Below are positions 1 to 64,000 of a DNA stretch of 64,000 bases, one piece after another. Made by a program: the position numbers and the translations under genes. The notes beneath the pieces are model-generated. The model was not told the DNA's origin. It saw only the letters and a program-made list of their open reading frames with translations, and did no database searches. Position 1 is the first letter of the stretch; every line of letters starts with the position of its first letter. This DNA is from an uncultured Planctomycetia bacterium. GTDB taxonomy: Bacteria; Omnitrophota; Gorgyraeia; Taenaricolales; CAZCCH01. The stretch is taken from positions 1,885 through 65,884 of the forward strand of contig CAZCCH010000005.1 of NCBI GenBank assembly GCA_964497315.1. The letters run 5' to 3'.

Positions 1-1
1 T

Positions 2-2485
2 TCTTTTGACTGGCGATATGATGAAATCCTACATAAAGGTAGGACAGCCACAAGTGGCACATTTGCAGGTGCTTTTGAAGCAAGGACACTTCAAGAGGAA
101 GGAAGAATTATTCGCATTGAAATTCCAGCAGACATTTTATTAGAAAATGGCGTGCTCATGTTGGACCTTGATGCCGTACATTATTTTAATAAGATCAAAG
201 GTAAGCATATTTCGGCTTCAGAAGAAATCGTGCAGTTTAATGAAACGATAGAAGAAGCATCCTCTAAAAACAGGCAAGAGCTGAAGCGCCTTCTTGCTGA
301 AGCATCTCCTGAGGCCATTCAGGATTTTATAGTGCACAAAGAAGAAATCATTATACCGCATAACCACTTGAATGCATTTTTAAGCGGCTGTACAGAAATT
401 CCAGTCCACCGCGATTACAATTATTTGCATTTTTTGGTAGACGGTGACGTACCCTTCAGGATAAACCCCTTACATTTCCCATTATTATGGGATGATGTTG
501 CACGGGCCGTTCGTGATAGACAGAAAGCAGTATCTGCAAAACCCGTAGCAGGCTTTTATATTTGGGAAAATGATAGATTTTCTATTTGGTTCTCATGCAG
601 TGAGCAGACAGGTGAAGCATACCTAGATATAAAAGACAAAGCTAACACCATCATATCAATCAAAAGGCCAGCTTCTGATGAGACATGGAACATGACGCGG
701 CTATCGTTATATCCTTACGATAACCTTGCAAATTACACGCAGGCCATAAGAGAGCTTCAATTTTCACTGCAAGCCCACAATAGCTCACTGACACGTCCTA
801 TAGAATTTATTGTCAATTTATGGGAAAATAGTGGTGTGCTGGAGCGTCCCCAGAAACGTAGTCGGGTTACTGAGGCAGAGGCAGAGGAACAGATAAGGAG
901 GGTTTTTGAGCAGATAAGAGAAAAGTGGGATGCTATTGGAGAAAAGGAGCTTCCTGACGTGCAGAGGTACGATATTATTCTTAGGCCTCGTGCTTTGGAG
1001 AGGTTCACTCGTGATTTGCAGAGAGGCCATGAAGATATTGATGAAATCACAGAGGCTATCGATGAGACGATACGTTTTGAAACAGAAAGCATTGTGTGTC
1101 AGGTAGAGGCCACAGATTCGCAAAGAGAGACTGTTCGGGAGGCAGAGGCGAAATTGAGAGAATATCTTAATGACTTAGGATTGCCCTATCAGCCGCATAA
1201 GGTTATCTTTGTGCCTTTTGATCGCCTGATTTGGGAGTGCATGGGAATATGTTTCGACTATCACCATGCGGTTGTCTTGCCGGCGGAGTTTGAAGATGAG
1301 ATAGTGTGGTATTCGCTTTTTCATGAGCTCCTGCATGGGCAGTCGCCCGGTTGCGAATTAAGGAGACTTGATGAGGGGATGACCGAATATCTCACAGTTA
1401 CTTTAATGATGAGGTTGCAGAAATGTACCGATTTTTCCCCTGAGGCCATCACCAAGTTCTACAAGGAGACCAACTTGCGCTTATACAACAGAGAGGAAGT
1501 TCAGGATGTGTTTAGAGCGGGTCCGAGCTATGGACAAGACTTAGAGGCAATAGCTCGGTTGGTGGCGGTAACAGGAGAGGGCCCTTTGCTCAGGGCATAC
1601 TTTGGAGGTGACTACAGCGAACTTAAGGAGAAGTTGGGAGTGGATGTCTGGAGAGATATAATGGATTTAGCGCAGCGATATGAATCAGACATAGGAAAAG
1701 AGCGAGACGGAGAATATCTGGAGAGGGTTAGGGGAGTTCTATCTGCTCGCTTCCCCGAACCCCCACCCACCCAAACCCAGGCGAGGTTTGGGGAGTTTGA
1801 GCAAGCATGGGATGCAAGTCAAGAGTTAGTAGCACGAGTTGCACCACAGGCTGTGAATGCACCGGGTTGTATTGTATTTAACATATCTCGGTTTTTTGAA
1901 GGAGACGATGAAACTATAATAGCTATTTTAAGAGAACTCCAGGCCGAACTCGCAAAGGCTAACAAATGGTTTGAATTTGAAACGGATAGATATTTTATGG
2001 CAGGGAGAGCAGAGAGACTGGCAAGGTATAATGCTATACTGAAGCCATATAGGGATAATCCTACTTATGATGCGGCAGCAGGAAATAGAGTGGGGGTTGT
2101 AGGTGATTTAGAGATTAGTCGGCTTCTTGAGAATCCGAATTCAGTAACATTAGACTCTGCAATAGGCATTGAAGGGTTTGATCAGGCTGAATTGACAGCA
2201 GAAGATATAGAAGAATTGAGGCCCATTCTTATTTTGACTGCTACATTGATTGACCTGCGTCATGATCCTGAGAACGAGGCTTTGCTGGAATTTTATAAAA
2301 TCCAGCTAGAAAAACTGGGTGCCAGAGTGCCCAATTTAGAAACTATCAAAGATTTAGCCAAGGATATCGAAACTGCCCTTAGGGCAGCCCGAACTCTAAT
2401 CTTACCTGCTATAGAAGCTCTCAATGTATGGGAATACTACCAAGATATAATGAAGTCTATTGAGATTATCATGAGAGATGTATAG
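2..2485 (+). CDS. Hypothetical protein, 5'-partial. The reading frame is open from the window edge and at least 777 aa is present. It contains an HELLH...(18)...E motif resembling a gluzincin metallopeptidase.
   Basis: The frame of ORF 152..2485 stays open upstream to position 2 with no stop. An HExxH motif (LFHELLHGQ) is followed by DEGMTEY. I recognise no other family. Confidence 0.5.
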   Translation, partial: SFDWRYDEILHKGRTATSGTFAGAFEARTLQEEGRIIRIEIPADILLENGVLMLDLDAVHYFNKIKGKHISASEEIVQFNETIEEASSKNRQELKRLLAEASPEAIQDFIVHKEEIIIPHNHLNAFLSGCTEIPVHRDYNYLHFLVDGDVPFRINPLHFPLLWDDVARAVRDRQKAVSAKPVAGFYIWENDRFSIWFSCSEQTGEAYLDIKDKANTIISIKRPASDETWNMTRLSLYPYDNLANYTQAIRELQFSLQAHNSSLTRPIEFIVNLWENSGVLERPQKRSRVTEAEAEEQIRRVFEQIREKWDAIGEKELPDVQRYDIILRPRALERFTRDLQRGHEDIDEITEAIDETIRFETESIVCQVEATDSQRETVREAEAKLREYLNDLGLPYQPHKVIFVPFDRLIWECMGICFDYHHAVVLPAEFEDEIVWYSLFHELLHGQSPGCELRRLDEGMTEYLTVTLMMRLQKCTDFSPEAITKFYKETNLRLYNREEVQDVFRAGPSYGQDLEAIARLVAVTGEGPLLRAYFGGDYSELKEKLGVDVWRDIMDLAQRYESDIGKERDGEYLERVRGVLSARFPEPPPTQTQARFGEFEQAWDASQELVARVAPQAVNAPGCIVFNISRFFEGDDETIIAILRELQAELAKANKWFEFETDRYFMAGRAERLARYNAILKPYRDNPTYDAAAGNRVGVVGDLEISRLLENPNSVTLDSAIGIEGFDQAELTAEDIEELRPILILTATLIDLRHDPENEALLEFYKIQLEKLGARVPNLETIKDLAKDIETALRAARTLILPAIEALNVWEYYQDIMKSIEIIMRDV

Positions 2486-2798
2486 CGACTGACCTATCTA
2501 TCCATAACCCCACCCAGTCCATACTGATATATATAAAATCATCAAATTTACTGATTTTGAATCTGCAGCCAGCTGGAATACTCGATGTCTCTTTTTGCAA
2601 TGGCCAAAATTTTGGCGGGGGAAAATTTTGGCTTGTGTAGAAGGTATTCTTGAATCAGTGCTAAGAATTTTTATCCTTGCAACAGCAAAGAGTATTTGGT
2701 AGAATTAAATTCACCGCTACTTAAGGTTTTACTTCAAGGGGACTCTTGAAGTAGGTTCGGATTTCGTCTAACAGGCACAGCCAGTTTAAAAATTTAGT

Positions 2799-2884
2799 GC
2801 GCGGGTGGCGGAATTTGGCAGACGCGCAAGATTAAGGATCTTGTGGGGTAACCCTTGCAGGTTCAACTCCTGTCCCGCGCACCA
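2799..2884 (+). tRNA. tRNA-Leu (type II, long variable arm). The anticodon reads AAG in my hand fold.
   Basis: Acceptor stem GCGCGGG pairs with CCCGCGC (7 bp). Discriminator A73 and CCA are encoded. The T arm is GCAGG-TTCAACT-CCTGT. The variable arm is a GGG-GTAA-CCC hairpin. The anticodon stem is CAAGA/TCTTG with loop TTAAGGA. Confidence 0.8.
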
Positions 2885-2900
2885 TATAAATGAGTAAGTT

Positions 2901-3575
2901 ATGAAGACCAAAGAAAGACAAATAGCCGTTACCTTAAGAGAGCAAGGATTAACGTACAGGGAAATTCAGAAAGAACTCCCAGTTTCTAGAAGTAGTCTGA
3001 GTTATTGGTTGAGAGATATAGAGTTGACACCTGAACAAATTGAGAGAATACAATATAAAAATGAATTGATAAAGAAAAAATTTATCGAATATAATGAGTT
3101 TAAAAAGAAAGAGGCAAGAAGACGGCGGGATAGCATTATAGAAATAGCAAAGAAAGAAATAAACAAGATATCAAGACGAGAACTAAAATTATTGGGCATA
3201 GCTTTATATTGGGCTGAAGGGAAAAAGGCAAACATGAAGGCAGGCTCCGCAACCTTTACAAATTCAGATCCTTTTATGATTAAATTAATAATGCGGTGGT
3301 TTAGGGAAATATGTTATGTCCCAAATCCAAAATTTAGAGCGAGTTTTCAGATTTATAATACGCAAAAGATAGATGAAATAAGAACATATTGGTCAAAGTT
3401 AACTAATATTCCATTCTCTCAGTTTATGGCACCTACTTTGAGGGTTAGTAAAACAAGCAAAGGTAAAAGAGGTAAGATCTTACCCTATGGAACACTCCGA
3501 ATACAAATTAATGATTCTGCACTTCTAACGAGAATATTAGGGTGGATTGAAGGATTAAAAGGCCCCGTCGTCTAG
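2901..3575 (+). CDS. Hypothetical protein with an N-terminal HTH and a single LAGLIDADG-like motif (LLGIALYWAEGKK). Putative homing-endonuclease-like protein.
   Basis: ORF of 224 aa. The HTH-like N-terminus reads LREQGLTYREIQKELPVSRSSLSYWL. The motif LLGIALYWAEG resembles a LAGLIDADG helix with an acidic residue plus Gly. The stop codon TAG lies inside tRNA-Glu at 3573-3575. Confidence 0.4.
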   Translation: MKTKERQIAVTLREQGLTYREIQKELPVSRSSLSYWLRDIELTPEQIERIQYKNELIKKKFIEYNEFKKKEARRRRDSIIEIAKKEINKISRRELKLLGIALYWAEGKKANMKAGSATFTNSDPFMIKLIMRWFREICYVPNPKFRASFQIYNTQKIDEIRTYWSKLTNIPFSQFMAPTLRVSKTSKGKRGKILPYGTLRIQINDSALLTRILGWIEGLKGPVV

Positions 3576-3638
3576 CCTGGTTCAGGACGCGGGATTCTCA
3601 TTCCCGTGGCACGGGTTCAAATCCCGTCGGGGCTACCA
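3561..3638 (+). tRNA. tRNA-Glu(CUC)
   Basis: The D region TCGTCTAG...GGAC is typical of tRNA-Glu. The anticodon stem is CGGGA/TCCCG with loop TTCTCAT, giving anticodon CUC. The T arm is ACGGG-TTCAAAT-CCCGT. The acceptor stem GGCCCCG pairs with CGGGGCT and is followed by ACCA. Confidence 0.8.
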
Positions 3639-3680
3639 GCACTACGGTAACTGCAATATTTTCAGTTAGTTATGGAAAAG
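3622..3680 (+). repeat. Direct repeat copy 1 (attL-like). It covers the last 17 nt of tRNA-Glu plus about 40 nt downstream, including the terminator stem.
   Basis: TCCCGTCGGGGCTACCA-gcACTACGGTAACTGCAATATTTTCAgtTAGTTATGGAAAAGAGG recurs at 4981-5042 with a few mismatches. Confidence 0.7.
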
Positions 3681-3712
3681 AGGGCAAACTCATATCCCCT
3701 CTTTTTTGTTTT
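3676..3712 (+). terminator. Rho-independent terminator downstream of tRNA-Glu
   Basis: GAAAAGAGGG-(11 nt loop)-CCCCTCTTTTTTGTTTTTG is a GC stem followed by a T-run. Confidence 0.6.
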
Positions 3713-3739
3713 TGAAAATAGAGTGAAATAAGAATAATC

Positions 3740-3803
3740 TTGACATGATTTCTAGATATGTTATAATTACGCATAGTGCGTAACGCATAATGCGTAATGG
3801 AGG
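3740..3803 (+). promoter_or_regulatory. Sigma70-type promoter followed by an operator-like palindrome and an SD
   Basis: TTGACA (3740-3745), 16-nt spacer, TATAAT (3762-3767). Inverted repeats follow: TTACGCA-TAG-TGCGTAA and ACGCAT-A-ATGCGT (3768-3797). GGAGG lies 7 nt before the ATG at 3810. Confidence 0.6.
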
Positions 3804-3809
3804 CGTTTT

Positions 3810-4934
3810 ATGGAAAATCCGTTTATATACGGCAAAGAGGTTTCCGGAGAGAATTTTTGTAACAGAAAGAAAGAAATCGAAGAACTGAGACGTGATATTA
3901 TCAACAGTCAAAATGTCATTGTGTTTTCTCAAAGAAGATTTGGCAAAACATCCCTGCTTAAAAGAGTGTTCGAGGGCTCAAAAAGAAAAGGGATAATCAC
4001 TATCCATGCAGATTTATATTCAGTACTAACAGAAGAAGATTTTGTTTCACTTTATGCCAAGGCCATAACAAAATCTATTTTTGGCAACTTCAAAGGGAAA
4101 CTTAGAAACGTCGCAAAGTTTTTCAAAAAGATTAGGCCTACATTTAAGGTAAGCGAAGCAGGAGATATAGTTTATAGTGTAGATATTGAGAAAAAGGAAA
4201 TTTTACCTTCACTAGAAGATACTTTAGAAAGCGTAAATCGGTATATAAATAGCAAGAAGAAAAAAGCCGCCGTCTGTTTTGATGAATTTCAGCAAGTTGG
4301 CCTGCTTAAAACTGACAGGCTTCAGAAGGTTATGCGCACTTCAATACAGAAACACAAAAACATATCTTATATATTTATGGGCAGTAAAAAACACTTAATA
4401 TCGGATATGTTTAATAACCCCCACAAACCCTTTTATAAAAGCGCTAAGCCATTTCCTCTTGGTAAGATTGAGACTTCAGAACTCTTAGAATTTATACAGG
4501 ATAAATTTACACTTACCGATAAATATCTCCCAGATACTTTAGCAAAGCAGATAGTAGGGACGTGTGAAAGGCACCCCTATTATGTACAGTATCTCTGTCA
4601 TATTATGTGGGAGAGGGCAATAGATAAAAAAAGGATAACAGAAGAAGACTTTTTAAAAAGCCTTGAGCTTTTATTGGAAAGGGAATCTTCCACCTATGAA
4701 GCAACATGGAATTTATTGACGCTTAAACAAAAACAAGTCCTTTTGGCATTAAGTAAGATGTTGCTCCAGGAAAAACTGTTCTCCTCAGACTTTTTGCAGA
4801 AAAACAATCTTGGCTCAGCGTCAAGCCTCCAGCGTACAGTAAAGAGTCTAATTGATAAAGATCTTATTGATAAAGAAGGAGATGTTTATACCATAATAGA
4901 TATTTTCTTCAAAAAGTGGCTTTTCAAGTTATAA
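3810..4934 (+). CDS. ATP-binding protein, archaeal-ATPase (ATPase_2) family with a C-terminal DUF234-like region
   Basis: Walker A FGKTSLLKR and Walker B AAVCFDEFQ. The overall layout is typical of PF01637-type ATPases. Confidence 0.7.
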   Translation: MENPFIYGKEVSGENFCNRKKEIEELRRDIINSQNVIVFSQRRFGKTSLLKRVFEGSKRKGIITIHADLYSVLTEEDFVSLYAKAITKSIFGNFKGKLRNVAKFFKKIRPTFKVSEAGDIVYSVDIEKKEILPSLEDTLESVNRYINSKKKKAAVCFDEFQQVGLLKTDRLQKVMRTSIQKHKNISYIFMGSKKHLISDMFNNPHKPFYKSAKPFPLGKIETSELLEFIQDKFTLTDKYLPDTLAKQIVGTCERHPYYVQYLCHIMWERAIDKKRITEEDFLKSLELLLERESSTYEATWNLLTLKQKQVLLALSKMLLQEKLFSSDFLQKNNLGSASSLQRTVKSLIDKDLIDKEGDVYTIIDIFFKKWLFKL

Positions 4935-4980
4935 AAAGATGAAAAAGCACTTCGGATATAAATTATCCGTAGTGAACGGC

Positions 4981-5042
4981 TCCCGTCGGGGCTACCATCA
5001 CTACGGTAACTGCAATATTTTCAATGAGTTATGGAAAAGAGG
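4981..5042 (+). repeat. Direct repeat copy 2 (attR-like) of the tRNA-Glu 3' end plus downstream sequence
   Basis: The 17 nt identical to tRNA-Glu positions 3622-3638 are followed by a near-identical about 40 nt. The hairpin stem carries compensatory changes: GAGGAC/GTCCTC here versus GAGGG/CCCTC in copy 1. Confidence 0.7.
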
Positions 5043-5072
5043 ACGCGTGGGTTTGTCCTCTTTTATTATTTA
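5034..5072 (+). terminator. Rho-independent terminator for the 3810..4934 gene
   Basis: AAAAGAGGAC-(loop)-GTCCTCTTTTATTATTT. Confidence 0.55.
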
Positions 5073-5101
5073 AAACATAACACAGGTCTTTGATTTTTTA
5101 C

Positions 5102-5160
5102 TTGACAAAACACGCATTTTGGTGTATATTTGCAATACAATTGCAAAATTGCACATAAGG
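5102..5160 (+). promoter_or_regulatory. Sigma70-type promoter plus a downstream palindromic operator
   Basis: TTGACA (5102-5107), 17-nt spacer, TATATT (5125-5130). The palindrome TTGCAAT-ACA-ATTGCAA follows, and AAGGAGG lies 5 nt before GTG 5169. Confidence 0.6.
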
Positions 5161-5168
5161 AGGAATTG

Positions 5169-6359
5169 GTGACTAAACGATATATAACAAGGGATATAGA
5201 AGCCATTATAAGAAAGGCGGAGAGACAATTTCCAGCCATAATAGTAACAGGCCCTCGCCAGTCAGGCAAGACAACGCTTTTAAAGCACCTTTTTTTAAAA
5301 ACGCATAACTACGTTTCGTTGGACGATCCTGATAACAGGCTCATGGCGAATAGAGAGCCAAGGTTTTTCATGGAAAATTTTCCAGCGCCTGTGATTATAG
5401 ATGAGATACAATACGCTCCGGAACTTTTTTCTTATATAAAAATGGTAGTAGATAAAGACCGCTCTAAAAAAGGACAGTTTCTTTTAACCGGTTCCCAAAG
5501 CTTTCCGCTGATGGCCAAAGTTACAGAATCACTTGCGGGAAGAATTGCCATTTTTAATCTCTTGCCATTTTCTTTTAAAGAAAGGTTGAAGATGCAAAAG
5601 TCTTTTAGTTTAGACGTGTTTAAAAAAATGCTGCTTAGGGGCGGATTCCCGGAGCTTGTTGTTAATAAATCCATGGACGCAAAATTATGGTTTAACGGAT
5701 ATTTGCAAACATACCTCGAAAGAGATGTGCGACAACTTCGCAATATCGGAAATTTAACTGATTTTCAGAGATTTCTTGAAATGCTGGCTTCCTATAATGG
5801 ACAGGTGCTTAATTTATCCGATCTATCGCGCAATCTCGGAGTAGCGGTAAATACAATCAAAGGGTGGATTTCCATTCTTGAGGCATGTAATCAAATAGCG
5901 CTTATTAAGCCATACTACAAAAATAAAGGAAAACGCCTTATAAAACGCCCAAAAATATATTTTCTTGATACTGGTTTTTTATGTTATTTAAACGGCATGA
6001 CAGACCAAAATCAGGTTTTAAAAGGGCCGGCTGCGGGACAGTTATTCGAAGGTGCGGTTTTAACCGAGATCATACATGGTTTTTACGACAAAGGAGATAT
6101 ACCGAGAGTTTTCTGGTGGAGGACATCGCACGGAGAAGAAGTGGATTTTATCGTAGAAAAGAAAGGCAGGCTTGTGCCAATAGAAGTCAAAATTACCTCA
6201 AGGTCAAATAAAGTGTTGACGCAGGGCCTGGTAGCCTTTGAGAGACTTTTTTCAACAGAGGTTAAAAAGTCAATCGTAGTCAATTTATCGGATAAAAAGC
6301 TGTTAGTAAGCAATAAGATAGAATGCCAACCTTTTAGGGATTTCATAGAAAGCTTTTGA
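5169..6359 (+). CDS. AAA+ ATPase of the AAA_14/DUF4143 family
   Basis: GPRQSGKTTLLKHLF is the Walker A motif. The C-terminal region KRPKIYFLDTGFLCYL is DUF4143-like. The start is refined to the in-frame GTG behind the strong SD; the ORF track starts at 5130. Confidence 0.7.
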   Translation: MTKRYITRDIEAIIRKAERQFPAIIVTGPRQSGKTTLLKHLFLKTHNYVSLDDPDNRLMANREPRFFMENFPAPVIIDEIQYAPELFSYIKMVVDKDRSKKGQFLLTGSQSFPLMAKVTESLAGRIAIFNLLPFSFKERLKMQKSFSLDVFKKMLLRGGFPELVVNKSMDAKLWFNGYLQTYLERDVRQLRNIGNLTDFQRFLEMLASYNGQVLNLSDLSRNLGVAVNTIKGWISILEACNQIALIKPYYKNKGKRLIKRPKIYFLDTGFLCYLNGMTDQNQVLKGPAAGQLFEGAVLTEIIHGFYDKGDIPRVFWWRTSHGEEVDFIVEKKGRLVPIEVKITSRSNKVLTQGLVAFERLFSTEVKKSIVVNLSDKKLLVSNKIECQPFRDFIESF

Positions 6360-6462
6360 CTCGGCTAAACAATTCATTACAGTGACATATACAAAAAACT
6401 CCTCATGTGATATAATTACAGGAACAGATGGTTGTAAGGACTACCAAATAGGATAAGTTATT

Positions 6463-6957
6463 ATGAGAGTTAAAGATTGCATGACAAAAGATGTGGTTTG
6501 CGTAAAACGCTCTACCACCCTATCTGAAATTCTAGCTACTTTTAGAAGGGTAAGCTTTCACACTTTGCCTGTCATTGAAGAAAAAGACAAGCTCATTGGC
6601 GTGGTAACCTTTGAAGACCTCTTAAAAGTATTTCGACCATATGCAGTAGAGGTTACTGATATGCTTAAAACCATTCCTTTTATTGGTGAAGTTACTGAAG
6701 ATGAGGATATACTGGTAGCTGATATCTCACAAGACTTAGGGTTGTTAGTAGTTGCAGACGATATAATGAGCACAGACTTTGTAACCATAGAGCCACAAGT
6801 TGATGTTAGTCAAGCAAGACAGCTTATGAAGCTACACAGCCAGAATAGACTTCTCGTAACAGAGTATGGACGCCTTCAAGGAATTATAAGCCTCTTTGAT
6901 ATAGTGCTGGCTATCTTTAAAGAAAAAGGAATCATAGCAAATAACGGGACTCATTAA
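6463..6957 (+). CDS. CBS-domain pair protein
   Basis: Two CBS-like repeats: MTKDVVCV...LPVIEEKDKLIGVVT and IMSTDFVTI...RLLVTEYGRLQGIIS. Confidence 0.7.
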   Translation: MRVKDCMTKDVVCVKRSTTLSEILATFRRVSFHTLPVIEEKDKLIGVVTFEDLLKVFRPYAVEVTDMLKTIPFIGEVTEDEDILVADISQDLGLLVVADDIMSTDFVTIEPQVDVSQARQLMKLHSQNRLLVTEYGRLQGIISLFDIVLAIFKEKGIIANNGTH

Positions 6958-8124
6958 ATGGAAATTTTAAGCCTTGGTTTTATATTACTTGCAGGTCTTG
7001 CCTCAGGAAAGATTATCCGTCGGTTAAAATTTCCTGTTGTGACTGCATATCTTTTGCTTGGCATTTTAGCAGGGCCTTTTGTGTGGAATTTAATATCACC
7101 TAGCATACTGCGCGCTTCAGGGCTTATATCCTTTATTGTTTTAGGTTTTGTGGCATTTAGCTTAGGCCAGAATTTTTCTTTTGAATCTTTTAGAAAAATT
7201 GGTAAGTCCATTATTTGGATATCTATATTAGGCGCCTGTGGTCCGTGGCTTATTGTTACTTTAGGGCTTTCATTAATTTTCAAGATGCCTTTCTATGAAG
7301 CGCTTTTGTATGGTGCTATTGCCTCTGCAACAGCACCTGCAGCAACTGTATTAGTAACTAGGGAATTCAAGGCAAAGGGCACATTCACAGAAACACTCCT
7401 TGCTACGGTTGCAATAGACGATGCCTGGTGTCTTATTATATTTGCTTTATCTTTTGCTATAGCCAGGGCGATGGCAAGTTACGGTTTTGTTAATTCCGTA
7501 TTAATTAAAGCAATTGCCAGTGCTTGTGTAGAGATAGCTGGTTCGTTTGTTTTGGGCTGGCTTATAGCGTGGGTATCAGGCTATCTTATTCGCTTTGCCA
7601 GGACACAGGCAGAGTTGCTTGTATTTATCTTAGGGATTATTTTACTCAATACAGGCCTTGCAATATATTTTGGGTTATCCGTACTTTTAGCAAACATGTT
7701 TTTAGGGGCAGTACTTGTAAATATCCATCACTTAAGCTTTAAATTCTTCGATACCTTACGAAACATAGACCCACCTTTATATATTATATTTTTTGTCCTT
7801 GCCGGGGCTAATCTAGAAGTTAATCTTTTGCCTGCATTAGGAGCACTAGGTATAGCTTATTTTGTTTTACGTTCTTTCGGAAAGATTTTCGGAGCAGGCC
7901 TTGGAGGATTTATTGCAGGTGCGCCTGCCCGCATAAGAAACAATATAGGTTTAGCCCTTCTTCCGCAGGCAGGTGTTGCCTTGGGTGTAGCCTTAGTAGC
8001 CAAATCAGAATTTCCTCAAATAGGTGGCGTAATATTTTCCACCATTGTGGCCACTACAGTCCTGTATGAAATCATTGGCCCAATCTGCACAAAATTCGCC
8101 CTTTCTAAGGCCGGAGAAATTTAG
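6958..8124 (+). CDS. Polytopic membrane transporter, probably in the cation:proton antiporter (Na+/H+ exchanger) family
   Basis: A 388-aa protein with about 11-12 hydrophobic segments. Its ATG starts directly at the TAA of the CBS gene (TAAATG). Confidence 0.5.
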   Translation: MEILSLGFILLAGLASGKIIRRLKFPVVTAYLLLGILAGPFVWNLISPSILRASGLISFIVLGFVAFSLGQNFSFESFRKIGKSIIWISILGACGPWLIVTLGLSLIFKMPFYEALLYGAIASATAPAATVLVTREFKAKGTFTETLLATVAIDDAWCLIIFALSFAIARAMASYGFVNSVLIKAIASACVEIAGSFVLGWLIAWVSGYLIRFARTQAELLVFILGIILLNTGLAIYFGLSVLLANMFLGAVLVNIHHLSFKFFDTLRNIDPPLYIIFFVLAGANLEVNLLPALGALGIAYFVLRSFGKIFGAGLGGFIAGAPARIRNNIGLALLPQAGVALGVALVAKSEFPQIGGVIFSTIVATTVLYEIIGPICTKFALSKAGEI

Positions 8125-9156
8125 GTGCAATCCCAAAAGATTTTAATTATAAGAACAGATCGCATAGGCGATGTGGTGCTTTCAACGCCTATTATTAAAG
8201 CAGCCAGGAAAAAATTTCCCAATGCATATTTGGCTATGATGGTAAGGCCTTATGCAAAAGATATCATTTTAGGAAATCCCTACCTAGATAAGATAATCCT
8301 CTATGATAAATACAAAACCCACAAATCAATTTTTGCTACTTTAAAATTTGCATTGAACTTAAAACGTGAACACTTCACTACAGCATTAATACTTCATCCT
8401 ACAAACAGGGTAAATTGGATAACATTTTTAGCTAGGATACCCGAAAGAATAGGATGGAATAAAAAATGCGGATTTTTACTAACTAAAAAACTACCCTACA
8501 TAAAACATAAAGGCGAAAAGCACGAATCGGAATACACCATGGATTTAGCAAAGGTAATTGGCATAGATGGTGATAGAAAAGATTTATTTATGCCTATAAG
8601 AGAAGATGCTAGAAAATCAGTGACCGACTTTTTAACATCTTGCGATGTTTCCAATGAGGACATATTAATAGGCATACATCCTGGAGCGAGCTGCCCATCA
8701 AAACGCTGGCCCATAGAACGCTTTGGACAAATTGCTGATAGGATTATGAAAGAATTTAAATGCAAGGTAATCATCCTTTATGGGCCAGGAGAAAATAACC
8801 TAGCAGAAGCAATTAAAGGAGCCATGAAAACTTCCCCCATAATAGCTAAAAATAACTTTAGCGTAGCAGAACTTGCAGTAGCTTTAAAAAGGTGCACTTT
8901 ATTAGTTACAAATGATAATGGACCTATGCATATAGCTACTAGTGTAGGTACACCTGTTGTAGCTATATTTGGGAGGCTTCAGGCAGGTCTTAGTCCCACA
9001 AGATGGGGGTCCTTGGGCGAAAAAGACGTATATCTGCATAAAGATGTAGGTTGTAAGGAGTGCCTTGCTCACAATTGCAGGCTTAATTTTAGATGCCTTG
9101 AGGCTATTTCTGTGGATGAGGTACATGAAAAGGCCTCTAATTTGCTTAAAAACTAG
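8125..9156 (+). CDS. Glycosyltransferase family 9 (ADP-heptose:LPS heptosyltransferase-like)
   Basis: The N-terminal ILIIRTDRIGDVVLSTPIIKAARKKFPNA and the central GPGENN...TNDNGPMHIA motif are typical of WaaC/WaaF-type GT9 enzymes. Confidence 0.75.
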   Translation: MQSQKILIIRTDRIGDVVLSTPIIKAARKKFPNAYLAMMVRPYAKDIILGNPYLDKIILYDKYKTHKSIFATLKFALNLKREHFTTALILHPTNRVNWITFLARIPERIGWNKKCGFLLTKKLPYIKHKGEKHESEYTMDLAKVIGIDGDRKDLFMPIREDARKSVTDFLTSCDVSNEDILIGIHPGASCPSKRWPIERFGQIADRIMKEFKCKVIILYGPGENNLAEAIKGAMKTSPIIAKNNFSVAELAVALKRCTLLVTNDNGPMHIATSVGTPVVAIFGRLQAGLSPTRWGSLGEKDVYLHKDVGCKECLAHNCRLNFRCLEAISVDEVHEKASNLLKN

Positions 9157-9168
9157 GTTTTTTGGCTC

Positions 9169-9197
9169 TTGACAGCTTAGTTAGCTCATGGTAAAAT
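9169..9197 (+). promoter_or_regulatory. Sigma70-type promoter
   Basis: TTGACA, 17-nt spacer, TAAAAT. Confidence 0.5.
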
Positions 9198-9219
9198 AAG
9201 CCCTTAATATGGTGGTAAT

Positions 9220-10164
9220 ATGAGTAAAATAGACCTAGATAAAATAAAGACATATTCTATATATAAAAGGCAAAGCAAGATAAATATGAAAAATTTTGCC
9301 AAACCAACGCCCCGTAAGGCTAGTTTTGTCCTCTTTTTAGAGAGCCTACCAGATGTATTAGCTGTGCGTGACTTTAAGACATTAGTTAAGGCAATTGCAA
9401 AAGCGCGCGCAGGCAAAAGACCAAAACCTGTTATATTTATGCTAGGTGCCCATGTTATCAAATGCGGGCTTAGTCCTTTAATTATAGATTTGATGAAAAA
9501 GGGCATCATAAGTGGCATTGCACTTAATGGTGCTGGTGTTATCCACGATGTAGAGCTGGCATTAACAGGCCGCACATCAGAGGATGTAGCAAAGGCAATA
9601 AAGAATGGTTCTTTTGGTATGGCCAAAGAAACCGCGCAGTTTGTAAATAGCGCTATAAATAAAGCATCCGAAAAAAATATTGGCCTAGGTGAGTCTGTAG
9701 CAGGGGCCATTGCAAATAAGAAAACAGGTTATAAAAAATATTCAATACTTTATACAGCAAAAAGATTAAAAATTCCTGTAACCGTACATGTAGCTATTGG
9801 GACAGATATCATACACCAACATCCTTCTTGTGACGGTGCGGCATTAGGGGAGAGCTCTTTAAAAGACTTCCACACACTCATTGAGCAAGTTTCAAAATTA
9901 CAGGGTGGCGTATTAGTCAATGTGGGTTCTAGTGTAATTTTACCTGAGGTGTTTTTAAAGGCCTTAACTGTTGCTCGAAACCTAAAATTTAAAGTGAAAA
10001 ACTTCACTACAGCTAATTTGGATATGATACCTCATTACAGGCCCTATCAAAACGTAGTCGTAAGGCCTAATCTGGGCGGCGGTAGAGGGTATATGATTAC
10101 AGGGCATCATGAGATAATGATACCTCTCTTACACAGGGCATTAGTAGAAAAATGCAAAATTTAA
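9220..10164 (+). CDS. Conserved hypothetical protein, possibly with a deoxyhypusine-synthase-like fold. Function unknown.
   Basis: A 314-aa ORF inside the heptose/Kdo cluster. The motif LNGAGVIHDVELALTG is only weakly reminiscent of DHS-family NAD-binding loops. Confidence 0.4.
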   Translation: MSKIDLDKIKTYSIYKRQSKINMKNFAKPTPRKASFVLFLESLPDVLAVRDFKTLVKAIAKARAGKRPKPVIFMLGAHVIKCGLSPLIIDLMKKGIISGIALNGAGVIHDVELALTGRTSEDVAKAIKNGSFGMAKETAQFVNSAINKASEKNIGLGESVAGAIANKKTGYKKYSILYTAKRLKIPVTVHVAIGTDIIHQHPSCDGAALGESSLKDFHTLIEQVSKLQGGVLVNVGSSVILPEVFLKALTVARNLKFKVKNFTTANLDMIPHYRPYQNVVVRPNLGGGRGYMITGHHEIMIPLLHRALVEKCKI

Positions 10165-11141
10165 ATAAACTAAAAAAAATAATATCTAAATTTTCAGATA
10201 CAAAGATTCTGGTTGTAGGGGATCTTATACTGGATGAATTTATCTGGGGTAAGGTAGATAGGATCTCCCCCGAAGCCCCTGTACCTGTTGTGCGGGCGGA
10301 TAAGGAAACCTATCTTCCTGGTGGAGCAAGCAATGTGGCTAGTAATATAGCAGCCTTGGGTGCAGAGGTTTCAGTGGCAGGTGTCATAGGTAATGACAGA
10401 AGAGGGGAGGAGCTTGCAAGCTTAATGCTTGATGGAGGAATTAACACAGAAGGTCTTATAGTAGATGAAGATAGGCCCACCACACAAAAATCGCGCATAG
10501 TAGCCCATCACCAGCAGGTAGTCAGGATAGATAGAGAGAAAAGCGAAGACCTATCAAAAGACACTTTAGATCAACTAATAGAGTATGTCAAAGGCAAAAT
10601 ACCAGAAGTAGATGCAGTCGTAATAGAGGATTATGGAAAAGGTGTTATTACAGCATCCCTTCTAAAAGCAATAGTTAAATTTGCAAAGCAAAACAAAAAA
10701 ATAATTACAGTTGACCCAAAAGAGAACCACTTTAGTTACTACAAAGGCGTTACAGCCATAACGCCAAATCATAAAGAAGCCCAAGATGCTGTAGGTATAA
10801 AGATAACAGACCGAGGAAGCCTTAAAAAAACAGGCCTTAAGTTATTAAAAGACCTTAACTGTAGGGCAGTTTTAATAACCCTTGGTGAAGAGGGTATGTG
10901 CTTGTTTGAGAAAAGTGGTAAAATTACACATATCCCTACAGCAGCACAGGAGGTCTTTGATGTCTCTGGTGCAGGGGATACAGTTATAGCGTGTTTCACA
11001 CTTGCCCTAGCAAGTAGAGCAAGCATGGTTGATGCTGCTAGGATTTCAAATGTAGCAGCAGGGATAGTTGTTGAGAAAGTAGGCGTGGCAGCCACAACAG
11101 GCGAAGAATTAAAAAAGAGGTTACGCACATGGAAGCAATAG
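10152..11141 (+). CDS. hldE: D-glycero-beta-D-manno-heptose-7-phosphate kinase (pfkB family; HldE domain I / RfaE1-like, stand-alone)
   Basis: ILVVGDLILDEFIWGKVDRISPEAPVPVV and the C-terminal DVSGAGDT are pfkB motifs. It lies among LPS core genes. Confidence 0.8.
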   Translation: MQNLNKLKKIISKFSDTKILVVGDLILDEFIWGKVDRISPEAPVPVVRADKETYLPGGASNVASNIAALGAEVSVAGVIGNDRRGEELASLMLDGGINTEGLIVDEDRPTTQKSRIVAHHQQVVRIDREKSEDLSKDTLDQLIEYVKGKIPEVDAVVIEDYGKGVITASLLKAIVKFAKQNKKIITVDPKENHFSYYKGVTAITPNHKEAQDAVGIKITDRGSLKKTGLKLLKDLNCRAVLITLGEEGMCLFEKSGKITHIPTAAQEVFDVSGAGDTVIACFTLALASRASMVDAARISNVAAGIVVEKVGVAATTGEELKKRLRTWKQ

Positions 11142-11917
11142 GAATAATTCCAGCAAGATATGGCTCGACGAGGCTCGATGGGAAGGTATTAGCCCCAATC
11201 GCCGGTAAGCCTATGATACAGCATGTATGGGAACAGGCGAAGAAGGTAAAAATTTTAGACGATCTTATTATAGCTGCAGATGATGAAAGAATAATTGATG
11301 TAGTTAAAAAATTCGGTGGAAAGGCAATCTTTACTGCCAAGGAGCATCGTTCAGGCACAGATAGATTAACAGAGATTGCCAATCCTTTGGAAGTTAAGGT
11401 AGTTGTAAATATACAAGCAGATGAGCCGATGATAGACCCAAGCATGGTAGATGGCGTTGTCAGAACACTCCTTGATGATGAAGAGCTTGTTATGGCTACT
11501 GTTGCAAAAAAAATTACAGCTGAATCTGAACTTACAGACCCTAACGTGGTTAAGGTAATTGTAGATAAAAATGGTTTCGCGATTTATTTCTCAAGAGCAC
11601 CGATACCTTATGTAAGAGAATCAGAACCCACCTCCAGTGGACACTCGCTTATGTTTGGGGTAGGAAGCCTTTTTCATTCACCTAAGTATAAAATTTCCGA
11701 TGCAACATATAAACATATAGGCATGTATGCATATACAAAAGACTTTCTTTTTACCTTCACTAACATGCCTACATCATCTTTGGAAAAAATAGAAAAATTA
11801 GAGCAGTTGCGTGTTTTAGAAAACGGTTACAAGATAAAGATTTTAGAAACCACTCATGACAGCATTGGCGTAGATACACCAGAAGATTTAGAGAGGGTAA
11901 AAAAGATTTTAGAATAA
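11129..11917 (+). CDS. kdsB: 3-deoxy-manno-octulosonate cytidylyltransferase (CMP-Kdo synthetase)
   Basis: IGIIPARYGSTRLDGKVLAPIAGKPMIQHV is the canonical KdsB N-terminus. Confidence 0.85.
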   Translation: MEAIGIIPARYGSTRLDGKVLAPIAGKPMIQHVWEQAKKVKILDDLIIAADDERIIDVVKKFGGKAIFTAKEHRSGTDRLTEIANPLEVKVVVNIQADEPMIDPSMVDGVVRTLLDDEELVMATVAKKITAESELTDPNVVKVIVDKNGFAIYFSRAPIPYVRESEPTSSGHSLMFGVGSLFHSPKYKISDATYKHIGMYAYTKDFLFTFTNMPTSSLEKIEKLEQLRVLENGYKIKILETTHDSIGVDTPEDLERVKKILE

Positions 11918-11926
11918 AGGCTTGAA

Positions 11927-12757
11927 ATGAAACCAAGAGTTATAAAGGTAAGCAATATAAAAATAGGCAGACCAAATCCTTTAATTTTAATAGCAGGTCC
12001 GTGCGTAATAGAATCTGAGAAACACGCTTTAATACATGCTGAAAAAATAAAGGCCATTGCTAATAGAGCAGGTGTTGAGTTTATTTATAAATCCAGTTAT
12101 GATAAGGCAAACAGAAGTTCTATGAACTCATTTAGGGGGCCTGGTTTGAAAAAAGGCCTTAAGATTTTAGAAAAGGTAAAAAAGAAAATAGGTGTTCCAG
12201 TTTTAAGCGATGTACACTGCCGTACAGAATTAAATGAAGCAAAGAAAATTTTAGATGTTATTCAAATCCCCGCATTTTTGTCTCGGCAGACTGATTTTAT
12301 CATTGAAGCAGCAAAGACTGAGAAAGTGCTAAATGTAAAAAAGGGTCAGTTTTTAGCACCCAATGATATGATTAATGTGGTTGAGAAGATATCCCGTTCC
12401 GGAAATAAAAATATACTAATTACAGAAAGAGGCACAAGTTTTGGCTATAATAATCTTGTTAGTGATATGCGCTCCCTTGCGATTATGAGGCAGTTTGGAT
12501 ATCCCATTCTTTACGATGCCACACACAGTGTTCAGCTACCAGGCGGGCAAGGACATTGTTCAGGTGGGCAGCGGGAGTTTATCAAAGGGCTTGCGAGGGC
12601 TGCTGTTGCAATGGGTTGTGATGGGCTTTTTGTGGAAGTCCATCAAACCCCAGACAAAGCACCCTGTGATGGGCCCAACATGTTAGGATTGGATGAATTA
12701 GAGGACTTATTAGGTGAAGTTGTAGAGATAGACACAATTATAAAGGAGGCAGAGTGA
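11927..12757 (+). CDS. kdsA: 2-dehydro-3-deoxyphosphooctonate aldolase (Kdo-8-P synthase)
   Basis: LILIAGPCVIES, KSSYDKANRSS and AFLSRQTD match KdsA. Confidence 0.85.
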   Translation: MKPRVIKVSNIKIGRPNPLILIAGPCVIESEKHALIHAEKIKAIANRAGVEFIYKSSYDKANRSSMNSFRGPGLKKGLKILEKVKKKIGVPVLSDVHCRTELNEAKKILDVIQIPAFLSRQTDFIIEAAKTEKVLNVKKGQFLAPNDMINVVEKISRSGNKNILITERGTSFGYNNLVSDMRSLAIMRQFGYPILYDATHSVQLPGGQGHCSGGQREFIKGLARAAVAMGCDGLFVEVHQTPDKAPCDGPNMLGLDELEDLLGEVVEIDTIIKEAE

Positions 12758-13842
12758 TGCATTGTTCAATGGAGAAGGTATTAACCAAAAGACCACAATA
12801 TGTTATCGACAAATTAGGTGCTGACAGTAAGGCTTGCCTTATAAATTCAGCTGATGTCTTCAGCAGCTTGAAGGAAAGCAAGGTAATAGTAATGACTTGC
12901 AATACCAGGATAAAGCTTGCAATACCTGGTATTATGCAAGCTGCAGAAGAATTAGATGCTGTAGTAGGTTTTGAATTGGCGAAATCCGAAGGCAACGTTG
13001 ATGGAGGCTACACAGGCCAAGACCCAAAGACCTATTTTGAAACAGTAACTAGCTATGCAAAAGAAATTAATTTTACGAAACCTTTCTTTATTCATGGCGA
13101 CCACATTACAGTGAAAAACACCTCAAAGGAAGCCGTTGATGAAGCAAGAGCACTAATTGCAGCTGAACTTGATGCAGGGTATACTTCCTTTGCAATAGAT
13201 GCCTCTTTCAATGAACTACCTGATAACATAAAGATAACAGCAGAGTTGGTAAAGCCTATCATTGAAAAAGGAATTGGCCTTGAAGTAGAAGTAGGAGAGG
13301 TTAAGGCAGCAGGGAAAGAGGCAGTCTTAACTACGGTGGAAGAGGCAGTTGAGTTTATTTCAGGGCTTAACAAGCTAGGTGTACACCCAAATCTTCTTGC
13401 TATAAATAATGGTTCTAAGCATGGCAACTATTTAGCAGGAGAGAAGGTTTCAATTGATTTGGAGACAACAGGAAAAATATATGAAGCCATAAAAGGCTTC
13501 GGCGTATGTCTTGCCCAGCATGGCATAACAGGTACTCCTCTTAGCATAGTAGGTACATTCGCAGAATATGGCATCAGAAAAGGAAATGTCGGTACTATAT
13601 GGCAAAATGTAGCGCACCAGGGACTACCGGAAGATTTAATGCAGGAAATGCGTAAATGGGCAGAAGAGAATAAAAAAGATATCAAATTTGCCACCAAACC
13701 ATTTAAATCCAGAATAGACAATGTTCCAGATGAGAACAAGAAACAAATAACTGAGCTTGCTTATAAAGAAGCGAAGGATTTCATTGAGGCCTTCAGGGCC
13801 CAAGGTACGGCAAGTACTATTTGCGAAGCATTATCTAAGTAG
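12757..13842 (+). CDS. Class II ketose-bisphosphate aldolase (fructose/tagatose-bisphosphate aldolase family)
   Basis: FIHGDHITVK, NNGSKHGNY and a Zn-ligand His pattern. An SD AAGGAGG lies 8 nt upstream of the ATG, which overlaps the kdsA stop. Confidence 0.6.
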   Translation: MHCSMEKVLTKRPQYVIDKLGADSKACLINSADVFSSLKESKVIVMTCNTRIKLAIPGIMQAAEELDAVVGFELAKSEGNVDGGYTGQDPKTYFETVTSYAKEINFTKPFFIHGDHITVKNTSKEAVDEARALIAAELDAGYTSFAIDASFNELPDNIKITAELVKPIIEKGIGLEVEVGEVKAAGKEAVLTTVEEAVEFISGLNKLGVHPNLLAINNGSKHGNYLAGEKVSIDLETTGKIYEAIKGFGVCLAQHGITGTPLSIVGTFAEYGIRKGNVGTIWQNVAHQGLPEDLMQEMRKWAEENKKDIKFATKPFKSRIDNVPDENKKQITELAYKEAKDFIEAFRAQGTASTICEALSK

Positions 13843-13851
13843 ACATAAAGA

Positions 13852-13899
13852 TAGGGACTGACTTTAAAAGCTTTTAAAAAACAGTCCCTATTTTATTTC
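13852..13899. terminator. Bidirectional terminator hairpin between the convergent fba-like and lptG genes
   Basis: TAGGGACTG-(loop containing the palindrome TTAAAAGCTTTTAA)-CAGTCCCTA, followed by TTTTATTT. Confidence 0.5.
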
Positions 13900-14978
13900 A
13901 ATAACAATATTCCAGCGCAGAAAAATACAACATTGGCAAGCCATGCACTGCCTAAAGGATCAAGCCAGCCGCCTTTACCAAAGGCCAAAGATACAGCCAT
14001 AACAGTGTAGTAGATAAAACTTATTACTACACTCATACCTATTCCAAAAAGCACCCCACTCTTTCTAGCCCGCAGGCTTATGGCAGCACCAATAAATACT
14101 ATAATAAATGTTATAAAAGGAAAAGCCGTTTTATAGTGTAAATCTACACTAAGCCGCATGGCGGTTTTAGGTTCTACCTTTGCAAGGCGCTCTATATATT
14201 CTTTTAGCGTTTCATAGCTCATATGTTCTGAGCGGAATTGCCCCCTTAGGAATTCTTTTGGAGTTTCTGTGATACCTAGTGTTGTTTTACTATAAGTTAA
14301 GGGTTTAGTTTCAAGATTATTCCCGAGCCCAAAGTCATATATAACACAGTCATAAAACACCCATTTATTTTTAGTCCAAACAGCCTTTTTGGCTGTGATT
14401 TTTTTTCTTAATCTATGCAATATATCTTGCTCTAAGATTATTAAATCATATAGTACCTTTTTAACAGGATCAAAGCTTTTTGCATAAAACATACGATTTT
14501 GCGCACCATAAAGTGCTACATCTTTTATCAAAGAAGATTTTTTCGCAGATGGGCTCTCAACCCTTTCAATTTTATCTTGTTTTATAATAGTAGCAGTCAT
14601 AGTAGCCTCAGGTAAAATTCTTTCATTCACCAGCGCTATAACAACACTTGCTAAAAGCCCCATCAGCAAAAATGGCCTGATTATCCTAAATACACCTATA
14701 CCGCTTGCCTTCATAGCAGTAATTTCATTGTACTTATTTAAGATACCTATTGTATAGACTGTTGCTAAAAGCACCGCTACCGGTGCAACTTGGACAAATA
14801 TAGAAGGAAGAAGGCACAGGTAATAGTCAAAAAGCATCATCATGCCTACTTTGTTACGGAGTATTTCATCTAAATGGCCAAATATATCAATGATTACATA
14901 AAGCATAACAAATACTGTCAGGCAGTACAATAATGGCGGGATAAAAGACCTAAGCAAGTATTTATCTAAAATTCTCAT
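13893..14978 (-). CDS. lptG: LPS export ABC permease LptG (YjgP/YjgQ family)
   Basis: A 361-aa protein with 6 TM segments and a periplasmic beta-jellyroll region. It is paired with its paralog LptF. Confidence 0.75.
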   Translation of the reverse strand: MRILDKYLLRSFIPPLLYCLTVFVMLYVIIDIFGHLDEILRNKVGMMMLFDYYLCLLPSIFVQVAPVAVLLATVYTIGILNKYNEITAMKASGIGVFRIIRPFLLMGLLASVVIALVNERILPEATMTATIIKQDKIERVESPSAKKSSLIKDVALYGAQNRMFYAKSFDPVKKVLYDLIILEQDILHRLRKKITAKKAVWTKNKWVFYDCVIYDFGLGNNLETKPLTYSKTTLGITETPKEFLRGQFRSEHMSYETLKEYIERLAKVEPKTAMRLSVDLHYKTAFPFITFIIVFIGAAISLRARKSGVLFGIGMSVVISFIYYTVMAVSLAFGKGGWLDPLGSAWLANVVFFCAGILLLK

Positions 14979-14980
14979 CT

Positions 14981-16069
14981 TTACCTTTCAAGCGTAAATA
15001 AAGCCAAACCAAATCCAAACACAATTAAAAGCGCATCAGGAGCCCACATAACTAAAGCAGGATTTGCTATACCCTTAAGCGATATTGCCTCAGCAGCAAC
15101 CATTAGTATATAGTATATAATAATTACACCTAGACTTAAACCAAAACCTACTGCATGCTCACCTCTTTTTGTAAGTAAGGCAATAGGTACACCGATAAAT
15201 ATAAATGCCAAGGCAGCAAAGGAGAGGGCAATCTTTTTATGTATTTCAGTAACAAGAGGAAATACATCAATAGATTTTTCCTTAAAATCTTTAATTTCTC
15301 TATTTAGTTCATCTATGGTCATATCCTTAGGTTTTTTATCAAGCTGTCGGTTAGCGCCTTTTAGACGTAAGAAAAGCTCATAGCTGTTAAACTTTAACCT
15401 AAAAAACCTGCCAGGATATTTAGGATCAGGTTCATCACTCATACCCTTTTCAAGCCTTATTTTTACACCACCTCTTTTTGGCATAGGGATGAATTCACCA
15501 GACTCTGCTACTATAGTCCTTGTAGGCTTATCTTGTTGGGGTTGATATATCCTTATACCGGATAGTCTATTACCCCTTACTTCATAGACAAAGATTATAT
15601 AATTTTTAAAACTTTTTATAAATGTACCTGCCTCTAGAGCTGCAGCAGGTTTTTTCATGCCGATTTCTTCAACGAGTTTTCGTGATTTATAATGGGCTTG
15701 AGGTAAAACCCTATCATTTAAAATACAAGAGCCTACGCTCAACATAAGACCAATAAGTATAAGAGAGGAGGTTATTCTAAAAAGACTAATACCGCTTGCC
15801 CTCATAGCAGTTATTTCATTATCAGAAGATAAACGGCCGAATGTAATAATAGTTCCGGTTAAAATAGACATAGGAATAGAATAACTCAAAAGATATGGCG
15901 TCATATACCCGAATAATAACACACAGGTGTTTAAAGGAATACCCTTTGTTATGACAAGCTCTGCAAGCTTAATCATATTACCCATAAGCAAGACAAAGGT
16001 AAATATGCCAAGTGACACAAGAAAAGAAGCTGCAAGCTCACTTAATATGTAATTACGTAAAATCCTCAA
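14981..16069 (-). CDS. lptF: LPS export ABC permease LptF (YjgP/YjgQ family)
   Basis: A paralogous 362-aa YjgP/YjgQ-type membrane protein immediately upstream of lptG. Confidence 0.75.
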   Translation of the reverse strand: MRILRNYILSELAASFLVSLGIFTFVLLMGNMIKLAELVITKGIPLNTCVLLFGYMTPYLLSYSIPMSILTGTIITFGRLSSDNEITAMRASGISLFRITSSLILIGLMLSVGSCILNDRVLPQAHYKSRKLVEEIGMKKPAAALEAGTFIKSFKNYIIFVYEVRGNRLSGIRIYQPQQDKPTRTIVAESGEFIPMPKRGGVKIRLEKGMSDEPDPKYPGRFFRLKFNSYELFLRLKGANRQLDKKPKDMTIDELNREIKDFKEKSIDVFPLVTEIHKKIALSFAALAFIFIGVPIALLTKRGEHAVGFGLSLGVIIIYYILMVAAEAISLKGIANPALVMWAPDALLIVFGFGLALFTLER

Positions 16070-16773
16070 AGTTTCCTACCTCTTGCTAAAGTTAAGACTT
16101 CAATTTTTTTTGCCCCCGCCTCAATTAAAGCCTTGCTACATTCATTTACAGTAGACCCTGTTGTAAAAACATCATCAACCAATAATAAAGATTTATCTTT
16201 GATATTGCATTTATTTAAACAAAAGCCATCTTTTATATTAAGTTGCCTTTGTTGTTTTGTTAAAGTTGACTGCGAGAGAGTTGGCTTTATCTTTTTTAAG
16301 GCATTGCAGACAGGCATATTAAATTTATCTGATAAAGCCTTTGCTAAGATATAAGATTGATTAAACCCTCGCTCTTGTAAGGTTGCCCTATTTAGGGGTA
16401 CCGCAGCAATTAGATCAAATCTTTTAATACCTACATATTTACTAGTAAAATCACACAATAAATTACTTAAGAATTTTGATAAACAAAGTTTCTTTTTATA
16501 TTTTAGAAGATGAATACATTCTTTTATTACACCTTCATATATACATGCAGACCAAACCTTGTTAAAATGAAATTTTTGACCGTATGACATAAAAGGTAAG
16601 GGTTGTGCATATATAATTTGACTAAGGCACTCCTGGCATAAAAAGTCTTTATTACTAAATTTAAGCTTAACATGACATATCTGGCATGTTGCGGGGTATA
16701 CCAAATCTATTGCAGCCAGTGTTAGGTCTTTTAAACTAATAGTTCCCATTGCATCAAGTATAGCACACACCAT
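16066..16773 (-). CDS. comFC: ComF-family phosphoribosyltransferase-domain protein
   Basis: An N-terminal Cys-rich zinc-finger-like region (CQICH...CQEC) and the C-terminal PRTase motif LLVDDVFTTGSTV. Confidence 0.7.
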   Translation of the reverse strand: MVCAILDAMGTISLKDLTLAAIDLVYPATCQICHVKLKFSNKDFLCQECLSQIIYAQPLPFMSYGQKFHFNKVWSACIYEGVIKECIHLLKYKKKLCLSKFLSNLLCDFTSKYVGIKRFDLIAAVPLNRATLQERGFNQSYILAKALSDKFNMPVCNALKKIKPTLSQSTLTKQQRQLNIKDGFCLNKCNIKDKSLLLVDDVFTTGSTVNECSKALIEAGAKKIEVLTLARGRKL

Positions 16774-16807
16774 GGGTATTTGTTAAGAGAAAATATAGTA
16801 CTTATTA

Positions 16808-28800: not shown

Positions 28801-29953
28801 TTGCCAAGCCTAAGCCTTCTTGGTCTTTTTCAGATTCTTTGCTTGTTTCAGCAAAGCGAGCCGCAGAGCTTAAAAATCCCAGTTTATCCAAATGCGGGCA
28901 TAAATTATTAAAGCCGTATATTAGAAAATCTGTACCATTTTCAGGGTTGGCTAATTCTTCTGCCAAGCCTTCATTTGATTTTGAAATAATCGCCAGTGAA
29001 ACAAAACCCTTACCGTCTTTCTTAGAACTTGCCATGTCATTTAGCTGATCAGCCCATAGTTGAATTTCAGAATCTTTTATATCTGCACCTGCCTCATCAC
29101 TTAATTCTTTTTGAACATGTCTTAATATACTAGCCTTGCCTTCTTTAAAATAAACGGGCCCATTTGTTCCAAATACCCCATCAAAGCAATTTTCTATTCC
29201 AAGGATTTTTAAAATTCCCTCTGCAACTCTTTGTGTATTACCAGTTCCAATATACATACGAGATCCCAAAGATTTTCGCAGGCTGGATATATGCTTTATA
29301 GCCTCAATAGCACCAGGGAGTCTTTCAGGAAGCTTTCGTTGAAATTCTCTTAAAAGTTCTTCTTCAAAAATTCTAATAAAGGCTTCTGCGAGACTGTCTT
29401 GTCTTGCTAGTCTATTTATTTGGGCTTTGGCAGTTGGGTTATATCTTGAAACAAGTTGTAGAATAAGTTTTTGCAACTGCCTTTCTGGGGTGCCTATTTC
29501 TTCTAAGAGTGCAGGGATTTGGTCAGTTAATAAATCTCCTGCGGTTTTTTTATGAAGGGCTATGCCCTCTCTGAGGTCCTCACCAGTTTTTGGTTCTTTT
29601 GAGGTAAGATTTTTAACCCAGAAGTATAGTTTTCCAAAGTTCCTATCTATTTGCGGTAGGCTATCAATAATAGTACCATCTAAATCAACAACAATGGCCT
29701 TTGGTGTAAGGGGGTTAGCATTGGGATTTACTTTTTGGAATACTTCAACAAAGCGAGAAGGCGCTTCATCTTTCCCAGAAAGCCTTTTTCTTAATTCTTC
29801 TGAAAATCTAGTTTTTCTGGTTGTATCTGGTCTTAGGGTTTCTTGGGAAAAAGAAGAGGCCAAGGCAAACTCTGGCCCTATGAGTGACATTGAGAATGTC
29901 ACCAAAAGCATTATTGATATTATTTTGGGAATATAATAGTTTTTAAACTGCAT
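16808..29953 (-). CDS. Giant 4381-aa secreted multidomain protein. Modules read from the sequence, in order: signal peptide; HAD-like DLDGT segment; PBS-lyase/HEAT-like repeat arrays; caspase-like His/Cys region; HTH_17-like DNA-binding motif; class I SAM methyltransferase; Ser/Thr protein-kinase-like domain; HD phosphohydrolase domain; a second HEAT-like array; GHKL-ATPase-like segment; GNAT acetyltransferase; a second SAM methyltransferase.
   Basis: A continuous 13,146-nt frame with no stops. The N-terminus MQFKNYYIPKIISIMLLVTFSMSLIGPEFALA is signal-peptide-like. HEAT-like repeats such as DEDVHVRRAAVFAVGKIA lie at about 26.6-28.1 kb. The kinase motifs are IGFGGHTYVY, VAVRIEK, HGDLSLLRKN and DPG (22794-23709). 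The HD motif is ALHDIGK (22056-22779). Methyltransferase motifs are DLGTASG...FDFILCHPP (23724-24384) and LLVGDAGG...LRVGGVVY (about 17450-17900). The GNAT motif is LRGVGMELY (about 18650-19080). The motif S-R-F-[STA]-E recurs 14 times at module boundaries. Confidence 0.85.
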   Translation of the reverse strand: MQFKNYYIPKIISIMLLVTFSMSLIGPEFALASSFSQETLRPDTTRKTRFSEELRKRLSGKDEAPSRFVEVFQKVNPNANPLTPKAIVVDLDGTIIDSLPQIDRNFGKLYFWVKNLTSKEPKTGEDLREGIALHKKTAGDLLTDQIPALLEEIGTPERQLQKLILQLVSRYNPTAKAQINRLARQDSLAEAFIRIFEEELLREFQRKLPERLPGAIEAIKHISSLRKSLGSRMYIGTGNTQRVAEGILKILGIENCFDGVFGTNGPVYFKEGKASILRHVQKELSDEAGADIKDSEIQLWADQLNDMASSKKDGKGFVSLAIISKSNEGLAEELANPENGTDFLIYGFNNLCPHLDKLGFLSSAARFAETSKESEKDQEGLGLAMAELSQVNPEARSIFSAPSDLKSTESARPIADRHTQIASTQQKPSRMTGRKMRALHEIDEIVTRMSRDRLKRANALEQIDRNAEKPSVFSSSVEETPPATTRNRLLNRLLLTSGLVAANFIAEHKRTEYYFRQIPEVLQYAIPAPSDGVTFPPEIQELINKKDAETLAMIATSDRNPRRAYWALLGLGRLLNRQNIPYLSYKKIVDLILNIRNTKPKLGRLAVRILRSQMIKIYHENRGIRAVAAYFIGIIGGKDAFDILTGQGIGLNDSNPFVRRFAAIGLGRGASSKDASYDFAWQALASLYTVINDTDTSVRRCAVDAAGDIAKTHRNLILQALKVLGSRLDDEDVHVRRAAVFAVGKIAKYPHAKRILTLLSTKINDGDRSIRESAIATIRRISRYSKSEIALMAVEALVPAINDEDVKIRQNAISAIGVIVSTCSESIPQALELIAPSLDAENVDIARNAVDAIASIGRGHSKMAQQALKLLAPRMNHEETYVRRTTIYNIARIGTAHSGLALRSLHMLIGRLSHTKDVTTTREAIRGIGSIGTAHAEYASMALTALNRAMHTEEYKGNSLLVRAVREIGQAHTELASRVIPMLLTRIDDKYSWIAKIAAEGIGNIACRHPRLAQQAMLEVSKKIKAKDADVRKGSLAAVGKIGTVTPTLARQALAALTAEDTGVNDIDENVAASAARGLTEVFVKYQDLLREDRLRMLFGFIGRYGNREALGPILKTKKDLLKGLLNKIIEQIRQAKSIDSADFNIVLYVLSIPGTPLQQKAEYLRELYKIPTREGINRTKRSLYLLSIASVVQGFSDKERQYCDEHAPHAMECAEKLLANQTNPAYDVIFDKDTNPEQEFNLWLYAPLNSECYVELFDKKMQDAKSVETVGGVTIYKTTLNGKKVTVYFDPRGDSNNYRGEIFEHAGKPKVHGMFYSGHTGMGGNLVRALETAPDVDMLQASHQIIGMLSCDSSRAYLGPAKVLFPLAQFVITTTSTSANYDPDTFWIIIDGITQELPWPVIKKRVREKVAENRARWIAQGGKALDPRYLFPHEREEQFRCMDLDGDGRPDQTPEGIIFMPRLGIIIPSNRPTLDREIVNIDMSRVRTAKGSHAVHTVAYYFGFNDYLLDLKEKMIPAGFIAPHYGDSEEACFVSKDTVGDSEAIYKISINKGYIHKHEAVITMMLFQELNEHFTAEKKGHMTNLDRALARVRTLQMVVDFIDRYRQRWSFVTDLFPEFLEKYEYPKVSLDAIRKTMDKYTDADRQTAIEKLLKTLGCEEDINRDLLKREGLLSRFSEQDVPLQFDIQETTPNITHSRFSEAENADALEDFDKMLDQHKPDAFTLYKDSLPRKITLEQAYVRLRKYRFKKTGDLSPNRELWYRRKPKKTKKTYTSSQAAGKLGITKTWVNKLTDRMEEEGLIDIPTNRKGHRVYSSEHIRAIRRYSARISRDRDNGRNKKKTAKKKASSSSRFSEIQPKTVRHMYTGDSLRISQGTYDYLARSYKIIAYLKTNRIDLAGKDIWDLGTASGVLGMYAAGEGGHVVATDIKETACEDAKYNVEQAGLQDRMEVRQGDFDECLSDDEKFDFILCHPPLFPTPIYGTDPNTYDEQFTFIKKLLASLSKRLKEGGRLIILYPNKELVDWAKWNVRYGVFDIEALRDNLKTQGLEIKRPAKTRLRYFVPSDSIVWDIEKQAARFSEDGASRWKFGMQNAKCPKKQGDMGTQSIQDVNFWRRIYLPLARRGLIIEEQIGFGGHTYVYRAVDPKKGENFQVAVRIEKGEGHSKIENLQIAKGLIAKMNGAPPALVNIITAGTISTSGTGEKLTYHELEYVDGPSLIEALPEMPGLNRRLWIIAQVFEGIAFLHDKKVFHGDLSLLRKNILLDSQGYPKIIDPGYGHGSFVSANDVTQVRHTGLRNIEKTLYDIQDLALVAYQILLGPDTEIPDTLETAEEELQNARVKKTPSAQQMAHLASLIYDMKQGECNSMADVSKRFQSIFPNIASYGPVRFSEIRPPLRHELAKIVSNVDIETVYTELHSSRKLSGSITPLLDHIQRVRIDAATLAEELKVDEPDRKVLDAAAALHDIGKLYRRNLWKLVFSSKVVSEDPDDPERQLIDKHAGFSVELLEILGINVSDDVKTLIRNHHHPERIKDARLRRLCEILLLVDVMDALLDDRSYKEAKWHVSDHWGFIEKFPEISESYYLQGKCLHWDIREALLGLIFRGTFNGGLYPNLTRESFENGPPVDDSTTEEARFSEVDDFQTRQRNPFRIIDNINASIFLATTPHGDERYKPERILAIEWLTSVLVDGEIPHAYQQDVDMAKEAIDTLISLLHDPDNTVCMNAAAGLVYADKTRRERFSTTTSGYIPLRSLQTAVTVLRKELVSLPAGDIDKITCIDALSDLGQIDGLSEEAPILLVGAGNSLHSALAKERNNPQIASELVDALVWYATDKTIVAIVPLLQNEDEQLQQRTAIALAHILESNKLNEELAKHKTAIAEFLPNRLVWNLSTYRHNPLAIADGIDKTAKEMKAFFNLCRQVRDDIVIIDDREQLAKYFFEEIGKNGLCARSNLNIAKLIKENTDGRYRIDELEECYEQGLVTLEAIHKQIMDGIRETRLRMALRLEGGTLHLEVSNNSHPGELKAKIEKKLALADSGDGLLEHPEKAVDFSLFGGIEKHHELEGVLKIGALQLSALGGGIFLLRRFAKNRNGDMEVSFDDHWTTFSFYIPLDSSSDKVEEGSSRFAELIKQDVESWLEAELITKQDRPDTIYEDPETIKQNMQQIASMEVSKEERYHLMKLAIELAERTALNKPETAKKLGIDLDRKDEYPTLWAQKDKSGHSLDDIDDEATAIETKHPYFVHMSEKPPVDFSPEDINIFLGDISVNPYKKLDDSSSFAEISPVPAYPTLMEIIPADERQALMNELRKLGFSGGESEILGQISLSSNSVRKVRAFDSSSKLLQNALQLDLIREDLRRLINKKLESGEEKNLAYCVVGLGLVPRETLQLVRSSVEILKEVVGAEAAKEWQIQVVGIDPDELVLKNAKPIFKKTSSSYKKEHGIDVSMQVHEGNAFNRKGLVDIVKVFGTKADYLVHRYSPHMMNNLAKNGLLTKGIITELSHELISRIQNLVKIYIAVSNLIEVFAKPGSRFIIDPLKEIVNLGGNIAPVFLPPNARIVTVRELMTDDIASKWSPTELPFVLCNERHVSNQGTGIIEIIGIHPTGLEAFLDAIENSTAVPSRFTEIKGDAIQPREVLVLNQRENQPEKITIKQLTRLDPNFEKIRQGRFGWSREELYSNKEVFLGIREGCDYALEANRRKYIIVATRNDDSIVDGSYTIIIDGTGTIKMKTIEISPKNRDKNNPELRGVGMELYKAAIDFAIGAGYLTHETPLTQPLLQCLPMSRAGRAIAEKVGLAEFDASRPVKSWNRKTALLFYIRQSLLSTDHPMDTGELLNEDNLGMAYSEAETKDVIEMLLRSGQIRQVNSRYINVKNPYWQEDRGTGFGPARFVENPLLGAQDSALSRSLLSGNKIVKLSASDRYAWALTVLEKIGQLTGLPFDGNVDNSLDTIDYAKLVFSRYKEQPALEASLPLADAFLALNLLPVRGRHPYRTDDNLADSFSNMDMLFSNNISDEIRLQHEELGRPVRVLLVGDAGGLTAISIMDLFEDSVEIHSYNKEPDLTFEFDTAVRQCLMVSGLSHVTPRKIEGYLEQIKQRCYPVNVEEDELLQDDLSEGFDVIIVCRKTAQYFHDKFKTLERLRKSLRVGGVVYANVEPVDYRTTASEEFKREAMYEALLKLSSTEPSLSLIPNNVYNIFMALRNTGKPFRFPFTLHSATYDWEESNYFPILFNYYLPAEIDPSRFTETETLTDEIIGQTSLDVTTGIILGPSSLAEGVASIRDHFAEGVLVAAVVPSSDTRYRGLIAELNETLPDDETIKVFDSARDAGLWLYSQGAQIVRYIATSAQEAKEALLVPFVTEAHVILEATLEKLQELKVIQEFKRNI

Positions 29954-30305
29954 ATCAGATTGTAAAGAGTTTTATATTGCCATTGATAGACTTTAATTTA
30001 ACTAAAAAGTGTCATAAAAAATCAGTTTTAATACTAAAAAATAGCTTACTTTTTAATTTACTAATGAGCTAATTACATCACTTACCATATATAACACATT
30101 AATAAGTGCTTTCTTACTTTTTTATTTGCTAACAATATTTTAACTTAAATAAATATATATAGTTATGTATGAAAATTTTTTAAGATTTTTAGGGTTTTTT
30201 AGGTTAAATAGAAGTGTATTTTTTGGTTAAAAAAGGTCTTTAAGATTAAGCAAAAAATAGAGATAGGCTTAATAAAGGGATTTTTTATTTTCATGAAAAA
30301 TTGAC

Positions 30306-30333
30306 TTGACATATCGAATTTACATGGTATAAT
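30306..30333 (+). promoter_or_regulatory. Sigma70-type promoter abutting the ATG, implying a leaderless or near-leaderless mRNA
   Basis: TTGACA (30306-30311), 16-nt spacer, TATAAT (30328-30333). The ATG at 30340 is only 6 nt downstream and has no SD. Confidence 0.5.
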
Positions 30334-30339
30334 TAAAAC

Positions 30340-31497
30340 ATGGAAATCAAGCGCACTAAAGAACTAAAACTTTTAAGGGAAAGGCTTAAAGGGAATCCAG
30401 TCGTTGCCATCCTTGGGCCTAGGCAGTGCGGCAAGACGACACTAGCAAGGCAGTTTGCCCGCACTACTCCTAAGGACAAAGTGCACATTTTTGACCTTGA
30501 AGACCCGAGGGATCTTGCACGGCTTGATAACCCTACATTGGTTTTTGAAAACCTGCATGGCTATATCATAATTGATGAAATTCAAAGGAGGTCGGAACTT
30601 TTTCCGGTTTTGCGCGTATTTGTAGATAAAAACTCAACAGCAAAATACATAATTTTAGGAAGTGCATCCCGTAACTTAATAGCGCAGAGCTCCGAATCGT
30701 TGGCTGGCCGGATTAGCTATATTGAAATGGGCGGTTTTTGCCTGGAGCATGTTGCAAAAAAAGATTTAAAGAAATTATGGATAAGGGGTAGCTTTCCCCG
30801 CTCCTTTCTTGCTGCAAATGAACACTCATCTTTTCAATGGAGAGAAGATTTTATAACTACGTTTCTTGAACGGGATATCCCAAATCTTGGAATAAAGATA
30901 CCTGCCCGCACATTGAGACGTTTTTGGATGATGTTGGCACATTATCACGGCCAGATATTCAATGCATCTGAAATAGGAAGGAGCCTCTCGGTATCCGACC
31001 ATACCGCAAGGCGGTATCTGGATATACTTTCTGGGACATTCCTTATCCGGCAGTTACAACCATGGTATTACAATACAAAAAAAAGACTTATCAAACGGCC
31101 AAAATTATATTTTAGGGACAGCGGTATTTTACATGCACTGCTTTCTGTGGAAAATTATCGCAATATGATTACACATCCTAAACTTGGCACCTCTTGGGAA
31201 GGATTTGCCCTTGGGCAAACTGTTGAATTTTTGAATTTGAATGAAGCGGAAACTTTTTTTTGGGCAGTACATACCGGAGCAGAGTTAGATTTACTGTTTT
31301 CCCGCAAAGGGAAGATGTGGGGTGTTGAAGTTAAATACACCGAATCTCCAAAATTGACTAAGTCAATGAAGACGGCCCTAGAAGAACTTTCCTTGGCCCA
31401 CCTTTGGGTGATATATCCAGGGCAGGAAGTTTTTTCTCTGGATGAGCGCGTTACAGCAATTCCCCTCCAAAACCTTCAAAGTATTAAAGTCCAATAA
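30340..31497 (+). CDS. AAA+ ATPase of the AAA_14/DUF4143 family, a paralog of 5169..6359
   Basis: GPRQCGKTTLARQF and KRPKLYFRDSGILHAL. The protein is collinear with 5169..6359. Confidence 0.7.
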   Translation: MEIKRTKELKLLRERLKGNPVVAILGPRQCGKTTLARQFARTTPKDKVHIFDLEDPRDLARLDNPTLVFENLHGYIIIDEIQRRSELFPVLRVFVDKNSTAKYIILGSASRNLIAQSSESLAGRISYIEMGGFCLEHVAKKDLKKLWIRGSFPRSFLAANEHSSFQWREDFITTFLERDIPNLGIKIPARTLRRFWMMLAHYHGQIFNASEIGRSLSVSDHTARRYLDILSGTFLIRQLQPWYYNTKKRLIKRPKLYFRDSGILHALLSVENYRNMITHPKLGTSWEGFALGQTVEFLNLNEAETFFWAVHTGAELDLLFSRKGKMWGVEVKYTESPKLTKSMKTALEELSLAHLWVIYPGQEVFSLDERVTAIPLQNLQSIKVQ

Positions 31498-31558
31498 ATT
31501 ACCTAAATTAAGAAAATCAAAAGCTAGATTTTAGTGGAATTTCCTCAAAATTTCTTCA

Positions 31559-31587
31559 TTGACAAGATACTTACCTTATATTATGAT
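31559..31587 (+). promoter_or_regulatory. Sigma70-type promoter
   Basis: TTGACA, 17-nt spacer, TATGAT, followed by ATAATA. Confidence 0.5.
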
Positions 31588-31660
31588 ATAATATACCACT
31601 AAACCCACCATAATAGTCATTAAAACAACCTAATAGCTCATCGCAGAAAGGATTTTCAAA

Positions 31661-33724
31661 ATGGCAGATTATACACCTGATAAGATTCGCAATGTAGCGT
31701 TGCTGGCGCATTCCAGCGCTGGAAAAACTTCATTGGCTGAAGCACTGCTTTATGGTGCAAAGACAACGACCAGACTTGGCAGCATTGATGCCGTCAATAC
31801 GGTTTCAGATTATAACTCAGATGAAATAGAACGAAAGATTTCAATAACCGCATCTGTGTTAAATGCCAAATGGAACGAACATAAAATCAACCTAATAGAC
31901 ACACCCGGTTATTCTGATTTTATCGGAGAGATGCTTGCTTCTTTAAGAGCTGTAGATTCAGCAGTTGTTTTAGTATGCGGCCTAAATGGTGTTGAGGTAG
32001 GAACAGAAAAAGTTTGGGATCTCTTAGAGCAGGTTAGTATGCCAAGAATCGTTTTTGTAAACAGACTTGATAAAGAAAATGCTGATTTTTACAAGGTCCT
32101 TTCTGAAATCCAAGAAAGACTTGGAAAAAAATGTGTACCCGCTCAGGTACCAATAGGCAAAGAAACCTCCTTTAAAGACGTTGTTAATATAATCAAGTCT
32201 GAGGATTTAGAAAAAGCCGGGCTTTCCGAGGAAGAAAAAGAGCAAGCAAATAAATTCAGAGAAGCATTAATTGAGGCCGCTGCAGAAAGCGATGATAAAT
32301 TATTAGAAAAATATTTAGATGCAGGTGAGCTTTCTCAAGAAGAATTCTTAAGTGGTTTAAAGACAGCTGTGCAAACAGGAAAGGTTGTGCCTGTTTTATG
32401 CGGAGCTGCTACAAAAGAAATCGGCACAAAGCCTCTTTTAGACTTTTTAGTAAATTATAGCCCCCCACCTGTTATAAAGGATGAAGTCAAAGGCAAAAAG
32501 CCTGATAGCGATGAAGAAGAAACGCGTAAGCTCACAATTGATGAACCATTTAGTGCCTTTGTGTTTAAAACGATTTCAGATCCGTATGTAGGTCAACTAA
32601 GTGTATTCAGAGTATTTTCAGGGATACTTAAGTCTGATACGGGATTTTATAATTCTACTAAGCAGACCAAGGAAAGAATAGGCCAGCTATTAATATTAAA
32701 TGGAAAGGAACAATCCACTATTCAAGAAGCAGTCGCAGGTGATATATGCGCAGTAGCAAAACTAAAGGGGACCGTTACCTCAGATACAATATGCGTGCAA
32801 TCTAATCCTATTGTATTTAATCCTATAGCATTTCCAGAACCTGCTATTTCCCAGGCTGTAAAACCGCATTCAAGGGCAGATGAAGAAAAAATATCAGATG
32901 CCCTGGCAAAACTTTCAGGTGAAGACTTAACCTTTAAAATAAGCAGAGACATACAGACAAAAGAATTAATTATATCAGGACTTGGGGATTTACATCTTGA
33001 GATAATGGTAAGCCGCCTGAAGAAGCGCTTTAATGTTTCCGTAGATGTAGGTGTACCAAAGGTTGCATATAAAGAGACAATAACCCAAGGCGCAGATGTA
33101 CAAGGAAAGTACAAAAGGCAAACTGGCGGAAGAGGTCAATATGGAGATGTATGGATTAAAATAGAGCCATTGCCAAGCGGCGGGGACTTTGAATTTGTAA
33201 ACCAGATAGTAGGAGGTGCCATCCCCAGAAATTATATACCCTCTGTAGAAAAAGGGATGAGAGCGGCAATGCAAGAGGGTGCTGTGGCAGGTTATCCTTT
33301 GGTAGACATAAAAGTAATGCTGTATGATGGTTCATATCATCAGGTTGACTCTTCTGATATGGCATTTCAGATAGCAGGTTCCATGGCCTTAAAGAAGGCC
33401 GTGTTAGAGGCAAAACCTGTATTACTTGAACCTGTCATGGATGCGGAGATAGTTGTCCCTGAAGAATTCATGGGTGGCATAACTGGAAATGTAAACTCAA
33501 GAAGAGGCCGCATAATGGGAATGGAGGCCAAGGGAAAGGTTCAAGTCGTCAAGGCACAAATACCGCTAGCGGAAATGCTAAAATATGCATCTGAGTTAAA
33601 GTCAATTACAGGAGGAAGGGGCTCTTATACTATGAGATTTTCTCACTATGAACAAGTACCCCAAAAAATTGCACAACAGATTATTAGCATGTCTCAAGCA
33701 GCGAAGGAAGAAGAAAAGAAATAA
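31661..33724 (+). CDS. Elongation factor G family GTPase (EF-G paralog, 687 aa) with a non-canonical G1 motif AHSSAGKT
   Basis: N-terminal GTPase motifs AHSSAGKTS, DTPGYSDF and NRLD, plus EF-G domain II-V-like sequence. It does not lie in an rpsL-rpsG-fusA context. Confidence 0.65.
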   Translation: MADYTPDKIRNVALLAHSSAGKTSLAEALLYGAKTTTRLGSIDAVNTVSDYNSDEIERKISITASVLNAKWNEHKINLIDTPGYSDFIGEMLASLRAVDSAVVLVCGLNGVEVGTEKVWDLLEQVSMPRIVFVNRLDKENADFYKVLSEIQERLGKKCVPAQVPIGKETSFKDVVNIIKSEDLEKAGLSEEEKEQANKFREALIEAAAESDDKLLEKYLDAGELSQEEFLSGLKTAVQTGKVVPVLCGAATKEIGTKPLLDFLVNYSPPPVIKDEVKGKKPDSDEEETRKLTIDEPFSAFVFKTISDPYVGQLSVFRVFSGILKSDTGFYNSTKQTKERIGQLLILNGKEQSTIQEAVAGDICAVAKLKGTVTSDTICVQSNPIVFNPIAFPEPAISQAVKPHSRADEEKISDALAKLSGEDLTFKISRDIQTKELIISGLGDLHLEIMVSRLKKRFNVSVDVGVPKVAYKETITQGADVQGKYKRQTGGRGQYGDVWIKIEPLPSGGDFEFVNQIVGGAIPRNYIPSVEKGMRAAMQEGAVAGYPLVDIKVMLYDGSYHQVDSSDMAFQIAGSMALKKAVLEAKPVLLEPVMDAEIVVPEEFMGGITGNVNSRRGRIMGMEAKGKVQVVKAQIPLAEMLKYASELKSITGGRGSYTMRFSHYEQVPQKIAQQIISMSQAAKEEEKK

Positions 33725-33740
33725 CTAGGGAGAGGAAACT

Positions 33741-34487
33741 ATGTCAGGACATTCTAAGTGGGCTGGAATAAAACATAAAAAGGCATTAGTGGATGCCAAA
33801 AGAGGAAAGCTTTTCAGTAAAATTGCAAAAGAACTTACAGTTGCAGCCAAAACAGGTGGCGGCAATGCTACTACTAACCCTGCTCTAAGGCTCGCGATTT
33901 CTAAAGCAAAAAATGCAAATATGCCTTCGGACAATGTAGACAGGGCCATAAAAAAAGGCACAGGGGAATTACCCGGTGTAAATTATGAGTCTATTTCTTA
34001 TGAAGGGTATGGACCTGCAGGAGTAGCTGTTTTAGTTGAGGCCCTAACAGATAATAAAAACCGCACCACTGCTGAGGTGAGGAGTATTTTTACCAAAAGA
34101 AGTGGAAATATGGCAGGGCAAGGTTCTGTATCCTGGATGTTTAATAAAAAAGGATATTTTCTTATTGAGAAGACAAAGATAGACGAAGATACATTGATGG
34201 ACATAGTTTTAGATGCAGGCGCAGAAGACTTAAAAGTTGATGAGTCAAATTTTGAAGTTACCTGTAATATAAGAGATTTTGACAAGGTGAGGCAGGCATT
34301 GAAAGAAAAATCAATAGAGCCACAGGTAGCAGAGCTAACAATGGTCCCCACAAGCACAATTAAAGTAACAGGGGAGCGGGCCAAGCAAGTGTTGGGCCTT
34401 GTTGAGTCTTTAGAAGATCACGATGATGTGCAGAACGTATATGCTAACTTTGACATCCCCGATGAGGTATTAGAGCAGGTTGAGTAA
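33741..34487 (+). CDS. yebC: YebC/PmpR family transcriptional regulator
   Basis: MSGHSKWAGIKHKKALVDAKRGKLFSKIAKEL is the canonical YebC N-terminus. It sits upstream of ruvC. Confidence 0.9.
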   Translation: MSGHSKWAGIKHKKALVDAKRGKLFSKIAKELTVAAKTGGGNATTNPALRLAISKAKNANMPSDNVDRAIKKGTGELPGVNYESISYEGYGPAGVAVLVEALTDNKNRTTAEVRSIFTKRSGNMAGQGSVSWMFNKKGYFLIEKTKIDEDTLMDIVLDAGAEDLKVDESNFEVTCNIRDFDKVRQALKEKSIEPQVAELTMVPTSTIKVTGERAKQVLGLVESLEDHDDVQNVYANFDIPDEVLEQVE

Positions 34488-34986
34488 AGGTGATATTATT
34501 GCTTTGAAGATTTTAGGGATAGACCCCGGATTAAATATAACAGGCTATGGCCTTATTCAAAAAGAAAAGACTTCTTTAAAATTAATAGAAGCAGGCATTA
34601 TAAAAACTTCAAGTAAAACTCTCTTTGAAGATAGACTTAAAACGATATTTGAAAATATAGCAAAGATTTTAACTGAATATAAACCAGATGTGTGTGTATT
34701 GGAAAAATTATATTCACACTATCGTCATCCAACCACGGTAATACTTATGGGGCATGCACGCGGGGTAATTTGTTGTGCAAGTAGCATTCAACGGATAAAA
34801 CTAGTTGGGTATTCGGTTAAAAGAATAAATAAAGCTGTAATAGGCAGAGGGAATGCTACTAAAACTCAAATTCAGATGATGGTAACAAGTATTTTAAATC
34901 TTAAAAAGCCACCAACACCCAACGATGTTACCGATGCCTTGGCATTGGCCATAGGCCATGCCTATATAATTGGAGCGAAGGTATAA
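34480..34986 (+). CDS. ruvC: Holliday junction resolvase RuvC
   Basis: ILGIDPGLNITGYGLI, catalytic acidic residues, and the RuvC size. Confidence 0.85.
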   Translation: MSKGDIIALKILGIDPGLNITGYGLIQKEKTSLKLIEAGIIKTSSKTLFEDRLKTIFENIAKILTEYKPDVCVLEKLYSHYRHPTTVILMGHARGVICCASSIQRIKLVGYSVKRINKAVIGRGNATKTQIQMMVTSILNLKKPPTPNDVTDALALAIGHAYIIGAKV

Positions 34987-34987
34987 G

Positions 34988-35614
34988 ATGATATCTTGTA
35001 TTTGCGGAAAAGTAGATAAGAAAAAAGAGCATAGCGTGCTTTTAAGCGTAAATGGTATTTCATATGAAGTATTTGTTCCGGTTACGATTATGAAGACACT
35101 CGATAGCAATATGGAGGAAGACAGAGAAGTAAAATTTATTACTTACCATTATCATCATGCTGAACCCTCCAAGTCTATCCCAGTTCTAATTGGATTTTCA
35201 AACGAAGTGGAAAGAGAGTTCTTTGAGAAATTTATAACCGTCTCTGGTGTAGGACCAAAGGCAGCGGTAAAGGCATTGACTTTGCCTATCTCAAATATCG
35301 CAAAGGCCATAGATGAGGCAGATATGGGTCTTCTAACATCCCTGCCTGGAATAGGCAGACAAAGGGCAAAAGAGATAATTGCTAAATTACAGGGCAAGGT
35401 TGGAAAATATGGATTAATTCAAGATAAACATACAAGTGAGCTCCCCGCTACTAAGGGAGATTTCCAAGAAGAGGCATTAGAGGTTTTATTGCAACTTCAG
35501 TATAAAAGAAATGAAGCAGAGAAGATGCTGGAGAGGGCATTGGAGCGCTCACCAGATGCAAAGAGTGCAGAAGAGCTTTTAAACGAAGTATACAGACAAA
35601 GAGAGATTAAATAA
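34988..35614 (+). CDS. ruvA: Holliday junction helicase subunit RuvA
   Basis: MISCICGKV...[14 protein letters not shown] and HhH motifs GVGPKAA and LPGIGRQRA. The start is set at the ATG after the ruvC stop. Confidence 0.8.
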
Positions 35615-35615
35615 A

Positions 35616-36665
35616 ATGGACAAAGAAAAACTCGACTTAGATAAACAAAGACAACGCCTAATAACAAACCAAGAGACTGATGAAGATGTAATCTTATTAA
35701 TGTCTTTACGGCCCACAAAGCTAGAGGAGTTTATAGGTCAAAAGGACTTGGTTGAAAATTTGAAGATTTCCTTAACTGCTGCAAAAAATAGAAAAGAGTC
35801 AGTAGAGCACGTACTTTTTTCAGGACCGCCAGGTTTGGGTAAGACATCCCTAGCGCACATAGTCGCACACGAGATGGGGACTAAGATAACTGCAACAAGT
35901 GGGCCTGCTATTGAGCGGGCAGGGGACTTAATAGGGATACTTACAAATTTAGAAAAAGGCGATATCTTATTTATTGATGAGATACACAGGCTCTCTAAGG
36001 TGGTGGAGGAATTTTTATACCCCGCCATGGAAAACTTCCAGATAGATTTTGTTATAGATAAAGGCCCGTATGCTAAAACTATAAAGTTTAATCTCAAGCC
36101 CTTTACATTAATAGGAGCTACTACACGCTCTGGATTACTTTCAGCACCTTTAAGAAGCAGATTTGGCATATTTTATCACCTGGATTTTTATCAACCCGAG
36201 GAGCTTGTTAAGATAATCAAGCGTTCCGCAAAAATATTAAACGTAAAGGTAGATGATACAGGCGCCCTTGAGATAGCACGTCGTTCCAGGGGGACGCCAA
36301 GAATAGCCAACAGACTCCTAAGACGCGTAAGAGACTATTCTGAAGTTAAAAAGGCCGGTGAGATTACGAAAGAAGTAGCAGATATATCGTTGTCCAGCCA
36401 GGCCATTGATAGTTACGGTTTAGACTATATGGACAGAAAGGTCCTAAAGGCAATGCTGGATTTTTATAACGGTGGGCCTGTTGGTATAGATGCCTTGGCC
36501 GCTACTTTAAATGAAGAAACAGATACTATCGCAGATATAGTAGAACCATTTTTGTTAAAAAGCGGATTTATAAAACGTACTCCACGAGGCCGTCAAGCCA
36601 CAGAACTCGCCTATAAACACCTCAAACAGCCCCTTACCAAAGATAAACAAAAAGACTTATTTTAA
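35616..36665 (+). CDS. ruvB: Holliday junction helicase subunit RuvB
   Basis: [12 protein letters not shown], Walker [12 protein letters not shown] and Walker [10 protein letters not shown]. Confidence 0.9.
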
Positions 36666-36674
36666 ATTAAGCCA

Positions 36675-37208
36675 ATGAAAATATTATTGCATATTTGTTG
36701 TGCACCCTGTGCTTTATATGCTGTTGAGGCACTCAAAAAACAAGGACATTGCATAGAAGGTCTATTTTATAACCCTAACATACATCCTTATTCGGAATAT
36801 TCTAATAGATTGGGCTCTGTAAAGAAAATGACCGACGGGTCAGATATTAAGGTTGATTACCAGGAATACGACCTGGATAGGTTTTTTAGAAACACCTCAT
36901 CAAATATGCGGTCTCCACATCGTTGTTTTACTTGTTGGCAGATGAGATTGCAAAGGACTGCCAAGGTAGCAGGGGAAAAAGGCTTCGATGGATTTACCAC
37001 AACCCTTCTAATAAGTCCTTATCAAGATCATGAAGCGTTAAAATCAATAGGTGAGTCCATTGAAAAAGAAAGCAAGGTTAAGTTTCATTATGTCGATTTA
37101 AGAAAGGGATTTAAACTGTCGCATCAACAGTCAAGACAAAAGGGATTTTATATGCAAAAGTATTGCGGTTGTATTTTTAGTGAGGTAGAGAAATGCACAA
37201 AACGCTGA
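36675..37208 (+). CDS. queH: Epoxyqueuosine reductase QueH (DUF208)
   Basis: MKILLHICCAPCALY with the CCAPC motif and conserved Cys residues. queA and tgt lie nearby. Confidence 0.75.
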   Translation: MKILLHICCAPCALYAVEALKKQGHCIEGLFYNPNIHPYSEYSNRLGSVKKMTDGSDIKVDYQEYDLDRFFRNTSSNMRSPHRCFTCWQMRLQRTAKVAGEKGFDGFTTTLLISPYQDHEALKSIGESIEKESKVKFHYVDLRKGFKLSHQQSRQKGFYMQKYCGCIFSEVEKCTKR

Positions 37209-37402
37209 TATTTTTTGGAATAATTTTAATAATCGCAGGAGTTTTAATAAATATATTTGGCAAAATCCCAGGCCTTGGTAAATTGCCAGGTGATATACAT
37301 ATCAAAGGGAAGAGCTTTACATTTTTCTTTCCCATAACTACCTGTATCTTAGTAAGCATAATTATTTCTTTAATATTTTTCATCTGGAGAAAGGTGCAAT
37401 GA
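37193..37402 (+). CDS. Small membrane protein of the DUF2905 family
   Basis: A 69-aa protein with two TM helices flanking GKIPGLGKLPGDIHIKG. Confidence 0.55.
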   Translation: MHKTLIFFGIILIIAGVLINIFGKIPGLGKLPGDIHIKGKSFTFFFPITTCILVSIIISLIFFIWRKVQ

Positions 37403-38558
37403 AATTTTTCCTTAAGGTTAGCTTAATTTTGTCATTTATACTGCATCCTTTAATTTGCGAAGCCCAAGAAAATACCACCGCACAATACAGTCCACCAATA
37501 ATTCGAGTAGCGGTAATTAAACAAAAAGAAAAACTCACACTTTCTATAACAAGACCGTTTAAGATATTAGCGTTAAATACCCATCAAGTTTTGCACCAAG
37601 CCAGGCGCCTTAGAAATGCAGAAGTTAAACCTGCATCATCAGGTATAAAAGTTGATGATGAAGAATTCATGATTTATGGAATAAAGATAATGCCAACTAA
37701 AGATGCGACTATATATATCAACAAACGAAAGTTCCGAGGCAATGTTGATATAATTAGAGAGAAAGATCAAACCCTCCTTGTCGTCAATTATATAAATGTA
37801 GAAGATTACCTTAAAGGTGTTTTATATCATGAAGTCTCCCACTGGTGGCCAAAAGAAGCCTTAAGGGCCCAGGCCATAGTTGCCAGGACCTTTGCTTTAT
37901 ATCAAGCAAGTGTTAACAAGGATAAAGACTATGATGTAACCTGCGATATATATTCACAAGTTTACGGAGGAGCCACATCAGAAAAATTCCGTGCCACACG
38001 TGCCATAAACCGCACAAGGGGTAAGGTCTTAACATATAAAGGTAAAATCTTTCCTGCTTATTATCATGCCACATGTGGCGGGCATACAGAGGATGCTTCA
38101 GTTTTATGGAATACAAACTTACCTGTTTTAAAAGGCACTAAATGTGGTTTTTGTAAACGTTCACCACATTACAATTGGCAGCTTAAGTTACCCCTATCCC
38201 AGATACAAGAGACTTTAAGAAAAAAAGGATTCATAATAAGTTCAATTAAATCTATAGAACCAAAGAAAATTGACAACTCAGGTAGGATTTTAAAACTAAA
38301 GATTACTTCAAAAGAAAAGCCTCTTTTAATTAGTGCCAAGGAATTCCGTCAGTTTTTAGGACCAAATCTTATTCGCAGCACAAACTTTAAAGTAAAAATA
38401 GATGATATAAAAATGCACGCTATCTTTGAAGGTATTGGCTGGGGACATGGTGTGGGGATGTGCCAGTGGGGAGCGCATTTTATGTCAAAGAAAAAATATA
38501 CCGCAGGAGAAATCCTAGAATATTACTATCCGAAATCAGAAATTACCCAAATAGCAAA

Positions 38559-38562
<4 letters not shown>
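37399..38562 (+). CDS. SpoIID/LytB domain protein
   Basis: A signal peptide and the motif YHEVSHWWPKEALRAQAIVARTFAL. Confidence 0.7.
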
Positions 38563-41020
<2,458 letters not shown>

Positions 41021-41029
41021 GGAGGCATC

Positions 41030-43198
41030 ATGTATAAGAATCTCAAATGGAAGCTACTTATAATAGTTGTTGTTATTGGCACGTGCATTGTTTTATCATA
41101 CCCGCCTACAGAAAAGATTAATCTAGGACTTGATCTTCAGGGCGGCATGCATCTTGTGCTCAAGGTTGATACATCCCAGGTCCCTGAAGAGGCAAGGAGC
41201 GATGCTACAGAACGTGCGCTTGAAATCATACGAAACCGCATAGATGAATTTGGAGTAGGAGAGCCTTCAATACAAAGACAGGGCAAGGATAACATAGTCG
41301 TCCAGCTACCAGGTGTTACAGACAGGCAAAGAGCTCTAGACCTAATAGGTAAGACAGCGCTTTTGGAATTAAAATTTATATCAGATGATGCTGAAAAGTT
41401 AAAGCGGGCCTTAGAGGGAAATACCCCAGCAGGTTATGAACTGAAATACCTTGATAAAGAACCCATGCTTGTAGCAAAAAAGGCAGTTTTAACAGGAGAG
41501 TACCTTGTTGATGCCAGAGTGGATTATGACCAATCGGCATTTGGTCAAGCATATGTAGCATTTAGCTTAAATAGCAAGGGCGCTAGAATTTTTGCAAGAG
41601 TGACACGAGAGAATGTAGGCAGACGCCTGGCCATTGTTTTAGATGATAAAATTCATTCAGCTCCTGTAATCCAAACCGAAATCCCTTCAGGGGAGGGAAG
41701 GATAACAGGTAATTTTACACCAGATGTAGCTAGTGATTTAGCTATAGTTTTAAGAGCTGGTGCGTTACCTGCTCCTATATATGTAGAAGAGGAGCGTACG
41801 GTAGGTCCACTGCTGGGGCAAGATTCAATAAAAAGTGGTATCCGTGCAACCTTAATTGGCGGTGGCATTGTTGTGGTGTTTATGTGTGTCTATTACATGT
41901 TGGCCGGTGTGGTTGCCAATATAGCGCTTATATTAAACCTAGTGATAATCTTAGGGGCACTTTCTTATTTTAGGGCAACGCTTACCCTTCCTGGTATAGC
42001 AGGTATGATATTGACGATGGGTATGGCTGTAGATGCCAATGTACTTATATATGAAAGGATAAAAGAAGAGCTGAAAATAGGAAGACCCATACGAACTGCT
42101 ATTTCTAATGGATACAAAAAGGCCTCAACCGCAATCCTTGATTCAAATATAACAACCCTTATTGCGGCAGTACTTTTATTTCATTTTGGCACAGGACCAA
42201 TACGTGGATTTGCTGTTACATTAACAGTTGGTATATTGGCCAGTATGTTTACTGCCCTTGTAGTTACCAGGGCGATCTTTGAAACATTTTGCCTATCGAG
42301 TAAATTCAAGAGCTTGCCTATGCTAAGCTTGATAAAGGGAAAGAATTTTGATTTTATCGGAAAAAGAAAAATTTGGTTTTTGCTTTCTACAATTTTAGTT
42401 ATTGTAGGACTAGTTTTTTTCATTGGAAGGGGCAAGGCCTCATATGGCATTGATTTTACAGGTGGCCAACTCCAACAGTATTCATTTGATAAATCTGTCA
42501 AAATAGATTTCATAAGAGACGCATTGCGCCAGGCAGGTTTGACAGATGCTGTTATACAACAATTCGGCAAACGTAATGATATTATTATAAAAACCCCGGA
42601 AGATTCCGTAACCCAAGTTCAGCAAGTTTTTAAAGCGCAATACCCCAATAATCCATTTCAGGTAATGAGGGTTGAAAGGGTGGGGCCTTCCGTCGGAAAA
42701 GAACTCAAGCAAAAGGCTATCAAAGCACTTCTCTTTGCCCTTGCTGGCATACTGATTTATGTAGCATTCAGGTTTAAACATCTAAATTATGCAGCAGCAG
42801 GTATTATTGCGTTATTCCACGATTGCTTTATAGCTTTGGGGTTTTTAGCATTTACGCATAGAGAGATGTCTTTGACTTTGGTAGCGGCAATACTTACTAT
42901 TGCTGGTTATTCGATAAACGATACAATAGTAATCTATGACCGTGTAAGAGAGTTGTCTCGTACAATGCATAAGGCAACCCTTAAAGAAATCATAAACGCA
43001 AGCATAAATCAAACCCTGAGCCGGACTTTACTGACGACAATTACTACCTTAATGGTAGTGCTGGCAATATTTTTATTCGGTGGAGAGGTTTTAAATGATT
43101 TTGCCTTTTTACTTTTAGTTGGGTTTATTGCTGGAATTTATTCAACCATTTATATAGCTTCGCCGCTTGTTATCGCCTGGCAAAAAAGAAGGTTTTAA
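41030..43198 (+). CDS. secDF: Protein translocase subunit SecDF (fused SecD-SecF)
   Basis: A 722-aa protein with two 6-TM blocks, each preceded by a periplasmic domain. It is adjacent to yajC. Confidence 0.8.
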   Translation: MYKNLKWKLLIIVVVIGTCIVLSYPPTEKINLGLDLQGGMHLVLKVDTSQVPEEARSDATERALEIIRNRIDEFGVGEPSIQRQGKDNIVVQLPGVTDRQRALDLIGKTALLELKFISDDAEKLKRALEGNTPAGYELKYLDKEPMLVAKKAVLTGEYLVDARVDYDQSAFGQAYVAFSLNSKGARIFARVTRENVGRRLAIVLDDKIHSAPVIQTEIPSGEGRITGNFTPDVASDLAIVLRAGALPAPIYVEEERTVGPLLGQDSIKSGIRATLIGGGIVVVFMCVYYMLAGVVANIALILNLVIILGALSYFRATLTLPGIAGMILTMGMAVDANVLIYERIKEELKIGRPIRTAISNGYKKASTAILDSNITTLIAAVLLFHFGTGPIRGFAVTLTVGILASMFTALVVTRAIFETFCLSSKFKSLPMLSLIKGKNFDFIGKRKIWFLLSTILVIVGLVFFIGRGKASYGIDFTGGQLQQYSFDKSVKIDFIRDALRQAGLTDAVIQQFGKRNDIIIKTPEDSVTQVQQVFKAQYPNNPFQVMRVERVGPSVGKELKQKAIKALLFALAGILIYVAFRFKHLNYAAAGIIALFHDCFIALGFLAFTHREMSLTLVAAILTIAGYSINDTIVIYDRVRELSRTMHKATLKEIINASINQTLSRTLLTTITTLMVVLAIFLFGGEVLNDFAFLLLVGFIAGIYSTIYIASPLVIAWQKRRF

Positions 43199-43199
43199 T

Positions 43200-44900
43200 A
43201 TGCAAAAAAATTGGCGGATAGCCAAACCCAATCCAACCTTACAGAAAGAACTTTCTAAAGCATTGGATGTCTCTGAGTTAATAGCCCAGGTTTTAATAAA
43301 CCGTAACATAAAAGACCAAGAGCAGGCTGAAATATTTTTGGATTGCAATATAAGAACCCTACATGATCCATTCCTCTTAAAAGACATGGATAAAGCTGTA
43401 AGTCGAATAGAGACGGCTGTAAAAAAGGGAGAGAAGATTACCATTTGGGGAGATTATGATGTTGATGGCATTACATCTGTAGCTCTGCTCAAAAATATTT
43501 TACAAGAGATAGGTGCTTATGTTACATGTTACATTCCACACAGGATAGATGAAGGATTTGGCCTTAACCTTGCTGGTGTGAGTGCTATACATCGCAGCAA
43601 GACAAATCTTGTTTTGACTGTAGATTGTGGTATTACTAATTTTACCGAGGTAGATTACTTAAAAAAACATAATATAGACACCATTATAACTGATCATCAT
43701 CAGCCTCAAGCAGGAAGCGTACCTGATGCATATGCGGTAATTAACCCCTTACAGAAAGACTGTGCGTATCCTTTTAAGCATTTAGCAGGGGTTGGACTTG
43801 CTTTTAAACTAGCTTGTGCTCTTTGTGCTAAGATTAAAGGTCTCCAAAAGCAACTTGCCTTTGAACACCTAGATTTAGTAAGCCTCGGGATTATCTCAGA
43901 TATTGCCCCCATGTTAGGTGAAAACCGTATATTGGCAAAACATGGCTTAAGCAAACTTTCAGATACAAAAAAAGAAGGCCTTAAGGCATTAAAGAGAATG
44001 ACCGGCATAGAAAATAAGTCCCTAAGTGCAATGCACGCAGGATACATACTAGGTCCAAGGATTAATGCCTGCGGTAGAATAGGTTCTGCCGAAGATTCAT
44101 TAAAGTTGATATTAAGCAATTCACCAGGGGAAGCTGAGCAGTTTGCAAAAAGATTAAATGAAGATAATAAAGCTAGGCAAAAATTAGAAAGACAAACTTT
44201 AAATGAAGCCTTAGCGAGGGTAGATAGGGAAGTTAACTTCAAGTCTCACAGGGTAATAGTCTTATATCAAGATGATTGGCATCCAGGTGTAATTGGTATT
44301 GTTGCTTCTAAAATAGTAGACCGTTTTTATAGACCAGTTATAATGCTTTCATTTAAAGAACACGTAGGTAAAGGTTCTGGGCGCTCCATTGAAAACTTCC
44401 ATCTTTTTCATGCCCTTCGTGAATGCAGTGATTTTTTAGAGAAATTCGGCGGCCATAGCAAGGCTTGTGGTCTTAGTATACGTAAGGAAAATTTAGAGAG
44501 GTTTAAAGAGGCCATTAATAGCCAGGCAAAAGAAGTGCTTACCTCAGATGACTTGCGACCTACTTTAAATATAGATGCAGAGGTTTCATTAAAAGAGTTA
44601 ACTCAAAAATCAATTGCTCAGCTTCAGAAACTCCAGCCTTTCGGTTTAGGTAATCGCGAACCTGTATTTTGTACAGAGGCTGTAACAATCAAGTCACAAC
44701 CTAGAGTAGTTGGTAGGGATACTGCTAAGATGTGGGTTTATAAAGATAATCTTTGCTATGAGGCAATTGGGTTTAGGATGGGGCAAGAATTAGTTTCCTT
44801 AAAGGCAGGAGAGACAATAGATATAGCGTATACGCCATCAATAAACCAGTGGCAGGGAGAGAGTTTTATACAGCTTGAATTGAAAGGCACGAAGGCCTAA
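43200..44900 (+). CDS. recJ: Single-stranded-DNA-specific exonuclease RecJ
   Basis: DHH motifs GDYDVDGITS and ITDHHQP plus a DHHA1 region. The start is set at the ATG with SD AAGAAGG upstream; the ORF track starts at 43167. Confidence 0.8.
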   Translation: MQKNWRIAKPNPTLQKELSKALDVSELIAQVLINRNIKDQEQAEIFLDCNIRTLHDPFLLKDMDKAVSRIETAVKKGEKITIWGDYDVDGITSVALLKNILQEIGAYVTCYIPHRIDEGFGLNLAGVSAIHRSKTNLVLTVDCGITNFTEVDYLKKHNIDTIITDHHQPQAGSVPDAYAVINPLQKDCAYPFKHLAGVGLAFKLACALCAKIKGLQKQLAFEHLDLVSLGIISDIAPMLGENRILAKHGLSKLSDTKKEGLKALKRMTGIENKSLSAMHAGYILGPRINACGRIGSAEDSLKLILSNSPGEAEQFAKRLNEDNKARQKLERQTLNEALARVDREVNFKSHRVIVLYQDDWHPGVIGIVASKIVDRFYRPVIMLSFKEHVGKGSGRSIENFHLFHALRECSDFLEKFGGHSKACGLSIRKENLERFKEAINSQAKEVLTSDDLRPTLNIDAEVSLKELTQKSIAQLQKLQPFGLGNREPVFCTEAVTIKSQPRVVGRDTAKMWVYKDNLCYEAIGFRMGQELVSLKAGETIDIAYTPSINQWQGESFIQLELKGTKA

Positions 44901-45127
44901 CTGGCTTTTTTTACTCTGCCAGTTTTTATGCATTTAACACAAGCTTTTATAGTCTTAACAGAATTACCAACTTTAGCTTTAACTTTTTTTAGATTGGGAT
45001 AGAATACCCTAGCAGTGATTCCAGTAACCTTTCGGCCTACACCGCCTTTTTTCTTTGCAAGACCACGGCGTTTTATCGTGCGTCCCGCAACGGGCCCTTT
45101 TCCACAAACTTGACAACGCTTTGACAT
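44897..45127 (-). CDS. rpmB: 50S ribosomal protein L28
   Basis: MSKRCQVCGKGPVAGRTIKRRG matches the L28 N-terminus. GGAGG lies 5 nt upstream of this ATG; the ORF track extends 16 codons further. Confidence 0.75.
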   Translation of the reverse strand: MSKRCQVCGKGPVAGRTIKRRGLAKKKGGVGRKVTGITARVFYPNLKKVKAKVGNSVKTIKACVKCIKTGRVKKAS

Positions 45128-45219
45128 AGTAACCTCCAAGTATAATAGTGGCAAATATGATAACATAGACACCACTTAAAACGCAAGGGAAAAGTTTTCA
45201 CAAAAAACGGAGATTAGAT

Positions 45220-46653
45220 ATGGAGAAAAAATCAGATAAAAAGACCTCCAGAAGCAAAAATCTCATAAGGACCATGGCGTTAGCCTTTATATTGACTTCC
45301 GTCATACCTATACTTGTGGCCTTAGCTATGATATTTTCTATCAGCGCTGCAGATTTTAAAGTCACAATAACAAAGATACGTCCCTTTATGTTATGGATAC
45401 TCATATCAAGCATAGCCGGATATTTCATAATAAGACGCATTGCTACTTTAGTATCACATTTTACCCACCAAGCCAAAATAATAACTACCCAAGACTTCTC
45501 AAAGAGGGTTTCAATAGAAGAAGACAGCGAGATAGGTGAGCTGGCAAAGTCATTCAACCGCATAACCCAAGATTTAGAACTAAAGATAAAGCAATTAGAA
45601 GAATCAAGAGGCCTCCTGCAGGATGTATTTCATAGAATTGGGGAGGCCATGACTTCTGCTTCAGGCCTTGAGAATCTTTTAAAATTAGTACTTAAGAATA
45701 TAAATATCGCCTTGGGTTCGACGGGAAGTTTTATTATGCTTTTAGATGAAGGTTCAAAAAAACTAAAGGTAAGTATTGCATCTCCAGAATTAACAAAACC
45801 TGCAAAGAAAAATGAAATTGCCCTTGGTCAAGGTATTATTGGGCTAGTAGCAAAAGATCATAAACCTATGGTTGTTTCCCGACCAAAACAAAATGGTCAA
45901 AATCAACAAACAGATCAATTAGAAGGTTCTTTTACATCCTTAGCATGTGTGCCGCTTATTTATAAAGAAGAATGCATTGGTGTAATTACGGTTTATGATA
46001 AAAAGACCGGTCGTTTCACAGATGAAAATCTTAAGCTTTTAAGTGATATATCATCCCAGTGTGCAATTGCTATAGCAAACTTTAGACTTAACGCAGACAT
46101 TGAAGAGACATACCTTGAGACTATAACGGCCTTGGCTATGACCGTTGAAGCAAAAGATGCCTATAGTGGCGGTCACCTAGAAAGGGTGACCAAATATTCC
46201 GTAGAAATGGGCAAAAGGCTAGACTTGGATGATGGGACATTGAAGACCTTAAGAGATGGTGCATACCTTCACGACCTTGGAAAAATTGGAATAAGGGATG
46301 ACGTTTTGCTAAAAAATAAGCCTTTAACGAAAGAAGAATTTGAAGAGATAAAAAAACATCCCGTTATAGGTGAGAGCATTATAAGACCAGTGCATTCTCT
46401 TACAGGTTTATGCGAATTGATTAGACATCATCAGGAAAAAGTAGACGGTTCAGGGTATCCCGATGGTTTAAAAGGAGACGAAATTCCTTTAACCGCTAGA
46501 ATTATTGCAGTGGTAGATGTCTACGATGCCTTAACTACCAAGCGGCCCTACAGAAAAACCCTAACTAAAGAAGGAGCCAAGAAAGAACTAAAGAAAATGG
46601 CCGGTGTAAAACTAGATGCAAAACTCGTTGATATCTTTTTAGACTTGGTCTAA
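45220..46653 (+). CDS. HD-GYP domain c-di-GMP phosphodiesterase with N-terminal TM, HAMP and GAF domains
   Basis: HDLGKIGI and HHEKVDGSGYPDGLKG give the HD...GYP signature. The HAMP-like segment is ELAKSFNRITQDLE. Confidence 0.75.
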   Translation: MEKKSDKKTSRSKNLIRTMALAFILTSVIPILVALAMIFSISAADFKVTITKIRPFMLWILISSIAGYFIIRRIATLVSHFTHQAKIITTQDFSKRVSIEEDSEIGELAKSFNRITQDLELKIKQLEESRGLLQDVFHRIGEAMTSASGLENLLKLVLKNINIALGSTGSFIMLLDEGSKKLKVSIASPELTKPAKKNEIALGQGIIGLVAKDHKPMVVSRPKQNGQNQQTDQLEGSFTSLACVPLIYKEECIGVITVYDKKTGRFTDENLKLLSDISSQCAIAIANFRLNADIEETYLETITALAMTVEAKDAYSGGHLERVTKYSVEMGKRLDLDDGTLKTLRDGAYLHDLGKIGIRDDVLLKNKPLTKEEFEEIKKHPVIGESIIRPVHSLTGLCELIRHHQEKVDGSGYPDGLKGDEIPLTARIIAVVDVYDALTTKRPYRKTLTKEGAKKELKKMAGVKLDAKLVDIFLDLV

Positions 46654-46665
46654 CACAAAGACCTT

Positions 46666-48750
46666 ATGTCCTTCCCTAATCCCCTTAAATCCTCAGCACA
46701 ATATATAAAAGGCGTTGGCCCGAAAAGAATTCAGTTATTGAATAAACTTAATATTCAAACTGTTGAAGACCTTCTTTATTATTTTCCCCGACGACACGAA
46801 GACCGTTCAAGGCTTTTATCCATAAACAAACTTCAAGCCGACCAACCCTATACTATAAAAGGAGAAATTTTAACATTTGGTATCTTCAAGACGAAGACCA
46901 AGAGAATGCTTGTTTTTGAGATGGCAGTAGGAGATAAAACCGGAGTTATATACTGCGTTTGGTTTAATCAGCCATTTTTGAGAAAATTCTTTAAGGTCGG
47001 GCAAAAAATAATCATCTATGGAAAAGTACAGAAAAAGGGTGCTAAGCTCCAAATAATTAATCCAGAGTACGAAATTCTCCCAGGAGAAGATGAGGAGGGC
47101 GAAAGTATTCATACCGGTAGGATTGTCCCCATCTATCCGCTTACTCAAGATATAAGGCAGAAGAATATACGCCTGATAGCAAAAAGCGGCCTTGAAGGTT
47201 TCCTGCAGTATATAAAAGACCCCTTGCCTAGATACTTAAAAAATAAATTAAAACTTATAGATTTAACACCTGCTATAGGAAATTATCATTTTCCAAAGAC
47301 TCTAATAACTTTAGAAAATGCAAAAAGGAGGCTTATCTTTGATGAATTTTTCTATCTGCAGATAGCCCTTGCCCTAAGAAGGAGTAAACTAAAATTTAAA
47401 ACCAAAGGAATCATCCATAAGATTGATGGCGCCTTGCTTAATCGTTTTATAACTAGCTTACCGTTTGAATTGACCAATAGCCAAAAAAAGGTAATAGCGC
47501 ATATAAAAACAGATATGGCAGCCGCAAGACCCATGTATAGACTCTTGCAAGGGGAGGTGGGCAGCGGCAAGACCGTTGTGGCATGTTCCGGGTTAGTAAT
47601 TGCAGTGCAAGGAGGGTATCAAGCTGCGGTTATGGCACCAACAGAGATTTTGGCAGAACAACATTATAGGACTTTCACCGAATTATTAACACCTCTGGGT
47701 ATAAAAGTTGTTTTTATATCTAGCAGTCTCTCTTCCCATGCCAGGCTCAAAGTGCAAAACGAAATCAAATCAGGCACAGCAAACCTAATAATAGGCACAC
47801 ATAGCCTAATTCAAAAAGATGTAAAATTTAAGAATTTAGGTTTGGCTATTGTAGATGAACAACACAGATTTGGCGTTGCGCAAAGACAGACCTTAACTAA
47901 TAAAGGCCTAAATCCAGATGTGTTAGTAATGACCGCAACACCAATACCAAGGACCTTGGCATTAACTGCCTATGGAGATTTGGATATATCAATTATAGAT
48001 GAATTACCACCTGGTAGAGGCACATTGCAAACTGTGTGGGTGGAAGAGGATAAAAGGGCTGAAATTTATGAACTAATAAAGGACCAGGTTAAAAAGGGGA
48101 GACAGGTTTTTGTAATTTATCCTTTAGTGGAAGAATCCCTTCGCCAGGACTTAAAAGATGCAACAAAGATGCATGGAAAGTTTCAGAAAGAAATCTTTCC
48201 AGATTTAAAAGTTGGGCTTGTGCATGGCAGGTTATCGGCAGATAAAAAACAACAGGCTATGAAAGGCTTTAGGACAGGAGAAATAGATATATTGGTTTCT
48301 ACAATAGTTGTTGAGGTAGGCATAGATATGCCCAATGCTACCTGCATAGTAATTGAACATGCAGATAGGTTCGGTCTTGCACAATTACATCAGTTGCGTG
48401 GCCGCATAGCCAGGTCAAAACACGCCTCTTATTGCGTGTTAATTGCTGATGCCATTACTGAAGCGGCAGAAAAAAGACTAAAGACGATGGTTACTACACA
48501 AAATGGTTTTAAAATTGCTCAGGCTGATTTAGAGATACGTGGACCAGGCGATTTTTTTGGTACAAGACAGCACGGTATCCCAGAGCTTAAGATAGGCAAC
48601 CTTTCATTGGATGTAAAAATATTAGAACAGGCCAAACAAGAAGCCTTTGGATTGGTAAAGAGCGACCTAGGCCTATCCAAACAAGAACATAGATTTATAA
48701 AATCTGAAATCTTAAAGAAATACGCTACTATGGGGCCATTTGGAATATGA
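46666..48750 (+). CDS. recG: ATP-dependent DNA helicase RecG
   Basis: An N-terminal wedge domain. Helicase motifs GEVGSGKT, DEQHRFG and TATPIPRT. C-terminal QLRGRIARS. Confidence 0.85.
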   Translation: MSFPNPLKSSAQYIKGVGPKRIQLLNKLNIQTVEDLLYYFPRRHEDRSRLLSINKLQADQPYTIKGEILTFGIFKTKTKRMLVFEMAVGDKTGVIYCVWFNQPFLRKFFKVGQKIIIYGKVQKKGAKLQIINPEYEILPGEDEEGESIHTGRIVPIYPLTQDIRQKNIRLIAKSGLEGFLQYIKDPLPRYLKNKLKLIDLTPAIGNYHFPKTLITLENAKRRLIFDEFFYLQIALALRRSKLKFKTKGIIHKIDGALLNRFITSLPFELTNSQKKVIAHIKTDMAAARPMYRLLQGEVGSGKTVVACSGLVIAVQGGYQAAVMAPTEILAEQHYRTFTELLTPLGIKVVFISSSLSSHARLKVQNEIKSGTANLIIGTHSLIQKDVKFKNLGLAIVDEQHRFGVAQRQTLTNKGLNPDVLVMTATPIPRTLALTAYGDLDISIIDELPPGRGTLQTVWVEEDKRAEIYELIKDQVKKGRQVFVIYPLVEESLRQDLKDATKMHGKFQKEIFPDLKVGLVHGRLSADKKQQAMKGFRTGEIDILVSTIVVEVGIDMPNATCIVIEHADRFGLAQLHQLRGRIARSKHASYCVLIADAITEAAEKRLKTMVTTQNGFKIAQADLEIRGPGDFFGTRQHGIPELKIGNLSLDVKILEQAKQEAFGLVKSDLGLSKQEHRFIKSEILKKYATMGPFGI

Positions 48751-49298
48751 GGGTAATAGCTGGTAAATTTAAAGGCAGGCGCCTTAAGATGCCTAAAGGC
48801 ATAAAGGTTAGAGTGACTAAAGATCGTATAAAGGAATCATTATTTCAAATATTAGACAAGAAAATAGAAGGCAAAGACATCTTAGATCTTTTTGCAGGAA
48901 GCGGAAGCCTTGGTATAGAAGCGCTATCAAGAGGGGCAAAATCAGTCACCTTTGTAGAAACCAACCCCAAGTGCATTAAGGCTATAAGAGAAACTCTGAC
49001 CCAACTGGATATTAAAGGCTCTAACCTCTTAAGGATGGATGCATTTGATTCTATAAGGTATTTTGCTGGTAATAATATTAAATTTGATATAATATTACTA
49101 GATCCCCCATATTATAAGAAATTAGGTAAAAAAGTCTTGAATAAACTTGAGAGATATGATATACTTAAAAACCTCGCTTTTGTGGTCATTGAACATTCCA
49201 AGGGCGATTTACTGCCTTCGGAGACAGCAAATATGACCATTATAGGAAATTACAAGTACTCTGATATAGTGATATCTATTTACAAGAGAGGCAAATGA
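48747..49298 (+). CDS. rsmD: 16S rRNA (guanine966-N2)-methyltransferase
   Basis: MRVIAGKFKGRRL, DLFAGSGSLGIEALSRGA and LDPPY. Confidence 0.8.
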   Translation: MRVIAGKFKGRRLKMPKGIKVRVTKDRIKESLFQILDKKIEGKDILDLFAGSGSLGIEALSRGAKSVTFVETNPKCIKAIRETLTQLDIKGSNLLRMDAFDSIRYFAGNNIKFDIILLDPPYYKKLGKKVLNKLERYDILKNLAFVVIEHSKGDLLPSETANMTIIGNYKYSDIVISIYKRGK

Positions 49299-49783
49299 TG
49301 AAAAAACGGGCAATTTATCCTGGAAGTTTTGACCCAGTTACATATGGCCATATAGATGTAATAAAAAGGGCTTCCCAAATATTTAAAGAGGTAATAGTGG
49401 CAGTTGCTGCTAACACCCAAAAGAACCCTTTGTTTTCAGCAAGAGAAAGAGTTGCTATGTTAAAGGAGGCCACAAAGGATATTGAGGGTATCAGTGTGGA
49501 TAGCTTTGATGGATTGGCCGTAGAATATGTTAAGGCAAAACAGGCCAAGGTTATGATAAGAGGCCTAAGGATGATTTCCGATTTTGAATATGAATTTCAG
49601 ATGGCCCTAACAAATAGAAAACTGGACGATTCCATAGAGACGATTTTCATGATGCCTAGCCCGGAATACTCCTTTATATCTTCCAAGCTGATAAAAGAGG
49701 CAGCGTCCCTCGGTGCTGATACGAGTGGTTTTGTACCTAAATTTGTAGAAAAGGCCTTGCACTCCCGCCTGAAAGATAAATGA
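49295..49783 (+). CDS. coaD: Phosphopantetheine adenylyltransferase
   Basis: AIYPGSFDPVTYGHIDVIKRA (the HxGH motif). Confidence 0.9.
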   Translation: MMKKRAIYPGSFDPVTYGHIDVIKRASQIFKEVIVAVAANTQKNPLFSARERVAMLKEATKDIEGISVDSFDGLAVEYVKAKQAKVMIRGLRMISDFEYEFQMALTNRKLDDSIETIFMMPSPEYSFISSKLIKEAASLGADTSGFVPKFVEKALHSRLKDK

Positions 49784-49814
49784 CTAATAGCAAAATTTAA
49801 CCTTTTGGAAAACA

Positions 49815-50810
49815 ATGGATAAACGGTTAGAAAAAATTTATAAAAAGGCAAAAGCAAATAAGCGCCGCATAGTTTTACCCGAAGGTAATGACCCTAGAAT
49901 AATACAGGCTGCAGGCAAAATTGCCCAAGAGGCTCTTGCTGAACCAATTATTTTAGGAGAAAAGAAGTTTATCTTAAAAGAACTGGCCAAATTTTCTCTT
50001 AAACCAAAGGGAATTAATATCATTGATTATAAAAAACACCTATGGTTTAAAAAATTTAGTCAAGAATATTTTACCCTTAGAAAACACAAGGGCATAAATT
50101 TAACCCAGGCAAAAGAAATTTTAATATCTAATCCGGCTTGTTTTGCAGCCATGATGGTCAGAAACAAAAAGGCCGATGGTTTTGTTGCAGGGGCTAGACT
50201 TACCACAAGAAACGTTGCCAAGGCAGCCATTCAGTGTATCGGGGTAGATAAAAAAATAGGAATAATATCCAGTTCTTTTCTGATGCTTTTTTCAAATACG
50301 ACTTTTGGCAAAGACGGCCTTATGGTATTTTCTGACTGCGCTATACTGCCAAATCCGTCGGCAAAACAACTTGCAAAAATCGCTATTTGTTCAGCAGAGC
50401 TTTTTTATAAACTATTTTCTCACCGCCCGAGGGTTGCCATGCTTAGTTACTCAAGCCGTGGCAGTGGGGTTGGGCCATTGGTTGAAAAGGTAAGAGAGGC
50501 AACAAAACTAGCAAAAAAAGAAGTACCAAAACTTTTGATAGAAGGAGAAATCCAAGCCGATACTGCGATAGTTCCAGAAATAGCAAAGCTAAAATGGCCC
50601 AATAGCAAGATTAAAGGCAGGGCGAATGTATTGGTATTTCCAGATTTGAATTCTGGTAACATTGCATATAAATTATCCCAGAGGTTATCCAATGCCTTAG
50701 CTTTAGGACCCTTACTTCAGGGATTAAATAACCCATGTAGTGATTTATCGCGTGGCTGTAGTGTTAAAGAAATAGTTAATACAGTGGCTATAACAGCTGT
50801 TAGGTGTTAG
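49815..50810 (+). CDS. pta: Phosphate acetyltransferase (short form)
   Basis: A 331-aa PTA_PTB-domain protein immediately upstream of ackA. Confidence 0.7.
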   Translation: MDKRLEKIYKKAKANKRRIVLPEGNDPRIIQAAGKIAQEALAEPIILGEKKFILKELAKFSLKPKGINIIDYKKHLWFKKFSQEYFTLRKHKGINLTQAKEILISNPACFAAMMVRNKKADGFVAGARLTTRNVAKAAIQCIGVDKKIGIISSSFLMLFSNTTFGKDGLMVFSDCAILPNPSAKQLAKIAICSAELFYKLFSHRPRVAMLSYSSRGSGVGPLVEKVREATKLAKKEVPKLLIEGEIQADTAIVPEIAKLKWPNSKIKGRANVLVFPDLNSGNIAYKLSQRLSNALALGPLLQGLNNPCSDLSRGCSVKEIVNTVAITAVRC

Positions 50811-50811
50811 A

Positions 50812-51954
50812 ATGCGCATACTAGTTATAAATTCAGGAAGTTCGTCTATAAAATATCAAGTTTTCAATATGCCCAAGACTCAACTTTTGTGTAAGGGCAT
50901 GATTGAAAGAATTGGCTCAAACGCACGTCTTTCTCATAAAGAGGGTGATAAAAAAGCTCTAGAGAAAAGGGTTGAAGCCAAGACTCACAAAACTGCCACA
51001 AGGATATTGCTTGAGGTGCTTACTGATTCTAATTATGGAGTTATGCGCTCCATTGAGGATATCGGTGCAATAGGCCATAGGGTTGTGCATGGGGGTGAAG
51101 ACTTTACAGAATCAACAATAATTGATACTACGGTTTTTAAGTACATTAAAAAACATAACGAACTTGCTCCATTACACAATCCACCCGCACTTTCTGTAAT
51201 AAAGGCCTGCAAGGAACTCCTGCCGGATATTAAGCAGGTGGCGGTGTTTGATACAGCGTTCTATCAGACGATGCCGGCCCATGCTTATCTGTATGCCTTG
51301 CCGCTTAAATTTTACAAAAAATATAAGATTAGAAAATACGGGTTTCATGGTACAAGCCATCGCTATGTAGCATTGCAGGCCAGCAAGCGCCTTAAAAAAC
51401 CACTTGAGGAATTGAAACTTATTACTTGCCACCTTGGCAATGGATGTAGCATTACAGCTACTGATGAAGGCAATGCAGTTGATACCTCTATGGGTTTTAC
51501 GCCTCTTGAAGGGTTGGTTATGGGTACAAGGGCTGGAGACATAGACCCGGCTATTGTGTTTTTTTTAATGGAAAAAGAAAAATTAGGCAGTAAGGCCATA
51601 AGCGAACTTTTAAATAAAGAAAGCGGACTCCTGGGGCTTTCAGGAGTAAGCAATGATATGCGGGATATAAAAAAAGAGGCAAGGCGTTCAAACGATAGGG
51701 CGAAATTAGCTATAGACGTGTTCATTTACAGAATTAAAAAATATATAGGTGCATACATTGCTGCTATGAATGGAGCAGATGCAATCATTTTAACAGCAGG
51801 CATCGGAGAAAACCACCCGTTTATTAAAAAAACAATTGCAACTGAGCTTTCAGTTTTGATTAAAAAACTTGGTATTAAACTTTTGATCATCCCCACCGAC
51901 GAAGAATTGCTGATCGCGCATGATACATACGGCATTATAAAGACCAAGAAGTAA
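50812..51954 (+). CDS. ackA: Acetate kinase
   Basis: MRILVINSGSSSIKYQVF and GFHGTSHRYV. Confidence 0.85.
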   Translation: MRILVINSGSSSIKYQVFNMPKTQLLCKGMIERIGSNARLSHKEGDKKALEKRVEAKTHKTATRILLEVLTDSNYGVMRSIEDIGAIGHRVVHGGEDFTESTIIDTTVFKYIKKHNELAPLHNPPALSVIKACKELLPDIKQVAVFDTAFYQTMPAHAYLYALPLKFYKKYKIRKYGFHGTSHRYVALQASKRLKKPLEELKLITCHLGNGCSITATDEGNAVDTSMGFTPLEGLVMGTRAGDIDPAIVFFLMEKEKLGSKAISELLNKESGLLGLSGVSNDMRDIKKEARRSNDRAKLAIDVFIYRIKKYIGAYIAAMNGADAIILTAGIGENHPFIKKTIATELSVLIKKLGIKLLIIPTDEELLIAHDTYGIIKTKK

Positions 51955-51992
51955 GAAATAAAAAGTTCTAGAATTTCAAGGAGGCACCAAAG

Positions 51993-52190
51993 ATGTCATT
52001 ACCAAAAAGAAGACATTCAAACACAAGGCAGGCAAAAAGAAGGACTCATTGGAAGTTGAAAGATCCAAACCTTGGAAAATGCACAGAGTGCGGAAACCTG
52101 AGGCTACCACATAAGATTTGTCCATATTGCGGCTATTATAAAGGCAAGAAGATTTTGACTATTAAAGAAAAAAAGAAAAAGCAGAAATAA
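51993..52190 (+). CDS. rpmF: 50S ribosomal protein L32
   Basis: LPKRRHSNTRQAKRRTHWKL and a Cys4 zinc ribbon. Confidence 0.85.
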   Translation: MSLPKRRHSNTRQAKRRTHWKLKDPNLGKCTECGNLRLPHKICPYCGYYKGKKILTIKEKKKKQK

Positions 52191-52204
52191 GAGGAAATTA
52201 GTAT

Positions 52205-53206
52205 ATGAGGATAGCTATTGATGGCATGGGTGGAGATCACGCACCTTCTGTAGTAGTTGAGGGAGCCATAGCCGCATGCAAAGAATATGGTTTTGAAATA
52301 GTTATAGTAGGCCAGCAAGAAAAGATAGAGGCAGAGCTTGGGAAAATTAAATATAGAGGTTCAAAGGTTGAAATCTGCCATGCTTCAGAAGTGATAGATA
52401 TGCATGAGCTGCCTGTTGCAAGCGTAAGAAAGAAAAAAGACTCATCCATAAATAAATTAGTTGAACTTGCCAAAAACAAAAAGGTAGATGCTATATTGTC
52501 AGCTGGTAATACCGGGGCTGTGGTTTGCGCAACGACCTTAGGACTAAGACTCCTAGAGGGCGTTGAAAGACCCGGCATAGCCATTGTCTATAGAGGTCTT
52601 GAAGGCATATCTATGATAATTGATATAGGTGCAAACGTAAATGCAAAACCCTCACACCTCTTGCAATATGCACTTATGGGTGATGCATATTCTAGGTATA
52701 TATTAAAGAAAGAAAATCCCAAGATAGGACTTTTAAATGTAGGAGAAGAAGCTGCAAAAGGACCTGAGTTTATAAAAGAAACACACAGACTCCTAAGTTC
52801 AACTAACTTGAATTTTATCGGTAACACAGAAGGCGATGAATTATTTAATGGTAAGATAGATGTAATCGTATGCGATGGTTTTATAGGAAATGCCGTGCTG
52901 AAGGTTTCAGAGGGAATTGCTGAAGCGTTCTCTGAATTATTGCACAGAAAACTTTCTGAGAATTTATTAACTAAATTTGGAGCCCTCCTTTCTATGCCAG
53001 CCTTTAAGGCATTAAAAAAAGAAGTAGATTATGCAGAGTACGGAGGTGCACCACTATTAGGAGTTGACGGTATCTGTATAATTGGCCATGGCCGCTCTAA
53101 TTCTAAAGCCATAAAAAATGCCATTAGGGCAGCCGGAGAATCTGCAACTCAACATGTAAATCAACATATTATAGAGGCAATAGCATGCAAAAAAGAATTG
53201 GCGTAA
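52205..53206 (+). CDS. plsX: Phosphate acyltransferase
   Basis: MRIAIDGMGGDHAP. Confidence 0.9.
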   Translation: MRIAIDGMGGDHAPSVVVEGAIAACKEYGFEIVIVGQQEKIEAELGKIKYRGSKVEICHASEVIDMHELPVASVRKKKDSSINKLVELAKNKKVDAILSAGNTGAVVCATTLGLRLLEGVERPGIAIVYRGLEGISMIIDIGANVNAKPSHLLQYALMGDAYSRYILKKENPKIGLLNVGEEAAKGPEFIKETHRLLSSTNLNFIGNTEGDELFNGKIDVIVCDGFIGNAVLKVSEGIAEAFSELLHRKLSENLLTKFGALLSMPAFKALKKEVDYAEYGGAPLLGVDGICIIGHGRSNSKAIKNAIRAAGESATQHVNQHIIEAIACKKELA

Positions 53207-54165
53207 TAGGTGTAGGTGCATACCTGCCAGAGAAAATTCTCACAAATGCTGACCTAGAGAAGATGGTAGACACATCCGATGAGTGGATTATGACCAGGAC
53301 AGGCATAAAACAGCGCAGGATTGCAGCAAGTGATGTGGCTACCAGTGATTTAGCTGCTGAGGCTGCTAAGCGAGCACTGGAAAATGCCAATATTAAGCCT
53401 GAAGATATAGATTTGATTTTGGTAGCCACCATAACAGGTGATATGCCTTTTCCTTCAACCGCCTGCCTTGTACAATCCAAGATAGGAGCAAAGAACGCAG
53501 CATGTTTTGATGTATCGGCTGCCTGCGCAGGTTATATATACGCATTGTCAATTGCCAAGGAGTTTATATCTTCAGGACAGTACAAAAATGCATTGGTTAT
53601 AGGCGCTGAGAAGTTGTCTTCCATAACAGACTGGTCAGACAGGGGTACCTGTGTGCTTTTTGGAGATGGTGCTGGCGCTTCTCTTGTGGCGCCGGTTGAG
53701 TCGGGCGGCATTATATCTACGTATTTAGGTAGCGATGGAAACCAGGCAGAACTTTTAAAGGTCCCAGCAGGTGGTTCGCGTATGCCTGCCAGTGCCAAGA
53801 CAGTAAAAGAAGGCCTTCATTATCTTAAAATGAGCGGCAATGAGGTATTTAAGCATGCAGTAAAGATTATGGTAAATTCTGCCAAGAAGGCCATAGAGCA
53901 GGCAGGCATTGAATATAATGAGGTGAGTTTATTTATCCCGCATCAAGCGAATATAAGGATATTGAATGCGATTGCCAAAAGGCTTGAGATACCCGATGAA
54001 AAATTATACCTTAATATAGAAAGATACGGCAATATGTCAAGCGCCTCTACCGCAGTGGCCTTTAGCGAAGCAGTAAAAGAAGGCAGGATTAAAGAAAAGG
54101 ACTATGTGGTATTAGTTGCCTTTGGTTCAGGCCTTACTTGGGGTGCAAACGTTATACAATGGTGA
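53185..54165 (+). CDS. fabH: 3-oxoacyl-ACP synthase III
   Basis: Active-site Cys in AACFDVSAACAGYIYAL and the GNMSSAS motif. Confidence 0.85.
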   Translation: MQKRIGVIGVGAYLPEKILTNADLEKMVDTSDEWIMTRTGIKQRRIAASDVATSDLAAEAAKRALENANIKPEDIDLILVATITGDMPFPSTACLVQSKIGAKNAACFDVSAACAGYIYALSIAKEFISSGQYKNALVIGAEKLSSITDWSDRGTCVLFGDGAGASLVAPVESGGIISTYLGSDGNQAELLKVPAGGSRMPASAKTVKEGLHYLKMSGNEVFKHAVKIMVNSAKKAIEQAGIEYNEVSLFIPHQANIRILNAIAKRLEIPDEKLYLNIERYGNMSSASTAVAFSEAVKEGRIKEKDYVVLVAFGSGLTWGANVIQW

Positions 54166-54169
54166 AATT

Positions 54170-55156
54170 ATGGAAAAAATAGGTTATATATTTCCAGGAC
54201 AAGGAGTCCAGTATGTAGGCATGGGCAAGGATTTGTATGAAAATTTTGAATCCGCTAGATCAGTTTTTGATAAAGCGAACAAGATTTTGGATATAGACAT
54301 AAAGAAGTTTTGCTTTGAAGGCCCACAAGAGCAACTCGGCCGGACAGACATAAGTCAGCCTGCAATATTAACAACTAGTATTGCAGCCTTGAGAGTTCTA
54401 GAAAAAGAAATTCCTAATTTTACCGCTATACCGCCAAGGACATCTGGCAATGGAGATCTGGCTCAGTCAGATGTTGCTGCAGTTGCTGGTTTGAGCCTGG
54501 GTGAGTATACGGCTTTAGTGGCAGTAGGCTCAATTAGTTTTGAAGACGCCATTAGTTTAGTCAGAAAGCGCGGTCAATTCATGGAAGAGGCCTCCAGAAA
54601 AAAACCCGGGGGCATGCTTTCAATAATCGGACTTCCCAAAGATGAGGTAGAGAATCTTTGCCGACAGACCGGCACTCAGATAGCTAATTTGAATTGCCCT
54701 GGTCAAATTGTTATATCCGGGATGTTAGGAGGTATATCTACGGTTTATGAACTTATTAGGTTAAAAGGAGCTAAGCGCGTTGTAAGATTAGGGGTTAGCG
54801 GTCCCTTTCATTCTAGATTTATGGATTACGCCAGTAAAAAATTGAGAATTGAATTAGAGGCTGTTGAGATTCTACCTCCCAGCCTTCCAGTGATAGCAAA
54901 TGTTACGGCAAAGGCTCAGGCAGAACCTCAGATTATACGAGAGAACCTCATAAACCAGGTAAATCACTCTGTGTTGTGGGAGGAAGCTGTGCGGTTAATG
55001 GCTTCAGATGGTATTATAACATTTTTAGAAATCGGACCTGGAAAGGTTTTAAAGGGACTCTTGCGCAAAATTGACCCGAACTTGAAAGTCTTAAATATCG
55101 GCACTGTAGCTGATGTTGAAAAATTAAAGACGCAGATGAGTCAAGGAGGGAGCTAA
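54170..55156 (+). CDS. fabD: Malonyl-CoA:ACP transacylase
   Basis: FPGQGVQYVGMGKDL and GLSLGEYTAL (active Ser). The start is set at the ATG after the fabH stop. Confidence 0.85.
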   Translation: MEKIGYIFPGQGVQYVGMGKDLYENFESARSVFDKANKILDIDIKKFCFEGPQEQLGRTDISQPAILTTSIAALRVLEKEIPNFTAIPPRTSGNGDLAQSDVAAVAGLSLGEYTALVAVGSISFEDAISLVRKRGQFMEEASRKKPGGMLSIIGLPKDEVENLCRQTGTQIANLNCPGQIVISGMLGGISTVYELIRLKGAKRVVRLGVSGPFHSRFMDYASKKLRIELEAVEILPPSLPVIANVTAKAQAEPQIIRENLINQVNHSVLWEEAVRLMASDGIITFLEIGPGKVLKGLLRKIDPNLKVLNIGTVADVEKLKTQMSQGGS

Positions 55157-55897
55157 ATGTTAGTAAAGGATAAGCTGGTCTTTATAACAGGCGGTGCAAG
55201 GGGCATAGGCAGAGAAATCGCCCTAGCCTTTGCAAAAGAAGGGGCTGATGTGGCAGTTTGCGATGTGAATGAAGAGGCCCTAAGTGAAGTTCAAAATCAA
55301 ATAGAGGAGTTTAGTCGTAAAGCGCTTATATTAAAGGTAGACGTGACAGATTTAGGACAAGTCGAGGCTTGTACCAATAAAATTCTTGACAAATTCGGAA
55401 AAATTGATATACTAATCAACAATGCGGGCATAACTAGGGATTCATTGCTGCTTAAAATGAGTCCGCAGGATTGGGATGCGGTTTTAGATGTAAATCTAAA
55501 AGGCACATTTAATTGTACAAAGAGCGTTTCTAAACACATGATTAAGCAACGTGCCGGAAGGATTGTAAATATCGCATCTATTATAGGCCTTATGGGTAAC
55601 CCCGGGCAGGCCAATTATGCCGCTAGTAAGGCCGGTATAATAGGTTTTACAAAGACAATAGCTAAAGAACTGGCCAGAAGAAATATAAACGTAAACGCCA
55701 TCGCACCAGGATTTATACAGACAGATATGACAGCAGCTCTTCCAGAGGGCGTGAAGCAAAAGATGTTAGAAAGTATCCCGCTTGGAAGATTTGGAGAGGT
55801 TGCAGAAGTTGCAAAAATCGCCCTATTTTTATCATCAGGGCCTTCAGATTATATAACTGGCCAGGTTATACAAGTAGATGGCGGATTGCTTATGTGA
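55157..55897 (+). CDS. fabG: 3-oxoacyl-ACP reductase
   Basis: TGGARGIGREIA and YAASKAGIIGFTK (SDR motifs). Confidence 0.85.
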   Translation: MLVKDKLVFITGGARGIGREIALAFAKEGADVAVCDVNEEALSEVQNQIEEFSRKALILKVDVTDLGQVEACTNKILDKFGKIDILINNAGITRDSLLLKMSPQDWDAVLDVNLKGTFNCTKSVSKHMIKQRAGRIVNIASIIGLMGNPGQANYAASKAGIIGFTKTIAKELARRNINVNAIAPGFIQTDMTAALPEGVKQKMLESIPLGRFGEVAEVAKIALFLSSGPSDYITGQVIQVDGGLLM

Positions 55898-55915
55898 AAG
55901 AAGGAGGAATGAAAT

Positions 55916-56155
55916 ATGGCAGCTGAAGAGAAGATTAAATCTATAATATCTGAACAGCTTGGCGTAAAACCAGAAGAAGTTACACCTAATGCATCTTTTA
56001 TTGATGATTTGGGTGCAGATTCCCTAGATACTGTAGAGCTGGTTATGGCGCTTGAAGAAGAATTTGGCATTGAGATACCAGATGAAGATGCAGAGAAGAT
56101 GACCAGCGTTGGGGATGCTATCAAGTACATAGAAGAAAAGTCAGCAAGCAAGTAA
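55916..56155 (+). CDS. acpP: Acyl carrier protein
   Basis: [20 protein letters not shown]. Confidence 0.9.
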
Positions 56156-56214
56156 GGGCTGACCATTCCTTCCTTTTTGTAAGCTCTTAATTTGATTTAA
56201 ATAGAATAAATATA

Positions 56215-56240
56215 CATCGCCCCAAAAGTTTGGGGCGATG
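56215..56240 (+). promoter_or_regulatory. Strong stem-loop between acpP and fabF. It may be a partial terminator or an mRNA processing element.
   Basis: CATCGCCCCAAA-ag-TTTGGGGCGATG is a perfect inverted repeat. Confidence 0.5.
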
Positions 56241-56270
56241 CTGTCTTATCGCGAGGATAGTTTAGTTATT

Positions 56271-57506
56271 ATGAAAAAACGTGTAGTTATTACAGGAATT
56301 GGGGTTATATCCCCAATCGGAAACAGCAAGGATGCGTTTTGGAAGTCTCTTCTTGAAGGAAAAAGTGGAGTAGACAAGCTTACCTGCTTTGATGCCAGTG
56401 AATTTAGCTCTCAGATAGCAGCAGAGGTTAGAGATTTCGATCCAAGCTTATTTATAGCCCCTAAGCAAATAAGAAGAATGGATAGATTTGTGCAGTTTGC
56501 AGTAAGTGCTGCAAAGATGGCTGCACAAGATAGCGGGATTGATATATCAAAGGAAGACCCATATAGGGTAGGAACCGTACTTGGTTCAGGGATAGGTGGT
56601 TTACATACTATTGAAAACCAGGTAAATGTATATCGCGACAAAGGTCCTTCTAGATTATCTCCATTTTTAATCCCGATGCTTATTGTAAATATGGCGCCAG
56701 GGCAGGTCTCAATAGATTTAGGCCTTAAAGGGCCAAATAGCTGTGTTGCAACAGCATGTGCCTCAGGAAACCATGCTATAGGAGATGCCTTTAGAATAAT
56801 CCAGAGAGGCCAAGCAGATGCGATGGTGACAGGAGGTACGGAAGGCTGTATTACCCCTGTAGGTTTTGGTGGGTTTTGTGCAGCCAAGGCATTATCAACA
56901 CGCAACGATGACCCACAGCATGCCAGCAGGCCATTTGACAGAGATAGGGATGGTTTTGTAATGGGCGAAGGTGCGGGATTAATTATATTAGAGGAATTAG
57001 AACACGCAAAGAAAAGAGGTGCCAATATCTATGCTGAGATAATAGGCTATGGCATGACATCAGATGCATATCACATGACAGCGCCCCACCCAGATGGAGA
57101 AGGTGCTACTAAGGCCATGCAATATGCCCTAGAAGATGCTGCCATAAACCCAGAAGATGTGGACTATGTAAATGCCCATGGAACCTCAACTAAACTTAAT
57201 GACAAAATTGAGACGATGGCAATAAAGAAAGTGTTTGGCGATCATGCCTATAAACTTGCCATTAGTTCTACTAAGTCTATGACAGGACACCTGTTAGGTG
57301 CAGCTGGAGGTGTTGAGGCAATAGCTAGTTGTTTAACTATAAAAGAGGGATTAATAGCCCCTACAGTAAATTACGAAAATAAAGATCCTGACTGTGATTT
57401 GGACTATGTGCCAAATAAGACAAGGGAAGCCAAGGTAAATATAGCTATTTCAAACTCCCTGGGTTTTGGCGGTCACAACGCAACAATTGTCCTACAAAGG
57501 AGTTAG
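56271..57506 (+). CDS. fabF: 3-oxoacyl-ACP synthase II
   Basis: [17 protein letters not shown], active Cys in ATACASG, and the HGTST and NSLGFGGHN motifs. The start is set at the internal ATG downstream of the hairpin. Confidence 0.85.
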
Positions 57507-57516
57507 AAATTTCCTC

Positions 57517-57545
57517 TTGACAAGCCAATGTCATTATAGTATATT
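57517..57545 (+). promoter_or_regulatory. Sigma70-type promoter of the rimP-nusA-infB operon
   Basis: TTGACA, 17-nt spacer, TATATT, followed by ATAATT. Confidence 0.55.
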
Positions 57546-57580
57546 ATAATTCAGCACAAATCTATTTTGAAAGGAGGAAG

Positions 57581-57606
57581 TGGGTATTTAATACCCATTT
57601 TTTTTT
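57581..57606 (+). terminator. Intrinsic terminator or attenuator hairpin in the rimP-nusA leader
   Basis: TGGGTAT-tta-ATACCCA followed by 9 T. Confidence 0.6.
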
Positions 57607-57613
57607 GGACTAG

Positions 57614-58078
57614 ATGGTCAATGAGGAATTGAGCCAGAAGATAAGGCAGTTAATAGACCCCATCCTTAAAGAATACTCCGTTGAAGTGGTTGAATTTATC
57701 TATAGAAGAGAAGGTAGCAAGATGGCCTTGCGGCTTCTTGCAGATAAACTTGGTGGTATTACCTTAGAAGATTGCAGCCAGCTAAATCAAAGAATAGGAA
57801 CTTTATTAGATGAGGCTGATTTAATACAGGAAAGATATTTCTTGGAGGTTTCCTCTCCAGGATTAGATAGACCTCTTGCAACAAAGCGGGATTTTCAACG
57901 TAACATAGGACGATTGGTTAGAATGACTGTAGTTGGTCCCTCAGAGAAAAACATTACCCTTGCAGGGAAGATAAAGAACGTAGATATTGATAGCGTTGAA
58001 GTAGAAACCAAAAAGGGTTTGCTAAAGGTCGTAAAATTAGACCAAATTATGAAAGCTAAGCTGGAGATTAAGCCATGA
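57614..58078 (+). CDS. rimP: Ribosome maturation factor RimP
   Basis: IDPILKEYSVEVVEFIY...LEVSSPGLDRPL. Confidence 0.8.
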   Translation: MVNEELSQKIRQLIDPILKEYSVEVVEFIYRREGSKMALRLLADKLGGITLEDCSQLNQRIGTLLDEADLIQERYFLEVSSPGLDRPLATKRDFQRNIGRLVRMTVVGPSEKNITLAGKIKNVDIDSVEVETKKGLLKVVKLDQIMKAKLEIKP

Positions 58079-59262
58079 ACGGAGAATTATTAAGCGTATT
58101 AGATCACATAGAAAGAGAAAAAGGCATTAAGCGGGAGATTTTAATAGCCGCTGTCGAGTCAGCCCTTATATCAGCTGCCAGGAAGGCTTCTAATGCCAAT
58201 GTAGAAGACATTTCCGTGAAGATAGACCCAAAGACCGGAGACATCAAGGTCTTGTCCGGAGAAAAGGAGGTTCCTTCTGGAGATTTTGGCAGGATTGCTG
58301 CTCAAACTGCTAAACAGGTAATAATCCAAAAGATAAGAGAGGCTGAAAGGGATGTTATATATACAGACTTCCAGCAGAGGATGGGTCACCTTGTAACTGG
58401 CACAGTGCACAGATTTGAAAGGGGTAATATTGTTATAGACTTAGGAAAATCTGAAGCCATTATTCCTAAAAAAGAACAGGTGGCAAAAGAAAAATACAAA
58501 CAAGGTGAAAGAGTTAGAGGTTATGTGATAGATGTGAAAAAGGGCGGCAAAGAACCACAGGTAATACTTTCCAGAGTGCATCCAGGTCTTGTAAAAAGAC
58601 TGTTTGAGTTGGAGGTTCCAGAGATATCTGAGGGAATCGTTGAAATTAAGGCTATCGCAAGAGAAGCTGGGGACAGAACGAAAATAGCTGTTTGGTCAAA
58701 AGATGAAAAGGTAGACTGCGTAGGTGCTTGTGTAGGTATGAGGGGCACACGCGTTAAGGATATAGTTAGAGAAATGCACAATGAAAAAATAGACATAGTT
58801 AAATGGAGCGAGGATATTACAGAATACGTTACCGCTGCTTTAAGTCCGGCTAAGATCAGCAAGACAAAAACCGATAAAGAAAACAAAAAGGTTCAAGTTT
58901 TAGTAGATGAAGATCAATTGTCTCTAGCCATTGGGAAGAGGGGGCAGAATGTGCGGCTTGCAGTGAAACTGACGGGTTGGGATATAGACATAAAGCCAAA
59001 GTCAGCTTTAGTGGAAAAGGTTGAGGTTTCCGTAGCCCAGTTGCCCAGAATAGGCCCTAAGACATACGAGGCGTTAGTCAAGGCAGGTTTTGCTACCGTA
59101 GAAAAAATTGCAAAGGCAGATGCAAAAGAACTAACACAGATACCGGGTGTTGGCAAGAAAAGTGCGCAAAATCTTATTGAGGCGGCCAAGGAAAAATTAA
59201 AAGAACCTCCAACCAAGAAAGAAAAGAAATCCAAATCGGAAAAAACCAAGGAGGCAAATTAA
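58075..59262 (+). CDS. nusA: Transcription termination/antitermination factor NusA
   Basis: An N-terminal NusA domain, an S1 region and KH domains (AIGKRGQNVRLA), with a C-terminal HhH motif. Confidence 0.9.
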   Translation: MNGELLSVLDHIEREKGIKREILIAAVESALISAARKASNANVEDISVKIDPKTGDIKVLSGEKEVPSGDFGRIAAQTAKQVIIQKIREAERDVIYTDFQQRMGHLVTGTVHRFERGNIVIDLGKSEAIIPKKEQVAKEKYKQGERVRGYVIDVKKGGKEPQVILSRVHPGLVKRLFELEVPEISEGIVEIKAIAREAGDRTKIAVWSKDEKVDCVGACVGMRGTRVKDIVREMHNEKIDIVKWSEDITEYVTAALSPAKISKTKTDKENKKVQVLVDEDQLSLAIGKRGQNVRLAVKLTGWDIDIKPKSALVEKVEVSVAQLPRIGPKTYEALVKAGFATVEKIAKADAKELTQIPGVGKKSAQNLIEAAKEKLKEPPTKKEKKSKSEKTKEAN

Positions 59263-59265
59263 AAA

Positions 59266-64000: not shown

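Follow-up and report, generated by a model that had tools for sequence, protein, structure and literature searches.

Small ATPase gene cassettes behind a tRNA-Glu gene of an uncultured Omnitrophota bacterium: a likely scar of site-specific insertion

Results

We analysed a 64-kb stretch of DNA from an uncultured Omnitrophota bacterium, referred to here as the window. An intact tRNA-Glu gene is followed on the same strand by two ATPase genes, and the 3′ end of the tRNA recurs between them. The order of features is tRNA-Glu with core copy 1 (O1), leading arm and terminator 1, ATPase 1, the motif TATCCGTAGTG, core copy 2 (O2), leading arm and terminator 2, and ATPase 2; 3′ of ATPase 2 lie a possible decayed third core and then a CBS/Na-H exchanger operon. 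The features of the locus are as follows.

3561..3638, + strand: intact tRNA-Glu (anticodon CTC), the proposed attB-like anchor of the array (ARAGORN; Rfam RF00005, 60.1 bits)
3622..3638, + strand: core copy 1 (O1), TCCCGTCGGGGCTACCA, an exact 17-mer of the tRNA-Glu end
3639..3683, + strand: leading arm of cassette 1, repeated at 4998-5042 and homologous to the post-tRNA sequence in the related locus L098
3672..3709, + strand: terminator-like hairpin 1, with a 13-pair stem, a 12-nt loop and a T-run (folding)
3740..3767, + strand: promoter of ATPase 1, TTGACA, 16 nt, TATAAT, with extended TG (12/12 consensus positions)
3766..3798, + strand: putative palindromic operator, ATTACGCATAGTGCGTAACGCATAATGCGTAAT (inverted repeat I6)
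3810..4934, + strand: cargo gene 1, a 374-aa AAA+ ATPase of the ATPase_2 (archaeal ATPase) family (Pfam ATPase_2, E 7.7e-10)
4948..4974, + strand: 3′ UTR hairpin, CACTTCGGATA-TAAAT-TATCCGTAGTG (folding)
4981..4997, + strand: core copy 2 (O2), the same sequence as the tRNA-Glu 3′ end (17-nt exact repeat)
4998..5042, + strand: leading arm of cassette 2, differing from 3639-3683 at 3/45 positions
5035..5064, + strand: terminator-like hairpin 2, with 11 pairs, an 8-nt loop and a T-run (folding and terminator scan)
5102..5153, + strand: promoter of ATPase 2 (TTGACA, 17 nt, TATATT) and operator-like palindromes, TTGCAATACAATTGCAAAATTGCA (promoter scan)
5169..6359, + strand: cargo gene 2, a 396-aa AAA_14-DUF4143 ATPase (Pfam DUF4143, E 3.3e-44; AAA_14, E 9.2e-32)
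6437..6446, + strand: possible decayed third core, AGGACTACCA (8/10; a weak match just 5′ of the CBS-domain gene)

The third core could be due to chance, since the window has about one match as loose as AGGACTACCA in every 3.5 kb of each strand (p roughly 0.03 for a 100-nt spacer).

A repeat search returned one direct repeat (n = 1) of 62 nt, 3622-3683 versus 4981-5042, in which 59/62 positions (95%) are identical; the copies differ by G/T at 3639/4998 and by GTT/ATG at 3665-3667/5024-5026, and their alignment extends through a hairpin and T-run to approximately 3712 and 5072. The part of tRNA-Glu(CTC) that is duplicated is its 3′ 17 nt only, comprising the last base of the T-loop, the 3′ strand of the T-stem, the 3′ acceptor strand, the discriminator base and CCA, so that the duplication starts exactly at tRNA position 60. 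The left boundary of copy 2 is sharp: local alignment found the preceding 46 nt dissimilar to the 5′ 61 nt of the tRNA (p ~0.86 against shuffles), and the same insignificant similarity led us to reject the 3′ UTR hairpin as an anticodon-arm remnant of a longer decayed tRNA before copy 2. The original prediction had described both this recurrence of the tRNA end, downstream sequence and a terminator hairpin at 4981-5072 and the restriction of the tRNA part to its 3′ portion, and both hold. The 4981-4997 fragment is not a pseudogene left by duplication of a tRNA gene. Exactly two copies each of the 17-mer TCCCGTCGGGGCTACCA and of the 25-mer that follows it are present in the window, where shuffles predict 0.03 and 0.00, respectively; a genome-wide repeat family was therefore rejected for these 64 kb. 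In a metagenome collection without the source population, a 20-mer of the repeat gave one chance match, in dnaA of an unrelated contig.

Both hairpins combine the GC-rich stem, T-run and position after a gene that characterize intrinsic (factor-independent) terminators, and are predicted to act as such. Their outer stem is shared and their loops are unrelated (that of hairpin 1 is CAAACTCATATC). As originally noted, the stems carry compensatory substitutions, GAGGG/CCCTC versus GAGGAC/GTCCTC, with one G-C to A-T change and one additional pair. The arm of cassette 1 opens with CACTACGG (3640-3647), whose reverse complement, CCGTAGTG, lies at 4967-4974.

ATPase 1 is the only ORF between the two repeat copies, where Pfam searches found no integrase gene, and the description of this segment as a single ATPase_2 gene with its own consensus promoter and palindromic operator was borne out by the features listed above. 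Its other Pfam matches are AAA_14 and, weakly, MarR_2, with a C-terminal region that is winged-helix-like, and its profile matches PDB 2fna over residues 13-360. We retrieved 517 homologues, many of them labelled as Omnitrophota; in plasmid and phage collections only homologues of ≤32% identity were found, and viral contigs contained only two distant ATPase relatives and no match to the operator pattern. Matches of ATPase 1 to the PADLOC defence candidate PDC-S01 are weak (E about 1e-5), whereas ATPase 2 is by sequence a predicted member of PDC-S01 (PDLC04790, E 5.2e-106, residues 1-393). The two ATPases share the Walker A motif only, which rules out a tandem gene duplication as their origin.

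To place the locus among its relatives, we compared 6-13 kb pieces around ATPase genes. The promoter of ATPase 1 is conserved in loci L098 (GCA_964586605.1), L100, L102, L107 and L114. Its operator (search pattern TACGCATARTGCGTAACGCATAATGCGTAA) is nearly invariant in DNA sequence in four species (the window, L098, L100 and L102), whose ATPases are 72-89% identical, and variants with few changes occur in L107 and L114. The promoter/operator region of ATPase 2 (search pattern GTGTATATTTGCAGTAGGATTGCAAAATTGCA) is likewise conserved 5′ of homologues in L118 and L120. Homology between cassettes is restricted to the promoter and ORF, extending to the 3′ UTR for the window and L098 (p ~0.0005), and this limit defines the cassette as a unit.

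The closest homologues of ATPase 1, in L098 (73%) and L100 (72%), directly follow tRNA-Glu(CTC), with all other neighbours differing. The L098 ATPase is followed by TATCCGTAGTG-N11-TTGGGGCTGCCAT, that is, by the cassette end and then a 13-nt core. This core matches the tRNA of L098 itself (G at 73, T at 66), and the fragment in the window matches the window tRNA (A at 73, C at 66), so that the fragments co-vary with their own tRNA (GCTACCA in the window, GCTGCCA in L098). The motif TATCCGTAGTG, in which the 3′ UTR hairpin of ATPase 1 ends and which also precedes a core in L102, was rejected as a tRNA remnant, as it is kept with the L098 cassette and does not co-vary with the L098 tRNA.

Related arrangements occur in two further loci. 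In L102 (72%), the ATPase lies between two cores, CCGTAGTG-N10-GGGCTACCA and TTCCCGTTGGGCTACCAT, with no tRNA in 4.3 kb, and terminator-like hairpins are found 3′ of the cores. In L118, the closest usable homologue of ATPase 2 (72%) has cores on both sides, GCGGGCTACCAT and CTCCCGTTGGGGCTACCAT, each followed by a strong terminator hairpin, and the hairpin sequences are unrelated. A single exact match to the 9-mer GGGCTACCA was found in 80 control loci that are mostly from Omnitrophota and total 1.01 Mb (both strands); among the ATPase homologue loci, L098-L122, each exact match is either a tRNA 3′ end (L100, L101) or a flank of an ATPase cassette, on the strand of that cassette. A candidate pattern for finding such sites in other genomes is TCCCGTYGGGGCTRCCAT.

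These loci bear on whether the repeat could have arisen by a local duplication that was not site-specific, in which a segment of about 90 bp with the terminator was copied when the gene arrived, by single-crossover (Campbell-type) homologous recombination of a circle, by repair or by replication slippage, and the tRNA part was included by adjacency. The identity in the window reaches 45-90 nt past the tRNA end, much longer than a crossover core requires, no integrase was found, and in L114 an ATPase homologue has the same layout, with an unrelated 85-nt repeat and terminator on both sides and no tRNA sequence in the repeat. We nevertheless regard this origin as unlikely. The left boundary at tRNA position 60 recurs 3′ of the ATPase in L102 and L118, where the flanks differ and the sequence after the core is unrelated; L098 duplicates 13 nt only, without the terminator; and the fragments co-vary with the tRNA of their own species. 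A simple recent copy also fits poorly because the terminator loops are wholly different while their flanks are 95% identical. We conclude that the 45 nt and terminator are an arm of the cassette and lie outside the att core, which is the tRNA end. The original reading of some 40 nt of downstream sequence and the terminator as part of an att duplication is thus replaced: the cassette end TATCCGTAGTG, the core and then a leading arm like that after the tRNA follow one another at copy 2, which is therefore the junction of two cassettes and not a plain attR or simple right-end site.

It is also conceivable that the pair of tRNA-Glu and ATPase 1 is old and vertically inherited, and that selection keeps the fragment and hairpin for another role, such as 3′-end processing or termination of the ATPase transcript, and not for recombination. 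A linkage of tRNA-Leu, tRNA-Glu and the ATPase is found in three species whose other neighbours differ, which would fit a single ancient event; the locus is fixed in the population (see below); the ATPases have diverged (72-82% identity) to an extent similar to neighbouring housekeeping proteins (65-92%); and the 13-nt core of L098 is perfectly kept although the 5 nt preceding it depart from the tRNA sequence. Set against this, an unrelated ATPase in L118 is bounded by the same fragments, and L102 has a fragment 5′ of its ATPase, which cannot serve the 3′ end of that gene. Among the other loci, L100 has a decayed fragment, none are present in L120, and L107 lacks an exact copy of the core. The ATPases of L098 and L102 are 89% identical and yet occur in unrelated contexts with different core variants, a sequence-based hint of tree incongruence and hence of transfer. 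Vertical inheritance of the pair accordingly strikes us as improbable.

Recombinase genes were sought in the window and around the related loci. None was present among the best 25 of 76 Pfam families in the other ORFs of the 64-kb window, as the original prediction had stated for an integrase; no integrase or other recombinase was found within approximately 5-6 kb in any of five loci or in the gene tables of L098, L100, L102 and L118; and no conserved neighbouring protein that could be a candidate recombinase is common to the loci. The locus has the layout of a classical tRNA-targeted integrative element, in which an intact tRNA stands on one side and a copy of its 3′ part on the other, and tRNA genes are common sites of decayed, integrase-less elements. 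ATPase 1 might be the survivor, between attL and attR, of a prophage or island from which the integrase and most other genes were deleted. However, the same minimal content of promoter, operator, one ATPase and short UTR recurs between fragments in the window, L098 and L102, with an analogous single-gene unit in L118, and it is unlikely that decay would independently have left the same single gene. The leading arm, moreover, follows copy 2 as it follows the tRNA, an arrangement expected between cassettes and not at a junction of element and chromosome. We would give a decayed larger element little credence. Of the three origins put forward in the original prediction, comparative data thus favour a cassette inserted by site-specific recombination over a decayed element or a local duplication of the terminator module.

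The locus is present at 99.9-100% identity to the window in each of the eight conspecific contigs (8/8) spanning both copies. Among them we found neither an empty site nor an alternative occupant or an excision junction, and L098 and L100 are also occupied, so the presence/absence polymorphism of an integrative element is not seen in these genomes. A synteny search of 80 loci at Na/H exchanger homologues yielded no comparable empty site, because these species do not share the upstream synteny: the exchanger of the nearest species is only 65% identical, with the CBS-exchanger pair conserved; neither ATPase family is adjacent at comparable identity in the 80 loci, the sole match being a 28% DUF4143 protein in L080; and tRNA-Glu is absent from 60/60 of the exchanger loci that were scanned for tRNAs. 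The comparison of related genomes that had been proposed therefore went partly against the original prediction. Identical conspecific contigs, two occupied related species and the lack of an empty site together indicate an insertion that has become fixed in the sampled population, is probably old or ancient and may no longer move; its mobility is something that we infer.

Discussion

We read the locus as most likely a scar left when small cassettes inserted site-specifically at a tRNA, and we think it probable that the 3′ end of tRNA-Glu(CTC) was the recombination target, with two tandem cassettes now standing behind it. Insertion of cassettes is a known kind of event; its form here is unusually small, and no recombinase gene was found nearby. 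What is observed is the repeat with its sharp left boundary, the recurrence and co-variation of this repeat in other species, and the lack of a nearby recombinase; what we infer is the recombination, its direction, a circular intermediate and a trans-acting enzyme. Each cassette would start with a terminator-bearing leading arm, followed by a promoter and palindromic operator of its own, a single AAA+ ATPase gene and a short 3′ UTR. As a circle, it would bear a site in which the core joins the cassette 3′ end to the leading arm, and could recombine either with the tRNA-borne core or with the left junction of a resident cassette through a recombinase that acts in trans and is encoded outside the cassette. 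Such an event would restore an intact tRNA with a fresh terminator and move the older cassette downstream. The terminator after each core may shield the cassette from read-through and may also end transcription of the preceding tRNA or gene.

Several known systems offer precedents. In Dehalococcoides, ssrA islands occur in tandem, each bounded by a 20-bp 3′ repeat, with the insertion point in the T-loop and a conserved non-ssrA motif just 5′ of each repeat; 16 islands have a serine-recombinase module (dsiB), and 15 are without an integration module and have been read as cis-mobilizable (PMC3146451). The cassettes described here resemble these islands (McMurdie et al., 2011) in their stacking 3′ of a tRNA-like gene, their 3′-end repeats, the insertion point in or at the end of the T-loop and the presence of a non-gene motif, here TATCCGTAGTG, 5′ of the repeats. 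They differ in size, with units of 1.3-1.4 kb and one gene as compared with several kb to tens of kb, in targeting tRNA-Glu instead of tmRNA, and in that a recombinase is seen in no locus. In Prochlorococcus, partial tRNAs lie between the elements, and older elements are displaced inward by newer ones (10.1101/2020.12.28.424599); in these tRNA islands and tycheposons (Hackl et al.), as at the present loci, scattered partial tRNAs mark old events. Direct repeats of tRNA islands in Klebsiella span 15-221 bp (10.1101/2020.11.02.365908). Tycheposons have tyrosine recombinases, replication modules and excision demonstrated by experiment, whereas the window locus has no recombinase and is known from its sequence.

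A further parallel is with cis-mobilizable elements (CIMEs). CIMEs of the Streptococcus ICESt1/ICESt3 family are flanked by att sites, carry no recombination or transfer genes of their own and are mobilized by the integrase of an adjacent cognate ICE. In accretion, an incoming element recombines with a resident attL or attR, giving tandem arrays. Accretion would yield the order seen in the window, namely tRNA-core-arm, ATPase 1, end-core-arm and ATPase 2, and the window units are indeed bounded by att-like sequences, devoid of recombination and transfer genes and arranged in tandem with internal att copies. Unlike CIMEs, the window cassettes have no known cognate ICE partner.

With integron cassettes and CALINs the units share single genes, a short hairpin-containing site between them, a recombinase outside the cassette and growth at one anchor. 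On inspection, we observed no GTTRRRY/RYYYAAC cores at 3639-3712 and 4998-5072, where the hairpins have GC stems and T-runs, and neither integron attC sites nor Xer/dif-like sites were seen. Integron cassettes are mostly promoterless ORFs expressed from a platform promoter, with IntI next to attI, while both cassettes in the window have their own consensus promoters, a tRNA as anchor and no IntI. Xer-dependent modules (IMEX, Acinetobacter pdif) use 28-bp dif-like sites with a 6-bp spacer and a host recombinase in trans. The window cassettes share with them small cargo that lacks a recombinase, and differ in that, by inspection, 8-bp inverted repeats (CCGTAGTG/CACTACGG) lie 24 nt apart around a tRNA-derived core.

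A bolder and rather doubtful extension is that some Omnitrophota possess a dedicated, integron-like platform, in which the 3′ end of tRNA-Glu(CTC) captures circles that are moved by a recombinase encoded elsewhere in the genome. Each circle would then combine a tRNA-derived core of 13-18 nt with a terminator arm and with a single AAA+ ATPase gene under a self-regulated promoter/operator. The ATPases would come from at least two unrelated families, one of them PDC-S01, and the locus could constitute a tRNA-anchored mini defence array.

If the locus is merely an old scar, it represents ordinary integration at a tRNA site and its value lies in annotation. If the cassette reading is true, these would be the first described tRNA-anchored, att-bounded cassettes in the uncultured phylum Omnitrophota, unusually small, recombinase-less and with one self-regulated ATPase gene each; if the platform also exists, they would form a new class of recombinase-less single-gene mobile cassettes. 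The 17-nt core, the two conserved operators and the conserved cassette end provide handles that allow a genome census and a search for the recombinase. The abundant “orphan” ATPases of the ATPase_2 and AAA_14-DUF4143 families thereby become testable as mobile defence cargo.

Results

The tRNA genes, cargo genes and predicted regulatory elements around the repeat lie at the following positions.

2799-2884, tRNA-Leu(AAG) gene (ARAGORN, confirmed by Rfam)
2901-3575, ORF for a 224-aa HTH protein, occupying the gap between tRNA-Leu and tRNA-Glu
3561-3638, tRNA-Glu(CTC) gene (ARAGORN, confirmed by Rfam)
3766-3798, predicted palindromic operator of ATPase 1 (repeat search)
3810-4934, ATPase 1, an ATPase_2/AAA_14 protein (Pfam)
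5102-5153, second predicted promoter with palindromes, after repeat copy 2
5169-6359, ATPase 2, with AAA_14 plus DUF4143 architecture (Pfam)

The repeat search recovered one long direct repeat of 62 nt and 95% identity (copy 1, 3622-3683; copy 2, 4981-5042), and pairwise alignment showed that both copies run on to a hairpin and T-run with ends near 3712 and 5072. The core (the last 17 nt of tRNA-Glu) thus recurs with a downstream stretch and a hairpin, as the original prediction had it. The 64-kb window contains exactly two copies of this 17-mer and exactly two of the 25-mer that follows it, where shuffles predict approximately none. Both hairpins fold to terminator-like stems, the second being additionally recovered by a consensus terminator scan. 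They have the outer stem and T-run in common, their loops are unrelated by pairwise alignment, and their stems differ in the manner first described (GAGGG/CCCTC versus GAGGAC/GTCCTC). The 5' 61 nt of tRNA-Glu have no detectable similarity to the sequence preceding copy 2 (p ~0.86), so the duplicated part extends only from the last T-loop base to CCA, which bears out the claim that the 3' portion alone was duplicated.

The bracketed gene was likewise confirmed as an ATPase_2-family member with its own consensus promoter and palindromic operator: the predicted promoter matches 12/12 consensus positions with an extended TG, and the profile of its family aligns with the archaeal ATPase structure 2fna along almost the entire length. 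Over its full length, ATPase 2 matches the PADLOC defence candidate PDC-S01 (E 5e-106). Tandem duplication of one ATPase gene was ruled out, since the two proteins have the Walker A motif alone in common. Downstream of ATPase 2 lie a CBS-domain gene, a Na/H exchanger and LPS core genes. In a Pfam sweep, 32 other window ORFs matched 76 families, and the best 25, which were inspected, comprised housekeeping families and a third DUF4143 ATPase (30340-31497). These best 25 families included no recombinase, in agreement with the original statement that no integrase is present. The third AAA_14-DUF4143 ATPase, with a TTGACA promoter of its own, shares 33% identity with ATPase 2 and adjoins a 4381-aa multidomain ORF on the minus strand (16808-29953); its surroundings yielded neither tRNA fragments nor flanking repeats.

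The TAG stop of the 224-aa ORF (3573-3575) falls within tRNA-Glu. The protein has an N-terminal HTH_23 domain, a long helix and an alpha/beta domain, and it has many homologues in Omnitrophota and Patescibacteria, frequently on 1-2 kb contigs. Its AlphaFold model is confident (pLDDT 88.5) and has no Foldseek PDB match at E <0.01; a LAGLIDADG-like identity was unsupported.

Conspecific contigs were found by exact-protein look-ups and together cover parts of 2668-16957. All 15 (at least 13 samples) match the window at 99.9-100% identity, and 8 of them span both repeat copies. No empty site, other occupant or circle junction was present among them, so the sampled population is fixed for the ATPase 1 cassette. 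Assembly breaks recur at 2668/2732 and 6250-6312, not at the repeat copies, and independent assemblies (JGI, ENA) share start and end points at 2668-2732 and 6250-6312. Window positions 1-2667 are richer in GC (0.42-0.47) and contain a 777-aa ORF that matches no Pfam family; no other contig on record carries this protein. The recurrent ends and the left part of the window could reflect strain variation, genome repeats elsewhere or a chimeric left-end join.

The exchanger places the organism in Omnitrophota, the nearest species representatives being approximately 65% identical. The pair of CBS-domain and exchanger genes is conserved in the nearest exchanger-bearing species. Neither ATPase adjoins the exchanger at comparable identity in the 80 loci fetched around its homologues (the sole match is a 28% DUF4143 protein, in L080), and none of the 60 such loci scanned for tRNAs contained tRNA-Glu. 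The informative species comparison was drawn from homologues of ATPase 1. In L098, from the same MAG as the best exchanger match, and in L100, ATPases 73% and 72% identical to ATPase 1 lie directly 3' of tRNA-Glu(CTC), and the remaining neighbours differ from the window and between the two loci. The proposed comparison of relatives thus yielded occupied tRNA-Glu genes in both loci, and no empty site was found. The ATPase 1 promoter and operator DNA is almost identical across four species. Cross-species homology is limited to the promoter, ORF and short 3' UTR, which defines the cassette unit.

The sequence 3' of the L098 ATPase reads ...CTATCCGTAGTGTTCAGCACGAG TTGGGGCTGCCAT. TATCCGTAGTG is common to L098 (after the ATPase) and the window (before copy 2), and in L098 it precedes an exact 13-nt copy of that locus's own tRNA end. 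The L098 and window tRNA cores differ at two positions, and the L098 copy matches its own tRNA, not that of the window, so the fragment co-varies with the resident tRNA. At L098 7177-7192, the called ATG of a downstream rhomboid-family gene overlaps the end of the fragment (GGGGCTGCCATGACG), and the fragment therefore abuts or supplies the start codon.

Only a decayed match follows the L100 ATPase. The L102 ATPase (72% identical to that of the window, 89% to that of L098) has no tRNA within 4.3 kb upstream; CCGTAGTG-N10-GGGCTACCA precedes its cassette and TTCCCGTTGGGCTACCAT follows it. A stretch TTTTGTGCGAAGC...GGACCT lies 3' of the ATPase and past the decayed fragment in L100 (7160-7270), and behind the upstream fragment and ahead of the ATPase in L102 (4120-4230), so the module order around the cores differs. 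The two species have a SurA-aldolase-HisG right flank in common. The L107 ATPase (66% identical to ATPase 1) has a terminator module upstream and no clear tRNA fragment. One ATPase 1-type cassette, with the identical protein P0018, occurs in L107 and L109 in different left-hand contexts (L107 5775-5850, L109 565-640), in samples that also contain the window organism; the block common to both begins at a promoter similar to the ATPase 2 type, and L109 has a CGCCTACCAAACTTT motif ~110 nt further upstream.

A second cargo type was represented by L118, the closest ATPase 2 homologue on a usable contig (72% identical). It is flanked by GCGGGCTACCAT upstream and CTCCCGTTGGGGCTACCAT downstream, with a strong terminator hairpin, unrelated in sequence, within 1-4 nt past each fragment. 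Promoter and operator are conserved between this homologue and ATPase 2 of the window, and the locus has no intact tRNA. L120 (71% identical) has no tRNA fragments. In L118, c-di-GMP-I-GGC riboswitch matches (829-910, minus; 3980-4060, plus; 55.6 and 62.5 bits) lie on either side of the cassette region, one upstream of a 2843-aa ORF, and a GC-rich palindromic stretch with a called 42-aa ORF (2228-2356) lies just 5' of the first fragment.

The exact 9-mer GGGCTACCA occurs once in 1.01 Mb, both strands, of the 80 exchanger loci (mostly Omnitrophota). In the loci of ATPase homologues (L098-L122), every exact match is a tRNA 3' end (L100, L101) or an ATPase-cassette flank, and the flanking matches point in the gene's orientation. 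Looser matches are common, and AGGACTACCA at 6437, after ATPase 2, is therefore a weak candidate for a third core.

Discussion

Taken together, six features of the sequences argue for site-specific recombination at the 3' end of tRNA-Glu: one tRNA-derived core marks the bounds of the units, their left boundary falls at the same tRNA position, the single-gene units so enclosed come from two unrelated ATPase families, several species show the pattern, the core is preceded by a conserved cassette end, and it is followed by a terminator. A non-site-specific duplication mechanism is a live rival, since the L114 ATPase (64% identical to ATPase 1) has a terminator module on both sides and no tRNA sequence nearby. 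Its flanks are an 85-nt direct repeat, unrelated to that of the window, with a long terminator hairpin. This repeat (4834-4917 and 6172-6256, 92-96% identical; Omnitrophota MAG GCA_042569555.1) is followed by renewed similarity at the -35 box of the next promoter. The 95% identity in the window, continuing 45 nt past the tRNA beside wholly different loops, fits no simple model.

In the window, copy 2 consists of the cassette-1 end, the core and a leading arm that is the same as after the tRNA. An incoming circle that recombines at the left junction of a cassette already in place (accretion) would produce this structure, so the locus is read as two tandem cassettes, with ATPase 1 the putative more recent arrival. 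The terminator after the core may stop transcription from the tRNA or preceding gene and insulate the next cassette, a role that would preserve the stem and leave the loop free to diverge.

The tandem ssrA islands of Dehalococcoides are the nearest precedents: they have 3'-end repeats, a T-loop insertion point and a conserved non-gene motif before each repeat, and some of them lack integration modules and were read as cis-mobilizable (PMC3146451); all four features are common to the window. Prochlorococcus tRNA-anchored islands and tycheposons are likewise close (10.1101/2020.12.28.424599). The repeat length is within the known range, as the direct repeats reported for Klebsiella islands, which take in part of the tRNA gene, measure 15-221 bp (10.1101/2020.11.02.365908). 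The locus lacks the integrase and polymorphism of a classical integrative element and the attC features of integrons, and it fits the description of a cis-mobilizable element. It is classed as a recombinase-less, att-bounded tRNA-gene islet, unusual in its small size and its recurrence. No recombinase was found among the families inspected in the window or in the related loci, and no empty site or excised form was found in the conspecific contigs or related loci.

The tRNA-Leu/tRNA-Glu/ATPase linkage is present in three species and ATPase divergence is similar to that of neighbouring housekeeping genes, which suggests that the ATPase 1 insertion may predate the divergence of these species. Co-variation of fragment and tRNA would then need an extra cause, such as repeated excision and re-integration, gene conversion or selection on the fragment.

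The recurrence of the core in several species supports in substance one of the readings originally offered, a cassette inserted by site-specific recombination. A dedicated integron-like cassette platform seems unlikely. The duplication most likely represents the junctions of two single-gene ATPase cassettes inserted in tandem at the tRNA-Glu(CTC) 3' end, and the insertion is probably old and fixed.
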